A stretch of DNA of 64,000 nucleotides from an uncultured Gammaproteobacteria bacterium (GTDB taxonomy: Bacteria > Pseudomonadota > Gammaproteobacteria > JABCZS01), in assembly GCA_963848305.1 (NCBI GenBank), contig CAWKDC010000001.1:22490-86489 (forward strand), given 5' to 3'. How positions within the stretch are numbered: the first letter of the stretch is position 1; every line of letters begins with the position of its first letter. Made by a program: the position numbers and the translations under genes. The notes beneath the pieces were generated by a model. It ran no database searches and was not told the origin of the DNA. It saw only the letters and a list, made by a program, of their open reading frames with translations. Shown one piece after another: positions 1 through 64,000 of this stretch.

Positions 1-305
1 TCAGTGGCGGCGCGAACGTTGCATCGGTCCTTGACCAGTCCGGTCTGCGGATTCCCTTGTTCCCAAAAGTAGGCGACAGTAACTCGCTCCAATTCCTCCA
101 GAAACAGGTCGTCCTCCGGGGAAAGAGCTATTGGGGGAAGCGGAAGAAGCGGAAGAGGGGAAAGGAGGTGCGGCATTTCCGTCGAGGCGGATAATAGACT
201 TGGCATTCCCAACTTTAAAAGCGAACCGCCGATGCATGATTTGGAGATCCGCCTTAACAGCTCCCTTCGTGACAGAGACAGGCAAGGATCTCTCTTTTCG
301 TCCAT
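1..305 (-). CDS. partial CDS, N-terminus only (continues beyond the window start); twin-arginine-signal-like secreted protein, possibly a glycoside hydrolase
   Basis: ATG at 303-305 on the minus strand; translation MDEKRDPCLSLSRRELLRRISKSC... has an S-R-R-x-L-L Tat-like motif; this frame has higher third-position GC than the tabulated 1..285 ORF in the other frame. Confidence 0.3.
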   Translation of the reverse strand, partial: MDEKRDPCLSLSRRELLRRISKSCIGGSLLKLGMPSLLSASTEMPHLLSPLPLLPLPPIALSPEDDLFLEELERVTVAYFWEQGNPQTGLVKDRCNVRAAT

Positions 306-344
306 AAACTCCATTTTAGCCCATTTCGGGCAGTTCTACGGTTT

Positions 345-365
345 GATGTAGAGGCGGCTTTACGC
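345..365. repeat. REP-like palindromic unit (half of a REPIN-type pair), family GTAGAGGCGGCTTTA(C/G)GC
   Basis: gatgtagaggcggctttacgc plus a spacer ccatttgg closely matches the REPIN at 14721-14798. Confidence 0.5.
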
Positions 366-512
366 TACCATTTGGTCCGTCGGTTGATGGATAAACTCGC
401 CGCTACAACATCAAACGGGGAGGTCCCGCCGTCAAGCGGTTGCGGCAAATAGGAACGACGTTATCTGGCCCTGAATGCGTTTTGCCCTAAACCGTCGTAA
501 AATGGTAAGAGA

Positions 513-1506
513 ATGAAGCGCAAGACGAAGGTGATCGAATGGATCGCGCTGGTTACCGCCCTCGCGGTGGCAGTGGTTGGGGCTTATCTTATCCATCTCA
601 GGAGGAAGTCGCCGGCGATGTCCGTCCAGGGTGCGGTGATCCGGCAGGACGCCGACCTGAGGAAACAGATACCTATTGCCGATGTGGAGATCAGCACGGC
701 CAACGTATTCGGAGCCAGTACTTGCAAGTCTGATGCTTCGGGTTTCTTTTGGCTTGAATTGCCTGCGGGCATCGCACCGGGCCAATCCGTAACGCTGCTC
801 TTTCGTCATCCGGGATACCATTCATTGGAACTAAATGCCGTCGCCGGCGACAAAATCTATGTGGCTCGGATGATACCCGATTCTCGCGAGGCCAGCGATG
901 CCAAAGATCATCCCGATATAGTGGTCGCGAATGTTGACGTAAGGTATTCCATAAAATCGACGGCCGTAGCCAATGTTGGCAGCGTTGTTAAGACCTTCCA
1001 GGCGGTAAATAAGGGTAATGTGCCGTGCAACGACAGGTCGCCATGCTCGCCGGACAGAAAGTGGAAGGCCGCCATCGGCTCCATTTCCCTCGATGCGGGT
1101 GAGGGGAACGAGTTTCGAGATGCCAGGGTCTCTTGCATTGCGGGACCCTGTCCATTTCACCAAAATCCAGTCCCTCAAGCTTTCTCACGATGGCCGAACC
1201 CTTAATGTGTCGGCCTTGGACTGGTCCGATACTGCCACTTTCCTGTTGGAGGCGGAGGTCGATCATCCGATGGTCAGAAACACCGGTCGTGAATCCTATC
1301 CGGTGACCTTTGGCGAAGCCCTGAGCTTTACTTTGCCGGTGGGGGCAGAGGGGGTTGTAATTGAAGCCGAAATGAACGGCGCGCCGATTGTATTCCCCCT
1401 GGGTCCGGATCTCATCTTGAGCTGGGCCGATTGCAATGCCAGGGTGAATAGAGACCAAACCAAGGCTTATCGGTGCACGCTTAAGCCCGGCTATCGGTTT
1501 CAATGA
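513..1506 (+). CDS. hypothetical protein with an N-terminal membrane anchor; one apparent frameshift near 1150
   Basis: ORF 513..1205 (hydrophobic N-terminus IALVTALAVAVVGAYLI) continues in ORF 1018..1506 in another frame. Confidence 0.4.
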
Positions 1507-1526
1507 TCGAACTGTTCCTGGGACCC

Positions 1527-3066
1527 TCACTGGTTCAAAACCCGACCATATATCTGGACCATTTCTGTCAGGCGCTCGCCGATTTCAGTCGTTAGTTGAC
1601 CTGCTGTAAACCGCCACTGCCAGTTGCCGCTGGGCCTCGCGGGCAAGTTCATCCGCGCTTCGCTGCCCAAACCCAGGACATCCTGGAGGGGAATGATCGC
1701 CATATCGGCTACCGAAGCCAGGATCGCCCGAATCATGACCCAGTTCATTTCCCGGCCGTCCGTCCCCAGATATTTGCGCGCGAACTTTTTTTCTGCCCGG
1801 ATGTCCTCGGCAGTTCGTGTGCTGTCGCCGGCGCCACTCGAGGTCCACCAGCCGAGGGTCGTATCGTTGTCGTGCGTCCCGGTATAAACCACAAAGTTAC
1901 GGCGGTAATTGTGGGGCTTGAAATCCGGTCGCTTGTGGATCGGTGCCAAACGCAAACTGCAGAATCCCCATTCCTGGGAAACCGAAACGGTCTCGAAGCG
2001 CAGTGACCTCAGGCGTGATAACTCCCAGCGTCTCGGCCACGATGGGCAAATCGCCAAGGGTTTTCTGCACGGCTTCGAACAGCTCGGCGCCGGGGCCTTT
2101 TACCCATCTGCCGTTGATCGCAGTCTTCTCGCCCGCGGGGATCTCCCAATAGGCTTCGAATCCTCGGAAATGATCGAGGCGGATGATGTCAACCAGACGC
2201 AGCGCTGATCGAAAGCGTTCAATCCACCAGGAATAACCCGTCTCCGCCATGACGTTCCAAGCGTATAACGGGTTGCCCCACAATTGTCCGGTGGCGCTGA
2301 AATAGTCGGGCGGCACGCCGGCCTGCACGGTGGGGTTGCCATCAGGGTCTAGATGGAACAGTTCGGGGTGGGACCAGACGTCGGCGCTGTCATGGGCGAC
2401 GAAAATGGGAATGTCGCCCATCATTTGAATTCCCCGATGGTGACAATAGGCCTTCAACTCCGACCACTGTCTGAAAAACTGGTACTGCGCGTATTTCTGA
2501 ACCGCAATTTCGGCGCTCAAGCGTTTCTGCCAGGTGGCGAGTGCTTCTGGTTGGCGGGTGGCGATTTCACGCTCCCACTTGTTCCACACTCCCCCGCCAT
2601 GGGCTTCCTTCAAAGCCATGAACAAAGCGTAAGTGTCGAGCCAGAGAGCGTTCTGCCGGCAGAAACCCTCATAATCCTCACGGCGTTCAGGTGAGGCGCG
2701 AACGCGAAAATTCTCCGCTGCCCTCTTGAGGAGAGGGAATTTATATTGGATCACCCATCCGTAATCAACGCGGTGCTCCGGAAATGGAGGCAGGGCATTG
2801 GCCACGTCAGCGGACGCGAGATCCCCCGATTCAACCAGTCCCTCAAGGCTGACCAGCAACGGATTCCCCGCAAACGCCGAGAAACATTGGTAAGGCGAGT
2901 CCCCGTAACCCGTTGGACCCAAAGGAAGCACCTGCCAGATCCCCTGTCGGGAAACCGCTAAGAAATCGGCAAAGTGATAGGCCTCAGGACCTAGCTCGCC
3001 GAGTCCGAACATCCCGGGCAACGAAGTGGGGTGGAGCAGAATACCGCTGCAGCGGTGGAATTTCAT
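1527..3066 (-). CDS. malQ: 4-alpha-glucanotransferase (amylomaltase, GH77), frameshifted near 1900-2057
   Basis: N-terminus MKFHRCSGILLHPTSLPG, then DSADVW, YFSATGQLWGNPLY, LVDIIRLDHFRGF motifs; the C-terminal part (VVYTGTHDNDTTLGWW...) lies in the second ORF 1527..2057. Confidence 0.8.
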
Positions 3067-3461
3067 GAACTGATCCTCTGGTGCCTCATTAAAACCGAAA
3101 GCATCGGCGATTCCAAATGTAACGGGATCCAGCGCCCTCGCCCTAACCCATTTTGCTGCTAATTGATAGATGGTCTTATCAATCCTACTGTTGCCCATTT
3201 GAATGAGCGCAACCCGTGTAGGTTTTACACACGAAAAGCTACCTTCAGAAAAGTATTCATGCGGATATTCCCTTCGCCACGTTCTTATGCTTGCCCTGGA
3301 TTGGGTTGATAAATAAGCAGGTAGGCTCATCCCGTTGGCTTGTGTCATCTTTGGTAGGGCCTTTGCTCCTATTGGAGAAGTCCTACCGAAGTGGCAACGG
3401 GCATCAGGTCGATTTGGAAAATAAATCTTCGAAAGGAGCTCTGCAAACATCCAAACACTAT

Positions 3462-5350
3462 ATGAATCTGGCCTTGGGCGCTACGCATCTTGAAGGAAAC
3501 AACTGCCGATTTGTTCTTTGGGCCCCTCTGGCAGAACTTGTTCAAGTGCGTATTCTCGACGAACGAGACTCCGTCTCTCTGACTGGAGCCGTCTCACGGG
3601 GAAGCCACAAGGGCGGCCGATTAATTCCGCTGCAGAGAACGGACAGAGGTTATCACGAAGGGATCGTCGAGGGAATCCGGCCCGGAACACGGTACATTTA
3701 TTGCCTTGACGGCAATAAGGATCGGCCCGACCCCGCCTCGAGGTTTCAACCAGAAGGCGTCCACGGAGCTTCCCAAGTTGTTGACCCGCGAGCATTTCAA
3801 TGGAACGATGCACGCTGGCGCGGGCTCTCACTCGAAGACTACATCATCTATGAAATCCATGTGGGGACCTACAGTAGCGAGGGAACGTTCGACGCCATTA
3901 TTCCCTATCTTGATGAAATAAAAGGATTGGGAGTTACGGCGCTTGAGTTGATGCCTGTGGCCCAGTTCCCAGGCGATCGCAATTGGGGTTACGACGGAGT
4001 TTATCCCTTTGCCGTCCAGAATAGTTATGGTGGCCCTGAGGGGTTGCGGAGGCTGGTTGAAGCCTGCCACGAGCACGAACTGGCTGTCGTGCTCGATGTG
4101 GTCTACAACCACTTGGGCCCGGAAGGGAATTACCTCGGCGACTTTGGACCCTATTTCACAGACCGATACCGGTCCCTTTGGGGTCAAGCCCTAAACTTCG
4201 ACGGCCCGGAAAGTGACGAAGTCGTCCGATTTTTCATTGAGAATGCTCTCTACTGGCTACGGGATTTTCACATCGATGCTCTTCGCTTAGACGCCATTCA
4301 TGGGATTGTGGATTGCAATGCTCAACCGTTCCTCTCGTTTACTGGCCCAGGCAGTGCACGATTTCGCCAAACAATCAGGCCGCAAGATTTATCTGATCGC
4401 GGAAAGCGACCTCAATGACGTGCGCTACATCCAGCCCACTCAATCGGGCGGATACGGGTTAGATGCCCAATGGAGTGATGACTTTCACCATGCTGTACAT
4501 ACCCTGCTCACCGGGGAAAAGTCCGGCTACTACCTGGATTTTGGTGGGATCGAGGACCTGGGAAAGGCCTTCGAAGAAGGCTTCGTATATTCCGGCCAGT
4601 TCTCCGCTTATCGGCACCGGCGCCATGGCAATTCCTCTCGTCACATTCCGGCGCGACAGTTCGTGGTTTTCGCCCAGAATCACGATCAGGTTGGCAATCG
4701 GGTATTTGGCGACCGGCTAAGCACCTGGTGTCCTTCGAGGCGTCGAAACTGGCGGCGGGGATGGTGATTCTCTCCCCCTACATTCCCCTGCTGTTCATGG
4801 GGGAGGAATGGGGTGAGACGGCCCCCTTTCAGTATTTCACCAGCCACTCGGACAGCGCCCTGATCGAAGCCGTGCGGCGCGGCCGGCGAGACGAATTTGC
4901 CGACTTTCGCTGGGAGGGCGAACCTCCTGACCCTCAAGCCGAGGCAGACCTTCTTGCGATGCAAACTGGATCACACCCTAAAGCAATCTCAACCCCATCG
5001 AACGCTCCAGGAGTTCTATCAGGAACTGATCAAGCTGCGGAAATCGCTGCGGGCTTTTGCCCGGCTCAGCAAGGAGCAGATGGAAGTGCGCGTCTTCGAG
5101 AGGGAGAAAGCCTTACAGATCCGCCGTTGGTGCGAAGACGATGAAGCGCTCATTTTGGCGAATTTCAGTGCCGAGCCCAGGACCATCCTCATGGCTGGTC
5201 TCAGCGGCAATTGGCACAAGCAGTTGGATTCGGCAGATCGCCGATGGAGGGGGCCAGGGAGCGTCGTTCCTTCGAGCTTCAATTCCACCGGCAGAAGCCT
5301 GTTTAAATCTGTGCCCAAAGTCTTTTATGGTATTTCAAAGGGCGGGGTGA
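3462..5350 (+). CDS. treZ: malto-oligosyltrehalose trehalohydrolase (TreZ, GH13), with at least three apparent frameshifts
   Basis: N-terminal E-set domain [11 protein letters not shown]13 core [24 protein letters not shown]...[16 protein letters not shown]...[10 protein letters not shown]; continues in ORFs 4300.., 4728.., 4897.. in other frames; the exact 3' end is uncertain. Confidence 0.75.
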
Positions 5351-5360
5351 CCTCAAAATT

Positions 5361-7866
5361 ATGGGATACATTTGCATTCACGGACATTTTTACCAGCCGC
5401 CGCGCGAGAATCCCTGGCTCGAAGCCGTTGAGCTTCAGGACTCAGCGCGTCCCTATCACGATTGGAATGAACGGGTCGATGCTGAATGTTACACGCCCAA
5501 CGCCAGCGCTCGGATTCTGGACGAGGAAAAGCGCATTGTCAGCATTGTGAACAACTACGCCAAGATCAGCTTCAATTTCGGCCCTACTTTGCTTCCTGGA
5601 TGGAGTCAAACGATCCGGCCGTCTATCGCGCCGTTCTGCGACGCCGATGCCCAGAGCGCCAAGAACTTTTCCGGGCACGGTTCCGCCCTTGCCCAGGCGT
5701 ACAACCACATGATCATGCCCCTGGCGAACGAGCGCGACAAATACACGCAAGTATTCTGGGGGATTCGCGACTTTGAACACCGATTTGGACGGCGGCCGGA
5801 AGGGATGTGGCTCCCGGAGACCGCCGTGGACGTCGCCACTCTGGAGGTCCTGGCCGAGCAGGGCATCAAGTTCACCATTCTTGCCCCTAACCAGGCCCGC
5901 CGCGGAAGGAAGATCGGCGGTCGCAATTGGAAGGATCTCAGCAACAGTTCCGTTGACCCGACCATGGTTTACCGTCACCGCCTGCCCTCGGGGAAGAACA
6001 TTAACCTTTTCTTCTACGATGGTCCGATCTCCCGCGCCATAGCGTTTGAGGGCGTGCTGGACAACGGCCAGCAGTTTGCGCGAGCGGCTTCTGGGAGCCT
6101 TTTCCGAAGACACGCGGCCCTGGCCGGAACTCGTGCATATCGCCACGGATGGGGAGACCTACGGCCACCATCACAAATACGGTGAAATGGCCTTGGCCTA
6201 TGCCTTGGATTACATCGAGTCCAACGGCCTGGCCGAGCTCATCAATTACGGCCTGTATCAGGAACGGCATCCTCCGACCCACGAAGTCGAGATATTTGAC
6301 AACAGCTCCTGGAGTTGCGTTCACGGAGTCGAACGCTGGCGCAGCAACTGCGGCTGCAACTCCGGCGGACATGCGGGCTGGAACCAGGAGTGGCGCGCCC
6401 CGCTGCGCGCGGCTCTGGATTGGCTGCGCGACACGCTGGCCCCTCTTTACGAAGAGAAAGCCAAGCAGTTGCTGAAGGATCCGTGGTCGGCGCGCAATGA
6501 TTACATTGATGTCGTCCTTGACCGCTCCGCGGAGACCCGGGAGGCGTTTCTCGCCAAGCACGCCCTTCGGCAGCTTGATGACGGCCGAGAAAACGACCGT
6601 GTGGAAGCTGCTGGAGCTTCAGCGGCACGCCATGTTGATGTACACCAGTTGCGGTTGGTTCTTCGATGAATTGTCGGGAATCGAAACCGTCCAGGTGATT
6701 CAATACGCCGGCCGCGCCGCCCAACTGGCGGAGGAGCTTTTCGGCAATCCCCCGCAAAGCCTCTTCATCGAAAAGCTGAGCCAGGCCAAGAGCAATATTC
6801 CCGAGCATGGAGATGGCGGCCGCATCTACAAGAAGTTCGTCCAGCCCGCCTTTGTTGACTTGCGCAAGGTCGCTGCTCACTACGCCATCAGGTCTCTTTT
6901 TGAAGCGTACCAGCCGGACACCCAAATTTACTGTTACAAAGTGGAGCGCCAAGCCGACGCTTAACCTCGAAAAGGAGAACAGCCACGCGCAGAAGCTCGC
7001 GGGCGGGCTTGGCGAGGTTTACCTCGGAGGTCACCCAGGAGTCGGCCGTCCTGGGCTTCGCCGCAATTGAATGTGGCGATTACAACCCCACGGGCGGTGT
7101 CCTGAAGGCCACGAACCCCGAGGCTTATGAGGCCGTAAGCGCTGCACTGAAGGAGCCCTTTCTGCGGGGAGACCTGAAGGAGGCATGCCGGCTCCTGGAA
7201 CAAAATCTCGATGGCGAGCCTTATGCGCTCGCGGTGATCTTTCGTGACGAGCAAGAAAGAATCCTCAAACGGATCATCGAGACAGAGTGGGCGGACGCCG
7301 ATGCGGCTTTTGACAGCCTTTACCCCCACCTGCTGTCCACGATGCGAACGCTCGCGAGGGTGGGAGGATCCTTGATGATTCCCCGAGCTTTCTCTGCCGC
7401 TGCCGAATTTGTTTTGAATACCCGGCTCCGGCGCGCGTTGGGGAGCGACCAGTTGGATTTTGAGGGCATCCGGAGTCTCATCGGCGATGCCGAGGGTGCC
7501 AATGTGGCGCTCGACGTGCCGACCCTGGAATACACGCTCCGGACAAAGCTCGAACGGATGGCGGAGAGCTTACGAGCCGACCCTACCAATGTTGAGCTTC
7601 TCCAGGGCTTGATTCCGCCGTGGGCATGGCTCGTTCGCTGCCGCTGGAGGTGAACCTCGCGAAGATTCAGAACATTTGTTACGAGTTGCTGCAAACCACC
7701 TACAATGACTTTCAGGTAAAAGGGCGAAGAAGGAGGCAAAAACGCCAGCGCATGGATCGAGCATTTTCGTGCTCTGGCTGAAAAACTCTCCCTGCGTGTC
7801 GCGGAGGAGCCCCGTTCTTTAGAGCCTGACCTGACCGGGGCTAAAGGACAGCAGGTGCAGGGCTGA
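5361..7866 (+). CDS. glycoside hydrolase family 57 protein (about 830 aa, DUF3536-type C-terminus), with several apparent frameshifts
   Basis: N-terminus CIHGHFYQPPRENPWLE, ATDGETYGHHHKYGE; the product is pieced together from ORFs 5361.., 6046.., 6497.., 7009.. and a tail to 7866. Confidence 0.7.
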
Positions 7867-7893
7867 AGCCCGGCGCGGTCTTGGTAGGAGGCG

Positions 7894-10770
7894 ATGGCCA
7901 CACTGCGGATTCCTCTGGCGACGTACCGGCTCCAGTTCAACGCGCAGTTTCGCTTCGAGCACGCGCGGGCGCTGGTGGATTACCTTGCACCAGCTTGGGG
8001 TGACGGATATCTACTCTTCGCCTCTGCTGCAAGCGCGGCGCGGAAGTCTGCACGGCTACGACGTCACCGATCCCTCCCACATCAATAGTGAAATTGGGAG
8101 CGAGCAGGACCTCGAGGCCCTGTCGGCGAAGCTCCAGGAACATCAAATGGGCCTCCTCCTGGACATCGTCCCGAACCACATGGCCGCCGGAAGCGAGAAT
8201 CCCTGGTGGATGGATGTCCTGGAAGACGGCCCCGGCTCTGCCTACGCTTCGTTTTTTGATATCGACTGGCACCCTCCCCGCATGATGCTCCAGAACAAAG
8301 TTCTTCTGCCGATCCTCCGCCACCCTTACGCCCAAGCGCTTGAGAACCAGGAACTCAAACTGGTTTTCGACCAGGGTGGCTTTTTCATCCAGTGTTTCGA
8401 TGCCAAGCTGCCCGTCGCGCCCAAAACCTACCTTCTGGTCTTGCAGCATCGGCTGGGCGAGTTGCAGCACAAGCTGGGCCTCCGACCACCCGGCGTTTCG
8501 GGAATTGGGAGGCATCTTCGCCGCCGCGACAAACCTTCCCGAGCGCGTTGCTCTTTCCACCGAAATGGCGGGGGAAAGACGCATGCAAAGGGAGGCCCTG
8601 AAGGAAAGGCTCTGGAAGCTGTATCAAGACTCGTCCGAAGTGCGGACCTTCGTCGATGAGAACGTGCGCATCTTCAATGGCCGGAAGAGGGACCCGGCCA
8701 GCTTTATGTTGCTTGACCGTTTGCTGGCCGAGCAGGCTTATGTGCTCTCATACTGGCTCTCCGCCAATGACGAAATCAACTACCGGCGATTTTTTACCAT
8801 CAATAATTTAGTGGGAGTCCGCGTGGAAGATCCCCTGGTGTTTGAAGCCACGCACGCCGTGATCCTGCGCCTTATCGAAAGAGGATTGGTGACGGGATTG
8901 AGGATCGACCACGTGGACGGCCTCCGAGACCCTCACGGTTATCTGCGCAGACTCCAGGAGCGCGTCGGAGGCAGTGCCGGAGACGATTCTCATCCGCCGT
9001 TTTATGTCCTCGTGGAAAAGATTCTCGCCTATGGCGAAAAGCTACCTCGCGAATGGCCGATCTGCGGGGCGACCGGCTATGCCTCCCTCAATGCTCTCAA
9101 TGGGCTTTTCGTCGACCTCCGACGGGTGCAAGAAACTCCACCAGATCTACGAATCGTTTATCGGCGCCACGATCCGGTATGAGGATCTGGTGTATGAAAA
9201 AAAGAAGGAGGTGATGGAAAGCCTCCTCGCCGTGGAGATGCGTTCACTGGGCCATTACCTGGCAATCCTGGCGGAACAGGACCGGTATGCGCGCGACTCT
9301 GCCCGCGGTGACCTTGCCAACGCTCTCACCGAGACCACCGCTTGCTTTCCCGTTTACCGGAGCTATATTCGGAGCTTCTCGGTGAGCGCGGAGGAACGCC
9401 GATACATTGAGAAGGCACTCGAGTGCGCTCGACGGCGGAATCCCGCGTCTAGCTTCGCAATGCTTTGATTTTGTCGCGACGTCCTTTTGTTGCGGGAAAG
9501 AGGCCATGTACAGCCCGAGCAGCGGGAAGCCAGACTGGCTTTTATTATGCGCTGGCAGCAGTTCACCGGTCCGATCATGGCCAAAGGGCTGGAGGATTCT
9601 GCCCTTTACGTTTACTACCCCCTGAGTTCGCTGAACGAGGTCGGCGGAGCTCCCGATTCCTCGGGAGTGCCGGCCGCCGAATTTCATGTATTCTGCCGCA
9701 ACCGGCAGAAGCACGGCCACACTCTGAATGCCACCTCCACCCACGACACCAAGCGCGCCGAAGATGTGCGCGCACGAATTAACGTGCTTTCCGAAGTTCC
9801 CGAAGAGTGGGATACGGCCCTCCAAAGCTGGACACGACGCAACATGGCCGAAGAAGATCCCGGTCGAACGGGCAAAAGGTCCCCGATCCTAACGAGGAAG
9901 TACCTCGTTTACCAGACCATGCTGGGGGCTTGGCCGCTGGACAAAGGGCGACATTTCCGCCTTCCGAAAACGGCTCCAGGATTACATGGTGAAAGCGGTG
10001 CGGGAGGCGAATGGTCCACACAGATTGGAGCCGCCCCAACGTCCGCCACGAGCAGGCGCTGATCCACTTCATTAAATCCATCACTCAGCCGTCGGAAGAC
10101 AACAAGTTTTTGCCCGACTTCCTTCGCCTGCAGCGGCAAGTTGCCTACTGCGGGGCGCTCAATTCCCTGGCCCAGCTTTTGCTCAAAATCACCGATTCCA
10201 GGGGTTCCGGATTTTTACCAAGGCTCTGAGCTTTGGGACTTCCGCCTGGTTGATCCTGATAACCGGGGTCCGGTGGACTTCGAAAAGCGGGTGCGCCTGC
10301 TGGCCGAGCTCCAGCGAGCAGGAGGAACAACGCGGCCGTTTGGACCTCATCAGGGACCTCCTTGACCACTGGCAGGACGGGCGCATCAAACTCTTTGTGA
10401 CCTCGACAGCCCTCAACTTTCGCCGGGATCACGCCCAAGCTGTTCCTGAAGGGCGATTACCAGCCATTGCACGGCGACGGGGCCCAAAAAAGAGAAGGTC
10501 TTTGCGTTTATGAGGCGTACCGAGGACGCCTGGGCGGTCACCGCCGTGCCAAGATTCGTCACGAAGCTGGCTTCCCGCCGGGCAGCCTCCCACGGGAGAA
10601 GGCGTATGGTCAGCCGGTACGGTGCTTCTACCTAAGGGGGCGCCGACGGATTGGGTCAATGTGCTGACCAGGCGAAAGCCTGAAGGTTCGCACTTCAAAG
10701 CAGGGAGCGCCCCTTGCCGCTGGCGGAGGTATTTGGTAAGTTTCCTGTGGCACTGCTTACAAGCGGGTAG
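7894..10770 (+). CDS. treY: malto-oligosyltrehalose synthase (TreY), with many apparent frameshifts
   Basis: Start [24 protein letters not shown] (TreY hallmark), [45 protein letters not shown]-terminus ...FPVALLTSG; the ORF fragments sit in at least seven frames. Confidence 0.75.
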
Positions 10771-10894
10771 TGCAGCGCGGCATTAGGCCGCAACGCTGAG
10801 TCGTGGCATGGCCATCCCGGCCATGGCGTTAACACGGGAAAGATGCCCGTGCCACGTCTGGTGCTCTTGCACCGCTGCGCTGCGTGGCCCAACT

Positions 10895-12561
10895 ATGACC
10901 AACCCCGAACCGAGCACCTACAAGCCTCCGGACGATCCGCTTTGGTACAAGGATGCGGTCTTCTATGAGGTCCATGTGCGCGCCTTTTGCGACAGCGATG
11001 GCGACGGGACGGGAGACTTCCGCGGGTTCGCGCAAAAGCTGGATTATCTGGAGGACTTAGGCGTCAACACCATTTGGCTTCTTCCCTTTTACCCCTCGCC
11101 GCTCAAGGACGACGGGTACGATATCTCCGACTATACGAACGTTCACCCTTCCTATGGCACCCTGGACGACTTCCAATTGGTTTTGGACCAGGCGCATCGG
11201 CGGGGAATGAGAGTCCTCACTGAACTGGTCATGAATCACACCTCGGACCAGCATCCGTGGTTTCAGGAGGCAAGGCAATCCAAGAACAACCCGCGCCGCG
11301 ATTGGTACGTGTGGAGCGACACTCCCGATCCCTACAGGAAGGCCCGTATCATCTTTATCGACACCGAACTCTCCAACTGGGCCTGGGACCCGGTTTCCAA
11401 GTCGTATTACTGGCACCGCTTCTTCAGCCACCAGCCGGATCTTGAATTATGACAATCCCGCCGTCCGGGAAGAGATGTGGAACCTCATGAAGTTCTGGCT
11501 GGATAAGGGCGTCGACGGATTCCGTTTGGACGCCGTTCCCTATCTGGTCGAGCGGGAAAACACCAACTGCGAAAACCTGCCCGAGACCCACCAGGTTCTT
11601 AAGGACCTTCGAAGCCGGCTGGCCCAGAATTACCCCAACCGGTTTCTGCTGGCCGAAGCCAACCAGTGGCCACAGGACGCGATTGCCTATTTCGGCACCG
11701 GCGACGAGTGCCACATGGCCTTTCACTTTCCCCTCATGCCGCGGATGTTCATGGCCATCCGGCTCGAAGACCGCAAGCCGATCATTGATATCATGCAGAG
11801 CACCCCGGCCATTCCCGAGTCATGCCAGTGGGGCTTGTTTCTACGCAACCACGATGAGCTGACGCTGGAAATGGTGACCGACGACGAGCGGGATTATTTG
11901 TATGACGAATACGCCAAGGACAAGAGCGCCCGGCTCAACCTCGGAATCCGGCGGCGCCTGGCGCCTTTGCTCGAAAACGACCGCCGACGCATCGAACTGA
12001 TGAACGGCATGTTGATGTCGCTGCCGGGAACACCCATCATCTATTACGGAGATGAAATCGGGATGGGAGACAACATTTACCTGGGGGACCGCAACGGTGT
12101 CCGCACGCCCATGCAATGGAATGCCGGCTGGAATGCCGGGTTTTCCGCTGCCGACCCGGAACAGCTCTATTTCCCGCTGCTGTCAAATCCGCTGTACGGC
12201 TATCAAAGCGATCAACGTGGACGCCCAGAAAAGGTCCCCCCACTCTCTGCTGTCCTGGATGAAACAGATCATTCGCGTGCGGAAATCCACCCAGGCGTTC
12301 GGGCGGGGGACGCTGGAATTTCTCGACTCGCCGAATCACCGGGTTCTGGCTTACGTCCGGGAAATGGGAAAGGATAAAATATTGGTCGTCAATAATCTAT
12401 CGAATTCCGCGCAGGCGGCAGAACTCGATCTTCGCCGGTTCAAGGGGGCAATCCCCATCGAGATGTTCGGCGGCAATCCCTTTCCTCGGGTGGGCGATCC
12501 TCCCTATCTTTTGACCTTAGGGCCGTATCAATTTTTTTGGTTCCGGCTGCGAAGGTTTTAG
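10895..12561 (+). CDS. treS: trehalose synthase / maltose alpha-D-glucosyltransferase (TreS, GH13), with two apparent frameshifts
   Basis: [92 protein letters not shown]. Confidence 0.8.
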
Positions 12562-12564
12562 GAA

Positions 12565-12680
12565 TTTTCGATTGTCGATTGCCGATTGTCGACTGATGAT
12601 TGCCATCAAGTCCGCGAAGCGGGCTGATCGCCATCGGCATTCGATAAATCGGCAATCGAAAATCGGCAATCGACAATGAT
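12565..12680. repeat. long imperfect palindrome with CGATTG/CAATCG sub-repeats between treS and the next gene
   Basis: ttttcgattgtcgattgccgattgtcgac ... gtcgacaatcg-type arms (ggcaatcgaaaatcggcaatcgacaatgat) around a GC-rich centre. Confidence 0.5.
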
Positions 12681-13964
12681 ATGGCTGTGACTGACGAATC
12701 CCTTCTTACCGACGATTTCCTGCGACAGATCACCGCCGCAGGGGAAGTGGACATCCTTGTCGGCGTCCCCACCTTGAATAATCACGACACCATCGCGCGT
12801 GTCATCAGCGCCATTCGCGTGGGTTTCGTCAAGTACTTCCCGAGGGAAAGGGCCGCTCTGGTCAATGTGGATGGAGGGTCCAAGGATGGAACACAGGAGA
12901 TTGTAAGGAGCACAGCCGCCCCCGATTTCCGGGCCTTTCTGGCCTCCAGTCCGCTCCGCACCATGCACACGCTGACCACGTCGTACGGCGCGATGCAGGG
13001 AAAAGGGGGCGCCCTGCATGTGATCCTGGCAACCGCCGAGTTGTTGCGCGCCAAGGTATGCGCCATCGTTTCTCCGGACCTGGAAAGCCTGACGCCGGAG
13101 TGGATCGAAGCCTTGACGCGGCCGATTTACCGGGAGGGATTCGACTTTCTTGCCCCGATTTACCAGCGCCACAGGTTCGATGGGTTGTTGATCAGTCACA
13201 TCCTTTCTCCCCTCGTGGCCGCGGCCTACGGCTGCGAAATCGAGGAGCCCCTGGGCGGGGAATTGGCGTTCTCGGGCCGGCTGGCTTCCCATTATTTGAG
13301 CCAGGATGCGTGGCAGTTGGACCTGATGCGCTCCGCGCCCGAAATCTGGATGGTCACCACGGCTCTGGTGGGAGAGTACCGGCTGTGCCAGGCCTTTCTG
13401 GGCCCCAAGGTGCATGCGGCAAATCCGGCGAGTCCGGACCTTGCCGTTACCATCCAACAAGTTGTAGGAGCGCTCTTCAGTTGCCTCGAAGCCCACCAGT
13501 CCTACTGGATGACTCACGAAGGAATCCGGAGCGTTCCCGCCTTTGGATTCCAGTATGACCTGGACCTTCCACCCATCCGCGTCAACCGCAAGCGGATGCT
13601 CAACACGTTTCTGAACGGAGTAGCGGAACTCGCCTCAATCCTTGAAGCGGCCCTTTCTCCTCAGACCTTGCAGCAGATTCAAGCGATCGCGAAACTCGAC
13701 GGCGAAGGTTTCTCGTTTCCCGACGATCTCTGGGTCAAGACCGTCTATGAATTCGCCGGCGCCTTTCACCGCTCGGTGATCAATCGCGATCATTTGCTGC
13801 AAGCCTTGACACCGCTGTACCTCGGCCGAATCAACTCCTTTCTTTCAGAAAATCACAGGTCGAGCGCCACGGTAGCCGGGCAAAGGATCAAGAAGCTTCG
13901 TAGCCAGTTCGATAGCTTTGAAGCCCTATTTGGGGGAACACTGGAACGCCCAGAAGTGAGGTGA
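12681..13964 (+). CDS. glycosyltransferase-like protein of unknown specificity (GT-A-like N-terminus)
   Basis: An intact 427-aa ORF, DILVGVPTLNNHDTIARVISAI...VNVDGGSKDGT; its stop overlaps the next gene start (ATGATCTATGG), which suggests an operon with treS. Confidence 0.5.
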   Translation: MAVTDESLLTDDFLRQITAAGEVDILVGVPTLNNHDTIARVISAIRVGFVKYFPRERAALVNVDGGSKDGTQEIVRSTAAPDFRAFLASSPLRTMHTLTTSYGAMQGKGGALHVILATAELLRAKVCAIVSPDLESLTPEWIEALTRPIYREGFDFLAPIYQRHRFDGLLISHILSPLVAAAYGCEIEEPLGGELAFSGRLASHYLSQDAWQLDLMRSAPEIWMVTTALVGEYRLCQAFLGPKVHAANPASPDLAVTIQQVVGALFSCLEAHQSYWMTHEGIRSVPAFGFQYDLDLPPIRVNRKRMLNTFLNGVAELASILEAALSPQTLQQIQAIAKLDGEGFSFPDDLWVKTVYEFAGAFHRSVINRDHLLQALTPLYLGRINSFLSENHRSSATVAGQRIKKLRSQFDSFEALFGGTLERPEVR

Positions 13965-13967
13965 TCT

Positions 13968-14669
13968 ATGGGAGACTTCATTGCGATCAGCCTGATTCAG
14001 ACCCTGCACACTTTCTCGCAGATGGTCATGCAATTTCTGCCCCGGCTGCTGGCGATGCTCATCATCGTCGTCGTTGGTTGGGTGGTGGCTTGGCTGGCGA
14101 AGGCCATTTTGCCGCGCATCTTAAATCTGGTCAGATTCAACTCGTTGTTTGTTAAGGCCGGGGTCGCGCAAGTTCTTAACAAAGCGGCATTGCCCACTCC
14201 CAGCGAAATGCTTGCTCGCCTGATCTTTTGGGTCCTCTGGATAACCTTCATTCTTTTCGGGCTGGAGGCGCTGCAGATTCCGGCCTTGCAGGAGGAGATT
14301 TCGGGATTGTTCCGGATTCTTCCCCAGATCTTCGTGGCCTTGGTCATCCTTTTCGTCGGGGTCTTGATCGCGAATTTCGCCTCGCGCGCCACTCTGCTCG
14401 CCGCCGTTAATGCCAACTCTCCCTCGCCCCGGCTCATCAGCACCGTGGTTCGTTTCGTCATCATCGCCCTGGCAGTGACCATGGCCCTCGAAAGGGTGGG
14501 ACTCGGAAGAGGGGTCGTGCTGATCGCCTTTTCAACGTTCTTTGGCGCCATGATGTTCGGACTCGCGCTGGCTTTTGGCCTGGGAGGCCGAGACTTGGCC
14601 AAGCAAGTCCTGGAGCGCCGCTTTCTGGAGGAGAAGAAGGAAGAGGACCAGGGGATTTCCCACCTCTGA
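13968..14669 (+). CDS. conserved-TM-helix repeat membrane protein (mechanosensitive-channel-associated TM_helix family-like)
   Basis: Repeated amphipathic/TM segments IIVVVGWVVAWLAKAILPRILN...; translationally coupled to the upstream gene. Confidence 0.5.
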   Translation: MGDFIAISLIQTLHTFSQMVMQFLPRLLAMLIIVVVGWVVAWLAKAILPRILNLVRFNSLFVKAGVAQVLNKAALPTPSEMLARLIFWVLWITFILFGLEALQIPALQEEISGLFRILPQIFVALVILFVGVLIANFASRATLLAAVNANSPSPRLISTVVRFVIIALAVTMALERVGLGRGVVLIAFSTFFGAMMFGLALAFGLGGRDLAKQVLERRFLEEKKEEDQGISHL

Positions 14670-14720
14670 CCCTCGTCCCTTGCTACAGAACCAAGCGAAA
14701 CTGGGGTGGGGGTGCCGTTT

Positions 14721-14798
14721 GACGTAGAGGCGGCTTTAGGCCGCCATTTGCCGTGGTTTTACGGTCGCGACATGGCGGCGTAAAGCCGCCTCTACGTC
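14721..14798. repeat. REPIN-like inverted REP pair
   Basis: gacgtagaggcggctttaggccgcc ... 28-bp spacer ... ggcggcgtaaagccgcctctacgtc; it lies between convergent genes. Confidence 0.6.
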
Positions 14799-14813
14799 TT
14801 CACCATCACTGAA

Positions 14814-16220
14814 CTAACAGCGGACAATCTTGTCACGATGGTGCGTCACTCGGGCAGTGGCGTTCCGCGTGTCCACCACAAGCGGGCTCTCGGTGACGAC
14901 CAAGTCATAATCCACATTGCTGTGGTCGGTCACGATCAACGCGCAATCGTGCGTGCGAAGCGCTTCCGCGGTCAGCGGGATGGATTCGCAGACCGAAGTC
15001 GTATTTCCGCATCTTCCCCAGGCGCGGAACAAAGGGGTCGTGGTAGTCAACGTGAGCTCCCTGCGCGCCGAGCAATTCAATGATCTTCAATGCGGGCGAT
15101 TCCCGGACGTCATCGATATCCTTCTTATACGCCGCTCCCAGCACCAGCACGCGCGAGCCGTGCAAGGTTTTTCCGCGCTCGCCCAGCGCCGCCGCCACAT
15201 GATTCACGACGTGATGGGGCATGGCCGTATTGATTTCGCCCGCCAACTCAATAAAGCGCGTGGGAAATTCATACTCGCGCGCTTTCCAGGTCAGATAAAA
15301 CGGATCGACGGGAATGCAATGCCCCCCAAGACCCGGCCCCGGATAAAAAGCATTGAACCCGAAAGGCTTGGTTTTCGCCGCGTCGATGACCTCCCAGATA
15401 TCGATGCCCATGCGCATGCACAGAAGCTTGAGCTCATTCACCAGGGCGATGTTCACGGAACGGTAGATGTTCTCCAGAAGCTTCGTCATCTCCGCGGTCC
15501 GGGATGAACTGACCAGTGGGTGCGTTCGAAGATACTCTGATAGAGCGCCTGCGCGGCCAAAGCGCTGGAGGCGTTCACGCCCCCGACGATCTTGGGAACC
15601 TGGCGAGTTTGGAATTGCTTGTTTCCAGGATCCTCGCGCTCCGGGGAAAAGGCCAGGAAGAAGTCCGGTTCCGCCCCCTCGGACGCCGTCACGGTGACGC
15701 CGTCGGTGGTGTAGGGGGAAACGGGACATTTCAGCCCGCCTTCTCCAGAATGGGAAGCATGTCTTCGTCGGTGGTTCCCGGATAGGTCGTACTCTCCAGC
15801 ACGATCAATTGGCCGGGCTGCAAATGCTCGCTCACCAGCTTTGGCGGTATTCAGGACAAAGGAAAGGTCGGGTTCGCGGTGTTTGTCGAGAGGGGTGGGA
15901 ACGCAGATGATGATGGCGTCCATTTCTTTGAGCCGGGTGAAATCGTCGGTGGCCTGAAAACGCTTCTTTTCGACTTCCTCGGCAATGCTGGCAGCAGAGA
16001 TATGATGAATGTAGCTCTCTCCCCGCCGGAGCTTTTCAATCTTGCCGGGGTCGATGTCAAACCCCGTGGTCTGCGAACCCGGCGTGGCGCACAAAAGCCC
16101 AAGGGGCAGCCCCACATAACCCAATCCGATCACTCCCACGCGAGCCGTTCGATCCTGAAGCTTCGCAGACAGGCCAGACACTCGCGGTCCCGGAGTAAAT
16201 GGCCCTTTTCCAGTTCCCAT
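14814..16220 (-). CDS. nucleotide-sugar dehydrogenase (UDP-GlcNAc/ManNAc 6-dehydrogenase family), with two or three frameshifts
   Basis: [17 protein letters not shown] Rossmann motif, [65 protein letters not shown]. Confidence 0.7.
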
Positions 16221-16323
16221 GAATATTCCTCCCTCGTGCCTATATGATTATCGATCAGGCAGCCCAGCAGGCCGCCTGGCGGACAATGGCGCCCAAAGCC
16301 GGCCATACTGGAAATCGCTTTCT

Positions 16324-17107
16324 CTACCAATCACGCGCGAAGCCGGCCGTCCATCCGCCATCCACCACCAGCACGGTGGCGGTGACGTAGCTGGCGTCAT
16401 CGGATGCCAGAAAAAGCGCGGCCTTGGCAATTTCTTCCGGCGTTCCCGGCCGGCCCAGCGCTACGTGAGACAACAAGCTGTCGCCAGTTTCTTCCCTTCC
16501 GGGCTGTAGAACAGCGACTTCGTTCCTTCCACAAGGATCGAGCCGGGGGCGATAGCGTTCACGCGAATCCCATATTGCCCGACCTCCAGGGCGTGGGAGC
16601 GGGTAAAGTTTATCACCCCGGCTTTGCCGCCGCGAAGGCCGATTGCACGCGAACTGGTACGACGCCAAACGCCGAACTGATGTTGATGATGGTTCCCTTG
16701 CGGCGTTTCACCATGCGGGCCGAAACAGCCCGCGAACAATAGAAGAGCCCGTCCAGGTCCACGCGGATGATCCGGTGCCAATCGTCATCCAGGAACTCGT
16801 GAATAGGGTGGCGCTCTTTGCCCAGGTTGATTCCTGCATTGTTCACCAGGATATCGATTGGCCCGAGGTCCGCTTCCACGGCCGCGACCATCGCGTTCAC
16901 CACATCCACGTCACCGACATCTCCCGGGTAGAATTTTGCCTTCCCGCCGCGCTTTTGAATCTCCGCAACGGTCTGCTCGCCGGTGGGTTTAATGTCATTC
17001 ACGGCAATCACCGCGCCGTTTTCCGAGAAAGCGTAGGCCATGGCCTGCCCAATACCCTGCCCGGAGCCGGTAATCAACGCGACGCGTCCCGCTAAGTCCA
17101 CTTTCAT
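16324..17107 (-). CDS. short-chain dehydrogenase/reductase (FabG-like), with two frameshifts
   Basis: [59 protein letters not shown]; a GGAGGA RBS precedes the ATG at 17107. Confidence 0.7.
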
Positions 17108-17283
17108 AGATCTTCCTCCGAGGATATTAACCGTTGGCCTCGTTTCTGGTAAAGGAGCGGCAAGCGAGAAATGCGCCGTTCCCATCAAGCTTACGGCCGG
17201 TAAAAGGAGGTTCACTCCCCGGCACGAAATCTACTCTGCCTTAAGCCGCAAAGTCAAGTACAGGCGAGTTCACCTCGCCATAT

Positions 17284-17308
17284 GGCGGCGTAGAGCCGCC
17301 TCTACGTC
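17284..17308. repeat. REP unit (ggcggcgtagagccgcctctacgtc) that served as the insertion target of the MITE-like element
   Basis: Same family as 14774-14798; its 3' 10 bp cctctacgtc is duplicated on the far side of the element. Confidence 0.55.
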
Positions 17309-17514
17309 CAACACAGTTCACTTAGCTGTCATCAGGGATTAAACAAATCTAATTACGTGCGAAGCACCTTGGAGTGCGAGTGGCAGCAGCCACCGCCTTC
17401 CGCCCGAGATTCATACGGGACTCGCACGAATGAAAGGCGGTGGCTGCTGCCACTCGCACTCCAAGGTGCTTCGCACGAGCCCATGTCAAAATGCGCGCTA
17501 AGTGAACAGTGTTG
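17309..17514. mobile_element. 206-bp MITE-like non-autonomous element, copy 1: 17-bp terminal inverted repeats, an internal 42-bp perfect-stem hairpin, a 10-bp target site duplication
   Basis: TIR caacacagttcacttagc / gctaagtgaacagtgttg; TSD cctctacgtc at 17299-17308 and 17515-17524; stem arms 17356-17397 and 17436-17477 are perfectly complementary; a near-identical copy lies at 39011-39216. Confidence 0.7.
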
Positions 17515-17579
17515 CCTCTACGTCAGAAGTTAAGCGTAGCTTCACTTCGATTGAGTTTTTGGGCGCTTCAGAGTAAGTT

Positions 17580-19797
17580 ATGGCTGCCTTGGCGAATTGC
17601 AGCAGGGGGTCAGAACAGGGAGGCAGCATGATCCAGCATCCTATTTGCGCAACCAGCACCGCGGACAATTGCATACGTCAAGTCTTGGGGAATTGGCGAT
17701 GTGAACGCGCCTGCCTGAGCTTCTTTTCTCGCCTCGCACTAGTGGTCTTCCTGGGGGCCGCCATGATGCCATTTCCGGGCGGAGCGTTCGCGCAGGAAGG
17801 AGCTCCGGTGGCGCGGTGGTCATTCGACAATGCTACCGGCCCGGCGGTGCGCGACACGGCGAGCGGAACGGAGGACAAGGTTGGAGGTTTCTACCAATAC
17901 GTTGCGGGGGTTTCTGGAAATGGCTTGCGGTTTGATGGATACACCACCAGTGTCGTCCGCAAGGCGGAAAATGCCCCCAGATTGCACGGTTCATTTTCGG
18001 TGGAAGCCTGGATCGCCCTTGATACGTACCCATGGAACTGGATTCCCGTGGTTGACCAGGAGAAGGATCAGCAGGCAGGTTACTTTTTCGGCGTGGACGC
18101 GCTTGGGCACGTTGGTCTGCAGGTGGATATTGACGGGATTTGGTATTCCGTGACCTCGACCGACGCAAATTCCGCTGAAGAAGTGGGCTCAGATTACGGG
18201 GACCTTCGAGGAGAACCGTGGACTGACCCTATACCTTGACGGAAGAGAAGTGGGACGTCTAGCTGCGCGCGGTGCGATGCTGCCCGCCGATATGCAGGAC
18301 TTGGTGATCGGCAGGGTGCGCGAACCGTTGCCTCCCTTCCCTTCTTTCGCCATTAACCCGTGGCATCCGGTCTGGTACTCGCTCGATGGCATTTTGGATG
18401 AGGTGGCGATTTATGACCGGAGTTTGAGCGGAGAAGAGGTTCAGAGGACCTACGCCTCTGCTCACGCCCCCGCCGGAGAAGTTATCCCGTGGCCGGTGCT
18501 TCCCTCCGGCCCTCCCGGAGCGGGTCCTTTCGGCGCCTACTATTACACCCTCAAGTACGAGGACACCTGGGACCGTCTGCGGCGCATCGGGCCTGATTCC
18601 GACGTGGTGGTCCGCTTCGACGACTCCCCGATTCGCCTGGTCTTCTGGCAGGGGACCGGCTACATCCCCACCTGGGTCACCGAGAACGGCACGTGGTATA
18701 CGGACGAATTCCTTGAAGGGTACGCTTCCGAATGCCCGGACCACGGGGATTGCGAGCCCATGTCCGACAAGCAGGACAGGTATTCGCACGTCAACATTGT
18801 GGAGAGCAGCGACGCGCGCGTGGTGGTTCACTGGCGTTATGCGCTGGCGGAGGTGGAACATTACCTGGGCGCCGAGCCCGATCCCTTGACGGGATGGTTT
18901 GATTGGGCCGACGAATATTGGACGGTTTACCCGGACGGGGTGGCCATTCGCAAGCAGGTCTTGCATCCCACCGACCAGACCAAGGGGTTCGAATGGCAGG
19001 AAACCATTGTCATCAACCCGCCCGGCCGCCGCCCGGACGATGATATCAATCTGGACGCCCTTACCATTGGCAATATGAAAGGAGAGACGGCCACTTACAC
19101 CTGGCTGCCAAAGGCTTCAGGAGTGTACGGGGATCTGCACCAGCCTAAATCCATTGATAAACCTGAGAATCCAAATATCCAGTTGGTGAATCTGAAATCA
19201 GCCTGGAAGCCTTTTGAAATCGTTTCTCCCACCCATGCCAGATTCAAAGTCTTCAATGTTTCACAGTCCTATTTCTCGTTTGGTTGCTGGAACCATTGGC
19301 CGATCACGCAAATTGCTTCCAGCGCCAGATATCTGCGTGGCGCCCGACCGGGCGTCGCACACCTCGCTTTCCCACATCTATTGGGACACCTATGCAACCA
19401 CCGAAAGTTCGATCACCAAGCTTCTGATGGATGGCTTGACCACGAAATCGGCCGCGGAACTGCTCCCGCTGGCGAAATCGTGGTTGTCGCCACCCCCGGT
19501 TGAACGTCGAAGGCGAGGTCTTTCAAAGCGAGGGCTACGACCCGGCGCAGCGGGCCTTTGTGGTGGTCCGGAAGAATGGCGGGAAAGCCGGCGGCATTGG
19601 CGTTGACTTTGCAGGCCAGCGATTCCTCACCGGTTTTGAATCCGGCCATCGTGATCAAGAACTGGGGAGATGGCGGCGGCGCAACTGAAGATCAACGGGA
19701 AACCGGTAAACTGGGGGAAGGATTTCCGCCGCGGGTACGTTCAGGAATCTCGACGGCACTGACTTGGTCGTGTGGATCCGGCGGGAGTCAGTAATGC
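17580..19797 (+). CDS. secreted LamG/concanavalin-like domain protein (large, frameshifted)
   Basis: Signal-like LALVVFLGAAMMPFPGGAFAQEG, GNGLRFDG...SFSVEAWIALD LamG-type signature; continues through ORFs 18250.., 19500.., 19558.. Confidence 0.5.
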
Positions 19798-19949
19798 CTG
19801 TCCAGATCGCGTTGACACCGGCGCGCTAAAAAGGCCGTGCCGCGACCGAACACCTCTCGTAGTGGCAAGCCTCGGGTCCCGAAGCGCTAAGAAAAGCGTG
19901 GTCTCGAAGAGATTGCCAGCCTGCATCGCGGTCTTTCAGCACTGTACCT

Positions 19950-21296
19950 TTGGGGGAGTCAATGAACGAAACTAAAGTCGAAAGGCTCGGCAACGGATTG
20001 GGCGATAACAACGGCCTGTCCTGGTCCTGCAATTACGCGCGGGTGATGGGCGCCCAGGAACCCTCCGTCAGCCCGCGGGAGCGATCGATCATCCGGGAAC
20101 ATGCGAAACGGGTGGCCGAGATCGCCGCCGACCCGTCGCAGCAGATCAAGAAGCAGCTCTGGCTCAGCCACAACGCCCTGGGAGAGACCCGGCCACTCAT
20201 CTTCGCTGACCCGGAGAACGCGTGGTATGAGGTCATCCCCGCGGCCCAATTGCAGTGCGAAGGAAACCTGGCACGATTGTGGGAATTCAAGCTCCTGAAG
20301 GAAATCTACTGGGCCGAGAGAATCCGGGACGACAGAGTCATCGAACCTGCGTTTACGGTGTACCACATCTTTGAAGAAAGTGACTTCGGTATCGATGTGA
20401 AGATCATCGGCGCGGACACCGGGGGGGCCTACCGGTGGGAGTCGGCGCTCACCAACTACGCTGACATGGACAAGCTAAAGTTCAGGACGATCAAAGTAGA
20501 TCCGGAAAAAACCTCAAGGCTCTATGACCTTGCGAATGACGTCCTGGGAGACATCCTTGAGGTAAGACTCGCGGGTGTGTGGTGGTGGTCGCACGGCATG
20601 ACCTCCGACCTGATCCTGCTGAGAGGTTTCGAGCAGGCGCTGTACGACATGTCTGACAACCCGGAGGGCCTGCACCAGCTCATGGCCTTTCTGCGGGATG
20701 AAAATCTGGCAAAGCTCGATTTTCTCCAGGAGAACGGGCTCCTCTCCCTCAACAATGGCGGCGACTTTGTCGGTACGGGGGGCTATGGGTGGTCGAGCGA
20801 GCTCCCCGCGGCAGGCTTCGACGGTCGGCGGGTAAGAACCCAAGATATGTGGGGATTCTGTGAGAGCCAGGAAACCGTGGGGGTCTCACCCAAGCAATTT
20901 GAGGAGTTGGTCTTCGCCTATCAGCTACCGATCCTCGAGCGCTTCGCACTGAACATCTACGGCTGTTGCGAGCCGCTCGACGGCCGCTTCGACATCATCA
21001 AGCGAATTCCCAGGCTGAGGAAGGTGACCGTGTCGCCGTGGTCGGATCCGCGCGGGATGGCGGAGAAGATCGGCAGGAACTACGTCTACAGTTGGAAGGT
21101 CAAGCCGGCGGAGATCGCGCCGCCCGTCATCGATGAAGCGCAGATCCGGCAAGGGCTTCGCGACGCATTCGAGGCGACTTCCAGGAACAACTGCCGCGTC
21201 GAGGTCCTGATGAGAGATGTCATGACGCTGGGAGGAAATCCGGAAAACATCATCCGGTGGACGCAAATCGCCCGCGAGGAATCGGAGCGTTCGTAG
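19950..21296 (+). CDS. hypothetical protein (448 aa), possibly a UroD/MtaA-like fold
   Basis: An intact ORF with good coding statistics; no confident family assignment from the sequence alone. Confidence 0.55.
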   Translation: MGESMNETKVERLGNGLGDNNGLSWSCNYARVMGAQEPSVSPRERSIIREHAKRVAEIAADPSQQIKKQLWLSHNALGETRPLIFADPENAWYEVIPAAQLQCEGNLARLWEFKLLKEIYWAERIRDDRVIEPAFTVYHIFEESDFGIDVKIIGADTGGAYRWESALTNYADMDKLKFRTIKVDPEKTSRLYDLANDVLGDILEVRLAGVWWWSHGMTSDLILLRGFEQALYDMSDNPEGLHQLMAFLRDENLAKLDFLQENGLLSLNNGGDFVGTGGYGWSSELPAAGFDGRRVRTQDMWGFCESQETVGVSPKQFEELVFAYQLPILERFALNIYGCCEPLDGRFDIIKRIPRLRKVTVSPWSDPRGMAEKIGRNYVYSWKVKPAEIAPPVIDEAQIRQGLRDAFEATSRNNCRVEVLMRDVMTLGGNPENIIRWTQIAREESERS

Positions 21297-21315
21297 GGCC
21301 GAACGGCGTTCGGCC
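21297..21315 (+). terminator. GC hairpin immediately after the stop codon (no U tract)
   Basis: ggccgaac ggc gttcggcc. Confidence 0.3.
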
Positions 21316-21466
21316 CGGGCCAGCGCTACTGGCGACGCTTGAGTTTTGCTCCACGGAGGGCGTGAAGTGCAGGCCAAGGGTTTGAGGCGCGCCGGGGCAG
21401 GGGTCGACTCACCTGACCCACACCCCGGCGGAACTGGCGCCCAAACCGACTGCCGGCATGCAGCAC

Positions 21467-21976
21467 CTATTGCATATACGACACATAAACGTAGTCAGTG
21501 CTCTTCTGCGTTATGTGGCAGCTAAAACACTCTTTCTTCATGTCCTTCACGGAACCCGCTACTTGATCGTCCTGAAAAACTTCAAAGCCCCACCCTCCTG
21601 TGTCCGGATAAAGCTTGGAGTTTTTCTTCATCAAGTAACGGGCCTTCATTCCCCGAGGCTCGATTGCCCCCTGGGGGGTGCTGATGTTGAAGAGTTCCAT
21701 GGCGAACATCGAACCATCGGCATATGCTTTGTGGTCCTTTAACGAGGTCCAGCCGATGTCATTCACATAAATGTTGTGGAGACCTCCAAACATGTCATAC
21801 AGTTTGTTCTCTTTACTAAAGATCACCATCGTTCTGGTGTGCCTCCAATGGCGGGGATCGTTGGGATAGGCAGGATAGGCAAGGGCGGGTTTCTTCTGCG
21901 CCTGGGCCACTAAGGTCCCCAGGCCCACCGCCGCGCTCACGAAAACCATTAGTAGAATCTTAGTTCTTGAGGTCAT
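21467..21976 (-). CDS. cytochrome P460-family periplasmic haem protein (candidate)
   Basis: Signal peptide MTSRTKILLMVFVSAAVGLGTLVAQA, about 170 aa mature, a single CFSCH haem-binding motif near the C-terminus, GWGFEVF. Confidence 0.5.
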   Translation of the reverse strand: MTSRTKILLMVFVSAAVGLGTLVAQAQKKPALAYPAYPNDPRHWRHTRTMVIFSKENKLYDMFGGLHNIYVNDIGWTSLKDHKAYADGSMFAMELFNISTPQGAIEPRGMKARYLMKKNSKLYPDTGGWGFEVFQDDQVAGSVKDMKKECFSCHITQKSTDYVYVSYMQ

Positions 21977-22256
21977 GGTGAGATACCTCCTCGTTCTAGG
22001 TTGGCGTGACTTCCGCACTACGTAAGCAAAGAAAAGGCTTTCAGCGGCACCCATTCTAGCGCGGTTATTCCCGATTCTCTATATCTTCATGCAATATCTT
22101 CTTCACGCGATATCATTTTTCACGCGATATCATTGACTGCGAACACCGACTATGCTAAAAACTCTCTGCTTTTTTGCCCCAAGGTGACCATCGATTACGC
22201 TCATGCAATGCCCCGTGCTGTTCCCTCCCAATCCTCTCATCTGGACTACGGCCTTT

Positions 22257-23903
22257 ATGAAAAAGGTACCCTGCTTGTGGCTGGCTTTTCTATTCTCTGG
22301 TCTCGTATGGTTTGCTCTCCCCGAAAGGACAATGACTGGATCGGCGGGATTCGCAGACAATGCCTTTCCGGGTGAAAGCAATCCAGACATGTCATCGCGG
22401 GATCCGCACTCTTCCGCGGCAATCTGCTACGCCTCACCCCATGGGAATGACACGGCGGATGGATTGACCTTCAGGAGCGCCAAGCAGGATGTGATGTCGT
22501 GCTATGACGCTATTCCTGGTGGAACCATTGTCATGCTGGATGGCGGTCACGGAGTCCCGCTGCGCGCCTGCCCGCGTGTGGATCCCGCAGGCTGCGGAAT
22601 CTGGATCATGGGTTCAACAGACCCAAATTATGCACACCCCCCTGCCGGGTGGAGAAAAGAAAAGGCCATTAGTTTTGTAGGAGGCATGCGAACCGGTGAC
22701 GAAGCGCTCGGTCATGACTACCAAACCCATATCGCCGCCGGCGGATCTGACTCGAAGCATCCCGGAATTTGGCTGAGTTCCACGTTTCAAATAACCTTTG
22801 AAAACATTTTTATAACCTCTTGCCTGCCGGCTTTGGTCGGGACAGACTCCAACAGAAATCCGGCAAACGGGCAATCGTGGGACAATGTCTTCGATAACGT
22901 CGGGTTCTGGGCAACAAAATCTGTGGGCTGCGGGCCGGGGATCTTTATCAGTTCATCCTCAAGCCGCAACTTCATTAGGCACTCACAGGTTCAAGGGTCG
23001 ACGTCAGAACATGCCCTCGCCGCAACGATCTCGCGCCAATCGAATATCGTGACCTTCACGGCTAACGCCAAACTGCCGGCATCGTGGAAAACGGGCATGG
23101 TGGTCGGCGTGGAAGGCGTTCGTGACCCTGATTTCGACGGCGGGGATTTCACCATCACGCTCATTGGCGCCAAGACGTTCACCTATCCCCAAATCGGGCC
23201 GGAAGCCACATCCTCCGGGGGCAGGGCGGCCTCAGATGGCAATCAGGCAATCGTGATGAACCCCCATGGGGCACAGGGAAACTCTCTGTCCGCGGATGAT
23301 TTACATTTATACGATGGAGCCATGAAGGTCTATGCCGGGACTTCGCGCACAAACTTAGATGTCGCTAAAGTAGACCAAGAGGGCGGGTTTGGCCCTGCAA
23401 TCTGGATTGCTACCTGCAATTCTTCAATGGTTGTAAACGCCCAGGACATTCGCACCGCCAAGCGGGACCTAGACGGAATATTTGCTTCGGTCAGATCTGA
23501 TTGCACCAAAAGCGCGCAAGATCTTGCCAGCAGACCACACGTCCAATACGCCTCTGTCGAGGGTCCAGCAAGATTTTTTGGGGGCGAGGATCCGTCAAGG
23601 ACAATCGCAAATCCACCCTTAAGGAGCCAGCGCGGGAATCTCAAGAGCGGACTTACCAAACAAACGAAGGCCTTTGCCGTGCAAGTTGGCGCATTTCGCG
23701 ATCCCGCCAATGCAGACCTTGTTAGGGCACGCGTGGGGGCAACCTATGGCCCGGTGGTCATCACCCGTTCCGACCAGAGCAACCATCCCTTCTACCGAGT
23801 TTGCGTGGGCCACGAAAGTTCCCCGAGTGCGGCGCGGGAATTAGGGGAAAAGCTTCGCAGCGCAAATTTGGCGGCAGGGACTATGGTCGTCAGAGTGAAC
23901 TAG
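22257..23903 (+). CDS. secreted beta-helix-like protein with a C-terminal SPOR (peptidoglycan-binding) domain
   Basis: Signal/TM MKKVPCLWLAFLFSGLVWFALP; the C-terminus FAVQVGAFRDPANADLVRARV...YRVCVGHESSPSAARELGEKLRS is a typical SPOR repeat. Confidence 0.55.
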   Translation: MKKVPCLWLAFLFSGLVWFALPERTMTGSAGFADNAFPGESNPDMSSRDPHSSAAICYASPHGNDTADGLTFRSAKQDVMSCYDAIPGGTIVMLDGGHGVPLRACPRVDPAGCGIWIMGSTDPNYAHPPAGWRKEKAISFVGGMRTGDEALGHDYQTHIAAGGSDSKHPGIWLSSTFQITFENIFITSCLPALVGTDSNRNPANGQSWDNVFDNVGFWATKSVGCGPGIFISSSSSRNFIRHSQVQGSTSEHALAATISRQSNIVTFTANAKLPASWKTGMVVGVEGVRDPDFDGGDFTITLIGAKTFTYPQIGPEATSSGGRAASDGNQAIVMNPHGAQGNSLSADDLHLYDGAMKVYAGTSRTNLDVAKVDQEGGFGPAIWIATCNSSMVVNAQDIRTAKRDLDGIFASVRSDCTKSAQDLASRPHVQYASVEGPARFFGGEDPSRTIANPPLRSQRGNLKSGLTKQTKAFAVQVGAFRDPANADLVRARVGATYGPVVITRSDQSNHPFYRVCVGHESSPSAARELGEKLRSANLAAGTMVVRVN

Positions 23904-24326
23904 AAAGTTTCCCAATGTCCGCGCAGCGTCTTCTCCTCTTCGTTCACCATATCACTCAGATTCAGCATCTTTGCCCACAGGACTTGAGATACGTTAACTC
24001 GTTGGGCATGTCAATGTCTCCCAATAATTCCGTGGTGGACTTGTCAAATCTCCCCGCTTAGGTAAAAGTCTTCTGTTATTGCGGAACCACTTTGGGCAAA
24101 TTGTCCCTGCTAGGCGACCTTTTCGTCCTCACGCTTTGACGCTTCAGGATATTTTACGGACATCATGACCGAAAACATACAATATCTAGCGTATCTTTAG
24201 ATTTCCTACGCAATCTAGAGTATGTCACATAATAATCATGCGATTTAAGGTAGTACCTGAGTACTCTAGACTTCAATATGTGATACCGGTAATTTAGTCG
24301 GGCGAGGACTGAGGAGTAATATTTTT

Positions 24327-25670
24327 ATGAAGACCGGAAATCACAAATTTGACCGCGGGACTGCATTAATACTCGCCACGGCCTGCATTGCCATGGCCAT
24401 TTTAGCCACGTCTTGTGGTGGTGGGGCCGGCAGCAGCGCCACCGCTGATACAGCCTCCACAACAGGACTCTCGATAAGTCCCCCTACCGTGACCTTCGGC
24501 AGCCAAGCTGTTGGGACGGCAAGTGCGGCCCAGACCAACACCGTCACGAATGCGGGCAACTCGGCCGTGGGCATTTCCAGCATTGCGCTCGGAGGGACAA
24601 ATCCCAGCGACTTTGCACAATCCACTAACTGCGGCTCCACCGTTGCGGCGGGTGCCAGTTGCACAATCACCGTGACCTTCCAACCGACGGCGACGGGAAC
24701 TCGCAGCGCCGAAGTAACTGTCACCGACAATGTCTCCCACAGCCCCCATAAGGTCAGCGTCAGCGGAACGGGTATGGCGTCTACTGTCACCCTATCTCCC
24801 ACCAGCCTCACTTTCGCCAGCCAAACCGTCGGCGCCGCCAGCGCGGCCCAGACCATCACGCTGAGCAACTCGGGCAACGCGGCCTTAAGTGTGACCAGCA
24901 TCGCGGTCTCCGGCGCCAACGCCAGTGACTTTACAGAAACCAATAATTGCGGATCAAGCGTGGCGGCTGGAGCCAATTGCACGATCAGCGTTACCTTCAA
25001 GCCGGCCGCGGCAGGAGCTCGCACCGCCGCCATCTCCGTTACGGACAACGCTACCGGCGGCCCGCAGAGCGCGGTCCTTTCGGGCACCGGGGGGAGCACT
25101 ACCGCCGCGGCCAGCGTTTCGCCCACCAGCCTGTCTTTTGGGAACGAAGCGGTGGACATGGTCAGCACCTCGCAAGTCGTTACCCTGAGCAACACAGGCA
25201 GCGCGGGCTTGGGCATCTCGAGCATCGCCTTTACGGGTGCTGATGCCGCCGACTTCACGGAGGTTGACACTTGCAGTCCCGCGGTGGCCGCAGGGAGCAC
25301 TTGCACGATCGCAATTTTATTTACACCCGCCGCCAGCGGAACGCGCACGGCTACCTTGAGCATCGCCGACAATGCCACCGGCAGCCCGCAGTCCGTGTCG
25401 CTTTCGGGCTCGGGAACGCACGACGTAATGCTGTCTTGGACCGCCAGTTCGACTCCTGGGGTCATGGGCTATAACGTCTACCGGGGGACGACCTCCGGTG
25501 GAGAGAGTGCGGCACCGCTGAATTCCGCGCCGGTTTGCAATACCACATTTGCGGACGCGAATGTCACGGCAGGAGCGACGTACTACTATCACGTGACGGC
25601 CATAGCTGCGAATGATGTTACGCAGAGCTCGGCCTCGAACGAAACGACTGCAACCGTCCCCACACCTTAA
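24327..25670 (+). CDS. lipoprotein with three choice-of-anchor-D/ASH-like about 100-aa repeats and a C-terminal fibronectin-III-like domain
   Basis: Lipobox ILATSCGGG; repeats LSPTSLTF.SQ.VG.ASAAQT.TLSNSGNAAL...DF...NCGSSVAAGA.CTI.VTF.P...G.R.A..SVTDNA; LSWTASSTPGVMGYNVYRG...YYYHVTA. Confidence 0.7.
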   Translation: MKTGNHKFDRGTALILATACIAMAILATSCGGGAGSSATADTASTTGLSISPPTVTFGSQAVGTASAAQTNTVTNAGNSAVGISSIALGGTNPSDFAQSTNCGSTVAAGASCTITVTFQPTATGTRSAEVTVTDNVSHSPHKVSVSGTGMASTVTLSPTSLTFASQTVGAASAAQTITLSNSGNAALSVTSIAVSGANASDFTETNNCGSSVAAGANCTISVTFKPAAAGARTAAISVTDNATGGPQSAVLSGTGGSTTAAASVSPTSLSFGNEAVDMVSTSQVVTLSNTGSAGLGISSIAFTGADAADFTEVDTCSPAVAAGSTCTIAILFTPAASGTRTATLSIADNATGSPQSVSLSGSGTHDVMLSWTASSTPGVMGYNVYRGTTSGGESAAPLNSAPVCNTTFADANVTAGATYYYHVTAIAANDVTQSSASNETTATVPTP

Positions 25671-25881
25671 CATCTGACACCAGTGAGCTTGATGTCGAAC
25701 GCCAACTCCCCCGGCTGGTTGCCTGACCGACGTCAAGGGGAATTCACCCCTGCCGTCCTTTGCTTCTCTTAGCGGACCCCCGTCCACGGACCGCCAATTC
25801 GTGGTAATTTGTACAAGCTTCCTTATACTCCGCCCGCACTGATCCGACTTAGATCAGGAGAGTGCCGGCGAGATCCTTACC

Positions 25882-27438
25882 ATGGGGATGAAAGGTATGA
25901 GCAAAGGACAGAAAGTGGCGATCTTTGACACAACGCTGAGGGATGGCGAGCAAGCGGCTGGGTCGAGGCTCAGCAGCCCCGATAAGCTCACGCTGGCGCG
26001 GCAGTTAGCCCGACTGAAAGTCGACGTCATCGAGGCCGGATATCCCGCTTCTTCGCCCGAAGACTTCGAGGCCGTCAAGCGGATCGCGCAGGAGATTGAC
26101 GGCCCGGTGATCTGCGGTTTGTCGCGTGCCGTGCCCGAGGACATTGAGGCCTGCGGCAAGGCGCTGGCGAGGGCCAAAAGGCCCCGCATCCATACCGGCA
26201 TCGGCGTTTCGGATATTCACATCATGGGGAAATTCCGCGACGAGAAATACGGCAAGACGCTCGGTGAGAAGAAGGTCAAAATGATGCAGATGGCAGTGGA
26301 GGCGGTCAAGCGGGCTCGCAGCCACGCCGATGACGTGGAGTTCTACGCCGAAGACTCCGGCCGCGCCGAGCCGGCGTACCTCTACGAAATCCTCGAGGCC
26401 GCCATTGATGCCGGCGCCACCGTCGTCAACATTCCCGATACCACCGGCTACGCGGTGCCGGAGCAGTACGGAGCACTGATTCGGGGCATTGCCGAGAACG
26501 TCCGCAACATCCAAAGCGCCACCATCAGCGTCCACTGCCATGACGACCTGGGCATGGCGGTTGCCAACTCGCTCGCGGGCATCCGCAACGGCGCCCGCCA
26601 GGTGGAGGGTACCATCAATGGAGTCGGAGAACGGGCGGGCAACGCCGCGCTGGAAGAGATCGTCATGGCCCTCCGCACGCGAGCCGACTTCTTTGGGGTG
26701 TCTACCGGCATCGACACCCGCGAACTGTATCGCACTAGCCGCCTGGTATCCGATCTGCTCGGCACGGTGGTTCCGCCCAATAAAGCCGTGGTGGGCGGAA
26801 ATGCGTTCTCGCACAGCTCGGGAATCCACGTGGATGGATTTCTGAAAGACCGGGAGACTTACGAGATCATGCGCCCGGAGGACGTCGGCCTGGCGCAGAG
26901 CCACGTGGTTTTGACGGCGCGCACCGGACGCGCCGGGTTGCGCGCGCGCCTGGAAAAGCTGGGGCACAAGCTTTCCAAAGAGGATCTGGACGTCATCTAT
27001 CAGCGCTTTCTGGCCGTGGCGGACAAGAAACTCGAGGTTTTCGACGAGGACCTGGTTGCCATCGTGCGCGACGAATTACACCCGGTGCCCGAAGTCTGGC
27101 AGCTCGAATACTTGCACGTTTCCAGCGGTACTTCGGCCATCCCCACCGCCACCCTGCGCTTGCGCGTCCATGGGGACGTGCGGGAGGGGGCCGCGATCGG
27201 AAACGGTCCCGTAGACGCCGTCTATAAAGCGATCACGGCACTGGCGGGAGACTCTGTCCGACTGGTGCGCTACGACATTCACGCCGTGACGGGCGGCACG
27301 GGAGCCATGGGCGAAGTAACCGTGCAGCTCGAAAAAGGGGAGCGGCGGGTCGTGGGGCGGGGCGCATCCACTGACGTGATTGAAGCGAGTGCCAAAGCGT
27401 ACCTGGACGGGCTCAATCGATTGGCGAGCCTCGGCTAG
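25882..27438 (+). CDS. leuA: 2-isopropylmalate synthase (or citramalate synthase; LeuA/CimA family), intact
   Basis: VAIFDTTLRDGEQAAG, HCHDDLGMAVANSLAGI, GTINGVGERAGNAALEE, C-terminal regulatory domain. Confidence 0.8.
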   Translation: MGMKGMSKGQKVAIFDTTLRDGEQAAGSRLSSPDKLTLARQLARLKVDVIEAGYPASSPEDFEAVKRIAQEIDGPVICGLSRAVPEDIEACGKALARAKRPRIHTGIGVSDIHIMGKFRDEKYGKTLGEKKVKMMQMAVEAVKRARSHADDVEFYAEDSGRAEPAYLYEILEAAIDAGATVVNIPDTTGYAVPEQYGALIRGIAENVRNIQSATISVHCHDDLGMAVANSLAGIRNGARQVEGTINGVGERAGNAALEEIVMALRTRADFFGVSTGIDTRELYRTSRLVSDLLGTVVPPNKAVVGGNAFSHSSGIHVDGFLKDRETYEIMRPEDVGLAQSHVVLTARTGRAGLRARLEKLGHKLSKEDLDVIYQRFLAVADKKLEVFDEDLVAIVRDELHPVPEVWQLEYLHVSSGTSAIPTATLRLRVHGDVREGAAIGNGPVDAVYKAITALAGDSVRLVRYDIHAVTGGTGAMGEVTVQLEKGERRVVGRGASTDVIEASAKAYLDGLNRLASLG

Positions 27439-27656
27439 AAGGCCGGACGTCGGGGTTTCCATGGCGCCGTCCTCGGGTCAAGCGAAATCATACGAAAGGG
27501 GAAACTTCCGGAAACGAAGGCTACCCGACAGTTATCGGTGAACGCTGGGCGACTACCGAGGAGTTATTTCCCCGAACCCCGTATCCGCGGAGTTTGCATA
27601 CTTGCTGGTAGTAAGGGCGTTTTCCCACGCGGAATCCGCATTTAGGGTAGGTGCTG

Positions 27657-27998
27657 CTATCCGGCGAGCCTGCGGAAGGTAGGGTGTTCGCTCCCCGCTG
27701 TGGTCGCCGCTGGAGTCTTGCGGTAGACGAAAACGATTTTGCCGGACTCGGGGACGGCGTCACGGTCGGGCTGAACGCCGCGGTCGTTCACCAGGTGGGC
27801 GAACACGGCTTGGGCGGCGTCGGTGGTGTAGGCTTCGCGATAGGTTAACTCATCGCCCAGATCGGCCTCCCGGTGCCGCTGGAAGAACGGCCCGCGCGCA
27901 TCTTTGGCCGTCCCTACGCACCATTCCTCGCACGCACCCCCGTGTTTCCGAATGTGCCCTTCCATGTCTTCAATAATTTCCTGACGGTTGATAGGCAT
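27657..27998 (-). CDS. hypothetical small protein (113 aa)
   Basis: An intact ORF with reasonable codon usage; unknown family. Confidence 0.35.
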   Translation of the reverse strand: MPINRQEIIEDMEGHIRKHGGACEEWCVGTAKDARGPFFQRHREADLGDELTYREAYTTDAAQAVFAHLVNDRGVQPDRDAVPESGKIVFVYRKTPAATTAGSEHPTFRRLAG

Positions 27999-28157
27999 AA
28001 TCGTAGCCTTTCTCTTCAGTTTTAAATCTTGAATCTGCCCCTCGCCCCTTGTCAGTCGTTACTCGCCACTAGTTCTTGGGCGTTTCACATTTGCAAACAT
28101 GTGAACGCTCGTCGTATTGGGAGCCGCGGAGTAGTTCTGAGATAGGCGCAACGCGCT

Positions 28158-28398
28158 ACCCGCCTTCTCCGAAAAAAAATTCCGGCAGAAATTGGACTAC
28201 ATGCACAAGAACCCGGTGACGCGCGGCCTGGTGATCTCTCCCGGTGATTGGCCGTGGTCAAGCTGGAGGTTCTACTATTCACAGGATGCATCGATTCTCC
28301 GCATGGACCGGATGCGTTGAGTCCAACTTTCGAGAAGTCCCTTCGGGAGATCGCAGACTTCAAAGAGCCGGAGTCTGCCAGCCCCCGTGTCTTGCAGC
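28158..28398 (+). mobile_element. partial copy (about 240 bp, 3' end only) of the IS200/RAYT element found at 30.8-31.47 kb
   Basis: About 90% identical to 31227-31466, including the A8 tract, the DWPWSSWRFYY coding segment and the subterminal hairpin gcagact...agtctgc. Confidence 0.75.
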
Positions 28399-28540
28399 AT
28401 TTCGACATTGAAGGTTACTAAGCAAGATTATGTTATGATCCCAGGAACCATCGGCTTGGCACGCAGACACACATCAAGAGCAATGCGCCAGCCGGCCGGA
28501 AGCCCTGGAGCTGCATATTAGTGCCACAGGGCGGGAGAGG

Positions 28541-29074
28541 TCATTTCGTGATCGTCACGTCACTAACGGACTTGAGGATCAGTCGAGTCTGATACAACGT
28601 ACTGGGCGTGAACCCATAGCCTTTCCTGACGACGGTCTTGCCAGTCTTATCCGTCACTGTCAATTTGTCTGGACCGTCGAACCGTCCGACGAGCGTCGCG
28701 AATACTCGGCCTTCTGGAGGCTTAGAGGACGGGCCGATCTGCAGTCCCCACCCGTACTTCGAAAGCGCTTCGTCCAACTTCTTGAGATTCTCATCTTTCA
28801 ATAGACTGAATTCAGGGCGGTCCGAGTCTCGCACGAGGTCCGGGGAATAGAGCGCGACGGCCGCCCCTTTGTGGTCGCACTCCGCCAGGAGGACAGAAAT
28901 CTCGAATGCCGCGTAGACTTGCGTGCGAATGCGAACCATTTTCCCGCTAAAGGCCGCCGGGTTCCGAACGAGCTCGCACACCGTGGTGTCAATGGGGTTC
29001 ATAGCCGCCCTGTCGGGCAACGCACAAATTCCGAGCGCCACGATCGCCAATAGAATCGTTCTCAATGTGGACAT
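28541..29074 (-). CDS. signal-peptide protein immediately downstream of the RHS toxin domain; candidate cognate immunity protein
   Basis: MSTLRTILLAIVALGICALPDRAA signal; 177 aa; an 18-bp gap to the RHS stop on the same strand. Confidence 0.45.
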   Translation of the reverse strand: MSTLRTILLAIVALGICALPDRAAMNPIDTTVCELVRNPAAFSGKMVRIRTQVYAAFEISVLLAECDHKGAAVALYSPDLVRDSDRPEFSLLKDENLKKLDEALSKYGWGLQIGPSSKPPEGRVFATLVGRFDGPDKLTVTDKTGKTVVRKGYGFTPSTLYQTRLILKSVSDVTITK

Positions 29075-29091
29075 GTGATCTCCCTTCCCGC

Positions 29092-30879
29092 CTACTGCTG
29101 CTCCCAGGGGTCATGATAGGGCAATGGGTCAACAAAGATCTTGCCGGGATTCAGACGAGGGTACGTACCCATGATCAGATTCGATGTGCCAGCATCGTTG
29201 AAACCTCGGCCACTCGTAAAGATAGTGTAGCCGCCAGCCGAAAGACCGGACAGGCCAAGCCCTTGTGCCACCCAAGCGGACGTTTCATACCCGCGATACT
29301 CGAACGAGAAGTCCGGCAGCGGGGCCGTCGAACTCCTTGGATCGAGATTGTCCATCACGTGGGTTCCCTCGTGGCCAGCATTTATCGCCATGATGGTTTC
29401 GTTTGGATTCTTGCTCATGTCGAACGTAACTGCTGAGCCGACCGTTGCAGCAGCACCTAGCCCGCGCAGGTCGCCGGTCGTGACGGTCACTCCGTTATCA
29501 TCGCCTGCCTTGCCATAGGTCTTCAGAACTGCATCGAGCCTCGCACGCTCCTCGCTGCCCTTTCCGAAGCTGTTTCTCGCCGCTTTTATGTCGTCCAACG
29601 AATCCTTAAACTCTTTCTTGAAAGCCTTGAAATCAGCGTTACACTGTTTGTCAGATTTCTCGCAAGGGTTCTTGAAATCGTAGAGCCCGGTGGGATCGAC
29701 GCGAGTGGTGGGATTATTCCGGACATAAGCATACATATTCCAGGTCTGGGGGTCGCTGGGGTCGGCAGCGGCCAGGCCTGCCGGGTCGGGGGTGAGCCAG
29801 CGGCCGGCCAGGTCGTCATAGACCCGGTGCGGGGCCAATTTAAAATCGCCATCCCCCTCCTGAAACGCCGCCCACTCCCACTCCCATAAATTACCGGCCG
29901 TTTGCCACAACTGACCCCAGGGGTACCACAGTAAGTCCTCGGTCCAGTTCCCCAGATGGTTGGTGTCCTGGGTTGCGGAACCGAGAAAGTTGGGGTGCTG
30001 AAGATAGGTCTCGTTGTTGTCACGGGAATATGCTGCGATTTTCCGCCCCCCCGCTCGTACCTGGTCCACCCACAAGCTGCTGCCGTCGGCGTTCCCCAGC
30101 CAATCACCATTGGGAGCGAACAATGCGGACATGTTGGTCCACGGCACGGCATAGTAGACCTCTTGGCCGAAGGCATTATAAACTGCGCTGGAATTGGTTT
30201 CCCGCCCCTCGCCATCCCAGGAGAAGCTATTCGTGCCGTCACTGGTCAGATTCCCCGCGGCGTCGTAGCTGAAGCCGTCAATGCGATTCGGGTAATTGTT
30301 GTAAGTCAATACCGGGCAAGGGCCGTTCGTAGACCCGTTCATCAAGCAGGTCATGTTGCCGTAGGCGTCATAGCCAAAGGCGAGGTTATACGTGCTGTTG
30401 CCGCTCGCCTGCGCGCAAGCCAGGCGATTCACGCCGTCATAGACATACAAGGCCGAGTGGCTCATCGTGCTGTTCACCGCGTCCGTGAAAGTATAACCAA
30501 TCACGTCGCCGTTGTTGCCGCTCCCGGACGCGGACACGGGGCAGCCGGGCGGCGTACTGCCGCCGGGCAAAGAGTAATTATACCCCAGTGTATAGTACGC
30601 TCCGGGGTTGCCGCTGGTGCCCAACTGAATCTGGGTCGGCTGCATCCGGTTATTGTAGGAGTAGGTTTCCTGGCTGTTCGTGCACCCGGAACCCGCGCAG
30701 CCGTTGGTGAGACCGCTTAGCGCCCCCCAGGGAGTGTAGGCCGGCTGGCGCTCAGACACCCGTTCTTTGGTGTCTGCGATTCCCGAAGGGACGTTCTCTT
30801 CCGGCCCCGCACCGTCGAGAGTATACTCTTCTGCGCCATGCCCTTCTACCACCGCGTTTACAGTCCCGGTGAACTGCAA
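29092..30879 (-). CDS. RHS/YD-repeat protein C-terminal fragment with a variable C-terminal toxin domain carrying an HExxH motif (N-terminus lost at the IS junction)
   Basis: YD repeats (YVYDGVNRL, FGYDAYGNMT, FSYDAAGNLTSDG); RHS core end RWLTPDPAGL...NMYAYVRNNPTTRVDPTGL; about 210-aa tail with AINAGHEGTHVMD. Confidence 0.75.
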   Translation of the reverse strand: MQFTGTVNAVVEGHGAEEYTLDGAGPEENVPSGIADTKERVSERQPAYTPWGALSGLTNGCAGSGCTNSQETYSYNNRMQPTQIQLGTSGNPGAYYTLGYNYSLPGGSTPPGCPVSASGSGNNGDVIGYTFTDAVNSTMSHSALYVYDGVNRLACAQASGNSTYNLAFGYDAYGNMTCLMNGSTNGPCPVLTYNNYPNRIDGFSYDAAGNLTSDGTNSFSWDGEGRETNSSAVYNAFGQEVYYAVPWTNMSALFAPNGDWLGNADGSSLWVDQVRAGGRKIAAYSRDNNETYLQHPNFLGSATQDTNHLGNWTEDLLWYPWGQLWQTAGNLWEWEWAAFQEGDGDFKLAPHRVYDDLAGRWLTPDPAGLAAADPSDPQTWNMYAYVRNNPTTRVDPTGLYDFKNPCEKSDKQCNADFKAFKKEFKDSLDDIKAARNSFGKGSEERARLDAVLKTYGKAGDDNGVTVTTGDLRGLGAAATVGSAVTFDMSKNPNETIMAINAGHEGTHVMDNLDPRSSTAPLPDFSFEYRGYETSAWVAQGLGLSGLSAGGYTIFTSGRGFNDAGTSNLIMGTYPRLNPGKIFVDPLPYHDPWEQQ

Positions 30880-31466
30880 TTCATCACCACCAGCACCTAT
30901 CGCCGCACGCCCCTTTTCCTCTCGGATCGCTTTCGGCGCTGCTTTGTCCAGAGGCTGGAGGAGGTGCGGCAGGAATTACATTTCCTGCTCGTCGGCTGGG
31001 TTCTGATGCCCGAGCATTTTCATATGCTGATCAAGCCCGAGCCCGCCGAAACCACTCCCCTGATTATGAAGGGGCTCAAGGAGGAATCGGCCAAGCGCAT
31101 CATCAGAACACTTCGGGAAAACCTTCGGTATCCTTGGTGCCGGAAGACGCTCGCCAGGCTGCGGCTGCCCTCCACGGTTCACGATGAATCACACTACCGC
31201 CTCTGGCAGCGCCGCTTTTACCCCTTCAATGTCTTCTCCGAAAAAAAATTCCAGCAGAAATTGGACTACATGCACAACAACCCGGTGACGCGCGGGCTGG
31301 TGAGTTCCCCCGGCGACTGGCCGTGGTCAAGCTGGAGGTTCTACTATTTGCAGGATGCGTCAATTCTCCGCATGGATCGGATGCGCTGAGCTCAACTTAC
31401 CAGAAGTCCCTTCGGGAGATCGCAGACTCCAAAGAGCCGAAGTCTGCGCCAGCCCCGTGTCTGGAA
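30800..31466 (+). mobile_element. IS200/IS605-like element carrying a REP-associated tyrosine transposase (left boundary approximate)
   Basis: RAYT gene plus a subterminal hairpin cgcagactccaaagagccgaagtctgcg; the 3' 240 bp is duplicated at 28158-28398. Confidence 0.65.
30838..31389 (+). CDS. REP-associated tyrosine transposase (RAYT, IS200-like Y1 HuH transposase)
   Basis: HuH motif MPEHFHMLIKP; YRLWQRRFY; DYMHNNPVTRGLVSSPGDWPWSSWRFY, which matches the RAYT signature. Confidence 0.8.
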   Translation: MPFYHRVYSPGELQFITTSTYRRTPLFLSDRFRRCFVQRLEEVRQELHFLLVGWVLMPEHFHMLIKPEPAETTPLIMKGLKEESAKRIIRTLRENLRYPWCRKTLARLRLPSTVHDESHYRLWQRRFYPFNVFSEKKFQQKLDYMHNNPVTRGLVSSPGDWPWSSWRFYYLQDASILRMDRMR

Positions 31467-31728
31467 ATGGTTGAGTGATCTTTACAATCGTGCCTGAGAG
31501 AGCCGGCGCGGCGATCTCCGCGGCAATCTTCCCGGCTGCCAGCCTACCCATCAAGTCCTGACCGAGGCTCACGAACAACGAAAATGGAATAAGGAATTTG
31601 ACCGAGGCGCTAAGCCAAAGCCAGTAGCGGACTTGGGCGCGATTCTTGCGGAAGGCGAGCGTCAGCAGCCCCACCACAACCGCAAACACCGTTGATTGCC
31701 ACAAATGGTTCGTCACCTCAGCGATCAT
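31360..31728 (-). pseudogene. blaR1/mecR1-family sensor (peptidase M56) N-terminal remnant, truncated by the IS
   Basis: MIAEVTNHLWQSTVFAVVVGLLTLAFRKNRAQVRYWLWLSASVKFLIPF is a typical BlaR1 N-terminus; the reading frame runs into IS-derived sequence after about 87 aa. Confidence 0.6.
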
Positions 31729-32125
31729 TTCGATTCATGCTTCCTTTCTGCTTGTGTTCGAGATCAAGCTTCTTGATGGTCTTCTCCAACTCTCGAACGT
31801 CATCAAGGGTGAGCTTCCCCGCTTCGGCCAACTGCGCCATCATGGGTTGAGCCTGCCCTCCGAAGAAACTCAGAATGTCGTCAAGGAGCCGGCGGCGTGC
31901 CACGTCCCGGGGCACCGTCGGTTCGAAAATATGAGCGTTGCCGATCTTCCGGACTCGGCGCACTGCCTTCTTGCCCTCCAGCCGGTACACCGTGGTCTGG
32001 ATGGTGGTGTATGCCGGCCGAGGCTCCGGAAACGACTCCTGGATCTCCCGAATGGCTGCCTTTCCATGGGTCCATAGGACTTCGAGGATTTGGAGTTCGA
32101 GCTTGGTCAATTTTGGTCGGGCCAT
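31718..32125 (-). CDS. BlaI/MecI/CopY-family transcriptional repressor
   Basis: MARPKLTKLELQILEVLWTHGKAAIREIQE...YTTIQTTVYRLEGKKAV winged-helix N-terminus plus a C-terminal dimerisation helix; the internal start at 32125 is preferred (GAAGG RBS). Confidence 0.7.
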   Translation of the reverse strand: MARPKLTKLELQILEVLWTHGKAAIREIQESFPEPRPAYTTIQTTVYRLEGKKAVRRVRKIGNAHIFEPTVPRDVARRRLLDDILSFFGGQAQPMMAQLAEAGKLTLDDVRELEKTIKKLDLEHKQKGSMNRNDR

Positions 32126-32150
32126 GTGCCTTCTACTATTCTCCATCTAA

Positions 32151-32168
32151 AATTACTACAATATAGTA
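32151..32168. promoter_or_regulatory. perfect 18-bp dyad TACTACAATATAGTAGTA upstream of blaI; candidate BlaI operator
   Basis: An inverted repeat sits 26-43 bp upstream of the preferred blaI start; BlaI/MecI operators are TACA/TGTA-type dyads. Confidence 0.5.
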
Positions 32169-32988
32169 GTATGTCAAGAAAAATATTTTGCGACCTTGGA
32201 GGGCGATTGGTCGCCCGCTCGAAGCTGATCGACACTCCCGCTGATTACTCCTGCGTGGTCGCCCAGCGTCTACCGATCCATGGAAATCTGGGCGGATCAC
32301 GGCCACTCGGAAGCTATTCCGGTCAAGTCCCCTTCGAGGAGGTTTGTCCTGGCAGAGCACTCGCCGGATTAATCGCGAGTAACGGCGTACGGTAGAGCGG
32401 TCGCCCAGTTCCCGCCTCGCGCAGTCTGCACCTATTATCGGCAATACGCCGCCAGCCGGCTGTAGCGTCATCTAAGCCGTTAACCTAGGGATTGGAAGCG
32501 CCCCAAAGCCCGCGATGCGGGCGTGATCATGTCGCCATGGGAAAAACGTAGGGGAACATGTTCTGAGCCCCGGAGGGGGCGACATCGGGCCCCGTTGGTG
32601 GGGAATCAAGCACGGTCGGCGGCAGGTTTTGGCCAGAAGAATTCACCGATGCCGCCCCTACGGGGCTGACGAGGCCCGCATGGCATCAGCATCCCACGGC
32701 TGGCTAGCCGTGGGCTACAGGATGTCGCCACTGCCGCGGCTTTGGATCAGACCACTTCCCTTGGGTTGACGCTTATTGGCCGGTTGGCCTGGGCATTGTT
32801 AGGACGCCCATTTGGGGCTGGGAAGTACGAACGTCTATGTCGAATTCACTCCATCAAATTAGGACATCACCGGATGCCCCAATAATTTGACAATCGCGGA
32901 AACTGGCTTTATCAATAATAGGGCTGGAATTTCAGGCAAGTCCTTCCGATAAAAGAAAATCCAGACTGACAATAGAGCGGAGGTTTTT

Positions 32989-34461
32989 GTGCGGCAACCA
33001 GAAAAGGCGACGGTGGGAGTATTCGGGATTGGGCTGGCGGCATACTGGCCACAGTTCCACGGGCTCAAGGAGCGGCTGGAAGGCTACCAGCGCAAGGTGG
33101 AACAGCGCATCGGCCAATGGGCCACGGTCGTCAGCGCCGGCCTGGTGGACGACACTCCCAAAGGTCTCCAAGCCGGTGAAGCCTTTCGTCGCGCGAGCGT
33201 CGATCTGGTTTTCTGCTACGTCGGCACCTACGCAACTTCCTCCACCGTATTGCCCGTCATCCAACACGCCAAGGCGCCCGTGGTGGTTCTGAACCTGCAA
33301 CCACGCGCCGCGCTCGATTATGCGCACACCGATACGGGCGAGTGGCTGGCCAACTGCTCCGCCTGCTGCGTTCCGGAAATCTCCGGAGCGTTTGCCCGCG
33401 CGGCCATTCCCTTCCGGCAAGTCACCGGCATGCTCGACCCGGAACCCGATGTGCGCGAACCGAGCGAATCCGCGTGGAGCGGAAATCGAGGAATGGTGCG
33501 CCGCCGCCAGGGTGGTTCACAATCAGCGCCGGGCTCGCATCGGATTCCTCGGGCACCCCTACCCCGGAATGCTCGATATGTACAGCGACTTCACCCAGCA
33601 CCAGGCGCAACTGGGGACGCACATCGAAGTTGCTGGAAATGTGCGACCTGGAGGCGCGCGTGAGCGCCGCCACGGATGCCGAGATCGCGCGCAAGGCGGA
33701 GGAGACGCGCAGCATCTTTGACATCAGTGAGGACAGCCCGTCCGACCCGCTGGCGAAAAAGCCCGCCCCGGAGCAGATGGATTGGGCCTGCCGCGTTGCC
33801 GTGGGGCTCGATCACCTGGTGGAGGATTTTGACCTCGACGGCCTGGCCTACTACTACCGCGGCGTGGGCGGCAACATGTATGAGCGGATCTGGGCGCGGC
33901 GTGATCCTGGGATGCTCGCTGCTGACCGCGCGCGGAATTCCCTGCTCCGGTGAAGCCGATCTGAAAAATTGCCAGGCGATGAAGATCATGGACCTGCTGG
34001 GCGCGGGAGGCAGCTACACGGAGCTTTACGCCATGGACTTCCGCGAGCGCTTCATCCTGATGGGCCACGACGGCCCCTTCCATCTGGCCATCGCCGAAGG
34101 CCGGCCGATCCTGCGCGGGCTCGGCCTCTACCATGGCAAATCGGGATTCGGCGTCAGCGTGGAAGCCAGCGTGCGCAAAGGCCCCATCACCATCCTCGGC
34201 CTCACCCAAACCTGCGATGGCCGGCTGAAATTTCTCGCGGCCGAAGGCGAATGCCTCGCCGGCGAGCGGCTGAAGATCGGCAACACCAACAGCCGCCTGC
34301 GATTCGCGCTTGAACCCGCGCCGTTCATCAATGCCTATTGCAGCGAGGGGCCTACCCACCATTGCGCGCTGGGCGTCGGCCACGTCCTGGGCAAGCTTAA
34401 GAAGGTGTCATGGCTCACGGGGCTGGAACTGAAAGTCATCGGGCCGACGAGCGGGCAATAA
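32989..34461 (+). CDS. L-arabinose isomerase family protein (AraA-like), with about three frameshifts
   Basis: N-terminus VGVFGIGLAAYWPQF...VDLVFCYVGTYATSS...VVVLNLQP; the C-terminal part RFILMGHDGPFHLA...NAYCSEGPTHHCALGVGH; fragments in three frames. Confidence 0.5.
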
Positions 34462-34777
34462 GCGTTTCGTCAAGTTACCAGGATGCAAGCATAGGAGCCC
34501 AGTGCCACGAGCGAGCGCAATGCTCTCCTCGAGTGGTCGCAGGCGAAAGAATGTGTTGCAGTTTACCACACAGGTGTGCGCAAATTTCCCCACAAATAGT
34601 CCTACCCACACCGGCATAAGTGTTCAACTTTTAAACAAACCGACCCCTGAATAGACATTTAGTTCCTGTTATGACGCAGACTTTTGGTCATAGTCTTGCG
34701 CGGAACCGTGCAGATCCGCGGCTTGGAGGACTTTATCCACCGCAAATTCGGAAGAGAGTGCTGCTTCGGATTGGGGG

Positions 34778-35242
34778 ATGGCATTGAGTCGCTTTTTCCG
34801 AGATTCCGGACACTTGATTCGTCCCGCGCTGGTCCTGCTGGCGGGAGTGGTTATCTTTCTGATTATCCGTGCCGCTGTGGTGCCCAAAGACTTTGGGAAA
34901 TATGGACACTACCGGGCGGGTGCGCTTGACATGATCGCCGCGCTCCCCATTGCCTATGCCGGCGGAAGCCAATGCGCCCTCTGCCACGACCAGGAAGCCA
35001 AGGTGCATGACGGGGGTAAGCATGCGAGTGTGCATTGCGAGGCCTGCCACGGCCCCCTGGCCAAACACGCTGACGATCCCGTCGCCAATGTGCCCAAGCT
35101 GCCCGACGTAGCCAACCTCTGCCGGCGCTGCCATGAAAAAGACGCCGCCAAGCCGAAAGGCTTTCCCCAAGTGGATACGGTCGCGCACTCCCAGGGCATG
35201 CTTTGCAACACTTGTCACCAGCCGCACAATCCGCACCTCTGA
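34778..35242 (+). CDS. membrane-anchored tetrahaem cytochrome c (NrfH/NapC-like)
   Basis: N-terminal TM helix LVLLAGVVIFLIIRAAVV; four CxxCH motifs (CALCH, CEACH, CRRCH, CNTCH) in 154 aa. Confidence 0.7.
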   Translation: MALSRFFRDSGHLIRPALVLLAGVVIFLIIRAAVVPKDFGKYGHYRAGALDMIAALPIAYAGGSQCALCHDQEAKVHDGGKHASVHCEACHGPLAKHADDPVANVPKLPDVANLCRRCHEKDAAKPKGFPQVDTVAHSQGMLCNTCHQPHNPHL

Positions 35243-35258
35243 GGGAGGAGTTAGAAGC

Positions 35259-35999
35259 ATGGAATTCAGCAGGCGAGACCTCTTCAAGATTGGCGGAAAA
35301 ATCCTGGTGCTGGCCTCCACCGGCGCCACGCTCGAACAGATCATGGGCGCTGCCCCTGCGCCTGAAGCCTACCGGAGGGCGGACCACTGGTGGGGCATGA
35401 TCATCGACATCGACAAGTGCATTGGCTGCGGAAGCTGTGTGCGCGCCTGCTCGCAGGAGAACCACGTGCCCGCCGGGTACTTCCGGACCTGGGTGGAGCG
35501 GTATCAGGTGGAGGAAGGAAAGCAGCCCATCGTCGACTCGCCCAATGGAGCGATGGAGGGCTTCCCCGTCGCTACGCGCGCGGGCCTCAAGAGCTTCTTC
35601 GTTCCCAAACTTTGCAACCACTGCGCCGATTCCCCATGCGTGCAGGTCTGCCCGGTGGGTGCGACGTTCCTGAGCCCGGATGGCGTCGTCCTGGTGGACA
35701 CGACCTATTGCCTTGGCTGCCGGTATTGCATCCAGGCTTGCCCGTATGGCTGCCGTTACCTGCATCCGGAAAAACATGTGGTGGATAAGTGCTCGCTCTG
35801 CTATCACCGCATTACCAAGGGTCTCACCACCGCCTGCTGCGAGAACTGTCCCACAGGGGCGCGCCAATTGGTGGATTTCAAAAACCCCAACGATCCCGTT
35901 CACGAGTTCCTGCGCAATAACAAAGTCGAGGTGCTGAAGCCGTATATGGCCACGGGAGCGAAGGTCTACTACAAGGATCTGGATGGCGCGGTGCGATAA
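35259..35999 (+). CDS. Tat-exported 4Fe-4S ferredoxin-type subunit (NrfC/PsrB/HybA/DsrO-like)
   Basis: MEFSRRDLFKIGG twin-arginine signal; four Cys clusters CIGCGSCVRAC, CNHCADSPCVQVC, CLGCRYCIQAC, CSLCYHRI; GAGGGAGGAG RBS. Confidence 0.8.
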   Translation: MEFSRRDLFKIGGKILVLASTGATLEQIMGAAPAPEAYRRADHWWGMIIDIDKCIGCGSCVRACSQENHVPAGYFRTWVERYQVEEGKQPIVDSPNGAMEGFPVATRAGLKSFFVPKLCNHCADSPCVQVCPVGATFLSPDGVVLVDTTYCLGCRYCIQACPYGCRYLHPEKHVVDKCSLCYHRITKGLTTACCENCPTGARQLVDFKNPNDPVHEFLRNNKVEVLKPYMATGAKVYYKDLDGAVR

Positions 36000-36011
36000 A
36001 GGAGCGAAGCA

Positions 36012-37063
36012 ATGATTCCTGGCGTTGAAGGCTTCATGTACCCCAACGAGGTGGAGTTGCAGTGGGGCCTGCTCATTGTGCTCTACCCTTACATCACCGG
36101 GCTGGTGGCCGGCGCCTTCATCCTGGCGTCGCTCGAGCGCGTCTTCAAGGTGAAAGGCCGTGCGGCCCACTTACCGCCTGGCCTTGCTGACGGCGCTCGG
36201 CTTCCTGCTGGTAGCGCCCCTGCCCCTGCAATTGCACCTGGGGCATCCCGAGCGCTCCATGGAGATGTACCTCACGCCCCACGCGATCCTCGGCCATGGC
36301 CATGTTCGGTTTTGTGTACTTGTGGTACCTCATGGTGGTGCTGCTGCTCGAGGTCTGGCTGGAGTACCGCGCGGACATCGTGCACCTGGCGCAAACCACC
36401 ACTGGCGTTCGGCGACTCATCTACAAACTGCTCACCCTGGGGTCGATGAATGTCAGCCCCGAGGCGCGGCGAATCGACGAAAAGGTCAGCTACGTGGTTA
36501 CCGTCATCGGCATCCCCTCGGCGTTTCTGCTGCACGGGTACGTGGGATTTATCTTCGGCTCGGTGAAGGCCAATCCCTGGTGGTCCACTCCCCTCATGCC
36601 CGTCGTGTTCCTCTTCTCGGCGATGGTTTCAGGCATTGCGGCGGTCCTGGTGCTGTACATGGCCTTCATGAAGGTGGAGAAGATGTCCATCGACATGCCG
36701 TGCCTCGACACCATTGCCAAATACCTCTTTTACACCTTCGTCATCGACTTCTCGCTGGAGATGCTGGATCTGGTGCATCGCACCTACGAGGCCGATGAAT
36801 CCTTCCGCTCCCTGGATTTCATGGTGCACACACGATTGTGGGGATCGCAAGTGATTCTCCAGATCATCGTGGGTACGCTGGTGCCCCTGACGATCCTTGC
36901 GGCCAACCAGCTTTGGCGGTTCTCGGAAGTTCGCCGCAAGGCGATGTATCTCATTGCCTCTCTGCTGACCCTGATTGGCATCTTCGCCATGCGCTGGAAC
37001 GTGGTGATCGGGGGCCAGTTGTTTTCCAAGAGTTTCCTTGGGATACACCTCTTACAAAGTTGA
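36012..37063 (+). CDS. NrfD/PsrC-family polytopic membrane quinone-interacting subunit, with two frameshifts
   Basis: Pieces in ORFs 36012.., 36160.., 36296..; hydrophobic helices and the conserved NrfD-like N-terminus (ELQWGLLIVLYPYITGLVAG). Confidence 0.65.
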
Positions 37064-37103
37064 ATTCGCAGCCAAGGAAGGCTTGCTGCCGGCCATCGGA
37101 TTA

Positions 37104-37181
37104 ATGATTCTGCCCTTCGTAATCGTCGTTGCCCTGGTGAAGCTTCTGCCCCCATGGGAAGGGGAAGCCAGCAAGGTCTAA
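37104..37181 (+). CDS. possible 25-aa single-TM micro-protein after the NrfD-like gene
   Basis: MILPFVIVVALVKLLPPWEGEASKV; no RBS verified. Confidence 0.2.
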   Translation: MILPFVIVVALVKLLPPWEGEASKV

Positions 37182-37191
37182 AGGAGCTGCC

Positions 37192-38912
37192 ATGTTGCAG
37201 GCAGATCTGGACGAACTGCGCCAGCAGGTTCGCGATCTTACGAACCGTATCTCTCGTCTGGAGGAATCTCTCGCGCCCCGCGAGAGCGTGACGCCCGACC
37301 CGGGAAGCAGAGCCTCCTCGCCCTGCCCGAGGATCCCGGACATCCTCTCGCAAGTTCCCGACACCACTTCCGTTCTCCCGGTTCTCGGAGGCGGGCTTCT
37401 CGGCTTGGCAGGCGCCTACCTGCTGCGGGCCATCGCCGAATCGGGAGCCCTTCCACCGAGGGCGGTCTTCACGCTGGGAACCCTCTACGCCGTGGCCTGG
37501 CTGCTCTGGGCGGCGCGAGTTCCCGTCGAACGCCGGTTCGCGCACCACCTTGTACAGCCTCACGTCCGTGCTGATCCTTTCACCGCTGCTTTGGGAGTCC
37601 ACGCTGCGCTTTCACATCATCACCACTGCGGAGGCCAGTGTGATTCTCATGGCCTTACACCCTGATCGGCCTGGCGGTATCCTGGCAGAGGGACTTGCTG
37701 ATCGTTGCCACCATTACTACCCTCGCGGGCCTGACCACGGCCGGCGCGCTGCTGATCGCCACGCACGACGTGCTGCCCTTCACCTTTGTCTTCCTGGCCA
37801 TCGCTGCGGCGGTGGAAGTGTGCGCTTGCCTCAACCACTGGCTGGGTGAGCGGTGGCTGGCGGCGGCCGCCGCCAATCTTTCCGTCCTGCTGGCCACCTG
37901 GCTGGTCACCAATCCCCGCGGCCTTCCGGAGGTCTACGCGCCCATTCCGGTACGCGCCCTGTTCGCCGCGCAAATGGCGCTGGTGGCCATCTACCTCTCC
38001 AGCGTTATGGTGCGGACCCTCCTGCGCGGCCTTGCCTTTACTAATTTCGAAACCGGGCAATGCGCTCTGGCCTTTGTGATTGGCGTCGGAGGCGCACTTC
38101 GCTTGTCCGCGGGCGGTGCGCACATCGCTCCCGCCCTGGGGGCATTCGCGCTGGTGTGCGGCGCGGCATGTTACGCGATCTCGTTCATGGTGCTGGAACG
38201 CCACGGCTCGCACGGCCGCAACTTTTACACCTACTCGACCTTCGGAATGCTGTTAGTCCTGGTCGGCTGCCGAATCCTGTTGAATGACGGCGCGGCCGCG
38301 GTCGTATGGTCCGCACTGGCCATAGCGTGTATCGGCGCGGGCGGGCTCTGGGCCAGGCTGACGCTGGAAATTCACGGCGGCATTTATCTGGTACTGGCGC
38401 TCGCGCTCTCGGGCGCCTTCCAGCAAGCCGCAGGGTTTCTCTTGGGAGCCGATCTCTGGCCCGGTTCGGCCCCTACGGCGCTCTGGATCGGCGCGGCGGT
38501 GGCCGGAGCCAGTTACCTGCTGGCCGTGCGGTTCACTCCCTCTCTCAGCGGCTGGAATTTCCGCGCCCTCCGCGTGGCCGTTGCAGCCGTCCTGGTTTGG
38601 GTGGTGTTGGGCCTTTCGGCGGGAGGCCTGACCGGTATTTATCACGGACTCTTCGGTTTCGAAGCCGGAAACCCCTATTGCGCAACCCTGCGGACCGGCG
38701 CCGTGACAGCCGCTGCCGTGCTGCTGGCCTTGGCGGGTTCCCGCCCCTACTTCAGCGACCTTGCTCAATTGGTTTATCCTCTCATGCTCCTGGGCGCCTA
38801 TCGCCTGGTCGCCGACGATATGCACCAGGATCGCAAGGCCGTCCTGTTCCTCTCGCTGCTGCTTTATGGCGCCGCGCTCATGGCGATACCTCGTCTCCGG
38901 CGTTCTGGGTAG
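37192..38912 (+). CDS. DUF2339-like polytopic membrane protein with an N-terminal coiled coil (two frameshifts)
   Basis: MLQADLDELRQQVRDLTNRISRLEESL followed by more than 10 predicted TM helices across three frames. Confidence 0.45.
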
Positions 38913-39010
38913 AGTCCATGAGGGGCGCGGCCGACAGCTATCTGGGTGGAACTTCCAGCCACAAGTCGATCTGCGCCTCTGGGAGGCACCGAGAAAACCG
39001 GGCTAGGCGG

Positions 39011-39216
39011 CAAAACTGTTCACCTAGCTGTCGTCAGGGATTAAACGAATCTAGTTACGTGCGAAGCACCTTGGAGTGCGTGTGGCAGCAGCCACCGCCT
39101 TTCATTCGTGCGAGTTCCGTATGAATCTCGGGCGGAAGGCGGTGGCTGCTGCCACACGCACTCCAAGGTGCTTCGCACGAGCCCATGTCAAAATGCGCGC
39201 TAAGTGAAAAGTGTTG
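39011..39216. mobile_element. MITE-like element copy 2 (206 bp), inserted at the stop codon of the acyltransferase gene
   Basis: Co-linear with 17309-17514 apart from a few substitutions and an inverted 38-nt loop; TSD gggctaggcgg / gggctagccgg at 39000-39010 and 39217-39227. Confidence 0.7.
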
Positions 39217-39219
39217 GGG

Positions 39220-40416
39220 CTAGCCGGGACGGGAAAGAACGTAGGTGAATCGTTCCTTGAGTCTTAGGAACGGCAGCTCCAGGAATTGATATGAGGCTAT
39301 GGAAAAGGCAACCGTAAGCGCGAGACCCAGCAAGGCATACACAGGGTAAAGCCCCGCATGAAGCGTCCCAAGGACTTTGCGCGCCAGGAGCAAAGACAAA
39401 TAGTGATAGACGTAGAGCCCATAAGAGATTTTGCCCAAATACACGAGTCGAAACCAACCGACCATCCGCATGCGTTCCACGGGCAGACCGAGGGCAGAAA
39501 GAAACAGCAAAGTACATGCGGCCGCTACCAAAGGGAAACCTAACATTCCACGCAGCAGGGTGGGGGCAGCGCCAGGTGCCGTGCCACCAAGGAGTTCGGC
39601 TGCCCCCATCAACCCCCCGAGCCCAACAATAACAAAAATCAAACGCACACCGATGGAAAGTGAGGGGATTTTTCCCCGAAGACCCAGGGAGATGAGAATG
39701 CCCACCGCAATGCCATCGAGCCTGGTAAAAGTGCTGTACGAAAGCATCTGCATGGTTGTGTGCCCAGCCAGCAGAATAAACCGCGTCCCCGAAGCCAGCA
39801 CCAGCAGCCCGACCGCCACTGCGGCCAGGCGCTTAGGCGAAGACCTCCGTACCACCCGGGGCCAAAGCAAATAGAATTGCTCCTCCACCGAGACGCTCCA
39901 TAGCGGCAAGGCAACCGAAGCAGGAAGTCCATGCAGCGCACTGATCCAGTTGCCACTCAGGAGAAGAAAGGCCAGCACGTATTGCCAGGTAAAAATCTGC
40001 CCAGCCACAAACTCGTGGAGCGTCCAGGCAATCCCGATAAAGAAGAAATAAAGCGGCCAAATTCGCAGGATGCGGCGCACGTAGAAGGCTTTCACATCAA
40101 GAAACCCACGCTTCGCCTTTTCTCTCACCAGCAACTCCGTAATAAGGTAAGAGCTCAGCACAAAAAACAGGTCAACACCGAAGTTCCCGGCCCCCAGAGC
40201 ATCATTGCCCAGGCGAATCAAGCTCGATACCAGCGGCATTACCGTGTAACGCAGCAGTTCCGGTGGAATAGAACGGGGCTTGAGATGATAAAAGAAAACG
40301 CCAAGAAACGCGAAGAAGCGAAGCACATCCAGCTCCGGCCGATAAAAGCGCTCTCCGGTTCCAATTTTCGACCCGGCGATCTCATTCGAATTCCGGATCA
40401 AGCCCGGTGGGATCAT
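39220..40416 (-). CDS. acyltransferase family 3 (polysaccharide O-acyltransferase) membrane protein
   Basis: LDVLRFFAFLGVFFYH..., 10 or more TM helices. Confidence 0.7.
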   Translation of the reverse strand: MIPPGLIRNSNEIAGSKIGTGERFYRPELDVLRFFAFLGVFFYHLKPRSIPPELLRYTVMPLVSSLIRLGNDALGAGNFGVDLFFVLSSYLITELLVREKAKRGFLDVKAFYVRRILRIWPLYFFFIGIAWTLHEFVAGQIFTWQYVLAFLLLSGNWISALHGLPASVALPLWSVSVEEQFYLLWPRVVRRSSPKRLAAVAVGLLVLASGTRFILLAGHTTMQMLSYSTFTRLDGIAVGILISLGLRGKIPSLSIGVRLIFVIVGLGGLMGAAELLGGTAPGAAPTLLRGMLGFPLVAAACTLLFLSALGLPVERMRMVGWFRLVYLGKISYGLYVYHYLSLLLARKVLGTLHAGLYPVYALLGLALTVAFSIASYQFLELPFLRLKERFTYVLSRPG

Positions 40417-40428
40417 AGAAGTCCTAAG

Positions 40429-41340
40429 CTAAGAGTGAGGGTTGGTCATGTCTTCAAGCCTTTGGACGACGTCTTTCTTAAGGCTGCCCGGACATACGGC
40501 TACGAAATCATAACCCGACGGTCTGCTCATTCCCCTTGTGACTCGGTACAATTGCGTGGACCAATACTTCTTCTGGTCATACGCTAAGAACTCGTATCCC
40601 ATTCCGGCGAGCAAGGTGACGACGTTCTCTGACCAAAACCCGTCTTTCCCCAAGTGGCACTCGAACAACACGACGCCCGGTTTCTGATCTTGCATCCAGT
40701 CCCGCATCGATTCGAGAACCACTCCTTCATGACCCTCCACGTCGATTTTGATCAGTGATACCTGCCGGCAATCCAGAGCCCGGACAAACTCTCCCGCATC
40801 CTCGACGCGAACGTGGATCCTTTCGCCGGGAAGTTGCTGGTCCTCTGAAACCATGCTTGTCCTCCCCAGATTGCCAACCTCAATAACTGCCATCTCCGCC
40901 GACCCGCTTCGATTGGACAGAGCGCATTCATGGATTACGGCCTGCCGGTAGCCATTGATAAGCATCGATTTTCGAAGACACTGCGCTATCGCGGGTTGGG
41001 GCTCGAAAAAGTGAACTTTCCCTTCCTCTCCCACCTTCTTGCAGGCGAAGAGGCCAACGACACCAAAGTTGGCACCGATGTCCAAGACCGTATCGCCAGG
41101 ACGCAACACAGCCTCCAGCACGCAGGTGATCCGAGGGTCGTGCTCCCCCCAGAGATACATCGCACGACCGACATAGTCATTCAGGAAGACGATCGCCCGC
41201 GCACCATATCGGAGCTCGGCGGTGGCGACTCCTTCACCGCACATCCATGCGGCGATTGCCGAGTCGGTGATGCGATGACCAACCTTGACCGTTTTCAACT
41301 TGCGGACAACGCTGGCAAGTGCAGCACGCGCATATTCCAC
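40429..41340 (-). CDS. FkbM-family methyltransferase
   Basis: VLDIGANFGVVGLF...HFFEP...IKIDVEGHEGVVL. Confidence 0.7.
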   Translation of the reverse strand: MEYARAALASVVRKLKTVKVGHRITDSAIAAWMCGEGVATAELRYGARAIVFLNDYVGRAMYLWGEHDPRITCVLEAVLRPGDTVLDIGANFGVVGLFACKKVGEEGKVHFFEPQPAIAQCLRKSMLINGYRQAVIHECALSNRSGSAEMAVIEVGNLGRTSMVSEDQQLPGERIHVRVEDAGEFVRALDCRQVSLIKIDVEGHEGVVLESMRDWMQDQKPGVVLFECHLGKDGFWSENVVTLLAGMGYEFLAYDQKKYWSTQLYRVTRGMSRPSGYDFVAVCPGSLKKDVVQRLEDMTNPHS

Positions 41341-41406
41341 TATCTGAAACTCCTTTACCCCAGGAAAGGGGAGCGTGGCTAGGTTCCCGGACGAATGACC
41401 TTCAGC

Positions 41407-42228
41407 TCATTTACGTTTCGACGCCCAAACATGAAGATCCTTAATTCGTGGGTGGGTCTCGATCTGGTTGAATCCCAGAGTGCGCAGTAAACCAATGACG
41501 TCGTCTGGCTTCAAATTCGGGGGCAGAAACCCAGGGTGGACTTCACAACAAACAAGTTCGCAAGAGGGCTGGGAGAGCGTCCGAGTGAGTCCCTGAAGAA
41601 CGGAATGCTCATGTCCTTCCACATCGATCTTTACTGCCCGAGGTGGAACCAAGCCCCGACTTTCGACAAAACGATCACCGTGGACGACGTTCACACGCTC
41701 CGCGTGCACAGGCGCGCCATCGCCGTCATCGGAGCCAACAATGCGCCCTGCGCCCGCCACGTCACCGGTCTGAAGCGTGGCATTGCCGTCCCGGTTACTG
41801 AGTGCCAACCGAAAGGGCTGAACGTTGTCCAGGTTATTCAGCTTTAGATTCTCCCGCAATCGTCCGTAGGAGTCAGGTTCAGGCTCGAAAGCAACAACGC
41901 GTCCCTCTTCCCCTACTACCTGGGCAAGAAAGACCGTGTACAAGCCCGTCGCTGCGCCGATGTCGTAGAGACAATCTCCTGGGGTGAGCTTCCCCATCAA
42001 GAACTCGAGCGTCTCGCGCTCTCCACCCATGGAATCCAAAGCCTGAACCGTGGATGCTGAATAGACATGGAATTGCGCTTGTCGCCCGGCTACGGAGATC
42101 TGATGTTTACCGCCTTTAGGAGCAAAGCAAAACCGATATACCCTAAGCAGGAGACCGCGGATCCCCAATAAATCCGTCAACCGAACGAAGAATGGATGTC
42201 GGGCAATTCTCTTCAACGAATCTCGCAT
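41407..42228 (-). CDS. FkbM-family methyltransferase (second copy)
   Basis: CLYDIGAATGLYTVFLA...AFEPEP...VKIDVEGHEHSVL. Confidence 0.7.
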   Translation of the reverse strand: MRDSLKRIARHPFFVRLTDLLGIRGLLLRVYRFCFAPKGGKHQISVAGRQAQFHVYSASTVQALDSMGGERETLEFLMGKLTPGDCLYDIGAATGLYTVFLAQVVGEEGRVVAFEPEPDSYGRLRENLKLNNLDNVQPFRLALSNRDGNATLQTGDVAGAGRIVGSDDGDGAPVHAERVNVVHGDRFVESRGLVPPRAVKIDVEGHEHSVLQGLTRTLSQPSCELVCCEVHPGFLPPNLKPDDVIGLLRTLGFNQIETHPRIKDLHVWASKRK

Positions 42229-43343
42229 TGGGTCCTTCTTGCCTCACGATCGTGATATCTCCATTTTCCACCGATTCCCCGGTAGCCATCCACCATCCCT
42301 CGAAAAATGGCCAACGCCGCCTGCGGGCGGCGTGAAACTAGATTCTTCAGAATCCGCGCTGAGCACAACACGCTGTTCAGGAGATGAAAAAAAGCGCGCC
42401 AAGGCATGGCGAGGTTTCCCCTGGCCATGAAGACGCGGTTCCGGCTCTGGTAGTAATAGGCCAAAGAATTGAACTGACCTCCGCTGCTGCTTGCCGCCCC
42501 ATGGTGAACGACCGCATGGCAGGCCATGACGGTTCTGTAGCCAGCTCGTCGGGCGGCCTCACAGATTTCCATGTCCTCGCCATATAGAAACAACTTTTCA
42601 TCCAAATAGCATCCGCGTAATCGGTAAACATCTTGAAGAGCCGCCCTACGGATGAGCATGGCTGCTCCTGACACCCAGGACATGGCCTGGAACTGCATTC
42701 CATTGTCGGGCCGGGCATGGCGTAAGGGAAAAAGAGGGCGAAACAATTGACGCGCCACGGAGACCGAGTCGTCGCATCCCATGAATTGGTAATGACCGCT
42801 CTCTTCATCTTTGATCAGCGCGCCCACGATGCCCGCGCCACTCACGTGCCCTGCTTCCAGGCCACGCGCCAGACAATCTCTTTCCACCAGCGCATCATTA
42901 TTGAGGAAAAAGACGTACTCGGCGGGCAGCAGGCGGCGCAAAGCATACTGGATCGCCACATTGTTCCCGCCCGTAAATCCAAGGTTTTCCGCGTTGTTAA
43001 TCAGCACCAGCCGCCGGAAGGAACCGCAACGCTGTAAATCCTGTTCCATGGCCGCATCGCCGCCAGCGACGGCAACCTCCCTGCTGTACTCAACAAAAGC
43101 CCCGCCTTCCCGGAAGTGAGCCTTCGCCCAGGCACGCAACTCCGCAAGGGATTCGTTACCTGAACCATTTTCCACCACAACTATCAGGTAATTTGGATAT
43201 TCGAGCTGCCGGACGGATCCGATGCATTCCAAGGTGTGTCGCCAACTATTCCAGTTTAAAATGCTGATCGCCACAAGGGGTGCGGACGGCTCCCACGCAG
43301 TTTCCGGTGAGTTGAGTTCTTGCATGCTCCCCATTTTTTTCAT
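42213..43343 (-). CDS. family 2 glycosyltransferase
   Basis: ISILNWNSWRHTLECIGSV...YLIVVVENGSGNES...FTGGNN. Confidence 0.7.
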   Translation of the reverse strand: MKKMGSMQELNSPETAWEPSAPLVAISILNWNSWRHTLECIGSVRQLEYPNYLIVVVENGSGNESLAELRAWAKAHFREGGAFVEYSREVAVAGGDAAMEQDLQRCGSFRRLVLINNAENLGFTGGNNVAIQYALRRLLPAEYVFFLNNDALVERDCLARGLEAGHVSGAGIVGALIKDEESGHYQFMGCDDSVSVARQLFRPLFPLRHARPDNGMQFQAMSWVSGAAMLIRRAALQDVYRLRGCYLDEKLFLYGEDMEICEAARRAGYRTVMACHAVVHHGAASSSGGQFNSLAYYYQSRNRVFMARGNLAMPWRAFFHLLNSVLCSARILKNLVSRRPQAALAIFRGMVDGYRGIGGKWRYHDREARRTQCEIR

Positions 43344-43346
43344 CCA

Positions 43347-44498
43347 TCACCCGGCCCGCGTTGCAATCAAGACCAGTTCTTCTCCTACTTTGCCGTTTAA
43401 AAGACGGAGCGACTCTTCCAGGGCCAAAAACGCCCAAGCTTGATAAGCCACGCGGCGGCCGGGCCGGCGCCCGTCGTGCGGATGCGGCACTCCGCGGCGG
43501 ATCGCCTGACTAAAGATGTAGATCTCGCGGCTCAAACGATCGATGGTGCGCAGAGACTCCGTGTGCAGCCCCGCCCGATCTGCGCAAGCCTGAAGTCCTC
43601 GCAGCGAAAACAAGTGCAAATGGCGTGGCGGCTCAAGGCCGCGCCAACAGGATTTGAAGAAGCGGTGCCCGAGACTTTCGACATTTGGCGTTATCGCCAC
43701 CAGCCGGCCATCGGGCTTGAGAACCCGACAGCATTCACGCAGCAAGGCAACGGGATCCGGCACGTGCTCGATAACGTGGTGCAAGGTAATGGCATCGACG
43801 GAGGCGGCAGGCAGCGCCGCTGCCTCCAGCGTGCCGGTAGCCACATCCAAGCCCAAGCGCTCGCGCGCCACACGGGCGGCGTCAGGGTCAGGCTCAACCC
43901 CCTGCACTTGCCAGCCATAATCTCGCATGCGCCCCAGGAAGACCCCGCTTCCGCACCCAATGTCCAGAAGCCGGCCGTCCGCAGCTAGGGGTAAGTACAT
44001 CACTATGGCCCCCGCCGCCTCTCGCAGGAGTGGGAACAGTCGCCCCACTTTGCCCACGAGTTCCCACGAGCGGCCGGGGAGAGACGCCCGGTAACCATAG
44101 TGCATGGCAAGGACAGACATTCTTAGCTTGTAATGCCAGCTCGCCGCCACAGGTGGGGCTTCATCAGCGGAGGGCGGCTGCCCATGTGTGTGGTAATGTT
44201 CGTAGAGCTTTCCAATGTCCTCTGGCGCCGGCTGGGGGTTTAGCCACACGAGGCCACACGGTCGGCACTTGAAGAGATTCCACACACCAGGGGCATCGAA
44301 CAGCCGGTCGCGGAGGCCGGTGTAAAGGGCTTGGCCCGGGCGCCCGCAGATTCGGCAGATTCCCAAACTCCGGACACGAACCCCCTCGTTCTCAAGCGCC
44401 TCCGTGGTTCCATTTTTCGAGCAAGAGTTCATCAGCGCGATACCTTGACCCACTGTCGGATGTGCCCCTTCTCCTCCAGGTCCAGGATGTAATGCCAA
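43347..44498 (-). CDS. class I SAM-dependent methyltransferase with an N-terminal Cys4 zinc ribbon
   Basis: CRICGRPG...CRPCG; LLDIGCGSGVFLGRM...LKPDGRLV. Confidence 0.7.
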   Translation of the reverse strand: MALHPGPGGEGAHPTVGQGIALMNSCSKNGTTEALENEGVRVRSLGICRICGRPGQALYTGLRDRLFDAPGVWNLFKCRPCGLVWLNPQPAPEDIGKLYEHYHTHGQPPSADEAPPVAASWHYKLRMSVLAMHYGYRASLPGRSWELVGKVGRLFPLLREAAGAIVMYLPLAADGRLLDIGCGSGVFLGRMRDYGWQVQGVEPDPDAARVARERLGLDVATGTLEAAALPAASVDAITLHHVIEHVPDPVALLRECCRVLKPDGRLVAITPNVESLGHRFFKSCWRGLEPPRHLHLFSLRGLQACADRAGLHTESLRTIDRLSREIYIFSQAIRRGVPHPHDGRRPGRRVAYQAWAFLALEESLRLLNGKVGEELVLIATRAG

Positions 44499-45985
44499 GT
44501 AACCACCAGGAATCCGGCAGCCAGGAGCAAACTAAAGAAGATCTGGGCGAGTAGGTTGTGGCTCCAGACCCATAGAGCCAGGAAGCCAAGGGTCAGGGCA
44601 GCCAGGATCGCAAGGCTTCGCAATACGTCTCTACCCGCAAGTAAGCGGGGGGAGGAGTGCGTCACCCAGAGGGCGGCAATGGTGAGAAGCAGGAAATCAA
44701 GGGTGACGCGGGCGGAAAAGGCGAGGGCCGCTCCGGGCAGCCCAAGCTTCGTGACCAGGAACCAAAGCAGGCCGAGATGGAAAGGAACTTCGAGAAGATG
44801 AAACTTGGCAGTCAAGTCAGGGCGCCCGACCCCCTGCAAAAGATTGTAAGGAACGTAGGCAAGGGCGTTAATCAGTGTTCCCACCGTAAGGATCTGAAGC
44901 ACCAGCGTGCCCTCGGAGGCAAATTTGGCGCCGACCCAGAGGGTCAGAAGCGGACGCGCGAAGAAGATCATAGCAAGCGATGCCGCTCCAACCACAAGCA
45001 ACACGTATTTAAGAGAACGGACCAGGGCGGTGCTGATCCACGCATTGTCACCGCGCCCGTGAGAGGTGCTGAAGGCCGGAAATAGGGCGGCGGTAAGGCT
45101 GGCGGGAAGGATGATCAACTTGGACGAAATCATGAACGGGGGCGTATAGAAGCCGATCGCCGCGACGGACAAGAGTCCGCCGATAACAAATCGATCAAAG
45201 TAAGTCAGGATTGGGATAACGGCGCCAGAGACCGTGACCCAGCCACCGAAGCCGAGCAGGGGAAGAACGAGCGAGCGCTGGTATGTTATGGCATGTCTTA
45301 GAACTGGGTAAAGACGCAGGCAGAGGAGGCCATAACCCCCCAACGCCACAATTCGGCTCAACACCAAACCCAATACGACAGCACGAAGGCCAAACCCCAC
45401 GGCCAACATCATAGCGGGTAGGAGGTAATAGAGCACCGCGCTGGGCAGGCTGATTGCATTCACGAGGTCGAATCGCTGAGAAGCCCCTAGCACGCCCTGG
45501 AACGTGCCCGTGGCAAATCCAATGGGCAGGGAAATGGCCAGAATCAGAAAGACCCAGTGGGCCTCCGTTCGGAGTTGGGGCGGAATCTTGAGGAGGCGAT
45601 CGGAAAGGGCGGGCGAGCCTGCGGCGAACAGAACGCCAGCCAGCATACCAAAGCCCGTTTGCGTGGCCACGGCGGTCCAAACCAGCGCGGGCAGGCGATC
45701 GAGTTCACCCTTGCCGAGAAGTTCCGCAACAAATTTGGTGGTAGCAGGGCCGATGCCGAAATCGAGGAGAGCGAAATAGCCGACGACCAGCCAGGCGAGC
45801 GACAGCAGGCCGAAACGGTCCGCGCCCAGGCGGCGGATTACATAAGGCATCGTAACAATGCCAACCAGGAGCGGGATGACCTGCCCGGCAACATTCAATG
45901 CCGTGTTGCGGGCCAGCACATGACTACCAATTTTCAGGGCTGGGGCACGCGAAGGCTTCGGCGCAGTTTCAACTGACATTTCCAT
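44432..45985 (-). CDS. Wzx-type oligosaccharide flippase (MOP superfamily polysaccharide biosynthesis protein)
   Basis: 517 aa, 12-14 TM helices, the typical NVAGQVIPLLVGIVTMPYVIRRLG N-terminus. Confidence 0.75.
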   Translation of the reverse strand: MEMSVETAPKPSRAPALKIGSHVLARNTALNVAGQVIPLLVGIVTMPYVIRRLGADRFGLLSLAWLVVGYFALLDFGIGPATTKFVAELLGKGELDRLPALVWTAVATQTGFGMLAGVLFAAGSPALSDRLLKIPPQLRTEAHWVFLILAISLPIGFATGTFQGVLGASQRFDLVNAISLPSAVLYYLLPAMMLAVGFGLRAVVLGLVLSRIVALGGYGLLCLRLYPVLRHAITYQRSLVLPLLGFGGWVTVSGAVIPILTYFDRFVIGGLLSVAAIGFYTPPFMISSKLIILPASLTAALFPAFSTSHGRGDNAWISTALVRSLKYVLLVVGAASLAMIFFARPLLTLWVGAKFASEGTLVLQILTVGTLINALAYVPYNLLQGVGRPDLTAKFHLLEVPFHLGLLWFLVTKLGLPGAALAFSARVTLDFLLLTIAALWVTHSSPRLLAGRDVLRSLAILAALTLGFLALWVWSHNLLAQIFFSLLLAAGFLVVTWHYILDLEEKGHIRQWVKVSR

Positions 45986-46017
45986 CTTGGTTTACTGACA
46001 AATGGCGAGTATACGCT

Positions 46018-46838
46018 TTAACCGCCGCGCCGCGCAATTCCACTGCCCCTCCCGTCCCTGGGTCCCCGCCTGTGCCCCATCACATCGAGGAGCGAGAGAG
46101 CCATAAACTGGGGGCCGTAGATCAAGGCCCGTCGCCAGACGGTGCGGGGCTCATGCAACAATCGCCATAGCCATTCCAAGCCGGATTGGCTGGCCCAGCG
46201 CGGAGCCGGAACAACTCTTCCACTGTGAAACTTGATCGCCGCCCCGACCGCGACGATCACCGGCGCCTTCAGCCGGTCGCGGTGGGCGACAATCCACCTC
46301 TCCTGTTTGGGAAGCCCCAGCGCCACCCAAAGCACATCGGGGTTAGCCTGATTAATCATTTCAATGACTTGCGCGTCTTCTTCGGGAGTAAGCTGGCGAA
46401 AAGGGGGCGAATAGGCGCCGACAATCTGTACCCCCGGGTGCTTCTGCCGCAGCCGGTTGCTCGCCGAGCGTCAGGGTTTCATCCGTATCACCGTAGAAGT
46501 AATTGGTGATATCCCTTCTCGCGGGAAAGCTCACAAAATGCCGACATTAAATCCGCCCCGCGAACCTGATGGGTGGCACAGGACATTTTTTTGGCCGCAA
46601 CCCGGGCAGCCCAGCGCCCGTCCGGCACGGAAAGGTCGGCGGTATGGAGAACGGCACGGAAATCGGGGTGCTTGTGCGCCTCAAGCGCCCCGTGCGAACC
46701 CGTCACCGCGATCCAATGGGGCTGGCGACGCTCCCGGATCCATTGCTCCATCAAGCGCAAGACAGACTTAATGTCAATAATATGAACGGGCGCTCCGAGA
46801 ACCTCGGTGCAGGGCGGGAGCCCGGCCTGTTCGGTCAA
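46018..46838 (-). CDS. WecB/TagA/CpsF-family glycosyltransferase (GT26), with two frameshifts
   Basis: N-terminal piece (ORF 46488..46838) and C-terminal piece (46018..46359: LGLPKQERW...) in different frames. Confidence 0.6.
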
Positions 46839-47575
46839 AAGGTTGCGCTTCCATATTCATGTTGGACTACGGTAACTTTCGGCCGCGCGGCACCCATTAG
46901 CCCTTTACCCCGAATGGCTGGCGCTTCGCACGGGGGCTTGCCTACCGGCGCCATTCGCTTTTTTGAGGCCCGCCGCCCGCCCAGCAACCGTGGCAGCTTT
47001 GCTGAGCGCTCTTCCCATTTTCCGGTAAAGGTCACGAGGAAGGAGATGAAAACCAGGCGAAGGTCCAACCAAAAGCTTTGCTTCTTGATGTAGACAAGAT
47101 CGTAACGGAGCTTCTGGCGGCGGGGCAATTCGCTGTGGCCATAAATCTGAGCGATTCCGGTAAGCCCTGGGGTAACGGCGTGACGGCGGTCGAACCCGGG
47201 TATTTCCACCCGAAATTTCTTCACCAGTTCCGACCACTCGGGCCGAGGTCCGACAAAACTCATGTCACCGCGGAAGATATTCCAAAGCTGCGGAAGCTCG
47301 TCCATCGCCGTGGCACGCAGAATCCGGCCCACGCGCGTAATTCGCGGATCGCGTTCGGTGGCCGGAACGACTCCCCACTTGGCATCCGAATCCGGCACCA
47401 TGGAGCGGAACTTGACGCTTTGGAATTCCTTGCAATCCTTCCCCACGCGGGGTTGGCCATAGAAAATGGGACCGCCATCCTCGATCTTAATGGCAACGGC
47501 AATCGTCGCCCAAATCGGCGAAGAAACAATCAAGCCGAGTCCGGAAAGCGAAATGTCAAAGATGCGTTTGAGCAT
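46835..47575 (-). CDS. polyprenyl-phosphate sugar-phosphate transferase (bacterial sugar transferase, priming enzyme)
   Basis: [19 protein letters not shown]...[26 protein letters not shown]...[21 protein letters not shown]. Confidence 0.8.
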
Positions 47576-47586
47576 GTTTAGTTTAT

Positions 47587-48113
47587 AGGTTACAGGGCAT
47601 AGGTTACAGCACTCAAGCTACCATCTAAACTTATGATTCCCTGCCCCTATTGCCTTTCACCTGATCCTTCGAGCAGGCGCTTCCGCAACGCTGTAAGCAT
47701 CTTGCTTATTTCAGTTATCAGACTAAGACTCGGTTCTGCCTCGTCTTTGGTCAAGTAGACCAGTCGGACAGCCAACATCAAGAAAGTCTCGGTCTCCATA
47801 AGAGAGCCTTTAGCGATTGCTAGAAAATTTGCATAGTCCTTCCGGCTTCCCCGGGCGCTGCCTTCCGCGATATTGGCCGGGACAGATGCCACTGCTCGGG
47901 TGATTTGTGCAGTAAGACGGTACATTTCTGTCGGTGGAAACCGGGATGCCAGACGATATATTTGGACAGCCAAGTCCATCGCCTTCTGCCATACAACCAA
48001 GTCGCGATGCGATCTTATCGGTCGCCTGTCGCCTATAACCAAACAACCTGACCCCTGGTCACCAATCACCTTTCCCCCGTAGCCGGAGACCTGTAACCTG
48101 TCCCCTGTAACCT
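47587..48113. repeat. 23-bp inverted repeats (aggttacagggcataggttacag / ctgtaacctgtcccctgtaacct) bracketing the four-helix-bundle gene
   Basis: Left 47587-47609, right 48091-48113, reverse-complementary with two mismatches. Confidence 0.55.
47647..48069 (-). CDS. four-helix-bundle protein (23S rRNA intervening-sequence protein / Avd-like family)
   Basis: DLVVWQKAMDLAVQIYRLASRFP..EMYRLTAQITRAVASVPANIAEG..R.S.KDYANFLAIAKGSLMETETFL. Confidence 0.6.
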   Translation of the reverse strand: MIGDQGSGCLVIGDRRPIRSHRDLVVWQKAMDLAVQIYRLASRFPPTEMYRLTAQITRAVASVPANIAEGSARGSRKDYANFLAIAKGSLMETETFLMLAVRLVYLTKDEAEPSLSLITEISKMLTALRKRLLEGSGERQ

Positions 48114-48114
48114 T

Positions 48115-49275
48115 TTACCTTTCGCCTCCCAAGCCACCGGGCAATGTCAGCAGGGCTCGCAAGGTTGCCAGCAGTGCACGATGGTGCCAATCAAACTTCA
48201 GCTTGCCATTCAATCGAACCAACAGGTTGGAGGCATTTGCTGCATCGAAGAATCTGTCAATTTGCTTGTCAGTAAAGTGGCTGGCAAGCTTCCGGGCGAA
48301 ATATCCAACCATCAACTCATTGCCGAAAGTCGATCGCCAATAACGTTCGAATTCGCCCAAGGTCCGGGCGTTGAAGTTCTTGCTCCGGAAAGCGCGAATC
48401 AGCACGTCAGCCACCAGTTCGGCGGAAAGTAGCCCGTAGTAGATTCCGCCACCCGTTGTGGTCTTGATGTGCCCGGCCGCTTCACCTGCGGCGATAACGC
48501 GGTCCGAAACGCAGCGACCCACGGCGGCCTGGGCAATCCCCTTTCGATCGATACGTAATGTCGAAATGTCTGTCTGGGGCGCAATTCTACGGACGAGCCT
48601 GGCGAAATAAGGGTCGGGGTTGTCCTCCGTCATAAGCCCCACTCTCCACCGGTTGTTACCCAGAGGAATTTCCCAGCCAAATGCGCCGGGGGCAACCCCT
48701 TGGCCCACAAATACCCGGGTGGCATTCCCATGCCCATTAGGTGGCAGGGACATTTCCGCCTGGACGGCGCGAAGGAATTGCCGGGGATGCGCCAATCCCA
48801 GGGCAGAGTTCAAGGAACCATTAACGCCGGTGGTTATGACCGCCACCTGTGCCCGCACTCTGGCCGGCCCTGTCTCCGAATGGCGGAATTGGACTTCCAC
48901 CGAATGTTTTTCAACCTGCAGAGAATTCACCCAGCAACCAAGCTGCAAGTTCACGCCGGCGTTAACGGCGCGCTGGGCCAAAGCACGATTAAATTCACCT
49001 TTATCGATTACCTGTGCGAGCGGCGCATCCGTCCGATGCTCCAACTTCCTTCCCCCGGGGGAAATGGCTTGAATGCATCGAATGTTTGACAAGATAGGCT
49101 GCGAGGGAAGGTCAAATCGAGGAAAAGCTTCGTCACCGACCACGCCCGAGCAGATCGCCCTTTCGCCAACCCGGTTTTGGGCCTCGAAGAGGACAACATC
49201 CAGCCCTGCCTGTGCCAACAGAAAAGAGGCGTGAATGCCTGCCGGACCTGCTCCGATGACGACTACGTCCTTCAA
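48115..49275 (-). CDS. FAD-dependent oxidoreductase, geranylgeranyl-reductase family
   Basis: MKDVVVIGAGPAGIHASFLLAQAGLDVVLFE dinucleotide-binding motif, 386 aa. Confidence 0.6.
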   Translation of the reverse strand: MKDVVVIGAGPAGIHASFLLAQAGLDVVLFEAQNRVGERAICSGVVGDEAFPRFDLPSQPILSNIRCIQAISPGGRKLEHRTDAPLAQVIDKGEFNRALAQRAVNAGVNLQLGCWVNSLQVEKHSVEVQFRHSETGPARVRAQVAVITTGVNGSLNSALGLAHPRQFLRAVQAEMSLPPNGHGNATRVFVGQGVAPGAFGWEIPLGNNRWRVGLMTEDNPDPYFARLVRRIAPQTDISTLRIDRKGIAQAAVGRCVSDRVIAAGEAAGHIKTTTGGGIYYGLLSAELVADVLIRAFRSKNFNARTLGEFERYWRSTFGNELMVGYFARKLASHFTDKQIDRFFDAANASNLLVRLNGKLKFDWHHRALLATLRALLTLPGGLGGER

Positions 49276-49378
49276 ACTGTCTCCCTCGCCCTTCTATTCG
49301 TCTTGATACTTCCCCAGCAACAGAATTCAGTGAAATCACTTAGACCGCGTAAGCCCATCGTAGTTGATGTCCGGATCG

Positions 49379-50293
49379 TCAAAACCCTGTCACCTGCGAC
49401 TGGAGCAACTCCTGGCCACGCCCAGATATCTGTATATTGAACTCGCCCAATCGTTGGCCTTCCTTGAGGTAATGCGCCAGACCGACCATCCAATGGGGAA
49501 GGGCGCCCAGATGATTTTCAATCAAGCGACGATTTTCCAGCACGGAATACGCCGGCCGAGGGGCCCTTCGTCCGGATTCCTGAGTCGAAATCGGTACCAC
49601 GCGCACTCGCTTCAGTCCCGCCAATTCTACGATCGACTGGGCAAATTCAAACCAACTACAGTTCCCCGCCCCTGTCGCGTGGTAGATTCCGTAAGCTTCG
49701 GTTCGCATCATCTCTGCAAGCTTCAAAGCCAAGTGGTGCGTATACGTCGGGGAGCCCCGTTGGTCACTCACCACCCGAAGCTCGTCACGCTCCATGGCAA
49801 ATTTGACAATCGTGGCCACAAAATTCTTGCCGCGCGGCCCGTACAGCCAAGAAGATCTGACAATGAAGTACCGCTTGAGCAACGACTGCACGTGACATTC
49901 GCCCCCCAACTTCGACTGGCCGTAAACGCTGAGGGGATGGGTGGCGTCATCCTCCCGATAGGGTCTTTCCGATGATCCATCAAATACATAGTCGGTGCTA
50001 ACGTACAGCAAAATCGCGCCGCTTTCGGCACAAGATCGCGCCAGATTCCGCGTCCCCTGGGTATTGACCTCGTCGGCCAACCGGGGGTTCGCTTCACAAC
50101 CGTCGACATCCGTGTAGGCAGCGAGGTGATACACAAAATCCGGCCGCAAATCCCGAAAAGCCTTTTGAACCGCGGCCTCATGAGAGATGTCAAAATCGTT
50201 GAGGTCCACGCCCACAACTTCGTGTTCGCTCCCCAGGCATGGCAGCAGCGCATTCGCCAGCATTCCCTTGGCGCCCGTGACAAGAACGCGCAC
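49379..50293 (-). CDS. rfbD: dTDP-4-dehydrorhamnose reductase
   Basis: MRVLVTGAKGMLANAL...STDYVFDG...YGQSK. Confidence 0.8.
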   Translation of the reverse strand: MRVLVTGAKGMLANALLPCLGSEHEVVGVDLNDFDISHEAAVQKAFRDLRPDFVYHLAAYTDVDGCEANPRLADEVNTQGTRNLARSCAESGAILLYVSTDYVFDGSSERPYREDDATHPLSVYGQSKLGGECHVQSLLKRYFIVRSSWLYGPRGKNFVATIVKFAMERDELRVVSDQRGSPTYTHHLALKLAEMMRTEAYGIYHATGAGNCSWFEFAQSIVELAGLKRVRVVPISTQESGRRAPRPAYSVLENRRLIENHLGALPHWMVGLAHYLKEGQRLGEFNIQISGRGQELLQSQVTGF

Positions 50294-51340
50294 TACTTTC
50301 TTCCTCCGCGGTTGAGCACTTTCTTCATCGTGGAATCCCGACGATCATACTGCTGGCGGTAATATGCACGATAGGCGCGCGCCGTCACGCGCCTTATCCA
50401 TTCACCGTTGGAAAGGTACCAGTCAACAGTTTGCTTCAGTCCATCTTCCAAGGTTATTTGCGGCCCCCAACCCAATTCCTTTTTTGCCTTTTCGCTGTTG
50501 AGGGCGTACCGGCGGTCATGACCGGGGCGATCCTGCACATAGGTCAGCAAGGAATCGGGCTTTGCCGACAAGCTGCAAAATACGGCGCGCGATTTCAAGG
50601 TTGGGCCATTCGTTCCCGGCGCCCAGATTGTAAATCTCTCCGTCACGGCCCTGGTGCAGGGCAGCATCCAGCCCTGCGCAATGATCCATGACATGGATCC
50701 AATCCCTGATCTGTAGCCCGTCCCCGTACACAGGAATATTCTCCCCCTGAAGTGCACGGGTAATAATGAGTGGGATGAATTTCTCCGGGTACTGGTAGGG
50801 GCCGTAGTTATTTGTGCACCTTGTGATAATAACCGGAAATCGGTAAGTACGGAAGTAGGCACGAGACAGGAGGTCGGCGCCGGCTTTACTGGCCGCGTAA
50901 GGGCTGTTGGGGGCGATAAGGGATTCCTCCGTGAACTTTTCGCCGGAGGGAGCGCTTCCGTACACCTCATCGGTGCTTACCAGGATAAACCGTTTGACTC
51001 CCGCGTGACGGGCGGCGTCGAGCAAGCACTGAGTTCCGAGAACATTCGTTTTAACGAAGGCGGTGCTATCTAGAATGCTCCGGTCAACGTGGGATTCGGC
51101 CGCGAAATGGACGACCGCGTCAACCCCCTTCAAGACTTCCCGAGCTTTACTGCGATCACCAATGTCTCCGCGTACAAAAGCGTGCCGTTTGTTCTTTTCC
51201 AAATCCCGCAGGGTATGAAGGTTGCCGGAGTAGGTCAGCTTGTCCAGATCTAGAATTGAATACCCGGAGTGGTGCGCAAGGATGTAGCGAATAAAGTTCG
51301 AACCGATGAATCCTGCTCCCCCTGTGACCACGAGCTTCAT
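50293..51340 (-). CDS. rfbB: dTDP-glucose 4,6-dehydratase (one frameshift)
   Basis: MKLVVTGGAGFIGSNF...VHFAAESHVDRS...YAASKAGAD...PGHDRRYALNSEK. Confidence 0.8.
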
Positions 51341-51414
51341 TTCTAGCCCTCTATTTCTATATGGAGTTAAACGGGTATTCCAAGACCGTGACAAAGTACT
51401 TGGGCCTTGAGAAG

Positions 51415-52140
51415 CTATGGATGCGGCATGCCATCTGCCACCAGGTTCGTTGCCAATCGGAGTGACTCGAAAGTCCCCGCGTCCGTCCACCAGCCTTCCA
51501 AAATGCTGTGAGTTAAGGTGCCTTCCCGCAAATAGGCATTGTTGACATCGGTTATTTCCAGCTCGCCGCGATGGGAAGGTTTGAGTCGGTTGGCCTTTTC
51601 GAATACCGTTGCGTCATAGAAGTAAACACCGGTGACGGCAAAATGACTTGCCGGGGATGCCGGCTTTTCTTCGATGCGGGCAATCCTGTCCCCATCAAAC
51701 ACCGGGACGCCAAACCGTTCGGGGTTGGAAACTTCCTTGAGGAGGATGTGTGCCCCATTGGGTTGCTGCACAAATTTCTCGGCAGCCTGCTTGATGCTTC
51801 CCTCCAGAATATTGTCACCAAGAATCACGCAAATCCTTTCACCTTCCGCAAAAGCCTCAGCCAGCCGAAGAGCATCGGCGATCCCGCCTTCCCCCTCTTG
51901 ATAGGCATAATTCAGACGCTTCAGTCCAAATTCCTTCCCATTGGCCAGCAATCGCAGGAAGTCGCCAGCGTTGCGTCCTCCGGTAACAATGAGGATCTGT
52001 TCGATTCCAGCATTTACCAGTGTCCGGAGGGGATAATAAATCATAGGAGCGTCGTATACCGGCAGCAAGTGCTTATTGGTAACTTTTGTCAAAGGGAACA
52101 ACCGCGAACCTGTTCCACCTGCCAGAATGACACCCTTCAT
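51415..52140 (-). CDS. sugar-phosphate nucleotidyltransferase, glucose-1-phosphate thymidylyltransferase-like (short form)
   Basis: MKGVILAGGTGSRLFPLTKVTNKHLLPVYDAPMIYYPL...GDNIL...WTDAGTFESL. Confidence 0.7.
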   Translation of the reverse strand: MKGVILAGGTGSRLFPLTKVTNKHLLPVYDAPMIYYPLRTLVNAGIEQILIVTGGRNAGDFLRLLANGKEFGLKRLNYAYQEGEGGIADALRLAEAFAEGERICVILGDNILEGSIKQAAEKFVQQPNGAHILLKEVSNPERFGVPVFDGDRIARIEEKPASPASHFAVTGVYFYDATVFEKANRLKPSHRGELEITDVNNAYLREGTLTHSILEGWWTDAGTFESLRLATNLVADGMPHP

Positions 52141-52269
52141 CTCGTAATCCTCCTAATGCTCGGCCACCGCGACTCACAACTGACTCCCAGACGTTGTCCG
52201 TCCCATACCCATCGCCCAGAAACGGAGTTCGTCAGGATAGGGAGAACGATCCCCCTCCACTAAAGTCCT

Positions 52270-53494
52270 TCAATTCAAAAATCCCTCGTCGCGTTCTGAA
52301 GCCGGTTCCGAGACCACTCTTCTGGGGCGATCAGGCAAAGAGCTTAAATGCGTTGCGACGGCGACGCACACCACAAACCAAGCGGCATTGGCAGCAACAC
52401 GCAAGTTGAAATCGACCAAACTATGGCAGAGCAATCCCACCGCGCCCACCACCGCGCCGACTTGAATCCAACCCCACCTCGTCCGGAGACGTTCCGGGAT
52501 GTGTAGAAAAGCCCGGCGAAAGAAAAGCACCAACCCCCAAATCAAAAGGACGCCCCCCGCCAATCCCGTCTCCGCCAAGCCCTCCGCGAAGTCATTGTGG
52601 GCATGTGACCAATGAAGTTCGGACGGATGAGTCATATAGGCGGGGAATACAGTCTCAAAGGATCCCACTCCGATTCCCTGCCTGAGATGGCTTCGCGCCA
52701 TTCGGAGCGTGTCCTCCGCTACCCAGAATCGGTCGCCCAATTTCCCTTGGATGGAGTTTTCCGTTTGGAAAATTGACAAGGCGCGGTTGCCCACACGGCC
52801 CGAACTAGCCATCCAGGCGAAAACGCCAGCCGAGATCAAAACCCCTCCGAGGATCAGGGGGAAGGCGCGATGCCACACGCCCGTGGGCCGATGCCAAAAA
52901 ATGATGAATCCAAAAACCAGGACTTCCACCAGCATAACCGCGGCACCGCCCCGCGAACCGCTGATCACAATCGGAGGCGAGGGCAACTCCCACGACCAGC
53001 CAGAGCAACAGCCGTGGCACCTTTCGCGAGTACCCCGAAAGGACATATCCCGCCGCGATCGGAATCAGCATTTCCATTAAGCCACAGTAGTCGTTGGCGC
53101 TAACGTAGGGGCCGAAAGGACCGAATGGCGTCGCCACACTCCAATAGATCAAGCCTTGTCCTGTCGTCATAACCTGTGCGAGGGCCAGCACGCTCAGACC
53201 CAATGCGAGCATGGTAACAACCAATCCCCACCATTTTAGGGCCCTGCCATTTTCGGGTTGCGTAAATAAAAGTTGGCCCGCCAGGAAGAAGAACACAAAG
53301 TTGGTGATGAGCTTCAGGACGGCCTCACGCGTGGCCACGTGATCAGCGGTCAATCCCGCAAAGAATTGTACACTTGCGATCAAAAGCAGCAACAGGAAAG
53401 GCCAGTAGAGCGGAGACCAGCTCACCTCGAGAATGCCGCGATGAGCGCAACCCGCAGCCCATAGAACCAGCGTGAGCAAGGCCAAAACCATCAA
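52270..53494 (-). CDS. O-antigen ligase/Wzy-like polymerase family membrane protein (one frameshift)
   Basis: Two overlapping ORFs with multiple TM helices and a large periplasmic loop; position within the EPS locus. Confidence 0.5.
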
Positions 53495-53665
53495 GGCACC
53501 CCAGGCCCACGGCTGTACGGCGCCGAAAGCCCACGGGGCGGCAAAAATTGTGGCCAGAAAGAGAATTCGCGCTCCAGAGTGGAAAAGAGATGAGTCCGCC
53601 CGGCCGTCGTCATGCGGTGTGGTTCTGCCGCGATGATGGGAAGACCTTGAAATGGTTGGGGATTG

Positions 53666-55008
53666 TCACCGGGTCCTCGCTTGGTTCACCTTGGGTCCGG
53701 AAGCGTCCACGGCGCGAAGAGTCACATCATCCAGCCAGACCGTGCCGGTTATGTCCCGCGAAGATGCTTGCTCTTTGGGCCGCCAAAAAGAAACTCTTAC
53801 CGCTTGCGTCTGCGGTTGGGTCATAAACTCAACATCGATCGGGTGCCACGCCGTGGTTCCCACCGTCGGATCGCTGGTCCGAGCAACGCAATCTGCACAA
53901 CCCATCTCATCTACCCGCAACTGCGGTCCGCTGCTGGAGGTGAGATTGTCGGATCGCACATAAGCAGTTAATTGATAATGCGTGCTGGGTCGAATGCGAA
54001 CGACTTGATTCACCAGTTCATATTCCACATTTCGACCGAACACGAAATCAATCCGCAGGCACTTCCCGCCCTTGTAGGCGGAGGGATCAGAGAAATCATA
54101 GGCCAAGTCCTGGGAATCGCTTGATACGCCAGTCAAATCCGGTGTTGAGAGGCTGCCCCTCAAAACCCCCGTTATAGAGCAGGTTGGCGGATTGGGAATT
54201 GGGCGCCGGGGGGATGACCCCCGCATGTTGAAGGTCGTTCCACACCGTGCCGGCATCCTGTATTTGATTATGGTCGATTAGGAAGTCCAAAAAATGTTTT
54301 ACCATTGAAATGTTGGGGGAACGATCAGGCCCGGAGATCATTTGTCCCCAAATTTTCATGGCGTTTTCGTAATCGGCGACGGAGCTCAAAAACATCAGGA
54401 ATGCAAACCTTGCGGAGGCATTCTTTCCGTGGGGGACAACCTGCGCGTAGATCGCTTGCGGGTCGCGGGTCGCGCGAAGGCACAAGCGAAATGTATTATC
54501 GAGGTATTCCGGAGCCAATTCCAGCAAGTCTGCGAAAGTAGGGGAAGGCCTTGTCCTCGCGATTCGTTAAGAGGTAATGATTTCCTGCCGACCACAGTAA
54601 AGCGGGAGTCATGGGGTTAAGCACAATGGCTCGCTCAAAAGCCTCATCCGAACACGCGATGTCTCCGACAAAATCACAGGCCGTTCCCAGATCCGCCCAA
54701 TAATCCCAATGGCGAGGGTTGAGTTCGACGGCTTGCCGGAGATATTTCACTGCCTCGGAAAGATTGAGGTCCGTGGGATCAAAGGTATAGACCAATCCCA
54801 GGCGATGGACCAAGTCGGCATTATCCGGATCCAGTCGCAGCGCCTTTTGAAGGTCGGTGATGGATATGGTGTCAAGGCGGGAAGTTACTCGGGCCACGCG
54901 AATCGCTTCCCAGGCCAAACCAAGGCTGACGGCAACGATGGGCATCAGGAAAAGAACGGCCCGCCACCAAGGGCGCAAGGAGGCATGCCAAAATGTGATT
55001 CGAATCAT
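53666..55008 (-). CDS. TPR-repeat protein with a C-terminal carbohydrate-binding-module-like domain (two frameshifts)
   Basis: N-terminal TM plus TPR (ALRLDPDNADLVHRLGLVY...); C-terminal jelly-roll-like domain (GGFEGQPL...WRPKEQ...TVWLDDVTLR). Confidence 0.45.
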
Positions 55009-55165
55009 GCCGGGACGTTAGCTCTCTCACCAGAAAGGTCAGGGTTGGGCATGTTGACTCATCTCTCGTGTGATCCTGGAAGAGACGATTGACGAATAAG
55101 GGGCAGGCCGGTCCAATCCCCCTTGGAGGGAAATCCCCACTCGTTCGTCCGACTACGTTGAATGC

Positions 55166-57520
55166 TCATGCCCGGCGGGATGAATCCTTTCTGGCATGGC
55201 CTCCTCCGGAAGAATGCGAGGGATTCGACACCGAGGCTTCATCATAGTAGGACTGATGATAAGGGCCGTAATAGGAGCCATAGTAAGTGTCGAAGCGCAT
55301 GTCAACCTTGTTAAGGACCATTCCCAGAACCCGCGAGCCGGCGTTTTCAAGGATTCGATGCGCCCGGGCAAGGGCGCCCCGTGCCGTCGTACCACTGGCC
55401 ACCACCAATATAACGCCGTCCACCATTGCGGAGAGGATCACGGCGTCGGTCACCAGAAGCAGCGGGGGGGAGTCGATAACAATCTGCGTAAACCGCTTCA
55501 GCAAGTCCTTAAGGGTCGCATCCATCATGTGCGAAGAGAGCAGTTCGGCAGGATCGGGAGGCCGAGGCCCGGCCGGCAAGATCCAGAGATTGGGGATACG
55601 TTCATATTGGATCAGAACTTCATCGAGAGAATGAGCGCCGGTCAAGAAGCTGCTCAAACCCCTTTCATTGGCAACTCCCAGGGTCTTCGCAACGGATGGG
55701 CGGCGCATGTCGGCATCAATGATCAAAACCGGGCCTTGCCTCTGGGCAAAAGACATTGCCAAGTTAGTGGCAGTGGAAGTCTTTCCTTCGCCCATCTGTG
55801 CGCTGGTGACCAGCAAAGTTTGCGGTGGACGCGGAGCGGTGGAGAGTAAAACGGAAGTCCGGAGGCTGCGGAACGACTCCGCCATAGGCGAGGATGGACG
55901 CTTAAGAACAGCCAAGCCCACACCATTCGGTCCGGCAGCCGCGCCCAGAGAAGGGCCCCCAGCCATTTGCTTCCGTCGATAACCGTCAGTTTCGGCAGGG
56001 ATTACGGCCAAAGCCGGAGCATTGACAAGCCTCTCCGCTTCTTCAGCAGTCCGGACCGAACTGTCGAGAGCTTCCTGTACGAAAGCCAGCGTAATCCCAA
56101 GAATGAGGCCGATCATCAGACCGGCGGCCAAATTGCGCGGCCGGTTTGGGCTAATGGGAGTCGAAGGCGGAGTGGCCGGGTCAATAACGTGAACATTGGT
56201 GACTTGCAGGCTGGCGGAAAGGGTGGCATCCTTCAAGCGTTGCAAGAGGCTCTCATAGAGCTGCTGGTTAATGTCGAATTCCCGCTTCAAAATATTGTGT
56301 TCGATCATGCGTTGATTAAGCGCACTGACATTTTCTTTTTCCTTGGCCATCGCCTCACCGATAAGTTTTTCCCGGCTTAGCGCCTCCAAATAATCGTTGT
56401 GAGCCTTCTCAATCGCTAGCTTACGCGCCGCCTCCATGAGAGATTGCAACTGCGTAAGCTGGTCATGAAGGCGGACGGCTTTAGGGAAATTCGGCCCATA
56501 TTGGGTCAGGGCGTCAGCATAAGCTGCCTTGAGATCACTGTATTTCTCCTCCAAATGCTGGAGAACTCTGTCTTCCACAATAATTCCAACCTGGCCTTCG
56601 TTGGCCTTGGCAAGCTCATAAAGAGATTGCTTCTGAACCCGGTCACTCTCTGCATTGGTGTAGTCCCTGTTCAGTTGCTCCAGCCTCTCATCGTTGATAG
56701 TCCCCTTATCCCCAACGCTGACAATCAGGTTCTGACGCTCATAATCGATCAAAGCCTGTTGAGATTTCTCCACCTTCACCTTGAGTTCCTGTAATTGTTG
56801 CTCCATTCCGCCCGATGCGCGTCGGGTAAAGTCATTCCGCTGCTCGAAGTTGGCGTCGGTGTAGTTATCAATCAATCTATTCACGGCATTCGCCGCCAAC
56901 TCAGGATTCCCGCTTTCATAACTTACCGCCAGAATACGGCTGTCCTTTAGGGGTGCAACCGAAAGTCCCTCCTTAAAATCTCCGATCAAGGCTGCCTTGC
57001 GTGCCGCGGCAATTCGAATGGCCGATTGCCCAGGAGCACTCGCCATGCCCGGCGAGGCGGCGCGGTCAAGTCCAAGCTGCTGCAGCGTTGTCCACGCCAG
57101 GCTGTCACTTTGTAGGACCTGCATCTGGGTGACCAGGAACGAGTTATCATCCACGGGAGACTGACGGTAAACCTCGTTGAGGGTTTGGAGTTGGGGGTAA
57201 GTGGTTTCGACATCAACAGTTGCCGTCGCCTTATACACGGGAGACATCTTAAAGGTGTAAATCGCCGTCAGCACTGCCACAATGACAGTGGCCGTAACGA
57301 TCGTCGTAATACGCTTCAGGACGACTTGCCAGAAGGTGGCAAAACTGAAATGAGGTTCACTTCCTTGGGCCTCTAAATCCAGCGTCGTTGGTGTGAACGT
57401 ATTAATCCGATGCGGCAATTGACGTTCAATGGGTGATAATGAGTCGTTGTCAGGCACCTTAAAAAGCTCCCTCGAGAAAAAATCCGATTCCGCTAGACCC
57501 TCGGCAACTCCAGTACTCAA
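55166..57520 (-). CDS. polysaccharide co-polymerase / tyrosine autokinase (Wzc/GumC/EpsG-like exopolysaccharide transport protein)
   Basis: N-terminal TM, long coiled-coil periplasmic domain, second TM, P-loop SAQMGEGKTSTATNLAMSFA, Tyr-rich C-terminus YYGSYYGPYHQSYY. Confidence 0.8.
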   Translation of the reverse strand: MSTGVAEGLAESDFFSRELFKVPDNDSLSPIERQLPHRINTFTPTTLDLEAQGSEPHFSFATFWQVVLKRITTIVTATVIVAVLTAIYTFKMSPVYKATATVDVETTYPQLQTLNEVYRQSPVDDNSFLVTQMQVLQSDSLAWTTLQQLGLDRAASPGMASAPGQSAIRIAAARKAALIGDFKEGLSVAPLKDSRILAVSYESGNPELAANAVNRLIDNYTDANFEQRNDFTRRASGGMEQQLQELKVKVEKSQQALIDYERQNLIVSVGDKGTINDERLEQLNRDYTNAESDRVQKQSLYELAKANEGQVGIIVEDRVLQHLEEKYSDLKAAYADALTQYGPNFPKAVRLHDQLTQLQSLMEAARKLAIEKAHNDYLEALSREKLIGEAMAKEKENVSALNQRMIEHNILKREFDINQQLYESLLQRLKDATLSASLQVTNVHVIDPATPPSTPISPNRPRNLAAGLMIGLILGITLAFVQEALDSSVRTAEEAERLVNAPALAVIPAETDGYRRKQMAGGPSLGAAAGPNGVGLAVLKRPSSPMAESFRSLRTSVLLSTAPRPPQTLLVTSAQMGEGKTSTATNLAMSFAQRQGPVLIIDADMRRPSVAKTLGVANERGLSSFLTGAHSLDEVLIQYERIPNLWILPAGPRPPDPAELLSSHMMDATLKDLLKRFTQIVIDSPPLLLVTDAVILSAMVDGVILVVASGTTARGALARAHRILENAGSRVLGMVLNKVDMRFDTYYGSYYGPYHQSYYDEASVSNPSHSSGGGHARKDSSRRA

Positions 57521-58626
57521 TGGTAGATCATCATTGCCTGCCCGCCGGTGGTCGCAACTTCAATAGCAGCAGTGGTGGATGCATGCAGAGCCTTAAGCCC
57601 GCCGCTTTCTGGCACAAAGAGAATATCGTCTGGCATCAACCGAATATCTGCAATCTGCCCTTTGACCATGGCTTTGTAATCCACGGGAATTTCCTCCCGC
57701 TTTTCGCCCTGGGCCGCCGGATCCCGCCGCAGGATAACAATATGGCTCCTTTTGGCAATGCCGTTCACGTCGCCCGCCAAGGCCAATGCTTTAAGTACCG
57801 TAGTGTGTTGTCGAGCATCGCTCAGCACGTATCCTCCGGGGCGCGCAACGGCACCCAAGACGTAAATGAGGTCGGCCTTCTGGACCGTGATTCGATCACC
57901 CGGATAAAGGAGGATGTTGGTATTGGTATTGTCGTCGCCCGTTTCCACCAGCTTTCGAATTTTCAGAGTGAATGGCTGCCCATTGGCCGAAGGATCCACT
58001 GCACCAGTTCGGGCGCTTTCTTCAAGGTCGGCGCGCTGGCCGACCGCCCCCCGCGATATTACCGCATCATCGCTGGCACTATTGGTCAATCCCCCCGCCT
58101 TAATGAGAATCTCGATTAACCGAGTGGGGCCAAAAATCGGATAGGCCTGAGGACTTCTAACTTCCCCCGAAACCAGTACAGTATGCAACCTCGTTTCCTT
58201 GAGCGAAACTGACACTTGCGCGTTATTCAGCATGCCTGCATCGTGAAATTTGGTGGCAATCAAGCGTGAAAGCTGATCCAACGTTTCGCCCGCTGCGGGG
58301 ATCGGTTCAGGCAGCAGGGGCAGGGTCAATAAGCCATTGGAACTAACCCGATAGGTTCGAGTGACTTCAGGCACGTCCATCACCTGGATGTCCAACAAAT
58401 CTTCCGGGCTCACCGTGTAATCGTTGATGGGCGCCGGTTGGCCATCGGAGGGACCTACGAGACCGCTGGCGGCCTTCGAGGCTACCGCTGGCTGCGGCGG
58501 AGTACCCGAATTCTGCCGCTGTGCCCACGCCAGCGTCAAACCAGTCATAAGATATAGCGCCAGTCCCGGCCCGCATACCTTCGCAAAAACTCGCAGATCC
58601 CAAACCTCCACCCGTTTACTGACCAT
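57517..58626 (-). CDS. Wza-like polysaccharide export outer-membrane protein
   Basis: Signal peptide; PEDLLDIQVMDVPE...YRVSSNGLLTLPLL (Poly_export motif) plus SLBB-like repeats; overlaps wzc by 4 bp. Confidence 0.8.
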   Translation of the reverse strand: MVSKRVEVWDLRVFAKVCGPGLALYLMTGLTLAWAQRQNSGTPPQPAVASKAASGLVGPSDGQPAPINDYTVSPEDLLDIQVMDVPEVTRTYRVSSNGLLTLPLLPEPIPAAGETLDQLSRLIATKFHDAGMLNNAQVSVSLKETRLHTVLVSGEVRSPQAYPIFGPTRLIEILIKAGGLTNSASDDAVISRGAVGQRADLEESARTGAVDPSANGQPFTLKIRKLVETGDDNTNTNILLYPGDRITVQKADLIYVLGAVARPGGYVLSDARQHTTVLKALALAGDVNGIAKRSHIVILRRDPAAQGEKREEIPVDYKAMVKGQIADIRLMPDDILFVPESGGLKALHASTTAAIEVATTGGQAMMIYH

Positions 58627-59313
58627 CGGCCCACCTCACTCCTATACTCAACCGCCTTCCATGCTGATTTTCCCAGGTATCGGCCTTCATCACAAACCTG
58701 TTGCTTGCACCTCGTCCTCCCGGCAGAAATGCTGACCTAATGGTATGTTCAGCGGATTGGCGGCGATTCCACAGGGCTCGTGACTGCATACTCCCTGGTG
58801 TGCTCCGTGGCAGATTAAGAGGCATCTGCGGCTGGCAACTCAATCACATGGACTGCTGAGGTCTCATCAGGCTGATCTCTTTCTTGACGGTCTCCGGGGC
58901 ACCTAACCTCCAGAGGGGATGTCGGGAAAGGGCTTGCGAACTAGCGCGTGCGAGCTTTGACTTGCGTCGCCGGGAACGACGACAGGGTTCCCATCCTCTC
59001 GCCGTAAATCTTCTAAACCCCTCGCGAAGCCCCCTCGAACTCGGCAAAATGAGAATTCCGCCCATGTCATCTTTTCGTTCTTTGCAGCTGCTTTGAATTA
59101 AGATGACAATCTGTAAGTTTGCGGGTATAGGCCTTCCCAAGCACTAACGACACCTAAGGAACCGCCATGGCACCGGTTCGGCGTGGTTATTGAGTTCCGG
59201 CAAGTCGCACCGACATAATTCGACGGGAGTTAGTGTACGTCTACGTTGTCATGTTGTCAATAGCGAGGGGAATCGGGGGGAATCGTTACGGGGGGATCTT
59301 TGGTGACACCCCC

Positions 59314-59342
59314 TTGACACTGCACTTCTAACCCCATTAGGA
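59314..59342 (+). promoter_or_regulatory. candidate sigma70-type promoter for ugd (TTGACA-N17-TTAGGA); tandem GGGGAATCG repeats lie upstream
   Basis: ttgacactgcacttctaaccccattagga, then RBS GAGGAGG and the ATG at 59358. Confidence 0.3.
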
Positions 59343-59357
59343 TGAGGAGGACAAATC

Positions 59358-60800
59358 ATGAGCGACAATTCCAATCGGCAAGAGACGAGTTTCGATGATG
59401 CCGCCATCACGGTCCTAGGCTTAGGCCATATCGGCCTCCCAACTGCGCTCGGTTTGGCGGAGTTGGGAAAGCGTGTTGTTGGCGCTGACGACGATAAGGG
59501 CAAGGTGGGACGTATTCGGGCGGGGGACCCGATTTTTTTTGAACCCGGCCTTGAAGATCTGTTGTCGAAGCACCTTCAAAGCGGAAGATTTCAGGCCGTC
59601 GATGATGTGGAAGCCGCAGTGCGTTCGGGTTCCATCATTTTCATATGTGTCGGTACACCACAAAAAGCCAGCGGTCAAGCTGATCTCGGTCAGGTAGAAG
59701 CGGTGGCGCGCGTGGTGGCACGCAACTTGAATGGATACAAACTCATCGTTGAAAAGAGCACCGTTCCAGCCATAACCGCACATTGGCTCAAGCGAGCAAT
59801 TGTGCGCTATTGCCCTGGGAAGCTAGCTACGGCAGGCGAGGGCACTGCGGGCCCGTCTTCCCCAACGCCCTTGGATTTCGATATTGCCTCCAATCCCGAA
59901 TTCCTTCGCGAAGGCAGAGCCCTGGAGGATTTTTTCCATCCTGACCGCATCGTGTGCGGGGTCGATTCCGAGCGGGCGCGCGATATCTTGACAAACCTTT
60001 ATAGTCCCCTACAACGGCCGATAGTGGTTACGGATACAAGCACCGCAGAATTAATCAAACATGCTGCTAACGCCTTTCTTTCGATGAAGATATCGTTCAT
60101 CAACATGGTTTCGGATTTGTGCGACGAGGTGGGGGCAAACGTCACTGCGGTAACGCGTGGCATCGGACTGGATTCCCGCATTGGTCCGCAGTTCCTTGAC
60201 GCTGGAATCGGCTACGGCGGTTACTGTTTCCCCAAGGATGTTCGGGCCTTCATTCACTTGGCGGAAGAGCATGGAGTGGATTTCTCGCTTCTCCAAGAAG
60301 TGGAGCGCGTTAACCAACGTCGCGTAGACGTCTTTATCAAAAAAGTCCAAAAAGTGCTATGGACGTTGCGCGGAAAGACCCTTGGAATTCTCGGATTGGC
60401 TTTCAAAGCCGGGACCGATGACATTCGGGAGGCGGTCAGCCTTAAGATTATACAAGCCTTACTCAATGAGGGATGCATGCTGCGCTTGTATGATCCGCAA
60501 GCCATGCCAAACACCCGGGAAGTGTTTCCTGCCTCGACGGAACGACTCAGTTACTGTTCCTCCGCCTATGAGGCGGCGCACGGAGCCCAGGCCCTGCTTG
60601 TTATTACCGAGTGGGAAGAATTCCGCCAGCTCGACCTCTTGCGTTTGCGGAATAGCATGGAAGTACCTATTTTGATAGATGGTAGAAACCTTTTTGATCC
60701 TGACGCTGTCCGCAAAGCCGGTTTCGAATATGTTTCGATAGGGCGCGATGGGGCGACACCCGCTGGCGCTCACACGCATTCGGCAAAATTCGCCGACTAG
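59358..60800 (+). CDS. ugd: UDP-glucose 6-dehydrogenase (nucleotide-sugar dehydrogenase)
   Basis: [43 protein letters not shown]. Confidence 0.8.
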
Positions 60801-60839
60801 CGTGGACCACGCTGTAGCGGCAGGCGGAGGTGCCCCTCT

Positions 60840-61889
60840 ATGTCCAATTCTGCTTCAGGCGAGAATCTCCGGCCACTAACCCTTGTTACCGGCGGCGCGG
60901 GTTTCTTAGGTTCCCATCTTTGCGACCGTCTCCTGGCGGAGGGACACGATGTCATCTGCCTCGACAATCTTATTACCGGTCGTCGTGAGAATTTTCTGCA
61001 TCTTCTCTCCGATCCGCATTTCCGCTTTGTGCTTCACGACGTGACCCGGCCGATTGACTTCCCCGCCCTGCTCGCCTCCTCCCCAGGACAACCGCCATTT
61101 GCTTCTCGCCGGCTAAGTTACATTTTACACTTTGCATCGCCGGCCAGCCCGAAGGACTATGCCCGGCACCCGATTCACACTCTTAAGGTGGGAGCGCTGG
61201 GAACCTACCATGCGCTGGGATTGGCAAAAGCCCACGGGAGCGTCTTCCTGTTGGCCTCTACCTCGGAAATCTATGGCGACCCGGAGATCAGCCCGCAGCC
61301 CGAGAAATACTGGGGGCATGTTAACCCCATCGGTCCGCGCAGCGTTTATGACGAGGCCAAACGGTTCGCGGAGGCCATAAGTATGGCCTATCACCGCGAG
61401 CACGGAGTCAAGGTGCGCATTGTCCGCATCTTCAATACGTATGGCGAGCGTATGCGATTGGAGGACGGGCGCGCCTTGCCTAATTTCATGGTCCAGGCCC
61501 TGCTCGGCCAACCCCTGACGGTGTATGGAAAGGGCAGCCAGACCCGCAGCTTGTGTTACGTCAGCGATCTGGTGGAGGGACTTTACCGGCTACTGCTGTC
61601 AAACGAGACCGGACCGATCAACCTGGGAAACCCTGAAGAGCTCTCCATTCTGCAACTCGCCGAGGCCATCCTTCGCGCCACGCAAAGCAAGAGTTCCATC
61701 ATCTTTGAACCCCTTCCCGAGGATGACCCGCAGCGCCGCCAACCCGACATCACCGCCGCCCGCGGAAAACTAGGGTGGCAGCCCCACGTCAGCCTGGATA
61801 ACGGCTTGGCCAAGACCCTTCCCTATTTCCAATCCTCATTGCAGAATCTATCCCAGCCCGCCGACGCCCCAGATGAGGACATCCAGTGA
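60840..61889 (+). CDS. UDP-glucuronate decarboxylase (UDP-xylose synthase, SDR family)
   Basis: [54 protein letters not shown], close similarity to UXS throughout. Confidence 0.75.
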
Positions 61890-61892
61890 GGA

Positions 61893-62471
61893 TCAGGGGT
61901 GGGTTGGAGACAGGGTAGCGCCGGGACGGGTTTCCGGCTGCGTCGGAGCCTTGGGGGGGCGTGGAGGAAGGGGGGCTGTTTTGGGAATCACTCTTCGGTC
62001 GACATACTCTAACAAGCTTTTCTTGACATTCTGTACTTCTCCCGATGCCAAAACGTCGTGCGGGAGTTCCTGAAAATCTTTTTCAATGGCCGCCTTGAGG
62101 TCCCGATTGAGCTCCTGTGCTTGCCGGTCCAGTGCCTCTTGGGAAGCACGGCTCAGGAGATCCATCGTTTCGTTCAGCTTCACCAATTCATCGTGATTGA
62201 GTTTGTCATGCAGGGCCGCGTAGTCGTAGGAGTTGTAAATCGGACCGGTGCACTGGACCATTTCATCACTCCAGGGCTCGTTAGGGTCGATTGGAGTTGC
62301 CGTAAGCTGACCATCGCAGACGAACCCGCCCCTGCCCATTCGAATCGACTGATTCGGTCCCGCGACAACCCGGATTTCCTGTGCTCGCAGAGTTCCAATG
62401 TTCAACAAACCGAATAGTGCAACAAGCGCTGACCATGATGCGAAGCGGACGGTATTTCTGAACTCGCACAT
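61893..62471 (-). CDS. hypothetical secreted protein
   Basis: Signal-like FASWSALVALFGLLNIGTLRAQE; Pro-rich tail. Confidence 0.4.
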   Translation of the reverse strand: MCEFRNTVRFASWSALVALFGLLNIGTLRAQEIRVVAGPNQSIRMGRGGFVCDGQLTATPIDPNEPWSDEMVQCTGPIYNSYDYAALHDKLNHDELVKLNETMDLLSRASQEALDRQAQELNRDLKAAIEKDFQELPHDVLASGEVQNVKKSLLEYVDRRVIPKTAPLPPRPPKAPTQPETRPGATLSPTHP

Positions 62472-62671
62472 TGAGGTAACTCCTTCGTTTCGGACGTCCT
62501 AGAGTCCTAGCCGCATACTCATTATTACCACACAGCCGCTGATAATCAACCGCCACCCGCATGCATGCGCGGGCCCTCGATTGTGTGATCGGGGTGAAGT
62601 CTTTGCAAGCGTAGCGGGGACTTGTTTTATATGCCCATCGGTTTTCCGACCGTTCGCGCTACATTTCCTGC

Positions 62672-63559
62672 CTACTGCTGATTGCTTCCTGCCTTCGGTT
62701 CTTCCACGCCGCCGGTAATCTTTGAATTCACGCGGAACTTGCGATAGTCGCTGTATGTCGAGGTGCCATTGAGGGACTTATGAAGGAAGAGAAGGCGGGC
62801 ATGCAGATGAAACTCACCGTAGGACGGCATCCAGATCTCGTTATTCACGAACCGCTGCTCCAGAACGACGTTTCCGCCCTTCTGCACGGAGGCCAACAGG
62901 CCGCCTCCCACCTTCACACTCTCGAGGAAACGGGCTTCCAGGCGCACGCCCTGCTTGGCCTGCTCGTCAATCCAGAGGGTTCCTCCCAAGGATTTCAGTA
63001 GCTTATCGACCAGAGAATGGGGCTCAAATTCCGGGCGGGGCGCAAAATCCATTGCATAAACCTCGCGCCCCTGATAGGTGTCGCGACGCAGATTGTAGAA
63101 GCAGTCCGCCGCTAAGAATTTCGCCAAAGTAATCGCGTCCTTGCCGGGGTTCTCGCCTGCCTCCCGTTTGGCAACTTTCTGGCGGGCCTCGGCTTCCTGT
63201 TTACGGACGTCGTCGTCCTGCTTCTTGCTTTCCCTCTCGGTTAAGGGCTTGCCCTCTCTGCTCACCAGTCGCTCAATTTCCCAAGGGCCGATAAAATAGA
63301 CCTCGTACTCCTTGATCTCGGTCGATTTCACGCGCCCCTGGGAGTCAAACTTCTCATCTTCATCCTTGCGATGAAATATGTAGTCCTTGCGTGCTGCCTC
63401 AATCTGTTTTTGGTTCTCCCAAACGGTTTTGATGAGCGTCGTAGGGTCGGGGGAGGCCGCATTGCGGGCTGCGGGTTCGGGGGGAACGGCCTTGCCCTGC
63501 GGATAAAGCGTTAATGCCCCGGCAGCAGTAAGCGACGTGAGGCACGCAACTCGGGCCAA
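62672..63559 (-). CDS. hypothetical secreted protein
   Basis: Signal peptide MARVACLTSLTAAGALTLYPQ; charged KE-rich linker; no family assigned. Confidence 0.45.
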   Translation of the reverse strand: MARVACLTSLTAAGALTLYPQGKAVPPEPAARNAASPDPTTLIKTVWENQKQIEAARKDYIFHRKDEDEKFDSQGRVKSTEIKEYEVYFIGPWEIERLVSREGKPLTERESKKQDDDVRKQEAEARQKVAKREAGENPGKDAITLAKFLAADCFYNLRRDTYQGREVYAMDFAPRPEFEPHSLVDKLLKSLGGTLWIDEQAKQGVRLEARFLESVKVGGGLLASVQKGGNVVLEQRFVNNEIWMPSYGEFHLHARLLFLHKSLNGTSTYSDYRKFRVNSKITGGVEEPKAGSNQQ

Positions 63560-63601
63560 TGCCAGGAAAATTAAGGATGGGGAAAAAGGGCTTTGAATAT
63601 T

Positions 63602-63676
63602 TGGCTCCTCGGCCAGGACTCGAACCTGGAACCCTTCGGTTAACAGCCGAATGCTCTACCATTGAGCTACCGAGGA
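63602..63676 (-). tRNA. tRNA-Asn (anticodon GUU)
   Basis: 75 nt; acceptor stem UCCUCGG/CCGAGGA; D arm GCUC..GAGC; anticodon arm UUCGG-CUGUUAA-CCGAA; T arm CCAGG-UUCGAGU-CCUGG; discriminator G plus an encoded CCA. Confidence 0.85.
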
Positions 63677-63859
63677 GTGTACCTACACCTTAAACATCGG
63701 CGTAAGCGAGCTTTAAGTTTATAGCACAGAGGGAAAAAGGTCGTCAACTGCGGCACCAAAATCGGGTGCGCGACATAAATGTGACGGTTTGGGTTGGCTC
63801 TTTTTTTGTCGCTCATATCCTTACGTATATGATACGTTAGGACAAAGGAGACTCTAAAT

Positions 63860-64000
63860 ATGCCCCCCTCACTGGATGTTCTCGTGAACCAACGGGCCGA
63901 ATTGCTCCGCCAGATCGCGCAACTCGGTGACCTCCGCAGTGGTTCTATCACCAGCATTACCGGTCGCTGCGGCAAGCCCAATTGTCGTTGTCATCAGCCG
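63860..64000 (+). CDS. partial CDS (N-terminus only) of a protein with a CGKPNCRCH Cys-cluster motif; function unknown
   Basis: AAAGGAG RBS 9 bp upstream of the ATG at 63860; MPPSLDVLVNQRAELLRQIAQLGDLRSGSITSITGRCGKPNCRCHQP. Confidence 0.4.
   Translation, partial: MPPSLDVLVNQRAELLRQIAQLGDLRSGSITSITGRCGKPNCRCHQP

Follow-up and report, generated by a model that had tools for sequence, protein, structure and literature searches.

Several described systems can be compared with the element reported here, namely bacterial MITEs (Correia/NEMIS of Neisseria, RUP, ERIC, and Nezha), IS4 family insertion sequences, REPs and REPINs, TIRtrons, and flip/flop palindromes. Members of the IS4 family generate target duplications of about 10 bp, that is, one turn of the helix, and mostly carry 5′-NA ends (De Palmenaer et al. 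2008, PMC2266710). REPs and REPINs, which are associated with RAYT transposases, are built from short units of 20-45 nt with an internal imperfect palindrome and a GTAG or CGTC tag, and their inverted doublets form long hairpins (Bertels & Rainey 2011; Di Nocera et al. 2013, PMC3733652). In Acidobacteria, Y1 transposase genes with double-palindromic terminal inverted repeats have been described as TIRtrons, or TIRYT genes (Di Nocera et al. 2013, PMC3733652). Flip/flop palindromes are exemplified by the parvovirus terminal repeats and by spacer inversion between long inverted repeats, in which perfect arms enclose an asymmetric loop that occurs in both orientations.

The present element shows partial likeness to each of these. 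In contrast to the MITEs listed above, its core is a perfect 44-bp palindrome of two independently distributed units, its loop is inverted between copies, and across related families the best-conserved part is the internal 22 bp at the base of the hairpin rather than the terminal inverted repeats (TIRs). With the IS4 family it shares duplications of about one helix turn, possibly 12 bp in its relatives from the bin MFD03726.bin.1.125 (hereafter bin.1.125), and 5′-CA termini. Like REPs and REPINs, it contains a short palindromic unit whose inverted doublets form a long hairpin, and the unit is dispersed between genes, with tens of copies in a genome, and clusters with other repeats in mosaics; however, the unit carries no GTAG or CGTC tag, it consists of two stem-loops around a conserved linker, and the doublet is carried by an element whose insertion duplicates the target. 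A TIRtron is also present in the window, by which we mean the whole 64-kb stretch of DNA analysed, at positions 30750-31449. It resembles the arm of the present hairpin in having double-palindromic units, one palindrome of which has a 4-5-bp stem and a GAA/AAA triloop, but the arm differs in sequence and has the opposite order of hairpins, and the core is not a TIRtron lacking its gene. The perfect arms and the asymmetric loop found in both orientations recall flip/flop palindromes, whereas the palindrome is internal to a chromosomal element and not a replicon end.

Reading and alignment of the window yielded two copies of the element, each 206 bp long, at 17309-17514 and 39011-39216. Both are bounded by TIRs with the consensus CAACAC(A/T)GTTCAC(T/C)TAGC (CAACACAGTTCACTTAGC versus GCTAAGTGAACAGTGTTG), which are complementary at 17 of 18 positions in copy 1. 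The initial annotation had recognized these TIRs in both copies but made them 17 bp long instead of 18 bp; likewise, the internal hairpin that it described is indeed perfect, with a stem of 44 bp and not 42 bp, and the two copies that it called co-linear are so in their outer parts only, the central 122 bp being inverted between them. A search of the 64 kb for the TIR with up to three mismatches returned these four sites and no others, where chance alone would give 0.06. A 20-mer of the arm (GCGAAGCACCTTGGAGTGCG) occurs four times in the window against an expectation of 0.00, and the element folded as DNA reaches -85 kcal/mol (z = -16), so that chance is excluded.

In copy 1, the left target-site duplication CCTCTACGTC (17299-17308) is followed by the left TIR CAACACAGTTCACTTAGC (17309-17326, plus strand), an end that recurs at the further loci L069, L079, L080, and L016 discussed below, and by a ‘B’ flank between TIR and hairpin (17327-17355, plus strand), which is conserved in copy 2, L069, L079, and L080. 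The left arm of the hairpin, a REP-like unit (17356-17399, plus strand), is 100% complementary to the right arm at 17434-17477 (minus strand), the same unit in inverted form. Within the left arm lie a mini-hairpin GTGCGAAGCAC (17357-17367), a near-invariant linker CTTGGAGTGCG (17368-17378), and a second hairpin GTGGCAGCAGCCAC (17380-17393), followed by CGCCTT. Between the arms is a 34-nt loop (17400-17433), which has the ‘flip’ orientation relative to the flanks and matches the reverse complement of the loop in copy 2 at all but one position. The right arm is succeeded by an ‘A’ flank AGCCCATGTCAAAATGCGC (17478-17496, plus strand), identical in copy 2, whose core GCATTTTGAC also appears in the sub-terminal region of the bin.1.125 family, and then by the right TIR located by the TIR search (17497-17514, minus strand) and the right target-site duplication (17515-17524). 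Copy 2, on the plus strand and recovered by alignment, repeat search, and TIR search alike, has its TIRs at 39011-39028 and 39199-39216, its arms at 39058-39101 and 39136-39179, and its loop, in the ‘flop’ orientation, at 39102-39135. As previously noted, no transposase is encoded inside the element; no reading frame is kept between the copies, and six-frame translations give stops or non-conserved frames. A small ORF that starts in the ‘A’ flank and seemed conserved was rejected, since its frame differs between families.

The sequences immediately outside the TIRs have the character of insertion scars. The initial annotation held that each copy is bracketed by its own direct duplication of 10-11 bp, that copy 1 landed inside a REP unit, and that copy 2 landed on the stop codon of an acyltransferase gene, and all three observations stand. 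At copy 1 the two flanking 10-mers CCTCTACGTC match at 10 of 10 positions, and the left one coincides with the GTAG end of a GTAG-type REP unit identified by repeat search at 17275-17308 (minus strand). Relatives of this REP unit lie at 341-374, 14717-14750, and 14765-14798 in the window; intact ones, such as 14772-14798, end in CCTCTACGTC and then pass into unrelated sequence with no second CCTCTACGTC. At copy 2 the duplicates are GGGCTAGGCGG (39000-39010) and GGGCTAGCCGG (39217-39227), matching at 10 of 11 positions. The right one includes the TAG stop codon (39220-39222, minus strand) of an Acyl_transf_3 gene at 39220-40416 on the minus strand, and the gene still has its stop codon because the target site was duplicated. 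Copy 2 was found in four separate assemblies of related strains. Its left duplicate, non-coding and free to drift, has a different sequence in every one of three related assemblies, the stop-carrying duplicate being constant; this three-way drift is the expected remnant of an originally perfect duplication. As for the surrounding genes, those on either side of copy 1 are divergent and those on either side of copy 2 convergent. In the search for empty sites, the SDR-LamG intergenic regions of relatives with 80-84% protein identity were found to lack copy 1 but are too diverged to align, and no precise empty site for the window family was recovered among these closest LamG homologues. A filled and empty pair (L003 versus L049) exists for a related hairpin element, the duplication of which is ambiguous.

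Three further full copies were obtained from metagenomes by two queries. A scan with a 20-mer of the right flank returned a single locus, L069, and a search with the stop-free translation of copy 1, used as a protein to catch spurious ORFs over other copies, returned L079 and L080. The copy in L069 (1344-1550) has identical ends and a 10/10 duplication, GGGTTAAATG; that in L079 (2894-3099) is flanked by GGGCGCGTTG and GGGCTCGTCG (8/10), and that in L080 (3601-3807) by ACCCCAGGTA and GACCTAGGTA (7/10). Two partial copies, L007 and L016, complete the set, which comes from several samples; in the diverged L016 copy the target duplication is not recognizable. There are thus five independent insertions, full copies of 206-207 bp that share one pair of ends but each have flanking 10-mers of their own. 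A short length (about 50-800 bp) without coding capacity, TIRs of at least 10 bp, and at each of the five copies a target duplication that differs from site to site are the features of a MITE, and the combination of shared ends, differing 10-mers, and the lack of a conserved frame supports this interpretation. The initial annotation had named two outcomes against its own MITE reading, the lack of further copies and boundaries that fail in them; further copies exist, and both ends and duplications hold. We conclude that the element is very likely a non-autonomous DNA transposon (MITE) of uncultured soil Terriglobia (Acidobacteriota). The MITE family is new, and its core is REPIN-like and invertible, being a doublet of a phylum-wide REP-like unit.

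The inversion of the core was revealed by repeat search, in which the central 122 bp of copy 2, comprising the two 44-bp arms and the 34-nt loop, are the reverse complement of those of copy 1 at 98% identity. Because of this inversion, the two loops look unrelated in a plain alignment. When elements were oriented by their flanks and their loops compared in both directions, both orientations were observed in four sub-families. Copy 1 and L079 show one orientation and copy 2, L069, L007, and L080 the other (two versus four) in the window type; the corresponding numbers are two versus eight copies in bin.1.125, at least one versus five in MFD03726.bin.2.19 (bin.2.19), and one versus two in a long-loop type. 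Loop inversion is therefore a general property of the palindrome.

Substitutions affecting both arms were also found. The initial annotation had reported such a change and taken it as compensatory; the both-arm substitution is real, although it lies at the pair 17379/17454 (39081/39156 in copy 2), A/T in copy 1, and not at 17384/17449. An independent both-arm change is present in L079 (GTGG/CCAC), and it breaks the mini-hairpin while keeping the pairing between arms. Mismatches in the stems of flank-oriented elements are divided about evenly, with approximately five G·T and five A·C. For the apparently compensatory change, concerted evolution of a palindrome in DNA is a better explanation than selection for pairing in RNA. 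In the proposed scheme, the core is a 122-bp palindrome of two inverted 44-nt REP-like units, and the arms within one element would be kept identical by gene conversion between them, which could account for the substitutions seen in both; the loop would be inverted, giving the ‘flip’ and ‘flop’ forms, when the arms recombine with each other or a template switch occurs between them. Collectively, the loop inversion, the both-arm changes, and the even division of G·T and A·C mismatches point to a process at the level of DNA and not to selection on one RNA strand.

The arm itself recurs far beyond the window family. A genome scan with the arm 20-mer matched 68 loci, about five of which look like chance or coding matches. 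Almost all of the others belong to bins of Acidobacteriota/Terriglobia, with a few in Opitutia and Lentisphaeria, and the unit thus recurs in more than 60 loci, including at least 20 in bin.2.19 and at least 11 in bin.1.125. Most of these loci share with the window only the outer 22 bp of the arm, while the inner arm, the loop, and the flanks vary by family. The unit of about 44 nt begins with (C)GTGCGAAGCAC and ends with CGCCTT; its order is the mini-hairpin GTGC-GAA-GCAC, the near-invariant linker CTTGGAGTGCG, a second small hairpin, and CGCCTT. Within the mini-hairpin lies GCGAAGC, known as an unusually stable DNA mini-hairpin. A perfect stem of at least 5 bp is present in the inner 20 nt of 67 of 79 distinct arms, compared with 7% of shuffled sequences. 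These inner stems have at least eight different sequences and covary (GGCGGC/GCCGCC, GTGGC/GCCAC, CGGTAGC/GCTACCG, CGGGAGC/GCTCCCG, CGGCAGC/GCTGCCG, CGACAA/TTGTCG, and others). Positions 2 and 10 of the mini-hairpin covary as well, as T-A or C-G, with a Fisher p of 1e-5 that is not a strict probability because the arms are related. These statistics were computed by script, and MAFFT left the 3′ halves of the second hairpin unaligned across variants.

Arrangements of the unit outside the window family are informative. In bin.1.125, one arm carries GTGCCAAAGGCAC and the other GTGC-TTC-GCAC, so that each mini-hairpin is kept while the pairing between arms is broken. At L067 (Opitutia), two inverted units are not mutually complementary, although each has the architecture of the arm, and at L015 (Lentisphaeria) two units stand in direct orientation. 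These three cases show that the unit is the single arm and that the inverted doublet is one of its arrangements, as in REPs and REPINs. The 44-nt unit is thus an independent module, which elsewhere has other flanks, other spacings, and even direct orientation. Among the hairpin families, the ‘A’ and ‘B’ flanks have diverged but are still recognizably related. The bin.1.125 family, about 370 nt long, has its own outer inverted repeats with a sub-terminal GCATTTTGAC, and its flanking repeats are a perfect 12-bp match at L006 (CCGGACAGGCGG) and 8/12 at L025, indicating that insertion with target duplication is not peculiar to the window family. No published description of the unit, or of the motif itself, was found in Rfam or the searchable literature. 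By informal inspection, many family members lie just past the 3′ ends of genes.

For the mobilization of the MITE, a transposase supplied in trans would bind the 18-bp TIRs (5′-CAACACWGTTCACTTAGC) and make cuts staggered by about one helical turn at insertion, leading to target duplications of 10 bp and sometimes 11 bp. The duplications of 10-11 bp and the ends beginning CAACAC agree with those of the IS4 family, and from the duplication length of about one helical turn together with the 5′-CA (5′-NA) termini, the best candidate for the mobilizer is an IS4-type DDE enzyme, which we propose tentatively. The link to that family consists of the duplication length and the end dinucleotide; no DDE/YREK transposase with the present TIRs was encountered. 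A partner transposase or autonomous parent with matching TIRs, for which the initial annotation had suggested looking, was, in contrast to the MITEs listed above, not found in the window, the fetched loci, the viral contigs, or the plasmids; the viral contigs gave no match to the arm 20-mer or to the TIR, and a distant blastn search gave none in plasmids. All-against-all clustering of ORFs from the 68 loci detected no transposase among the recurrent proteins near the hairpins, the clusters consisting of large, widespread families and of spurious ORFs that run over the repeat. Two individual candidates were rejected. One complete IS4-type element was inspected at L075, where a DDE_Tnp_1 gene (10307-12196) has CAACAC near its end but a true inverted repeat of CTTTCGCACTTC, and an IS4-like gene beside a broken hairpin at L063 has ends that do not match. 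It may be added that an insertion sequence reduced by simple deletion would not usually be better conserved at a hairpin base than at its TIRs.

Other explanations of the same data have to be weighed against the MITE reading. The window has just two copies, and short-read assemblies are interrupted within the element, as in L072 and L073, which terminate there. These facts might suggest that a segment was duplicated locally or that a palindrome was misassembled; however, the five insertions occur in unrelated contexts and in different samples (ENA and JGI), their similarity stops exactly at the TIRs, and copy 2 is reproduced in the four separate assemblies. On these grounds both of these readings are excluded, with scarcely any probability left to them. 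It is also highly improbable that the hairpin is an inverton whose loop is flipped by a site-specific recombinase as a phase-variable switch. The two loop orientations in four sub-families and the highly conserved inverted repeats at the hairpin base would fit such a switch, but the invertible segment measures only 20-56 nt and has no promoter-like site, no recombinase gene recurs beside the elements, and the two orientations were observed between copies and not within one locus, the orthologous copy 2 having the same orientation in all four assemblies. A somewhat less remote, though still very unlikely, explanation is that the element is chiefly a functional structured RNA spread by selection, be it a small RNA gene, an mRNA-stabilizing or RNase III hairpin, or the bidirectional terminator that the initial annotation had considered. 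The very stable fold, the position of copy 2 between convergent genes, the informally noted location of many members after gene 3′ ends, and the preservation of stems by both-arm changes are consistent with a role as RNA. Against this, the window contains only a tRNA above the Rfam gathering thresholds, the element falling below threshold for any family including Acido-1 and Acido-Lenti-1, and the E-value mode adds only generic miRNA-like hairpin models far below gathering scores. Neither copy contains a T-tract terminator or an internal promoter-like site, and copy 1 lies between divergent genes. Because flanks and loop have no fixed relative orientation, the loop offers no sequence specific to one strand, and the even ratio of G·T to A·C mismatches gives no wobble signature of one transcribed strand. 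Perfect arms of 44 bp are typical of DNA palindromes.

The least improbable of the alternatives holds that a single-strand transposase (HuH/Y1, RAYT/TIRYT) moves the entire element as a REPIN-type repeat, the arms being substrates of the enzyme and the outer inverted repeats and flanking duplications being incidental. The arm does resemble a Y1 substrate, with two small stem-loops around a near-invariant single-stranded linker and with covariation, and the arms, like the units of REPINs, come in inverted pairs, within the size range of REP units and with an internal imperfect palindrome. The window also encodes a Y1_Tnp protein (30838-31389) with the HuH motif HFH and the tyrosine motif YMHNNP, homologues of which are named REP-associated tyrosine transposases by some database sources. 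On either side of its gene are inverted repeats of 48 nt (30750-30797 and 31402-31449), double-palindromic in structure and containing a 4-bp stem with a GAA triloop, so that these repeats and the hairpin arms share the architecture of a 4-5-bp stem with a GAA/AAA triloop. The bin.1.125 orthologue has the same kind of flanking repeat, with covariation, and both its repeats and the hairpin family of that bin have an AAA loop on one side and TTC on the other. Nevertheless, IS200/IS605-type Y1 transposition makes no target duplication, whereas all five of the five copies are bordered, directly beyond the 18-bp TIRs, by duplications of about 10 bp; the outer scars are therefore not explained, and a Y1 enzyme is a candidate for the origin of the core unit only. 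The repeats at the Y1 genes of the window and of L074 are, moreover, a different double-palindromic repeat (CAGAC..GTCTG-CGAT-TCCCGAAGGGA) with its two hairpins in the opposite order, no Y1 gene is flanked by or next to hairpin arms in the 68 loci, and thus no cognate RAYT bordered by the present unit was found. The unit is also without the GTAG or CGTC tag; GTAG is present in the distinct REP family at 14717-14798. Taken together, these data render a Y1 origin of the whole element unlikely. With regard to individual partners, the window Y1 gene was rejected, its flanking repeats and those of the bin.1.125 orthologue differing from the arm in sequence and in the order of the two hairpins, which is reversed, and a partial Y1 end at L031 differs again.

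For the core considered separately from the MITE that carries it, a HuH enzyme at its origin is conceivable but doubtful, and the proposal that the 44-nt arm is a new REP-like unit serving as the single-strand DNA substrate of a HuH/Y1 (RAYT/TIRYT-like) enzyme is to be regarded in the same way, as a possibility on the unlikely side. If it were true, the 206-bp element would be a chimera of two layers: a DDE-type MITE that leaves target duplications would have taken up a REPIN-like doublet, which now spreads along with it, and the flip/flop of the loop and the homogenization of the arms would be by-products of hairpin processing. REPINs would then have a second route of dissemination, and one open to direct demonstration.

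Acidobacteriota are a dominant and mostly uncultured phylum of soil, and to our knowledge their repeats have barely been described. The element is a practical problem of assembly, because short-read assemblies break within it, and its positions on gene ends and in promoter regions may have effects on the genes concerned. It provides a clean example of insertion, with TIRs and a target duplication of one helix turn as the scars of transposition. Through its frequent loop inversion and its substitutions in both arms, it offers a naturally occurring example of how a long perfect palindrome undergoes concerted evolution and inversion of its spacer, and a REP/REPIN-like doublet riding in an element with classical transposition scars bears on how such repeats disseminate.

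The Y1 transposase gene of the window (Y1_Tnp, RAYT/TIRYT-like; 30838-31389, forward strand) lies in a TIRtron at 30750-31449, in which it is bounded on both sides by 48-nt double-palindromic inverted repeats. A partial second copy of the TIRtron was also found at 28162-28378, 3 kb upstream of the gene, and consists of the right repeat and the last ~52 codons of the Y1_Tnp gene at 91% identity. The window additionally carries a separate repeat family, the GTAG-tagged REP family (GACGTAGAGGCGGC...), at 341-374, 14717-14798, and 17275-17308. Two of its units are arranged as an inverted doublet at 14721-14798, and the resulting REPIN-like hairpin has arms of 27 nt with 96% complementarity.

Three adjacent genes of the window, encoding a UDP-glucose dehydrogenase-like protein (14905-16220), a short-chain dehydrogenase (16324-17215), and a LamG-domain protein (17580-19503), are each broken across two frames, and could be explained either as pseudogenes or as indel errors of the long-read assembly. 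A direct repeat of 270 nt (70% identity, 318-nt spacing) at 24479-25066 falls within a large ORF (24270-25667) and probably represents a repeated protein domain.

Outside the window, a truncated copy of the 206-bp element, with a core 98% identical, is present at 553-697 of locus L007 (contig CAVYWI010000011.1). The bin holding this copy is labelled Alphaproteobacteria, which could be due to either horizontal transfer or a binning error. In two Acidobacteriota bins, a ~200-bp hairpin element is present at one locus (L003, 3941-4143) and absent from its orthologue (L049, 1668-1681), the two loci being about 78-82% identical; the length of the duplication is ambiguous because the site lies among GAGGCAGGGG repeats. 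Clusters of other palindromic repeat types, including GTGCCACGGCCATCTTGGCCGTG and CCCCGATGCATCGGGG, adjoin the hairpin elements of L030, L045, L062, and the copies in genome bin MFD03726.bin.1.125 (e.g., L006 7372-7440), and thereby form BIME-like mosaics. Two independent MITE copies are followed downstream by short tandem heptamer repeats of the CCGATGA/ACCGATG type (L069 1575-1625 and L079 3200-3250), to which a CGATTG-rich inverted repeat at 12571-12677 of the window is similar.

The right arm of a hairpin element at locus L057 is interrupted by a group II intron at about 5790-7734, whose 5′ end reads GTGCGCCTGATG and whose reverse transcriptase ORF is frameshifted, with a YADD motif present. 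At locus L075, a second reverse transcriptase gene (PF00078; 8160-9596, within about 7760-9740) follows the right repeat of the Y1 gene, and this repeat is found again beyond it (L074 5680-5750). The occurrence of the right repeat on both sides of the L075 gene suggests that hairpin repeats serve as targets of these introns.

Follow-up and report, generated by a model that had tools for sequence, protein, structure and literature searches.

The question raised by this locus is why two copies of one repeat, co-linear at both ends, carry the loop of their hairpin in opposite orientations, and whether these orientations belong to a working switch or to a past mutation. In the window (the whole stretch of 64,000 nucleotides that was analysed), sequence reading and a repeat finder placed copy 1 at 17309-17514 and copy 2 at 39011-39216, and both were found to be the same repeat, 206 bp each. 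The left parts (17309-17399 and 39011-39101) were direct repeats of 92% identity and the right parts (17434-17514 and 39136-39216) direct repeats of 98% identity according to the repeat finder, whereas the spacer of copy 1 was the reverse complement of the copy 2 spacer at 33 of 34 positions. A match of this quality within co-linear flanks excludes chance. The sole difference between the two spacers was found at one position, G/A on the + strand. The arms were 44 nt long and 100% complementary within each copy, with 34 nt between them, and the 122-nt hairpin of copy 1 was 98% reverse-complementary to that of copy 2 (repeat finder). Between the copies, the arms differed by one base pair, which was altered on both arms and read A/T in copy 1 (gcgAgtggc/gccacTcgc) and T/A in copy 2 (gcgTgtggc/gccacAcgc). 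The original prediction had described a loop inverted between the arms while the flanks stayed co-linear, with a single c/t difference, and this was borne out, the spacer being reversed and the flanks in place. Its inverted loop with the arms thus stood and only the sizes needed correction: the supposed 38-nt loop consists of the 34-nt spacer plus two arm bases per side, and the arms are 44 bp rather than 42 bp.

Copy 1 (17309-17514, + strand) was found to contain the spacer in the derived 'F' orientation, as did its orthologue L128, and was bordered by the target-site duplication CCTCTACGTC at 17299-17308, followed by the same decamer at 17515-17524 (a perfect duplication, 10/10). The left terminal inverted repeat CAACACAGTTCACTTAGC (17309-17326), which matched the ends of an IS4-family insertion sequence in L099, was followed by the asymmetric subterminal module A (17327-17355), which sets the polarity of the element, and by the 44-nt left hairpin arm (17356-17399), which was 100% complementary to 17434-17477. 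The 34-nt spacer ccgcccgag...cgaatga (17400-17433), whose minus-strand match in copy 2 was 97%, was followed by the right hairpin arm (17434-17477, by the repeat finder) and by subterminal module B together with the right terminal inverted repeat (17478-17514, the terminal repeat itself at 17497-17514), all of these on the + strand. The decamer duplicated at copy 1 also reads, in reverse complement, as the GTAG end of a REP-like palindrome.

Copy 2 (39011-39216, + strand) contained the spacer in the 'R' orientation of its closest relatives, and the same orientation was found in L069-L071. Its left hairpin arm (39058-39101), its 34-nt spacer tcattcgtg...ctcgggcgg (39102-39135) and its right hairpin arm (39136-39179) lay on the + strand, with the arms placed by the repeat finder. 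The copy was flanked by GGGCTAG(G)CGG and GGGCTAGCCG; the left target-site duplication GGGCTAGGCGG (39000-39010) contained one base more than in the orthologue L070, where the flanking decamers were 9/10 identical, and the right one, GGGCTAGCCG, occupied 39217-39226.

Each arm was found to hold a small palindrome of its own, GTGGC-AGCA-GCCAC, and the hairpin folded as RNA with -106 to -113 kcal/mol (z about -17), so that it is extremely stable as RNA or as single-stranded DNA. Modules A and B, which lie between the terminal repeats and the hairpin, were unlike each other, and module A was also found as a variant A2. The difference between A and B gives the element a polarity and thereby a reference against which the orientation of the spacer can be read. 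An inversion with breakpoints inside the arms is the only simple route by which the spacer is reversed with modules A and B left in place.

The repeat itself is a non-autonomous transposon (MITE) bearing the ends of an IS4-family insertion sequence, as follows from its terminal repeats, its 10-bp target duplications and the near-identity of its ends to those of such an insertion sequence. The 18-bp terminal inverted repeats of the CAACACTGTTCACTTAGC type were found at both ends of both copies, that is, at four matches in the window against 0.04 expected. The modal length in the family was 206 bp, the flanking decamers were at least 8/10 identical in 18 of the 25 complete family members, and the target consensus was nnnCTAGnCC. 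On the related contig L099, an insertion sequence of 1.46 kb (L099:1766-3223) was found beside a MITE copy, and its ends, CAATACTGTTCACTTAAC/T, were identical to the MITE ends at 16 of 18 positions. Its 420-aa ORF exceeded the Pfam cut-offs for two domains, Nterm_IS4 (82 bits) and DDE_Tnp_1 (62 bits). The two MITE copies of the window are non-coding and, at 206 bp, too small for a transposase, and the family was probably mobilised by an insertion sequence of the L099 type.

Relatives were collected by two scans, the first with an arm 20-mer against species-representative genomes (68 loci) and the second with an inner-stem 26-mer against JGI metagenomes (53 loci), and about 50 hairpins of the MITE family were recognised in metagenome and genome contigs, 25 of them complete with both terminal repeats. 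A large hairpin family in Acidobacteriota MAGs, and also in Opitutia and Lentisphaeria, was found to be headed by the outermost 22 nt of the arm (GTGCGAAGCACCTTGGAGTGCG); in this family the inner stems and the repeat shells differed and the loops measured about 11-103 nt. At gathering thresholds, no Rfam family was matched anywhere in the window, and a search of 17200-17600 in E-value mode gave none either; the best match was MIR3454 with 55.7 bits against a cut-off of 142, and the matches were of a generic long-hairpin kind. No description of acidobacterial MITEs of this type was found in the literature searched, and a literature search with conserved 12-13-mers of the arm returned unrelated eukaryotic primer matches only. 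In the literature covered, this family of IS4-type MITEs from soil and peat bacteria is previously undescribed.

The long hairpin invites comparison with REPINs, in which two inverted REPs form a hairpin that is mobilised by RAYT (PMC3337134). As in REPINs, arms bearing palindromes and a variable spacer make up a long hairpin that occurs in many copies per genome. The MITE arm, however, starts with GTGCGAAGCACCTTGGAGTGCG and contains no GTAG/CGTC tag beside the palindrome, and the MITE ends in terminal repeats of IS4 type and is flanked by 10-bp target duplications, both of which are absent from REPINs. Membership in the REPINs was ruled out by the missing tag, the DDE-type ends and the target duplications. 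A separate and typical GTAG-tagged REP family was observed in the same window.

The orientation of the spacer was compared at inherited insertions. The locus of copy 2 was reached in L069-L071 via the adjacent acyltransferase and was found to have the same orientation despite several substitutions in the element. The locus of copy 1 was reached in L128 via the ORF at 24327-25670, and there, too, the spacer was flipped and the arms had the A/T variant. An exact-protein look-up with seven ORFs near copy 1 gave no record for six of them, and the seventh led only to a 4.5-kb contig that ended short of the locus; these misses are likely due to window genes that are frameshifted or one residue off. 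Further orthologous groups were obtained by comparison of the flanks among all fetched loci. Altogether, 11 groups of orthologous insertions provided 16 independent contrasts, in none of which the spacer was flipped; the contrasts are between consensus assemblies, in which minority orientations within a population would stay unseen. Seven of the 16 contrasts showed 2-11% divergence inside the element, again with zero flips. One apparent case of an orthologous locus with a flipped loop was rejected: L076/L111 and L082 had insertion points about 70 nt apart and involved a truncated element. L077 and L078 had only a short module in common and did not represent one locus.

These contrasts bear first on whether the flip is real, since a palindrome may be traversed either way in an assembly graph and polymerases may switch strands in vitro. 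Many family members came from short-read metagenome contigs, and some contigs with identical flanks differed inside the element (L016/L126 and L075/L114, with 4-5% different interiors), which points to possible chimerism inside elements on short-read contigs. The orientations in the window, however, recurred locus by locus in independent assemblies (L128, L069 and L070), whose contig names suggest a long-read assembler, and this independent reproduction of copy 1 in L128 and of copy 2 in L069-L071 makes an assembly error unlikely. The agreement of 16 of 16 contrasts indicates that the orientation calls are reproducible, whereas a random choice of path would have left about half of them discordant. 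The 44-nt arms are also shorter than the largest k-mers usually used. An artefact of assembly or sequencing is therefore extremely improbable.

The original prediction had also pointed to the orientation ratio among other copies, and both orientations were found to be common. Among 37 orientable MITE copies, 21 were like copy 2 and 16 like copy 1, and after removal of orthologues the 31 non-redundant copies, from soil and peat contigs of Acidobacteriota type, were divided 18:13. From this near-even split, the orientation of the spacer is probably irrelevant to function, and it seems to serve no role by itself. A neighbour-joining tree of the 31 copies, built from the non-loop sequence and the re-oriented loop, required at least 11 flips. 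Phylogenetic signal of orientation was absent, with 11 steps against 10.2 +/- 1.4 for shuffled orientations, and the nearest neighbour had the like orientation in 15 of the 31 copies. Within the window clade, which contains modules A and B, the copies L085, L099, L074, L007 and copy 2 were alike and only copy 1 was opposite, and since the closest relatives are all in the other orientation, copy 1 is the derived flip. The idea that hairpin cassettes had entered an identical point of the shell independently, some in one orientation and some in the other, was considered and rejected as unparsimonious, at least 11 such insertions being needed.

The same behaviour was found in sister hairpins. The first sister subfamily, from long-read MAGs, contained 12 nearly identical copies that were divided 9:3, with identical and asymmetric flanks. 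The second comprised 7 copies; two to three of its six short loops looked flipped in an alignment read by eye, the flanks were likewise identical and asymmetric, and the long-loop variants were present in both orientations as read by eye from the listing. The sister contigs reached about 2 Mb and had Flye-style names, and were for this reason taken as long-read assemblies.

A segment that lies between inverted repeats and occurs in both orientations is what a programmed switch would produce, with the arms serving as sites for a recombinase and the flip as phase variation. The well-known invertons of the Hin/Gin and FimB/E types depend on a recombinase of their own and invert segments that usually measure hundreds of bp and contain a promoter or a coding end, and both states coexist in one population. 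The MITE copies resemble them in the two orientations of a segment between inverted repeats, whereas known invertons are far longer than a 34-bp segment, and neither a recombinase neighbour nor a promoter or terminator signal was found at the MITE copies. No recombinase was found beside either copy in a scan that covered the immediate neighbours and four ORFs around 28.5-32.1 kb; the neighbours of the copies were a short-chain dehydrogenase, a Laminin_G_3 protein, a hypothetical protein and an acyltransferase. The only enzyme of recombinase type found in the scan was a Y1_Tnp ORF, an IS200-like transposase gene located 13 kb away in the window, and enzymes acting in trans are possible. A simple consensus scan around both copies found no promoter-like or terminator-like sites within either element. 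The two copies also lie in unlike gene contexts, copy 1 between divergent 5' ends and copy 2 between convergent 3' ends, and spacers that are unrelated in sequence and in length (about 11-103 nt) flip in the sister families. With the orientation constant at all orthologous insertions compared, 0 of 16 contrasts being flipped, nothing pointed to rapid switching at a single site, and a programmed switch is very improbable. The original prediction had offered template switching and a recombinase-driven flip as its two mechanisms; the first fits the data, whereas the second is disfavoured by the 16 fixed contrasts and by the lack of a recombinase neighbour, a promoter or a terminator in the scans described above.

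Inversion inside a bacterial MITE has a precedent in the Correia element, where it is presumed to take place between the terminal repeats. As summarised in PMC10969869, inversion is described for the Correia element of Neisseria itself (Siddique et al. 2011), the element carries promoters, and the inversion was proposed as a route to phase variation. The likeness, as far as that summary goes, lies in the inversion, inside a bacterial MITE, of sequence that the element's own inverted repeats enclose. In the present MITE, by contrast, the terminal and subterminal parts stay in place, only the loop of the internal hairpin flips, and no promoter is evident. The terminal hairpins of parvoviruses are found in flip and flop forms with a reverse-complementary interior, about 1:1, which are made on DNA copying. 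They are similar to the MITE hairpin in that an asymmetric palindrome interior exists in two reverse-complementary forms. The parvoviral hairpins are located at the genome termini and are transferred after a nick by a site-specific viral nuclease in every round of replication, and we know of no nick site or nicking enzyme of this type for the MITE.

The state of the arms bears on the origin of the flip, since the two arms appear to evolve together. In the two window copies, arm mismatches were found at 0 of 88 positions and terminal-repeat mismatches at 4 of 36, and across the family the mismatch was 2.8% in the arms and 12.8% in the terminal repeats, although the arm values are biased by the database patterns, which required one intact arm. 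Single-site changes present on both arms were found in about five copies by our own count from the table, whereas independent change of the two arms should, by a rough estimate, leave almost none, so that both-arm changes are in excess. Copy 1 itself contains the flip together with the A/T both-arm change, and a point mutation followed by a single template switch would account for the two. Two further elements, L116 and L119, were fully symmetric and contained module A on both sides, which is the product expected of non-reciprocal copying and would not be yielded by a reciprocal exchange.

On this evidence, the spacer of copy 1 was inverted, with a probability of roughly 0.55, by a non-programmed and palindrome-driven event of the template-switch kind, which left a stable allele rather than a switch. 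In such an event, DNA synthesis during replication or repair would cross the element, the growing strand would pair with the complementary arm, and it would then copy the spacer from the opposite strand and return through the other arm. One arm would thereby be copied from the other, which would keep the arms perfectly complementary, and the outcome would be a stable heritable allele at the locus rather than a reversible switch. The anatomy, the recurrence of the flips and the constant orientation per locus are observed directly, whereas the template-switch step and the time at which it took place are inferred. Selection on the hairpin, as RNA or as DNA, could also account for the perfection of the arms.

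Events of this kind reportedly fall under the Ripley model and include the quasi-palindrome hotspots of E. coli described by the Lovett laboratory. Template-switch mutations in which hairpin loops are inverted together with compensatory changes in the stem have been described (Monttinen & Loytynoja 2022, PMC8794818), and in rRNA the loop inversions ascribed to template switching are mostly 4 nt and up to 7-8 nt long (PMC8794818). As in those cases, the loop of the MITE became its exact reverse complement, the stem is perfect, probably through the copying of one half from the other, and a compensatory change and a loop inversion may come from a single event. The MITE differs in its 34-nt spacer (about 11-103 nt in the sister families), in its 44-bp arms and in its host, a multi-copy mobile element with dozens of replicate events. 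Since the template-switch loop inversions on record (4-8 nt) are far shorter than 34 nt, the difference in size counts against a template switch. The loop flip is a known kind of mutation that is unusually well replicated and found in a new setting.

The same exact reverse complement would be produced by reciprocal intramolecular recombination between the 44-bp arms with conservative inversion of the spacer, whether RecA-dependent or via a cruciform or hairpin intermediate; in a further variant, a break in the loop would be repaired from a sister or paralogous copy in the inverted register. The arms are perfect and long enough for homologous exchange, whereas synapsis of the arms on duplex DNA would be sterically hard across a spacer of 34 bp. 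Reciprocal exchange also leaves unexplained the changes on both arms, the symmetric elements L116 and L119, and the much higher complementarity of the arms than of the terminal repeats. The data on arms and symmetric elements favour a non-reciprocal, synthesis-based route, and reciprocal recombination is considered unlikely. From sequence alone, however, template switching is indistinguishable from a reciprocal exchange between the arms with subsequent mismatch repair.

A parallel to be weighed here is plastid non-coding DNA, in which Kelchner and Wendel reportedly described small hairpin-associated inversions in 1996. Recurrent small inversions bounded by hairpins are known from it (Kim & Lee 2005, cited in PMC12928735), and in that account the small inversions between 11-24-bp repeats are commonly ascribed to recombination inside stem-loops, which speaks for reciprocal exchange. 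According to the same source, spacers of 5-50 bp between repeats of 11-24 bp flip recurrently and homoplasiously, and their orientation has little phylogenetic signal, as was found for the MITE. In contrast to the MITE, the plastid cases as given there belong to an organelle genome and to single-copy loci, have shorter arms and do not involve a transposable element, and their mechanism is usually attributed to recombination.

The time of the flips was approached by comparing paralogous with orthologous copies. Paralogue pairs at 3-11% divergence were found in the same orientation in 46 cases and flipped in 52, against no flip in the seven orthologous contrasts at 2-11% element divergence. This contrast hints that flips arise when copies are formed and not steadily in place, and it suggests that flips are not clock-like in situ, a pattern that is not predicted by a plain replication-error model and counts against it. 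The flip may accordingly be made at copy generation, during transposition or during repair synthesis at the donor site, as a near-random draw that is frozen afterwards, much as in the flip and flop forms of parvoviral hairpins; such a reading concerns the timing and is compatible with either template switching or reciprocal recombination. It agrees with the 3 same and 8 flipped paralogues already present at 3-6% divergence (43 to 44 at 6-11%), with the orientation being without phylogenetic signal, with the 9:3 division in the nearly identical 12-copy family of a long-read MAG, and with the inherited insertions, which never differed in 16 contrasts. If orthologues behaved like paralogues, the probability of zero flips in seven would be about 0.008. 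The numbers, however, are small and the paralogue pairs are non-independent, chimeric assembly or gene conversion may have altered the short-read divergences (the pairs L016/L126 and L075/L114), and the interior of the element is untouched by any known step of IS4-type cut-and-paste. The coupling of flips to copy generation is therefore doubtful. If true, mobilisation or donor-site repair would involve an intermediate in which the strand folds back or switches at the internal palindrome, and a step of MITE propagation outside the textbook cut-and-paste pathway would be exposed. The loop orientation would then record copy events and could be used as a marker of transposition history.

For a palindrome-driven, synthesis-based inversion, the MITE family amounts to an experiment on the instability of palindromes that nature has replicated in uncultured soil bacteria: between perfect 44-bp arms, a 34-nt loop has flipped independently dozens of times, and this loop is much larger than those whose inversion has so far been ascribed to template switching. 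It would also mean that the mutation process itself, and not selection alone, can keep the hairpin of a mobile element perfect. Finders of inverted-repeat 'invertons', alignments and repeat phylogenies will be misled by such elements.

If the elements are transcribed, the transcripts of the two copies would differ only in the loop, as had been pointed out beforehand, and this is logically correct. By the same logic, the hairpin RNA of the top strand of one copy equals the bottom-strand RNA of the other copy.

The outer 22 nt of the MITE arm (GTGCGAAGCACCTTGGAGTGCG) were found to be conserved in the hairpins of many Acidobacteriota MAGs and also in hairpins of Opitutia and Lentisphaeria MAGs (loci L001-L068); examples of such hairpins were found at L005:1463-1566, L025:7113-7216, L002:1599, and L015:1295. 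The inner stems and the loops differed among these hairpins, which were housed in at least two other repeat shells (the sequence surrounding a core) with different ends. The hairpin core with GTGCGAAGCACCTTGGAGTGCG was found to be common to unrelated shells and phyla, and each arm consisted of two mini-hairpins, GTGC-GAA-GCAC and GTGGC-AGCA-GCCAC.

Within the MITE family, the members at L116:196-411 and L119:931-1146 were found to contain module A, one of the subterminal segments between the terminal repeats and the hairpin, at both sides, and their entire 216 bp were palindromic except for the spacer. The flanks were 100% identical but the element interiors 4-5% different when L016 was compared with L126 and L075 with L114; either the copies underwent gene conversion, or the short-read assembly became chimeric in passing through the repeat. 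The region L099:1550-3233 contained a MITE copy (1550-1755) followed, after a gap of 10 bp, by a full-length IS4-family IS (1766-3223). The outer flanks of this pair, GGGCTAAACC and GGGCTAAGTC, resembled a single target duplication of the pair, suggesting that the MITE and the IS moved jointly as a composite via their outer ends.

The window also contained a second REP-like family, of the classical type, whose palindromes carry a GTAG tag (GTAGAGGCGGCTYTANGCCGCC); 4 copies were found where 0 are expected. The palindromes were located at 348-369 (+), 14724-14745 (+), 14774-14795 (-), and 17284-17305 (-), and one REP pair formed a REPIN-like inverted doublet at 14721-14798 with 27-nt arms and 24 nt between them. 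The GTAG end of the REP at 17284 was the exact insertion point of MITE copy 1 (17309-17514), the target duplication of which was the reverse complement of GACGTAGAGG. A 183-aa ORF at 30838-31389 (+) was found to match Y1_Tnp, the IS200-like tyrosine transposase (37 bits, cut-off 23), which makes it a possible RAYT for the REPs with the GTAG tag. Its 3′ end was overlapped by a direct repeat of 215 nt (91%; 28164-28378 and 31233-31447).

Compared with the orthologous contig L128, the window genes at 16613-17215 (-) and 17580-19503 (+) appeared frameshifted, and many exact-protein look-ups were probably without a match for this reason. The Laminin_G_3 protein of 731 aa in L128 was represented by two ORFs of 219 aa and 417 aa in the window, and the short-chain dehydrogenase of 261 aa by a 200-aa ORF. 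These apparent frameshifts suggest that the window is an error-prone long-read assembly.

A 31-nt inverted repeat (12571-12601 and 12647-12677, 87%), built of ATTGTCGAT/TGCCGAT-like units, was found immediately upstream of an ORF starting at 12681; it may serve as an operator or belong to a further type of small repeat. A 270-nt direct repeat (24479-24748 and 24797-25066, 70%) was located within the ORF at 24327-25670; this ORF carries repeated ASH/HYDIN-type Ig-like domains, and the repeat is therefore an internal domain duplication.

Follow-up and report, generated by a model that had tools for sequence, protein, structure and literature searches.

How does an RHS toxin/immunity cassette come to lie between two directly repeated copies of one mobile element, with the element itself joined to a truncated regulatory gene? 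This arrangement is found in a 64-kb stretch of DNA (hereafter the window), where a variable interval separates leuA from a blaI/blaR1-like gene pair. The conserved left border, leuA, encodes 2-isopropylmalate synthase (25882-27438, plus strand; Pfam HMGL-like 2e-85, LeuA_dimer, HCS_D2). The answer favored here, with confidence a little better than even, is that the interval is a headless, decayed RHS orphan toxin/immunity array colonized by IS-like Terriglobia RAYT-class elements, and that a 1,871-bp deletion from a sister-type ancestor gave it its present form.

A discrete element with hairpin-bearing ends

The complete element, E1, occupies 30740-31456 on the plus strand (right limit 31456/9) and is about 717 bp long. 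It consists of a left inverted repeat (30740-30798), a 183-aa transposase coding sequence (30838-31389), and a right inverted repeat (31402-31456). The inverted ends are 50 nt, with 30743-30797 pairing with 31402-31454, and each contains two hairpins. The element ends read GCNGGCTGGCGCAGAC, and the hairpin foot is (G/C)ATCGCAGAC in all 33 aligned ends. The long-stem hairpin shows 28 double-change cells over three stem pairs, a degree of covariation that none of 500 shuffles reaches. More than 20 other, unrelated loci in Terriglobia metagenome-assembled genomes (MAGs) match 30738/30743 to 31454/31455 as a single unit and define these boundaries. Sequence comparison shows E1 to be a discrete unit of 717 bp whose inverted ends bear hairpins. 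The first-pass annotation correctly recognized a complete copy but placed it at about 30800-31466; its start is moved here to 30740. An insertion of 2-3 nt in the left-end hairpin foot of E1 (GCGC[TC]AGAC) can be expected to hamper movement of the element.

With the NCBIfam RAYT equivalog NF047646 (REP_Tyr_transpos), the E1 transposase scores 120.2 bits, above the cut-off of 80; it falls below the cut-off of the IS200 model NF033573 (32.6 against 55). It also passes Pfam Y1_Tnp, a broad model (37.3 against 23), and aligns to TnpA_REP (PDB 4ER8, 1.7e-9) across the HUH and Tyr regions. Its translation contains HFH within PEHFHMLIKP, as well as YMHNNP, which has the form of the Y-x-x-x-N-P signature defined for class 2 TnpA_Y1 (PMC6006769). 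The protein is therefore assigned to the Y1/HUH transposases of the RAYT/TnpA_REP class rather than to IS200, and only the second half of the earlier label "IS200/RAYT" is retained. Exact-protein look-ups of the window RAYT and LeuA found no match.

RAYT genes are usually seen as single-copy, domesticated genes, at about one copy per genome, that are immobile as a unit while their REPs are dispersed in many copies. E1 shares with RAYT/TnpA_REP genes and REPtrons (PMC6006769, PMC5581495) a 183-aa HUH protein with the class-2 YMHNNP motif, a gene located between hairpin sequences of inverted orientation, and, in relatives, solo or doublet hairpins near the element (L001 h', L033, L086, L117). 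However, the canonical foot GT[AG]G is absent from all 33 aligned ends, and the 64-kb window holds merely two to three hairpin copies. In addition, copies of the entire 717-bp unit, bounded identically, are found in unrelated contexts, and several MAGs have three to five paralogues each.

Like TIRYTs, the element carries a TnpA_REP homologue between terminal inverted repeats and acts as a transposable unit. As TIRYTs are cited in PMC6006769, their terminal repeats follow the consensus GGGG[AT][CG]A[CG], and most encode long subclass 2.1 proteins with a C-terminal HTH domain. Against that description, the E1 ends, which read as given above, lack the consensus, and the short E1 protein has no extension and no extra Pfam domain. 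Each E1 end also contains two conserved hairpins, a further difference from TIRYTs.

Members of IS200/IS605, such as IS608 and ISDra2, resemble E1 in their Y1/HUH transposase, structured hairpin ends, and multi-copy state. No target duplication is evident for E1, and decayed and internally deleted derivatives exist, which are further points of likeness. The E1 ends differ in being mutually inverted copies rather than distinct left-end and right-end hairpins. IS200/IS605 elements insert 3' of a particular tetra- or pentanucleotide and move by way of single-stranded circles; for E1 and its relatives, a search of the element flanks for a clear insertion-site motif revealed none, and no conserved tetranucleotide target is established. 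The window and L002/L006/L007 are 100% identical in the flanks but 94.3% identical in the transposase coding sequence, which indicates that the elements recombine in place by gene conversion.

The truncated copy and the direct repeat

The second copy, P (28164-28398, plus strand), is truncated at its 5' end and is 90-91% identical to 31233-31466 in direct orientation. The ungapped match covers 28164-28378 and 31233-31447 at 91%, and one gap extends it to 28164-28392 and 31233-31462 at 90.0%. Only these two copies are present in 64 kb: a repeat-derived 27-mer occurs exactly twice, against zero expected from shuffles, and the terminal hairpin GCAGACT..AGTCTGC is likewise found exactly twice. The direct repeats of the element's 3' end that the first-pass annotation placed on either side of the immunity and RHS-CT genes are borne out.

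P comprises the final 157 nt of the transposase coding sequence and the right-end hairpins, and lacks both the HUH motif and the left end. Its codon differences from E1 (8 synonymous, 4 non-synonymous) indicate that P diverged independently under purifying selection. Since 11 of the 14 coding mismatches fall at third codon positions, P is what remains of a family member that diverged on its own, and no fresh duplicate of E1.

To the right of P, a degenerate solo right-end remnant lies at 28461-28497 on the plus strand (read from the sequence as CGCAGACAC...TGCGCCAGCCGGCC). Its 10-nt core, TGCGCCAGCC, agrees with the family terminus GTCTGCGCCAGCCGGC. Directly to the left of P is module Y, an 89-nt non-coding block (28075-28163); P's right flank was also considered as a degenerate Y and rejected, as neither local nor global alignments outdid shuffled sequence. 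The short right-end remnant is the only real feature in this flank. In total, the 64 kb contain two intact terminal hairpins, the left end, and this one degenerate remnant, and nothing more.

Repeats of this kind raise the concern of misassembly, in which the two copies would have been collapsed or would mark a chimeric join. Short-read Logan contigs do break at the repeats (L004 at 31456; L012-L015 at 28337-28341), and the E1 interior is 5.7% different from other assemblies with identical flanks, so that consensus contamination is conceivable in principle. Nevertheless, the window arrangement is found across both junctions, in the same order, in ERZ25039528, ERZ25039593, GCA_052916005.1, and GCA_052915985.1. 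At least four independent assemblies therefore share the arrangement, and it is upheld by the comparison with related genomes that the first-pass annotation had proposed. The copies are moreover just 90% identical over 235 bp, and the E1 differences are mostly synonymous third-position changes rather than errors. An artefact is thus largely refuted and scarcely credible.

The RHS toxin/immunity cassette

Between P and E1, on the minus strand, lie a 5'-truncated RHS gene (29092-30738; TIGR03696 Rhs_assc_core, 46 bits against a cut-off of 32.5) and a candidate immunity gene. The RHS gene encodes about 350 aa of shell/core ending in RVDPTGL, followed by a C-terminal candidate toxin domain, about 195 aa long, that contains an HEGTH motif. 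Searches of Pfam, NCBIfam, and the PDB assigned no credible family to this domain. The candidate immunity gene (28541-29074, 177 aa) starts 18 nt past the RHS stop, and its product has a hydrophobic, signal-peptide-like N-terminal stretch; the same three databases returned no family. It is co-conserved with the toxin end in L045, at 66.7% aa identity and at 73% nt identity over 29532-28563.

The RHS open reading frame reaches 30879 solely by reading through the left end of E1. Homologues align from residue 48 (YTPWGAL, nt ~30738), residues 1-47 being element read-through, and three of them (P0002, P0004, P0062) extend 275-495 residues further N-terminally. The gene thus lacks its N-terminal delivery region and most of its shell, and the left terminus of E1, as aligned, is flush with the truncated RHS-CT gene. 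The replacement of the RHS N-terminus at the full copy, as first claimed, is therefore confirmed.

This geometry recurs. A RAYT terminus is flush with a 5'-truncated RHS fragment at four other loci (L017, L045, L057, L058), at different RHS positions and at either element end. In L058 and L045, RHS arrays are interleaved with the element, with E-RHS'-immunity-E as the repeat unit. When the test is made from the RHS side, three orphans (P0005, P0014, P0004) have no adjacent Y1 gene; the association of RHS with the element is therefore not universal. Element remnants are, however, present in L117 and L118.

E. coli Rhs elements are associated with H-rpt/ISAs1, and Rhs orphans are found in Salmonella and Serratia. 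The present cassette resembles Rhs orphan CT/immunity modules in its 5'-truncated rhs gene with a partial core, distinct C-terminal toxin, and adjacent candidate immunity gene, and in its association with an insertion sequence within a variable region. It differs in that its border element is RAYT-class and not a DDE-type IS, and in its location, with leuA on one side and a blaI/blaR1-like pair on the other. It also has no full-length rhs gene upstream, and the 64-kb window contains no other RHS open reading frame.

The BlaI/BlaR1-like pair and its intact sister haplotype

To the right of E1, an intact BlaI-like repressor (31718-32146, minus strand; Pfam Penicillinase_R 1.8e-24) is followed by the first 91 codons of a BlaR1-like M56/DUF3738 gene (31457-31728, minus strand). 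The repressor protein is identical in L001-L004. The truncated frame continues into E1 and stops at 31360. Truncation of this gene by the full copy had been proposed after about 87 codons; the truncation is genuine, and 91 codons are retained, with the junction at 31456 located by means of L001.

An intact-blaR1 sister haplotype is present in two metagenome contigs from two samples (L001 and L096), so the search for an intact blaI-blaR1-type pair succeeded. In this haplotype, the element is located 305 bp downstream in the same orientation. For the 391 nt that lead to the junction, L001 (8301-8691) and the window agree at 100%; beyond it, L001 has the rest of an intact 612-aa gene. The window is therefore 1,871 bp short, and this gap ends flush with the right terminus of the element. 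By this alignment, the right terminus of E1 abuts codon 91 of the BlaR1-like gene.

The intact allele contains Peptidase_M56 and DUF3738/TIGR03435 and fails the BlaR1 equivalog NF000326 (87.7 bits against a cut-off of 400). As in BlaI/BlaR1 and MecI/MecR1, the reading frame of a Penicillinase_R repressor runs into the start of that for an M56-peptidase membrane protein, and a TACTAC-N6-GTAGTA palindrome lies upstream. In contrast to BlaI/BlaR1, the sensor domain is DUF3738/TIGR03435 rather than penicillin-binding, and the gene is one of many Acidobacteria paralogues rather than part of an antibiotic-resistance operon. Of the label "blaR1", the M56 domain and the BlaI partner stand and the beta-lactam-sensor identity does not: the gene is an M56 and DUF3738/TIGR03435 paralogue, and no bla gene is therefore expected.

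Two short repeats link the haplotypes. Repeat X (27534-27599; inverted repeat I6, 34 nt, 82%) has an inverted partial copy upstream of blaI (32244-32277), and the sister haplotype has another copy, downstream of its intact blaR1 (L001 10368-10424 against window 27599-27543, 89%). In the sister, module Y (L001 10475-10562) has a solo right-end hairpin on one side and the right end of the element on the other. X and Y are 88-89% identical between haplotypes (Y 87.6%), whereas the flanks are 95-100% identical; this would fit paralogous copies in the two haplotypes, compatible with a simple deletion.

The element allele of window-type L002 is closest to that of intact-blaR1-type L096 (97.1%), consistent with one element copy shared across haplotypes. 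Identity alone does not prove orthology, because L016, an unrelated locus, is equally close (96.3%). The left-end hairpin differs strongly between L001 and the window, at 81.8% identity, which counts against the favored history. A shared 3-nt left-foot insertion was downgraded as proof of orthology: the L001 left end can be aligned in two ways and has a different hairpin type. X, Y, and P stand in opposite order in the two haplotypes; circle and inversion models of this reversal were rejected, since no block changes orientation and the order is mirrored, not rotated. It also counts against the favored history that, past the element's left end, the intact-blaR1 contigs contain only other mobile DNA (an IS4-like insertion, fragments of group II introns, and a serine recombinase).

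History of the locus

In the favored history, the ancestral state would have been the sister arrangement, and one 1,871-bp deletion would have produced the window haplotype by removing blaR1 codons 92-612, X, the solo hairpin, and Y. Its endpoint would coincide with the element's right terminus, at 3-4 nt of microhomology, and it may have been promoted by transposase cleavage at the right end or by the terminal hairpins. The RHS junction would reflect an older element insertion into the RHS gene, after which the E-RHS'-immunity-E unit, whose layout is the same in RHS orphan arrays elsewhere, may have been moved or shuffled by recombination between element copies. The 5' part of P would have been lost in a separate deletion that joined P to Y.

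Integration of a cassette offers a different and rather unlikely course. Here, an ancestor of the form leuA-X-ORF113-Y-(solo hairpin)-X-blaR1-blaI had no RHS gene, and codon 91 of blaR1 was the entry point of a unit E2-immunity-RHS'-E1, which arrived as a composite, transposon-like segment or else in circular form, from element-element recombination in an RHS array. A later deletion from within E2 to the edge of Y would have removed the remaining blaR1, and the element of the intact-blaR1 haplotype would be an independent nearby insertion. This scheme suffices with a single Y, naturally explains the right terminus flush with blaR1, and draws on the array repeat unit of L058 and L045. Element copies about 96% identical at unrelated loci show recent mobility. 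The 8 nt past the terminus are almost equal beside P (GTGTCTTG) and E1 (GTGTCTGG), and (C/G)TGTC stands at this position in about 6 of about 70 ends, which hints at a preferred joining site. However, the scheme requires two more events than the deletion, and the low identity of Y relative to the true flanks counts against it, as does the closeness of the L002 and L096 element alleles. The present structure is also not a composite transposon of two complete, competent IS copies, since P lacks its left end and HUH motif and E1 carries the foot insertion.

It is more improbable still that the elements are bystanders, having entered a junk-rich region in two independent insertions while unrelated spontaneous deletions truncated blaR1 and the RHS gene. 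The region and its relatives are indeed rich in IS4-like elements, group II introns, serine recombinase, and the repeats X and Y, and P and E1, at 90% identity, are old paralogues. Yet both truncated genes stop within about 2 nt of element termini, and the same flush geometry recurs at the four other loci described above; random deletions are not expected to stop repeatedly at termini.

A transposon-associated reading fits because the sister haplotype has an intact blaR1, both truncated genes are flush with termini, and four similar RAYT/RHS loci exist. Transposase involvement in the rearrangement is thus inferred from this geometry. The earlier proposal of successive insertion and deletion, or of cassette capture and displacement, is supported in general, the particular events and their order set out first above being the more likely course. 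The locus is ordinary transposon-driven genome scrambling, recorded in unusual detail.

Implications for RAYT and RHS biology

The family combines a RAYT-type transposase with IS-like behavior, including discrete ends, several copies per genome, internal deletions, and gene conversion in place. Within the TIRYT-like fringe of RAYTs, which is poorly characterized, it provides a clear case from Acidobacteria. More speculatively, and doubtfully, the element may serve RHS orphan arrays in Terriglobia both as their boundary and as the module through which they recombine, a dedicated vehicle that diversifies polymorphic-toxin cassettes. If so, it would insert into rhs genes and then provide portable homology or transposase-cut ends, by which E-RHS'-CT-immunity units would change places inside arrays and also reach non-RHS loci. 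Should the flush termini against 5'-truncated RHS genes be upheld under controls, they would represent a concrete route for orphaning and moving toxin/immunity cassettes in soil bacteria. At this locus, the protease and sensor half of a BlaI/BlaR1-like switch is lost, presumably locking its repressor on.

Other parts of the interval

A promoter and terminator scan of the locus gave no useful result, and no Rfam family matches over 27300-32500, including Y. A metagenome scan with a Y 18-mer returned 18 loci, none of them an empty site or new haplotype. Three are Y-like (L105, L106, L108), with Y copies at 79-82% identity in unrelated contexts. ORF113 (27657-27998, minus strand, 113 aa) has no match in Pfam, NCBIfam, or the PDB; an orphan immunity gene and an accessory gene are the candidate roles. 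Its homologues, in L018, L019, L046, L065, L117 (two copies), and L118, are repeatedly found close to RAYT and RHS loci.

Gene order and the direct repeat

The locus carries, in order, leuA (25882-27438, + strand), a 113-aa ORF (ORF113; 27657-27998, - strand), a short repeat copy (P), a 177-aa ORF (28541-29074, - strand), a 595-aa RHS ORF (29092-30879, - strand), a 183-aa Y1 transposase (30838-31389, + strand), a 122-aa ORF that is BlaR1-like at its start (31360-31728, - strand), and blaI (31718-32146, - strand). Self-comparison of the window aligns 28164-28378 with 31233-31447 at 91% identity without gaps, and 28164-28392 with 31233-31462 at 90.0% identity with one gap. In the 64 kb, there are exactly two copies of a 27-mer from this repeat and exactly two of the terminal hairpin GCAGACT..AGTCTGC; chance predicts none of either. 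The direct repeat described in the first-pass annotation is therefore real, and the rearrangement driven by an insertion sequence that it proposed finds support in its general form, with its labels and boundaries corrected here.

A RAYT-class element with insertion-sequence-like behavior

The transposase passes the NCBIfam model NF047646, 'REP-associated tyrosine transposase' (RAYT; 120 bits, cut-off 80), and fails the IS200 equivalog (32.6 bits, cut-off 55), so the earlier label, IS200/RAYT, narrows to RAYT. Its closest solved structure is 4ER8, E. coli TnpA_REP, and it contains both an HFH motif and the Y-x-x-x-N-P signature (YMHNNP) defined as class 2 in PMC6006769. An inverted repeat, about 55 nt long, bounds the gene on each side (30743-30797 and 31402-31454). 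As a genome-scan query, the protein retrieves 80 loci, all in Terriglobia or Acidobacteriota MAGs, with 3-5 paralogues in several single MAGs. Because more than 20 of these loci align to the window from 30738/30743 to 31454/31455 as one block (72-96% identity) in unrelated surroundings, the complete element (E1) is a discrete unit of about 717 bp at 30740-31456. A full element had been recognized before; its extent of about 30800-31466 is replaced by these boundaries.

The ends of E1 read GCNGGCTGGCGCAGAC..., and each comprises one short hairpin (GTCCC-TTC-GGGAC) and one 10-bp hairpin (CGCAGACnnn...nnnGTCTGCG). In a comparison of 33 distinct ends, the long stem's three apical pairs are changed on both sides with pairing kept, and the resulting score of 28 double-change cells is reached by 0 of 500 shuffles. 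Many loci (L016, L021, L024, L032, L071, L078, L033, L086, L118) contain, next to full copies, derivatives that are internally deleted, 5'-truncated, or reduced to a solo end; the family thus combines a RAYT-type protein with insertion-sequence-like behavior. The TIRYT fringe (PMC6006769) is the nearest described kind, but the published TIR consensus is absent from the element's ends, as is the canonical GT[AG]G foot of REP sequences.

Several features of individual ends stand apart. When the left ends of the window and the related contigs L002 and L001 are compared, the left-end hairpin foot of E1 (30740-30760) shows an insertion of 2-3 nt, reading GCGC[TC]AGAC in the window and GCGC[ATC]AGAC in L002; other family members lack it, and it may immobilize this copy. 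Immediately beyond the terminus, (C/G)TGTC(T) is a frequent sequence (window 31456-31464 and 28398-28406; L020, L025, L026, L029); this motif, present at about 6 of about 70 ends, may represent a site preferred for joining or belong to a variant terminus. In one MAG, a left end with at least 34 nt of identical flank appears three times (L031 3892-, L036 3892-, and L036 ~2156), while the two comparable right flanks differ from each other, a pattern that suggests duplication of an end along with adjacent DNA.

The truncated RHS gene and RHS arrays

The RHS ORF scores above the cut-off of the RHS-associated core model TIGR03696 and contains RVDPTGL, after which follows a C-terminal domain of ~195 aa with an HEGTH motif; profile searches place this domain in no known family. 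Homologues align only from ORF residue 48 onward (YTPWGAL, nt ~30738), and the longer ones have 275-495 additional N-terminal residues. The conserved ...WTHPAGFTITN...LAQNIT stretch found upstream in homologues is missing from the window. Residues 1-47 read as the translation of the element's left end, which bears out the earlier proposal that the element replaced the RHS N-terminus.

A family-member terminus is also flush with a 5'-truncated RHS fragment in four other loci, at varying RHS positions and with either end of the element. The right end is involved in L017 (adjoining RHS ...CTNIQETYAYNNRMQ) and in L045 (toxin end plus immunity gene, 73% nucleotide identity to window 29532-28563), and the left end in L057 (RHS residue ~178) and L058 (RHS residue ~263). 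Because the element in L045 and L058 has an RHS cassette upstream of it and the next orphan on its other side, the series in the window of E1, truncated RHS gene, putative immunity gene (the 177-aa ORF), and P resembles, by analogy, a section of such an array. ORF113 belongs to a family of small, unannotated proteins, and its homologues recur within a few kb of elements or RHS arrays (L018, L019, L046, L065, L117 at 8834-9115 and 9734-10072, and L118 at 11905-12249). It may thus be a leftover array gene; candidate roles are those of an orphan immunity gene or an accessory gene.

The association between element and RHS gene is not universal. No adjacent Y1 gene was found at the three RHS orphans examined from the RHS side, and two of these three loci carry element remnants or a hairpin doublet. 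The elements may serve as working boundary modules for RHS cassette shuffling in Terriglobia, a reading of low probability. Just upstream of the RHS orphan P0014 (start 3809), L117 carries a REPIN-like inverted pair of family-type hairpins (3580-3765; GCAGAG...CTCTGCGCTACC).

The short copy P

P keeps the last 157 nt of the coding sequence and the right-end hairpins, and lacks the HUH region and the left end. Its inner break joins a short non-coding module, Y, directly at 28163/28164, and a further degenerate right-end remnant lies at 28461-28497. Since 11 of the 14 coding differences from E1 fall at third codon positions, and the differing codons comprise 8 synonymous and 4 non-synonymous ones, the substitution pattern marks P as derived from a different member of the family, functional at first and truncated afterward, and not as a recent duplicate of E1.

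The BlaR1-like gene

The contig L001 encodes a BlaI identical to that of the window; the gene after it is intact, codes for 612 aa, and has Peptidase_M56 and DUF3738/TIGR03435 domains. This gene scores far under the BlaR1 equivalog cut-off, and domain searches found no penicillin-binding domain in it. By domain content, it belongs to the numerous M56 paralogues of Acidobacteria rather than to the beta-lactam sensors, so no bla gene is expected. Of the blaI-blaR1(-bla) operon envisaged in the first-pass annotation, L001 has blaI and an intact blaR1-like gene. L001 and the window are 100% identical over 391 nt up to 31456 and divergent beyond, so 91 codons of the BlaR1-like gene are retained; the truncation claimed earlier is genuine, and its position shifts from about 87 codons to 91. 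Loss of the BlaR1-like protease presumably leaves the BlaI repressor locked on. A palindrome, TACTAC-AATATA-GTAGTA (32154-32171), begins the region before blaI at a distance of 8 nt upstream from the start of the gene and is likely a BlaI-type operator.

Two haplotypes and the history of the locus

Haplotype A, represented by L001 and the independent contig L096, has the order blaI, intact blaR1, 110 bp, repeat X, a solo right-end hairpin (h'), Y, and element right end, and its transposase points the same way as the window's. Haplotype B comprises the window and contigs of ERZ25039528, ERZ25039593, GCA_052916005.1, and GCA_052915985.1. Short-read contigs break at repeats, and mis-assembly had been raised as a possible explanation of the locus; it is removed because these four further assemblies cross both junctions in the window's order. 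Relative to A, haplotype B lacks 1,871 bp (L001 8692-10562), consisting of blaR1 codons 92-612 and a 305-bp spacer that holds X, h', and Y. The B junction has an overlap of 3-4 nt at 31456-31459.

The anatomy of the locus, its flush junctions, the existence of two haplotypes, and the separate origin of P are direct results. For the history behind them, we propose that haplotype A is the older arrangement and that B would have arisen in one step, a deletion of 1,871 bp that stops at the right terminus of the element; cleavage by the transposase or the terminal hairpins would have promoted it. The junction with RHS would go back to an earlier insertion into an rhs gene, after which element copies mediated shuffling. 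This model is preferred as the one with the smallest number of steps. Between haplotypes, X and Y are only 88-89% identical, compared with 95-100% for the true flanks, which fits paralogous copies, and A-type and B-type contigs share their closest element allele. Alternatively, a unit of a second element (E2, the presumed precursor of P), putative immunity gene, truncated RHS gene, and E1 may have integrated into blaR1, with a later deletion from inside E2 to Y. Two points speak for this history, which we consider the unlikelier one: it needs only one Y, and the 8 nt that follow the terminus are nearly the same in P (GTGTCTTG) and E1 (GTGTCTGG). Left of the element, both A-type contigs enter other mobile DNA or end, and the data fit either history. 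In terms of known kinds, the locus combines a mobile element of RAYT/TIRYT-like type with an RHS orphan cassette and an IS-associated deletion.

In L001, this mobile DNA (11170-13069, 13214-14285, and 15791-16429) includes an IS4-like element (DUF6788 + DDE_Tnp_1) that interrupts the RAYT gene; after it come fragments of group II introns and a gene for a large serine recombinase. The RAYT element segments on either side of the IS4-like insertion share 11 bp, in keeping with target duplication. The other flank of leuA is also variable, with a 447-aa ASH/Ig-repeat protein in the window (24327-25670) and L006, and an Mrr-type restriction gene in L002 (14899-15825).

Probable recombination among element copies

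The window and the contigs L002 (B-type), L006, and L007 are 100% identical over 27439-30739 and 99.6-99.8% identical on the blaI side. Between them, the transposase coding sequence (30838-31389) differs at 31-32 sites (94.3% identity), mostly third-position or synonymous and without indels. The window allele is nearest to that of L016, an unrelated locus (96.3%), then L001 (96.2%), and the L002 allele is nearest to that of A-type L096 (97.1%). This pattern points to gene conversion in place among element copies; consensus contamination or mixing in metagenome assembly is the alternative source of this divergence.

Other repeats

Y is an 89-nt non-coding module (window 28075-28163, L001 10475-10562, L105 784-864, L106 10682-10769, L108 5694-5761) whose copies are 79-88% identical and lie in unrelated contexts. 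It contains an imperfect palindrome (GTTTCACATTTGCAAACATGTGAAC), and a search of Rfam returned no match; a terminus of some other mobile element and a regulatory RNA or DNA site are both possible identities. X, of ~34-57 nt (window 27534-27599 and 32244-32277; L001 10368-10424), occurs in inverted orientation on both sides of blaI-blaR1 in the intact haplotype, with a further copy between leuA and ORF113.

A repeat of ~200 bp occurs twice in the window, 21.7 kb apart (17309-17514 and 39011-39216), and in L001 (936-1141), at 92-98% identity. Its inverted arms, perfect over 44 nt each, enclose a spacer of 34 nt; the repeat looks MITE-like and is unrelated to the RAYT element. Short hairpin repeats (GTTTGACGTAGAGGCGGCTTTA.GCCGCC...), present in both orientations at 341-375, 14717-14757, 14765-14798, and 17272-17312, look like a REP-like family.

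Follow-up and report, generated by a model that had tools for sequence, protein, structure and literature searches.

The 64-kb window, by which we mean the whole stretch of DNA analysed here, contains a RAYT-type transposase gene together with scattered palindromic repeats that begin with GTAG, and this raises the question of whether these repeats are the substrates of that transposase. The initial annotation took them to be so, as a matched RAYT-REPIN system. We favor a different reading, with a probability of roughly 85%, in which pieces of two distinct RAYT/REP systems lie in the window: system A (RAYT-A and REP-A), which is locally complete, and system B (RAYT-B and the GTAG repeat, REP-B), which is present as orphan repeats.

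The transposase gene and the GTAG repeats

The window contains one intact RAYT-A gene and a 3′ remnant with 91% identity to it:

30838..31389, + strand: RAYT-A gene, 183 aa, recognized by NF047646, Y1_Tnp and alignment to 4ER8
28164..28320, + strand: what is left of the 3′ part of a second RAYT-A copy, roughly its final 52 codons; 215 nt match 31233-31447 at 91% identity

The assignment of the 30838-31389 open reading frame to the RAYT-type transposases, made in the initial annotation, stands. Its translation includes DYMHNNPVTRGLVSSPGDWPWSS, and it matches both the NCBIfam RAYT family model NF047646 (REP_Tyr_transpos), at 120.2 bits against a cutoff of 80, and Pfam Y1_Tnp. An exact-sequence look-up of this RAYT gave no recorded match. 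Alignment to 4ER8 (E. coli TnpA_REP; E = 1.7e-9) superimposes the HUH motifs, H60-F-H62 of RAYT-A lying within PEHFHML, and places the catalytic Tyr144, within YMHNNPV, opposite Y115; the HUH motif and the tyrosine of Y---NP are both conserved among 120 RAYT-A homologs. Its family membership and catalytic motifs identify RAYT-A as a class-2 Y1 HUH transposase, presumably with the corresponding nuclease activity.

The motif GTAGAGGCGGCTTTASGCC, with no more than one mismatch, occurs four times in the window, at 348-366 (+), 14724-14742 (+), 14777-14795 (−) and 17287-17305 (−); the expectation from shuffled sequence is 0.01, and none of 100 shuffles attains four. The window thus contains a single palindromic GTAG family, as had been reported, at coordinates that were right to within about 3 nt. 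The inverted doublet (REPIN) placed at 14721-14798 is present, with 27-nt arms. The repeat is also found at the sites given as 345-365 and 17284-17308, but the description of these as single units was mistaken, and every one of the three REP-B loci in the window is an inverted doublet:

341..416, no strand: REP-B doublet whose second arm is degenerate, a variant also found in related loci L078 (93%) and L046 (87%)
14721..14798, no strand: REP-B doublet, 27-nt arms 96% complementary, 24-nt spacer, between convergent ORFs
17258..17305, no strand: compact heterodimer REP-B doublet, GTACAGGCGAGTTCACCTCGCC / GTAGAGGCGGCTCTACGCCGCC, with stems GGCGAG and GGCGGC

As single-stranded DNA the 14721-14798 doublet folds into one long hairpin (−37.3 kcal/mol, z = −11), and because it is nearly perfect a recent origin is suggested. 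The form at 17258-17305 is the most frequent one in related genomes; the right edge of this doublet carries a MITE insertion. Between 17305 and 64000 there is no REP-B unit with three or fewer mismatches. A scan of Terriglobia MAGs for REP-B returned at least 120 stretches, and among the 120 genome loci listed there are 72 doublets and 59 singlets. REP-B is a genuine GTAG-type REP/REPIN, a GC-rich palindrome with a 5′ GTAG foot that occurs as extragenic inverted doublets.

REP-A and the 716-bp cassette

A different repeat lies at the transposase gene itself:

30739..30795, − strand: REP-A unit upstream of RAYT-A, inverted, GTCCCTTCGGGA-ATCGCAGACACC..GGTGTCTG.GCGCCAGCC, folding as single-stranded DNA into two hairpins (−12 kcal/mol)
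31402..31455, + strand: REP-A unit downstream of RAYT-A, GTCCCTTCGGGAGATCGCAGACTCC..GAAGTCTGCGCCAGCC
28333..28384, + strand: REP-A unit joined to the RAYT-A remnant
30739..31455, no strand: RAYT-A cassette, 716 bp, [REP-A inverted]-gene-[REP-A], whose ends are the homology limits at three other loci

RAYT-A is thus arranged as in a REPtron, with inverted REP-A units of about 55 nt on both sides of the gene, and these units are without a GTAG foot. Each comprises a small hairpin, TCCC-TTC-GGGA, then a larger one whose base, GCGCAGAC/GTCTGCGC, is invariant and whose tip varies with covariation, and a CCAGCC tail at the 3′ end; relative to the upstream unit, the downstream unit carries a compensatory T-A to A-T stem change. 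The spacing is constant in all homologs, approximately 45 nt upstream of the ATG and 15 nt past the stop codon. There are three REP-A units within the window, all adjoining RAYT-A or its remnant. The hairpin repeats at the gene, the remnant with its repeat (28164-28384) and the 13 kb around the gene that are free of the GTAG motif had all been passed over in the initial annotation. Searched with Rfam at gathering thresholds, the whole window yields only a tRNA at 63605-63676, and neither repeat is a curated RNA family.

Comparison by blastn of the window with 258 fetched loci gives matches limited to the cassette and a few genes, so that the genome of the window is not represented there. The cassette is 91% identical to that of locus L121 and 77% identical to those of L122 and L132, and the sequence outside it is unrelated between the window and these three loci. 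The left limit of homology falls at 30738-30740 in all three; on the right, homology to L121 and L122 runs to 31454/31455, and homology to L132 stops about 20 nt short, at 31434. The neighbors of the cassette in the window are a 5′-truncated Rhs-core gene (match to TIGR03696, aa 319-399) on one side and, on the other, a short stub that resembles blaR1 and lies downstream of blaI. Among the neighboring ORFs Pfam reports nothing except BlaI at E ≤ 0.001; the Rhs assignment comes through NCBIfam TIGR03696, and the blaR1 assignment of the stub is weak (Peptidase_M56, E = 0.098).

In related metagenomes and MAGs REP-A is also a dispersed family with a covarying stem, and doublets without a gene are frequent. 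A metagenome scan returned at least 120 stretches with 186 units among the matches listed, of which 118 have no adjacent gene, 28 lie beside RAYT-A coding sequence and 40 could not be classified; gene-less copies are present in MAG loci L053 and L089 as well. For 96 of 158 units among the matches listed an inverted partner lies no more than 260 nt away, with modal spacings of 46, 54 and 101 nt. The distal triplet occurs in 14 complementary types, and 36 of the 60 non-CCC triplets are complementary, compared with a mean of 5 and a maximum of 12 in shuffles. RAYT-A genes with internal deletions are numerous in the metagenome loci; in L178, for example, aa 1-62 and 139-182 remain, and in L245 aa 1-47 and 115-182. 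In one L152 doublet both untranslated regions are kept and the ORF is gone. Contigs that bear RAYT-A homologs are mostly 1-2 kb long.

Each RAYT clade is accompanied by its own repeat

Each type of tnpA_REP has its own REP family (PMC6006769; PMC3733652), and REPINs are described in PMC5581495 as occupying extragenic space beside their RAYT. We therefore compared the flanks of RAYT genes at independent loci. At RAYT-A loci (≥71% identity) REP-A lies upstream in eight of eight, and downstream in seven of eight by pattern; in the eighth, L121, the downstream unit is recognizable by eye and has a small deletion. RAYT-B, a second RAYT clade (25–41% identical), has REP-B on both sides within 80 nt in all six loci and REP-A in none. 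REP-B is absent from within 300 nt of RAYT-A at all eight homologous loci, and likewise from the gene and the remnant in the window. Half of the association loci came from scanning for the repeat itself, an ascertainment bias that is removed in the small subset of four and four loci found through the protein, where the distribution is 4/0 versus 0/4 (Fisher p = 1/70). The associations of A with A and of B with B are exclusive between RAYT clade and repeat. Both the multi-copy status of REP-B and its flanking of RAYT-B were seen in related Terriglobia genomes rather than in the window's own, and a tblastn search of the 64-kb window with RAYT-B matches only RAYT-A and its remnant, with no RAYT-B.

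The two clades also differ in the protein positions concerned with the GTAG. The residues that read it in E. coli TnpA_REP are given in PMC6006769 as W94, Q95, E100, H101 and R104; among 120 homologs per family the corresponding residues are W-Q-P-F-[F/Y] in RAYT-A and W-[Q/E]-D-H-R in RAYT-B, and the window's own RAYT has P, F and F as the equivalents of E100, H101 and R104. The initial annotation had suggested looking for its motif beside other RAYT copies, and the pairing it proposed fails because the motif is unrelated to the sequences flanking RAYT-A copies; the matched system in the window is RAYT-A with REP-A.

In system A, if it acts as E. coli TnpA_REP and IS200/IS608 TnpA do, RAYT-A, bracketed by its two inverted REP-A copies, would bind the folded REP-A hairpin on single-stranded DNA and then cut and rejoin beside it. 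The outcome would be the spread of REP-A singlets and inverted doublets, and occasionally of the whole 716-bp cassette. System B would be represented in the window by the three orphan GTAG-tagged doublets only, its RAYT-B being elsewhere in the genome or lost.

That the window's RAYT nonetheless mobilizes the GTAGAGGCGGC doublets as a cognate RAYT-REPIN pair seems to us very improbable. The two do occur together in one 64-kb window, and on one 2.17-Mb MAG contig, CAWDSK010000006.1 (RAYT-A in L132 versus REP-B in L041 and L065), and the GTAGAGGCGGC doublet at 14721-14798 appears recent; but the GTAGAGGCGGC unit closest to RAYT-A is still 13.5 kb away, and neither the flanks of the RAYT-A loci nor the residues of the protein at the GTAG-reading positions conform to such a pairing. 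We give equally little credence to the idea that the flanking hairpins are mere cis-regulatory elements, an attenuator and a terminator, rather than transposase substrates. Their fixed positions before the ATG and after the stop would fit such a role, but neither REP-A unit is followed by a run of T, and a promoter and terminator scan of 30600-31600 found no promoter-like sites and a single terminator-like match (30631), no more than in shuffles; the hairpins are therefore not intrinsic terminators. Moreover, the two units are mutually inverted, for which a promoter/terminator pair would have no need, and the many gene-less copies and inverted doublets among the matches listed lie elsewhere.

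RAYT-A and REP-A may be currently mobile. One possibility, which we consider doubtful, is that the 716-bp cassette is an autonomous IS-like unit and that REP-A doublets are MITE-like internal-deletion derivatives of it, not products of a stationary, domesticated RAYT. The identical left boundary in four unrelated contexts and right boundary in three speak for this, as do the decayed second RAYT-A copy 3 kb from the cassette, the position of the cassette between the truncated Rhs-core gene and the blaR1-like stub, the short contigs that bear homologs, and the deleted-gene series (L178, L245) with the ORF-less L152 doublet. However, no target-site duplication is visible at the cassette, and no intact gene was seen to be split by it; its contexts come from different organisms, so that rearrangement or horizontal transfer could also account for them; P0038 is ruled out as a multi-copy element because all of its 30 contigs are one locus sampled repeatedly; and published REPtrons have not been observed moving as units (PMC6006769). 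Unlikely, and offered as speculation, is a still-mobile 716-bp REPtron that sheds REPIN-like doublets through progressive internal deletion, which would make the cassette a living intermediate, with an IS200-like insertion sequence at one extreme and, at the other, a domesticated RAYT present in single copy together with a population of REPINs. We note that the recurring boundaries, the deleted-gene series and the truncated host genes to either side of the cassette are compatible with a still-mobile REPtron.

Relationship to known systems

The two-system reading leaves the present picture of RAYT biology unchanged, and its lessons are more specific. Sharing a window is not sufficient grounds for matching a RAYT to a REP family; the gene must have the repeat at its flanks. 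Uncultured soil and peat Terriglobia contain two RAYT/REP systems that are defined by sequence and exclude each other, one of GTAG type and one of TIR type, and since they differ in protein signature at the GTAG-reading positions they form a natural pair for the study of RAYT substrate discrimination. The system A deletion series bears on the origin of REPINs from REPtrons.

GTAG-type REP/REPIN families with repeat-specific RAYTs have reportedly been described in Pseudomonas and Stenotrophomonas (Bertels and Rainey 2011, Nunvar 2010). REP-B resembles the repeats of these genera in its 5′ GTAG, 6-bp GC stem and 5-nt loop, in occurring mostly as head-to-head doublets and sometimes in arrays, and in bracketing its own RAYT-B, with several RAYT/REP systems per genome. 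It departs from them in that its doublets are typically very compact heterodimers, the gap being 4 nt, and its host phylum, Acidobacteriota (Terriglobia), is missing from the list of phyla that PMC3733652 gives for GTAG repeats.

Like the IS200/IS605 TnpA proteins, RAYT-A belongs to the Y1 HUH fold family and has hairpin ends that are presumably recognized on single-stranded DNA, and the cassette is likewise discrete and lacks a target duplication. It differs in having no tnpB and in that its ends are inverted copies of one another, whereas the LE and RE hairpins of IS200/IS605 elements differ from each other and lie on one strand. RAYT-A itself was rejected as an IS200/IS605 TnpA (NF033573, 32.6 bits against a cutoff of 55; YMHNNP, that is Y---NP, not Y---Q). 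E. coli TnpA_REP and its REPtron (4ER8; RAYT group 2, subclass 2.2) have in common with RAYT-A the HUH motif, the single tyrosine in Y---NP and a gene lying between inverted hairpin repeats that are also dispersed; unlike the E. coli REP, REP-A has no GTAG foot, RAYT-A has P, F and F/Y in place of E100, H101 and R104, and identity is low, with only two stretches aligning.

The nearest likeness is to the TIRYTs and TIRtrons, in which a RAYT-like Y1 transposase lies between long inverted repeats unrelated to GTAG REPs (PMC3733652). The acidobacterial TIRYT group comprises K. versatilis aba 3477, T. saanensis tsa 392, A. capsulatum 645 and G. mallensis 794 (PMC3733652, Di Nocera et al. 2013), and RAYT-A is related to it: a 170-aa alignment with aba 3477 shows 31% identity (E = 9e-28; sequence from Additional file 5 of PMC3733652), and the two share the signature YxHxNPVxRGLVxxPxxWxWSS. 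RAYT-A differs from the TIRYTs in having 26 aa inserted between its HUH and WQ motifs, and in its TIR, a specific multi-hairpin element that PMC3733652 does not describe. TIRYT repeats, like REP-A, can form a moderately abundant dispersed family of dimers or clusters, although in K. versatilis a repeated TIR family was found for only one of three TIRYTs (PMC3733652), while REP-A is clearly dispersed in related metagenomes and MAGs. Repeat-specific REPtrons and TIR-flanked acidobacterial RAYTs have thus already been published, and the window is an ordinary case of these known systems.

A RAYT cassette bounded by REP-A hairpins

The open reading frame at 30838-31389 was initially annotated as a RAYT (REP-associated tyrosine transposase), and this is borne out by a score of 120.2 bits against the NCBIfam equivalog REP_Tyr_transpos (cutoff 80) and by alignment with its sole match among solved structures, E. 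coli TnpA_REP (4ER8, E = 1.7e-9), which places PEHFHML over the HUH motif and Y144 over the catalytic Y115. The protein, RAYT-A, also matches Pfam Y1_Tnp and scores just 32.6 bits against the IS200 transposase model (cutoff 55); it has 978 homologs at E <= 1e-5, with source names, where available, being Terriglobia. The 100 nt 5' of the gene, reverse-complemented, align with the 70 nt 3' of it, sharing GTCCCTTCGGGA(G)ATCGCAGAC-N-CC..GG-N-GTCTG(.)CGCCAGCC, an element we call REP-A. Each gene-flanking unit folds into one small and one larger hairpin, and a T-A pair in the stem of one copy is A-T in the other, a compensatory exchange. Besides a complete RAYT-A/REP-A cassette, the window has one decayed copy:

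30838-31389 (+), RAYT-A open reading frame, 183 aa, including DYMHNNPVTRGLVSSPGDWPWSS
30739-30795 (-), upstream REP-A unit, from the alignment of the gene flanks
31402-31455 (+), downstream REP-A unit, from the same alignment
28164-28320, 3' remnant of a second RAYT-A gene copy, 91% identity over 215 nt
28333-28384, third REP-A unit, attached to the remnant

Protein look-up yielded three independent homolog loci, L121, L122 and L132, with 96%, 79% and 77% amino acid identity to RAYT-A respectively. In each of them DNA homology to the window begins at 30738-30740; its other limit is 31454-31455 for L121 and L122, and 31434 for L132. Because these limits recur amid unrelated neighbouring genes, the inverted REP-A, gene and second REP-A constitute a discrete 716-bp cassette. 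Homology predicts mobilisation by a single-strand HUH mechanism. Four further loci with full-length RAYT-A genes came from a scan for the REP-A repeat. REP-A lies upstream of the gene in 8/8 independent loci; downstream, seven have a pattern match and L121 a unit with a small deletion, recognised by eye. In L132, on a 2.17-Mb MAG contig, we also note a group II intron-like reverse-transcriptase gene (RVT_1, 7160-8596) between two direct REP-A copies (6718-6738 and 8713-8733), an arrangement that suggests insertion into or beside a REP-A hairpin.

To the left of the window cassette is an ORF with only an Rhs-associated core (TIGR03696, 45.8 bits, residues 319-399) and C-terminal tip, apparently an Rhs gene that is an orphan or has lost its 5' part; to the right, downstream of blaI (assigned through Penicillinase_R, 1.8e-24), is a 122-aa stub whose sole match, weak and N-terminal, is to M56 (E = 0.098). 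These truncated-looking neighbours and the nearby remnant fit rearrangement at cassette copies; neither a target duplication nor a split gene was seen around the window cassette. The Rhs-core ORF (29092-30738, -) is without the long N-terminal YD shell; the small ORF after it (28541-29074, -) looks secreted, and the pair, ending exactly at the cassette, looks like an orphan Rhs toxin/immunity module.

REP-A as a dispersed repeat

Scanning metagenomes for CCTTCGGGANATCGCAGAC gave at least 120 rows (576 kb) with at least 186 REP-A units among the matches listed. No RAYT-A coding sequence lies within 200 nt of 118 of these 186 units despite room for the gene, 28 adjoin coding sequence (with the gene complete in just six cases and internally deleted in many), and 40 are unclassifiable. 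An inverted partner is present within 260 nt in 96 of the 158 listed units with enough flank to judge, with modal spacings among the matches listed of 46, 54 and 101 nt; these pairs are gene-less, REPIN-like doublets (REPINs being inverted REP doublets), and the MAG loci L053 and L089 likewise carry REP-A without the gene. The base of the REP-A stem is invariant, and covariation is seen in the three distal base pairs of the large hairpin, with 14 complementary triplet types among the matches listed; 36 of the 60 listed units with a non-CCC triplet are complementary, versus a shuffle mean of 5 and maximum of 12.

One abundant doublet subfamily lies inside a unit of about 200 nt starting GGAACAAAGCGAGAATGTCTATGAAAACAAAGGA, which can occur in tandem (L053 4600-5150, L089 4300-4700, L136, L139, L144 and L146); the small hairpin of its left arm is GCGCC-GRA-GGCGC, not GTCCC-TTC-GGGAC.

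GTAG palindromes and a second RAYT clade

The GTAG-type palindromes, here REP-B, are a real repeat family: GTAGAGGCGGCTTTASGCC with no more than one mismatch has four matches in the window, at 348, 14724, 14777 (-) and 17287 (-), with 0.01 expected from shuffles, and each of the three loci, 341-416, 14721-14798 and 17258-17305, is an inverted doublet. As single-stranded DNA the 14721-14798 doublet folds into a single long hairpin (-37.3 kcal/mol, z = -11).

Other repeats lie in the window as well. A 206-nt MITE-like element, present at 17309-17514 and 39011-39216, ends in the inverted repeats CAACACAGTTCACTTAGC / GCTAAGTGAACAGTGTTG, contains a perfect 44-nt inverted repeat internally and has weak relatives in L196 and L010; its central 122 nt are inverted between the copies (97.5% identity in reverse orientation, about 84% direct). 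The direct repeat CCTCTACGTC stands on both sides of the first copy (17299-17308 and 17515-17524), which therefore inserted at the edge of a REP-B doublet, making a target duplication. At 12564-12677, adjoining the start of an ORF at 12681, is an AT-rich imperfect inverted repeat of ATTGTCGATTGCCGATT-like units (arms 12571-12601 and 12647-12677, 87% complementary).

Scanning one genome per species for GTAGAGGCGGCTNTANGCC gave at least 120 stretches (872 kb); nearly all of those listed come from MAGs of Terriglobia or Acidobacteriota, and one MAG often contributes several. Among the matches listed, 239 units were counted, arranged as 72 head-to-head doublets and 59 singlets, with a few clusters, and the usual form is the compact heterodimer GTAGAGGCGGCTTTACGCCGCC-NNNN-GGCGAGRTAAACTCGCCGCTAC also present at 17258-17305. 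Two listed contigs are binned as Alphaproteobacteria and Candidatus Udaeobacter (L022 and L056), the former with a doublet of typical Terriglobia type; mis-binning is the likeliest explanation, rather than a wider host range.

A tblastn search of the 872 kb of listed stretches with RAYT-A found only two weak matches, L108 and L118, which belong to a different clade, RAYT-B (170-174 aa; 60% identical to each other, 25-41% to RAYT-A), also above the REP_Tyr_transpos (NF047646) cutoff at 92-98 bits. Arrays of GTAG units surround both genes, and all four further RAYT-B loci found by protein look-up (L253, L256, L257 and L258; 64-84% identity) carry GTAG units on each side of the gene, no more than 80 nt away, and none carries REP-A. 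RAYT-B was not found in the window, whose three REP-B doublets are thus orphans there, members of a second system. Additional Y1/RAYT-like genes in the same MAGs and metagenomes (L253 5857-6375, L143 2764-3210, L199 5205-5633 and L225 644-1063, all -) are just 26-29% identical to RAYT-A or RAYT-B, one lying at a distance of 2.3 kb from a RAYT-B gene. It appears that at least three distinct RAYT clades occur in these Terriglobia.

Repeat assignment and published systems

Both features described in the initial annotation are real, but their proposed pairing as a matched RAYT-REPIN system is wrong. No GTAG unit in the window is nearer than 13.5 kb to the RAYT-A gene, and none lies within 300 nt of RAYT-A in any of the eight independent loci; GTAG units instead flank RAYT-B in 6/6. 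The overall split of 8/0 versus 0/6 is biased in that some loci came from scanning for the repeat itself; restricted to protein-found loci it is 4/0 versus 0/4 (Fisher p = 1/70). In E. coli TnpA_REP, W94, Q95, E100, H101 and R104 contact the GTAG guide, and these residues are conserved in subclasses with typical REPs, with E to D allowed (PMC6006769). The corresponding positions are W-[Q/E]-D-H-R in RAYT-B and W-Q-P-F-[F/Y] in RAYT-A, and both patterns are kept across 120 homologs of each family.

RAYT-like genes with long flanking TIRs unrelated to GTAG repeats have been named TIRYTs and TIRtrons by Di Nocera et al., who report a sharply defined acidobacterial group as well as TIR families that are sometimes moderately abundant and dimeric (PMC3733652). 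A member of this group, K. versatilis aba 3477, shares 31% identity with RAYT-A (E = 9e-28). Several REP families in one genome have been matched to repeat-specific REPtrons, RAYT genes with flanking REPs (PMC3733652; Quentin et al., PMC6006769), and Bertels et al. assign REPINs to RAYTs by flanking extragenic 16-mers (PMC5581495). Because TIRYTs, repeat-specific REPtrons and flank-based assignment are already published, the corrected two-system picture is a textbook case, found in a phylum that has been little studied. Acidobacteria are not listed for GTAG repeats in PMC3733652, and REP-B with RAYT-B therefore extends the known host range, if modestly.

Follow-up and report, generated by a model that had tools for sequence, protein, structure and literature searches.

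The locus at positions 34778-38912 of the window (the whole 64-kb stretch of DNA analyzed) raises the question of what three redox genes achieve when no catalytic enzyme is encoded with them. An earlier note on this DNA had described a cytochrome, a Tat-exported iron-sulfur (FeS) protein and an NrfD-type subunit here, with the FeS gene in the middle, and this module exists, as ORFs and family matches establish (Fer4_11, 86.6 bits for the FeS protein; PF03916, 83.2 bits for the NrfD-like protein). The region forms a single operon on the + strand that encodes, in order, the tetraheme cytochrome c, the Tat-FeS protein, the NrfD-like protein and a further membrane protein, gene 4. The genes carry strong ribosome-binding sites and are separated by gaps of 16, 12 and 10 nt. 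The features of the locus are as follows.

34778..35242, + strand: membrane-anchored tetraheme cytochrome c, 154 aa (ORF, translation, single hydrophobic segment)
35259..35999, + strand: periplasmic FeS subunit of the NrfC/PsrB/DsrO type, predicted to be Tat-exported, 246 aa (Pfam, NCBIfam and PDB searches)
36012..37181, + strand: NrfD/PsrC-like integral membrane subunit, about 388 aa once three 1-nt insertions are removed
37104..37181, + strand: 25-codon ORF ("micro-ORF"), the 3'-terminal 25 codons of the NrfD-like reading frame after a frameshift
37192..38912, + strand: gene 4, membrane protein of ~572 aa (tblastn in three frames, reconstruction, indel map)
39058..39179, no strand: inverted repeat with perfect arms of 44 nt and a loop of 34 nt, 146 nt 3' of gene 4 (repeat search)

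A conserved four-gene operon without a catalytic enzyme

No molybdopterin or other catalytic gene was found within 5 kb of the operon, as had been claimed, and none among the large ORFs of the 64-kb window; no such gene was hidden by a frameshift. Conservation of the gene neighborhood, which the earlier note had proposed as a check, proved to be strong. The order cytochrome-FeS-NrfD-gene 4 was intact in L001 to L004, which have unrelated flanks, and the full order was present in 61 of 80 genome loci. The NrfD gene lay directly 5' of gene 4 in 68 of the 74 assessable loci, with 10 nt as the commonest gap, and the order was also kept for gene-4 homologues with only 41 to 45% identity to that of the window. 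The records of the genome loci name Acidobacteriota in all but three cases, and the habitats are soil and peat. The flanks of the operon were not conserved, and across dozens of genomes its sole recurrent neighbor was gene 4, which belongs to the operon as its fourth conserved gene.

In two MAGs (L017 and L018), the remainder of the cytochrome gene and the FeS and NrfD genes have been precisely swapped for other redox genes. The replacement cassette encodes a small cytochrome c, a Rieske protein, a cytochrome b and a nine-heme anchored cytochrome c; a leftover of the original cytochrome's 5' end persists, and gene 4 is intact and under purifying selection. At L090, a distant gene-4 homologue sits between MtrA/MtrB-like genes and the gene for a NapC/NirT (Cytochrom_NNT) cytochrome, the latter lying 3' of gene 4 with PF03264 on record as a precomputed Pfam match. 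Cytochrome bc clusters adjoin gene 4 at L044 and L055. Gene 4 is found repeatedly next to quinol/cytochrome modules, which are of three mechanistically distinct types.

The fourth gene

At its N terminus, the product of gene 4 carries a cytoplasmic, coiled-coil-like helix; the protein also contains a disordered linker and 18 helices of transmembrane (TM) length. The window copy contains five 1-nt insertions, three of them compensating (~37292, ~37320 and ~37340) and two frameshifting (near 37541 and 37653). One search found 859 homologues, and a separate one gave 2283 clusters at 50% identity. An AF2 model of P0121, which is 95% identical to gene 4, reached a pLDDT of 85 and a pTM of 0.72; the fold search matched generic helical repeats only and returned no solved structural relative. 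Redox-cofactor motifs are absent from gene 4, and a single histidine is invariant.

The window's own gene-4 fragments had no Pfam match. Intact homologues matched PF10101 (DUF2339) at 22.2 bits (E = 7e-5) and 7.5 bits, below the gathering cut-off of 33.6, and the weak match to a homologue was colinear over ~480 residues. Among distant members of the family (HMMER-defined), 22 of 45 matched PF10101 at E <= 0.01, the best at 2.7e-12. DUF2339 proteins share the N-terminal helix and the many-TM architecture with gene 4, whereas the window's clade stays below threshold. These sequence comparisons point to gene 4 as a divergent DUF2339 relative, belonging remotely to the superfamily but not to the curated family. 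The earlier description of a DUF2339-like downstream protein holds in that remote sense, although the window copy turned out to be one frameshifted gene at 37192-38912. Its place as a conserved fourth member of the operon had gone unrecognized.

The most likely role of gene 4 is that of a membrane subunit, accessory or scaffolding, that works with quinol:multiheme-cytochrome modules generally. Gene neighborhood is the sole basis for tying it to the complex, and we infer its physical role. It is possible, if somewhat unlikely, that gene 4 is instead a functionally unrelated passenger on the transcript, such as an envelope or membrane-stress protein. A passenger would suit the missing cofactor motifs, the single invariant histidine and the generic fold matches, and gene-4 paralogues do occur without any module directly upstream (L044, L050, L066 and L073); it fits less well with a gene that comes right after NrfD at 68 of the 74 assessable loci, as a rule with a 10-nt gap, that was kept intact through exchange of the upstream module and that adjoins three mechanistically different modules. 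Among the 12 papers that mention DUF2339, none does so in its title or abstract; the context of gene 4 is the first functional setting for the DUF2339-like family, with a mechanism that is putative.

Redox subunits and the proposed electron route

The cytochrome consists of one N-terminal TM helix (about residues 13-35), a flexible linker (~36-60) and a region with four CxxCH motifs (C66, C87, C115 and C143). The first motif, CALCHDQ, begins at residue 66, ~30 residues past the TM helix, from which a low-confidence linker of ~25-30 residues separates it. In the AF2 model, which was predicted without hemes (pLDDT 68.7), residues 2-34 form a helix and residues 38-60 are of low confidence. More than 1400 homologues were found, and the four CxxCH motifs and H82, H97, H137 and H150 were invariant in 46 cytochrome homologues.

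The small, N-terminally anchored tetraheme form is shared with NapC, NirT, NrfH and CymA. In NapC/NirT/NrfH, the quinol site is at heme 1, near the anchor, with non-His ligation (CxxCHxM or a vacant site). The window cytochrome differs in having neither a PF03264 match nor a membrane-adjacent heme 1 nor a CxxCHxM motif; PF03264 (Cytochrom_NNT) failed to match it or its L004 homologue even at a maximum E of 10. Pfam matches to cytochrome c3/c7 families were subthreshold only, and Foldseek of the heme-free model (pLDDT 68.7) against the PDB gave NrfH (2j7a_C) at E = 2.1 and a TM score of 0.25. Since there are four invariant candidate distal histidines, one per heme, and no CxxCHxM, the sequence points to four bis-His hemes and a helix that serves only as an anchor. 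The cytochrome is probably not a second quinol site, and the missing PF03264 match, the linker before heme 1 and the four distal histidine candidates argue against the earlier view that the module pairs two alternative quinol-interacting components.

The FeS protein carries a twin-arginine motif (SRRDLF, residues 4-9) and four cysteine groups (CIGCGSCVRAC, CNHCADSPCVQVCP, CLGCRYCIQACP and CSLC...CCENCP); these ferredoxin-type groups would be enough for four [4Fe-4S] clusters. Its domain matches were to Fer4 domains only, and its best PDB relative was PsrB (2vpw_B, E = 3e-42), with ACIII B subunits as distant matches (E ~1e-14 to 1e-16). No operon protein exceeded the curated cut-off of an NCBIfam equivalog. 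The best FeS matches were TtrB (189.6 against a cut-off of 416) and DsrO (164 against 200), followed by NrfC (134.8 against 377.6), QrcC (104.5 against 400) and HmcB (93.3 against 420). The NrfD-like protein scored 35.6 against 350 for DsrP and 50.2 against 347.6 for NrfD. Its 388-aa reconstruction has 8 strong hydrophobic segments in a hydropathy scan (the family norm is 8-10 TM helices) and no CxxCH or Cys clusters, and a profile search against the PDB found no solved structure for it. This subunit is presumed to hold the quinol/quinone site.

We read the locus, with a probability of roughly 0.6, as a self-contained module of the Cbc4/Nhc/SirCD kind that connects the quinone pool to periplasmic cytochromes, its frameshifts and micro-ORF being assembly errors. 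The cofactor-less NrfD-like subunit would bind and oxidize menaquinol at the periplasmic face, and electrons would travel through the Tat-exported FeS subunit, by way of its four [4Fe-4S] clusters, to the four bis-His hemes of the cytochrome, tethered by its N-terminal helix and flexible linker. The cytochrome would then reduce soluble or outer periplasmic acceptors whose genes lie elsewhere; candidates are further cytochromes, systems for metal or humic reduction, and terminal reductases or oxidases. Gene 4 would be cotranscribed with the three redox genes. No catalytic subunit would be missing, because the "substrate" would be another redox protein.

Known systems share parts of this arrangement. 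ACIII (ActABCDEF) and QrcABCD have in common with the locus a TM-anchored periplasmic heme subunit, an FeS module and one or more NrfD-like subunits, but the locus lacks the molybdopterin-like domain (ActB1/QrcB), has a single NrfD-like subunit and has no ActD/E/F; neither ActB1/QrcB-type genes nor a second NrfD were found in the window or related loci. ACIII is a quinol:cytochrome c oxidoreductase, and Qrc is a cytochrome c:quinone oxidoreductase. DsrJOP (of DsrMKJOP) and NrfBCD (of NrfABCD) share the arrangement of cytochrome c, Tat FeS protein and NrfD-like subunit, but DsrM/DsrK and NrfA are absent from the locus. DsrM (cytochrome b) and DsrK (CCG FeS) were found neither in the operon nor in its flanks, in the window and all loci inspected. 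The claim that the module resembles DsrJOP, Qrc and ACIII while matching none exactly agrees with the equivalog scores, all below cut-off, but it overlooked Cbc4 (CbcSTU), NhcABCD and SirCD, which are of the same kind.

Cbc4 of Geobacter sulfurreducens (CbcS-CbcT-CbcU, GSU0068-0070) is a proposed quinol:cytochrome c oxidoreductase (bioRxiv 10.1101/2025.04.14.648717). Like the locus, it lacks a catalytic enzyme and is made up of an anchored tetraheme cytochrome c, a 4x[4Fe-4S] protein and an integral membrane subunit. CbcS is described with an anchor (residues 1-29), an unstructured linker (30-58) and four bis-His hemes in a core arrangement reported to be shared with NapC/NirT/NrfH/CymA, and this anchor-linker-heme layout matches that of the window cytochrome and its invariant histidines; deletion of cbcS gave no Fe/Mn phenotype in Geobacter. 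The likeness is one of subunit composition and description, Cbc4 coming from a different phylum, and published descriptions of Cbc4 mention no fourth DUF2339-like gene. Members of the NhcABCD/Hmc family of Desulfovibrio combine a cytochrome c, a 4x[4Fe-4S] protein, an NrfD-like protein and a further membrane subunit; NhcABCD has no catalytic enzyme and links periplasmic cytochromes with the quinone pool (PMC8076601). It is thought to run towards quinone reduction. NhcA binds nine hemes, whereas the window cytochrome has four CxxCH motifs. The fourth subunit listed is NhcD, and that of the window operon is the 572-aa DUF2339-like protein. In Shewanella, SirCD (FeS and NrfD-type) is described as able to replace CymA as quinol dehydrogenase; the description covers only SirC and SirD and mentions no dedicated anchored tetraheme cytochrome or DUF2339-like partner (PMC11434368). 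On the functional side, SirCD is the best precedent for an NrfCD pair that serves as a quinol dehydrogenase of general scope.

We infer the direction of electron flow, as well as the physiological acceptor and the energy coupling. If electrons ran the other way, from periplasmic oxidations (of H2, formate, Fe(II) or reduced humics) to the quinone pool, the module would resemble Qrc or Nhc in being a cytochrome c:menaquinone reductase, possibly an electrogenic one. NhcABCD and QrcABCD, with the same FeS and NrfD-like core, are described as TpIc3:quinone oxidoreductases (PMC8076601), and the MtrAB/PioAB-like porin-cytochrome genes at L090 might just as well function in the oxidation of Fe(II). 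However, the swap in L017/L018 brings in Rieske and cytochrome b proteins, which are normally quinol-oxidizing, SirCD and (as proposed) Cbc4 work as quinol dehydrogenases, and neither a hydrogenase nor a formate dehydrogenase was found near the operon among the window ORFs. We consider the reverse direction unlikely.

It is more doubtful still that the module is no general hub but a quinol-dehydrogenase arm dedicated to a single periplasmic terminal reductase whose gene lies elsewhere in the genome, such as an NrfA/Mcc/Otr-type multiheme enzyme or a sulfur-compound reductase. Arms of this type have precedents in NrfBCD, MccCD and SirCD, and TtrB, DsrO and NrfC head the NCBIfam matches of the FeS subunit, but every one of these scores is under its cut-off, and no such enzyme occurs in any flank examined in dozens of genomes, where only gene 4 recurs.

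Frameshifts in the window

The NrfD membrane subunit of the earlier note was borne out by its family match but is not one clean ORF, since 36012-37181 runs over three frames, with 1-nt insertions near 36152-36159, 36283-36286 and 37038-37043. PF03916 (gathering cut-off, 25.8 bits) scored its 83.2 bits on the fragment 36296-37063, 25.0 on another fragment and 133.7 on the intact L004 homologue. Intact homologues covered 36012-37175 in three successive frames by tblastn, and the frame-corrected gene continues to the stop at 37181. The 25-codon hydrophobic ORF, which had been presented as following the module, was rejected as a separate gene: residues 333-388 of the L004/L001 NrfD proteins align to 37011-37175 in its frame (tblastn), so that it is the NrfD C terminus. 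The sequence ...LPFVIVVALVKLLPPW... within it is family-conserved in NrfD.

The window has twelve private indels within 17.5 kb, all of them +1 insertions, with no stops or deletions; seven cluster at 36152-37653, and other window genes carry insertions as well (46464-46885 and 33632). The closely related sibling contigs L005 and L006 bear indels different from those of the window. The NrfD frame is broken in all three contigs, and two indels are shared, one by L005 and L006 and one by the window and L005. After frame correction, synonymous to nonsynonymous substitutions numbered 12:1 in the cytochrome, 21:5 in the FeS protein and 38:19 in gene 4. Because the indels are private, differ in L005/L006 and leave a synonymous excess once frames are corrected, they look like long-read assembly errors and not gene decay. 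A decaying pseudogene cluster with real frameshifts, to which the split NrfD in all three contigs, the two shared indels and the clustering of the private insertions might point, is very improbable given insertions of a single type that hit other genes too, a reconstructed NrfD that retains all ~230 family-invariant columns, mainly synonymous substitutions, and contig names and a source that fit long-read metagenome assemblies.

The palindrome downstream of gene 4 has a second copy in the window at 17356-17477 and is also found in the syntenic contigs L005 and L006; at 39058-39179, this repeated element may act as the operon terminator.

Layout and surroundings of the operon

The operon consists of four closely packed genes at 34778-38912 on the + strand, with intergenic gaps of 16, 12, and 10 nt and good Shine-Dalgarno sequences (GGGAGGAG, AAGGAG, and AAGGAG). 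A consensus scan for promoters and terminators was uninformative. The first three genes form a module of a tetraheme cytochrome, an FeS protein, and an NrfD-like membrane subunit, and the fourth encodes a DUF2339-like protein.

Features of the operon and its surroundings
30838-31389, IS200/IS605-type Y1 transposase, upstream of the operon (within 29092-32146)
31718-32146, BlaI-type repressor, upstream of the operon (within 29092-32146)
32989-34461, + strand, gene directly upstream; frameshifted here, an intact 489-aa ORF in L005
34778-35242, + strand, gene 1, cytochrome of 154 aa with a single N-terminal hydrophobic helix and four CxxCH motifs
35259-35999, + strand, gene 2, FeS protein of 246 aa with a twin-arginine signal at its N terminus (MEFSRRDLFK) and four ferredoxin-type cysteine groups
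39058-39179, inverted repeat shortly beyond the operon on its downstream side, perfect over 44 nt, loop of 34 nt
39220-63559, opposite strand, large exopolysaccharide/cell-surface glycan cluster, downstream of the operon

The gene 2 protein matched Fer4_11 at 86.6 bits, and its closest solved relative is PsrB (2vpw_B, E = 3e-42). Gene 3 matches Pfam NrfD (PF03916) and is split across three reading frames in the window, as is gene 4. Neither single-sequence nor profile searches with NrfD matched any PDB sequence, and a fold search with the cytochrome model gave no significant match. The cytochrome carries four invariant extra histidines (H82, H97, H137, and H150), which would fit four bis-His hemes.

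The earlier note had claimed that the module lacks a catalytic partner, and this was confirmed: no molybdopterin or other catalytic redox enzyme was found in the window or the flanks examined. The idea of a hidden catalytic subunit was rejected, as none turned up when the flanks and every large ORF of the window were scanned with Pfam and the gene calls of the syntenic contigs were inspected, and none lies behind the frameshifts. The scans yielded just BlaI/BlaR, IS200, the unknown 489-aa protein, exopolysaccharide and glycogen genes, and LeuA. The 489-aa protein gave a weak Fucose_iso_C match and has no confident family, and the adjacency of its gene to the operon is not conserved in other genomes.

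A BlaR1/Peptidase_M56-like gene, identified by synteny with two closely related contigs (L005 and L006), lies beside the transposase and BlaI genes in 29092-32146. The inverted repeat downstream of the operon has a near-identical second copy 22 kb away (17356-17477) and is also present in L005 and L006; this repeated element is palindromic (REP/MITE-like) and may act as a terminator. The glycan cluster beyond it includes genes for acyltransferase_3, two FkbM methyltransferases, GT2, a Wzx-like flippase, RmlD, a dehydratase, a Wzz/tyrosine-kinase pair, a Wza-like exporter, and UDP-glucose dehydrogenase.

Frameshifts in genes 3 and 4

When intact homologues were used in tblastn, NrfD residues 1-49, 48-110, 69-343, and 333-388 mapped to 36012-36158, 36154-36327, 36218-37042, and 37011-37175, respectively, each successive piece lying in the next frame. 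Taking out one base near each of 36159, 36283, and 37043 gives an NrfD of 388 aa with its stop at 37181. The 25-codon micro-ORF at 37104-37181, a hydrophobic ORF in the earlier note, is therefore the C terminus of NrfD (...GLMILPFVIVVALVKLLPPWEGEASKV) and was rejected as a gene for a small hydrophobic peptide. Gene 4 (37192-38912) regains its 572 aa once single bases near 37543 and 37657 are taken out.

Indels were mapped over 17.5 kb by aligning the window with the syntenic metagenome contigs L005 and L006, which are ~97% identical. In this three-way alignment, 12 +1 insertions are private to the window, whose private indels include no deletion. The insertions form two clusters, with 7 at 36152-37653 and 4 at 46464-46885, and a single insertion lies at 33632. 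Position 36444 is the sole site where the window alone is one base short; the window is in frame there with respect to L004, a related locus, and the extra G therefore belongs to L005 and L006. These two contigs have their own set of indels, partly different from that of the window, and in their gene calls NrfD is in two pieces and gene 4 is intact (571 aa).

After frame correction, comparison with L005 showed an excess of synonymous over nonsynonymous differences in the cytochrome (12:1), FeS (21:5), and gene 4 (38:19) genes. The reconstructed NrfD retains every one of the ~230 positions that do not vary among 30 family members. We conclude that the frameshifts in the window are long-read assembly errors. 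Much less probably, they mark a recent pseudogene in the window's lineage. Two indels in NrfD are each common to two independent assemblies: an extra A at 36286 (window and L005) and, at 36444, the extra G within a run of G (L005 and L006). The NrfD reading frame is therefore interrupted in all three sequences, as it would be in a pseudogene. These common indels could reflect systematic sequencing error or real polymorphism. For assembly error, the preferred explanation, the practical lesson is that the micro-ORFs and "split" genes of the window stem from 1-nt insertion errors. Many same-strand overlapping ORF pairs occur elsewhere (e.g., 4897-7653, 7985-10062, and 50293-52140) and suggest insertion errors throughout the window.

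Comparison with described respiratory complexes

The membrane subunit belongs to the NrfD family and the FeS protein to the class of four-cluster Tat ferredoxins, and every score against the specific equivalogs TtrB, DsrO, NrfC, QrcC, HmcB, NrfD, and DsrP was under the cutoff. Each of ACIII, Qrc, DsrMKJOP, and NrfABCD has a defining component that is absent from the operon. Compared by description, the closest architecture is that of Geobacter Cbc4, and the helix-linker-domain layout of the cytochrome corresponds to the published description of CbcS. The cytochrome did not match the NapC/NirT/NrfH model, which leaves the pairing of two alternative quinol-interacting components proposed in the earlier note without support.

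In the proposed mechanism, menaquinol would be oxidized by the NrfD-like subunit, and the electrons would be wired via four [4Fe-4S] clusters to the tetraheme cytochrome, which would in turn reduce periplasmic partners encoded elsewhere. Complexes of a cytochrome, an FeS protein, and a membrane subunit that do not need a catalytic enzyme have been described in Cbc4 (bioRxiv 10.1101/2025.04.14.648717) and in NhcABCD of Desulfovibrio (PMC8076601). The SirCD pair of Shewanella, composed of an FeS protein and an NrfD subunit, is able to replace CymA as a quinol dehydrogenase, as described in PMC11434368. The three-gene core is a further member of an already described kind of complex, itself without an assigned function. 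What is new in the locus is the conserved DUF2339-like fourth gene and the exchange of modules in front of it.

Conservation of the operon and contexts of gene 4

Little is understood about the respiratory flexibility of Bryobacterales and Solibacteraceae, which rank among the most abundant bacteria in acidic soils and peat. The operon is widespread in these groups, carries no annotation beyond "hypothetical" and, to our knowledge, has no characterized member. The cytochrome has >1400 homologues, most at 68-94% identity; where a source name is given, which is rare, it is mostly "hypothetical protein" and in some cases Bryobacteraceae. An exhaustive HMMER search placed gene 4 in a family of ~2300 clusters at 50% identity (2283 at E ≤ 1e-3, 1063 of them at E ≤ 1e-30), and nearly all of the best 150 clusters are full length (~570 aa). 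If the operon encodes a quinol:cytochrome c hub, it would be a candidate entry point for electrons bound, in anoxic soils rich in carbon, for Fe(III), humic substances, or other acceptors in the periplasm.

Gene order was intact in four related loci with unrelated flanks (L001-L004), where the cytochrome (152-169 aa), FeS protein (246 aa), and NrfD (392-395 aa) are followed by an unannotated protein of 551-580 aa. The gene 4 alignment was then scanned against one genome per species, giving 140 relatives, and 80 loci were kept; all but three of their record titles name Acidobacteriota lineages (Bryobacterales, Solibacteraceae, and Terriglobia). The complete four-gene order is present in 61 of the 80. 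A contig end interrupts 13 others, 7 of which still have NrfD directly upstream, and the remaining 6 have a complete upstream flank and no module. Of the 74 loci that could be assessed, 68 therefore have NrfD directly 5' of gene 4, most commonly with a 10-nt gap. The order also holds where the gene 4 homologue is just 41-45% identical to that of the window (L087-L089 and L091). In all-against-all ORF clustering, no other same-orientation neighbor occurred in more than ~11 of 82 loci.

The AF2 model of P0121, a homologue 95% identical to the gene 4 protein, is confident (pLDDT 85, pTM 0.72). It shows an N-terminal helix (residues 3-27) and 18 helices of TM length, and residues 30-56 are disordered. 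In the window's clade, the Pfam DUF2339 match scores 22.2 bits versus a threshold of 33.6. DUF2339 is matched by 22 of 45 distant family members (best E = 2.7e-12), which points to gene 4 being a divergent DUF2339 relative. In the 12 papers found to mention DUF2339, the term occurs once or twice in the full text and is missing from every title and abstract, giving no functional lead. Conserved polar residues include E135, R220, R274, E286, Q289, R342-N343, H394, and D542. Gene 4 has no heme b or FeS motif, and hhalign on four segments detected no significant internal repeats.

In two metagenome-assembled genomes ~95% identical to each other (L017 and L018), the module in front of gene 4 has been exchanged. 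In both, gene 4 is a full ORF that shares 88-90% identity with the copies in the module-bearing loci L004 and L014, and the two copies differ from each other at more synonymous than nonsynonymous sites (47:28). At 2286-7792 in both, ~2.4 kb comprising most of the cytochrome gene, FeS, and NrfD is precisely replaced by a ~3.3-kb cassette encoding a 70-aa monoheme cytochrome c, a Rieske protein, cytochrome b, and a nine-heme cytochrome c with a C-terminal anchor. By blastn, the boundaries are the end of an upstream remnant, the first ~115 nt of the tetraheme cytochrome gene, and a point 17 nt before gene 4; the gap before gene 4 is again 10 nt. The most distant homologue (35% identity), at 366-7392 of L090, lies between a divergent MtrB/PioB-like porin and MtrA-like decaheme pair and a downstream PF03264 (NapC/NirT) cytochrome, in what is a porin-cytochrome extracellular electron-transfer locus. 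L044 and L055 have convergent cytochrome b/Rieske/multiheme c clusters ~1-5 kb downstream of gene 4. Thus, three mechanistically different quinol:cytochrome c modules recur beside the gene 4 family.

Judged by gene neighborhood, gene 4 would most simply encode an accessory or scaffold membrane subunit. We assign a probability of about 0.3 to the broader proposal that it is an unrecognized dedicated partner subunit of quinol:multiheme-cytochrome oxidoreductases generally, interchangeable across NrfCD, Rieske-cytochrome b, and NapC/NirT-type modules. Such a partner could serve as a membrane scaffold onto which the cytochromes dock by their single-helix anchors, or could add an ion-conducting element. 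If true, the proposal would amount to a new respiratory complex, widespread in Acidobacteria of soil and peat, and to the first function for DUF2339; the cassette swap and the MtrAB/NapC-type context provide the first testable functional hypothesis for DUF2339-like proteins. Gene 4 was rejected as a cytochrome b: the alignment of the close family has a single invariant histidine, and no histidine column is invariant in the wider family.

Gene 4 paralogues (~52% identity) without the cytochrome-FeS-NrfD module occur in L044, L050, L066, and L073. In L044 (5929-13333), the one locus among these four that was inspected in detail, a sigma-54 activator-like gene precedes the paralogue, and a convergent operon of a cytochrome b6-like gene and a 685-aa multidomain cytochrome c lies downstream. 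The metagenome contig L091 carries a second, different FeS and NrfD (436 aa) pair at 1-2148, ~3.4 kb upstream of the operon, which may be part of another NrfD-type complex.
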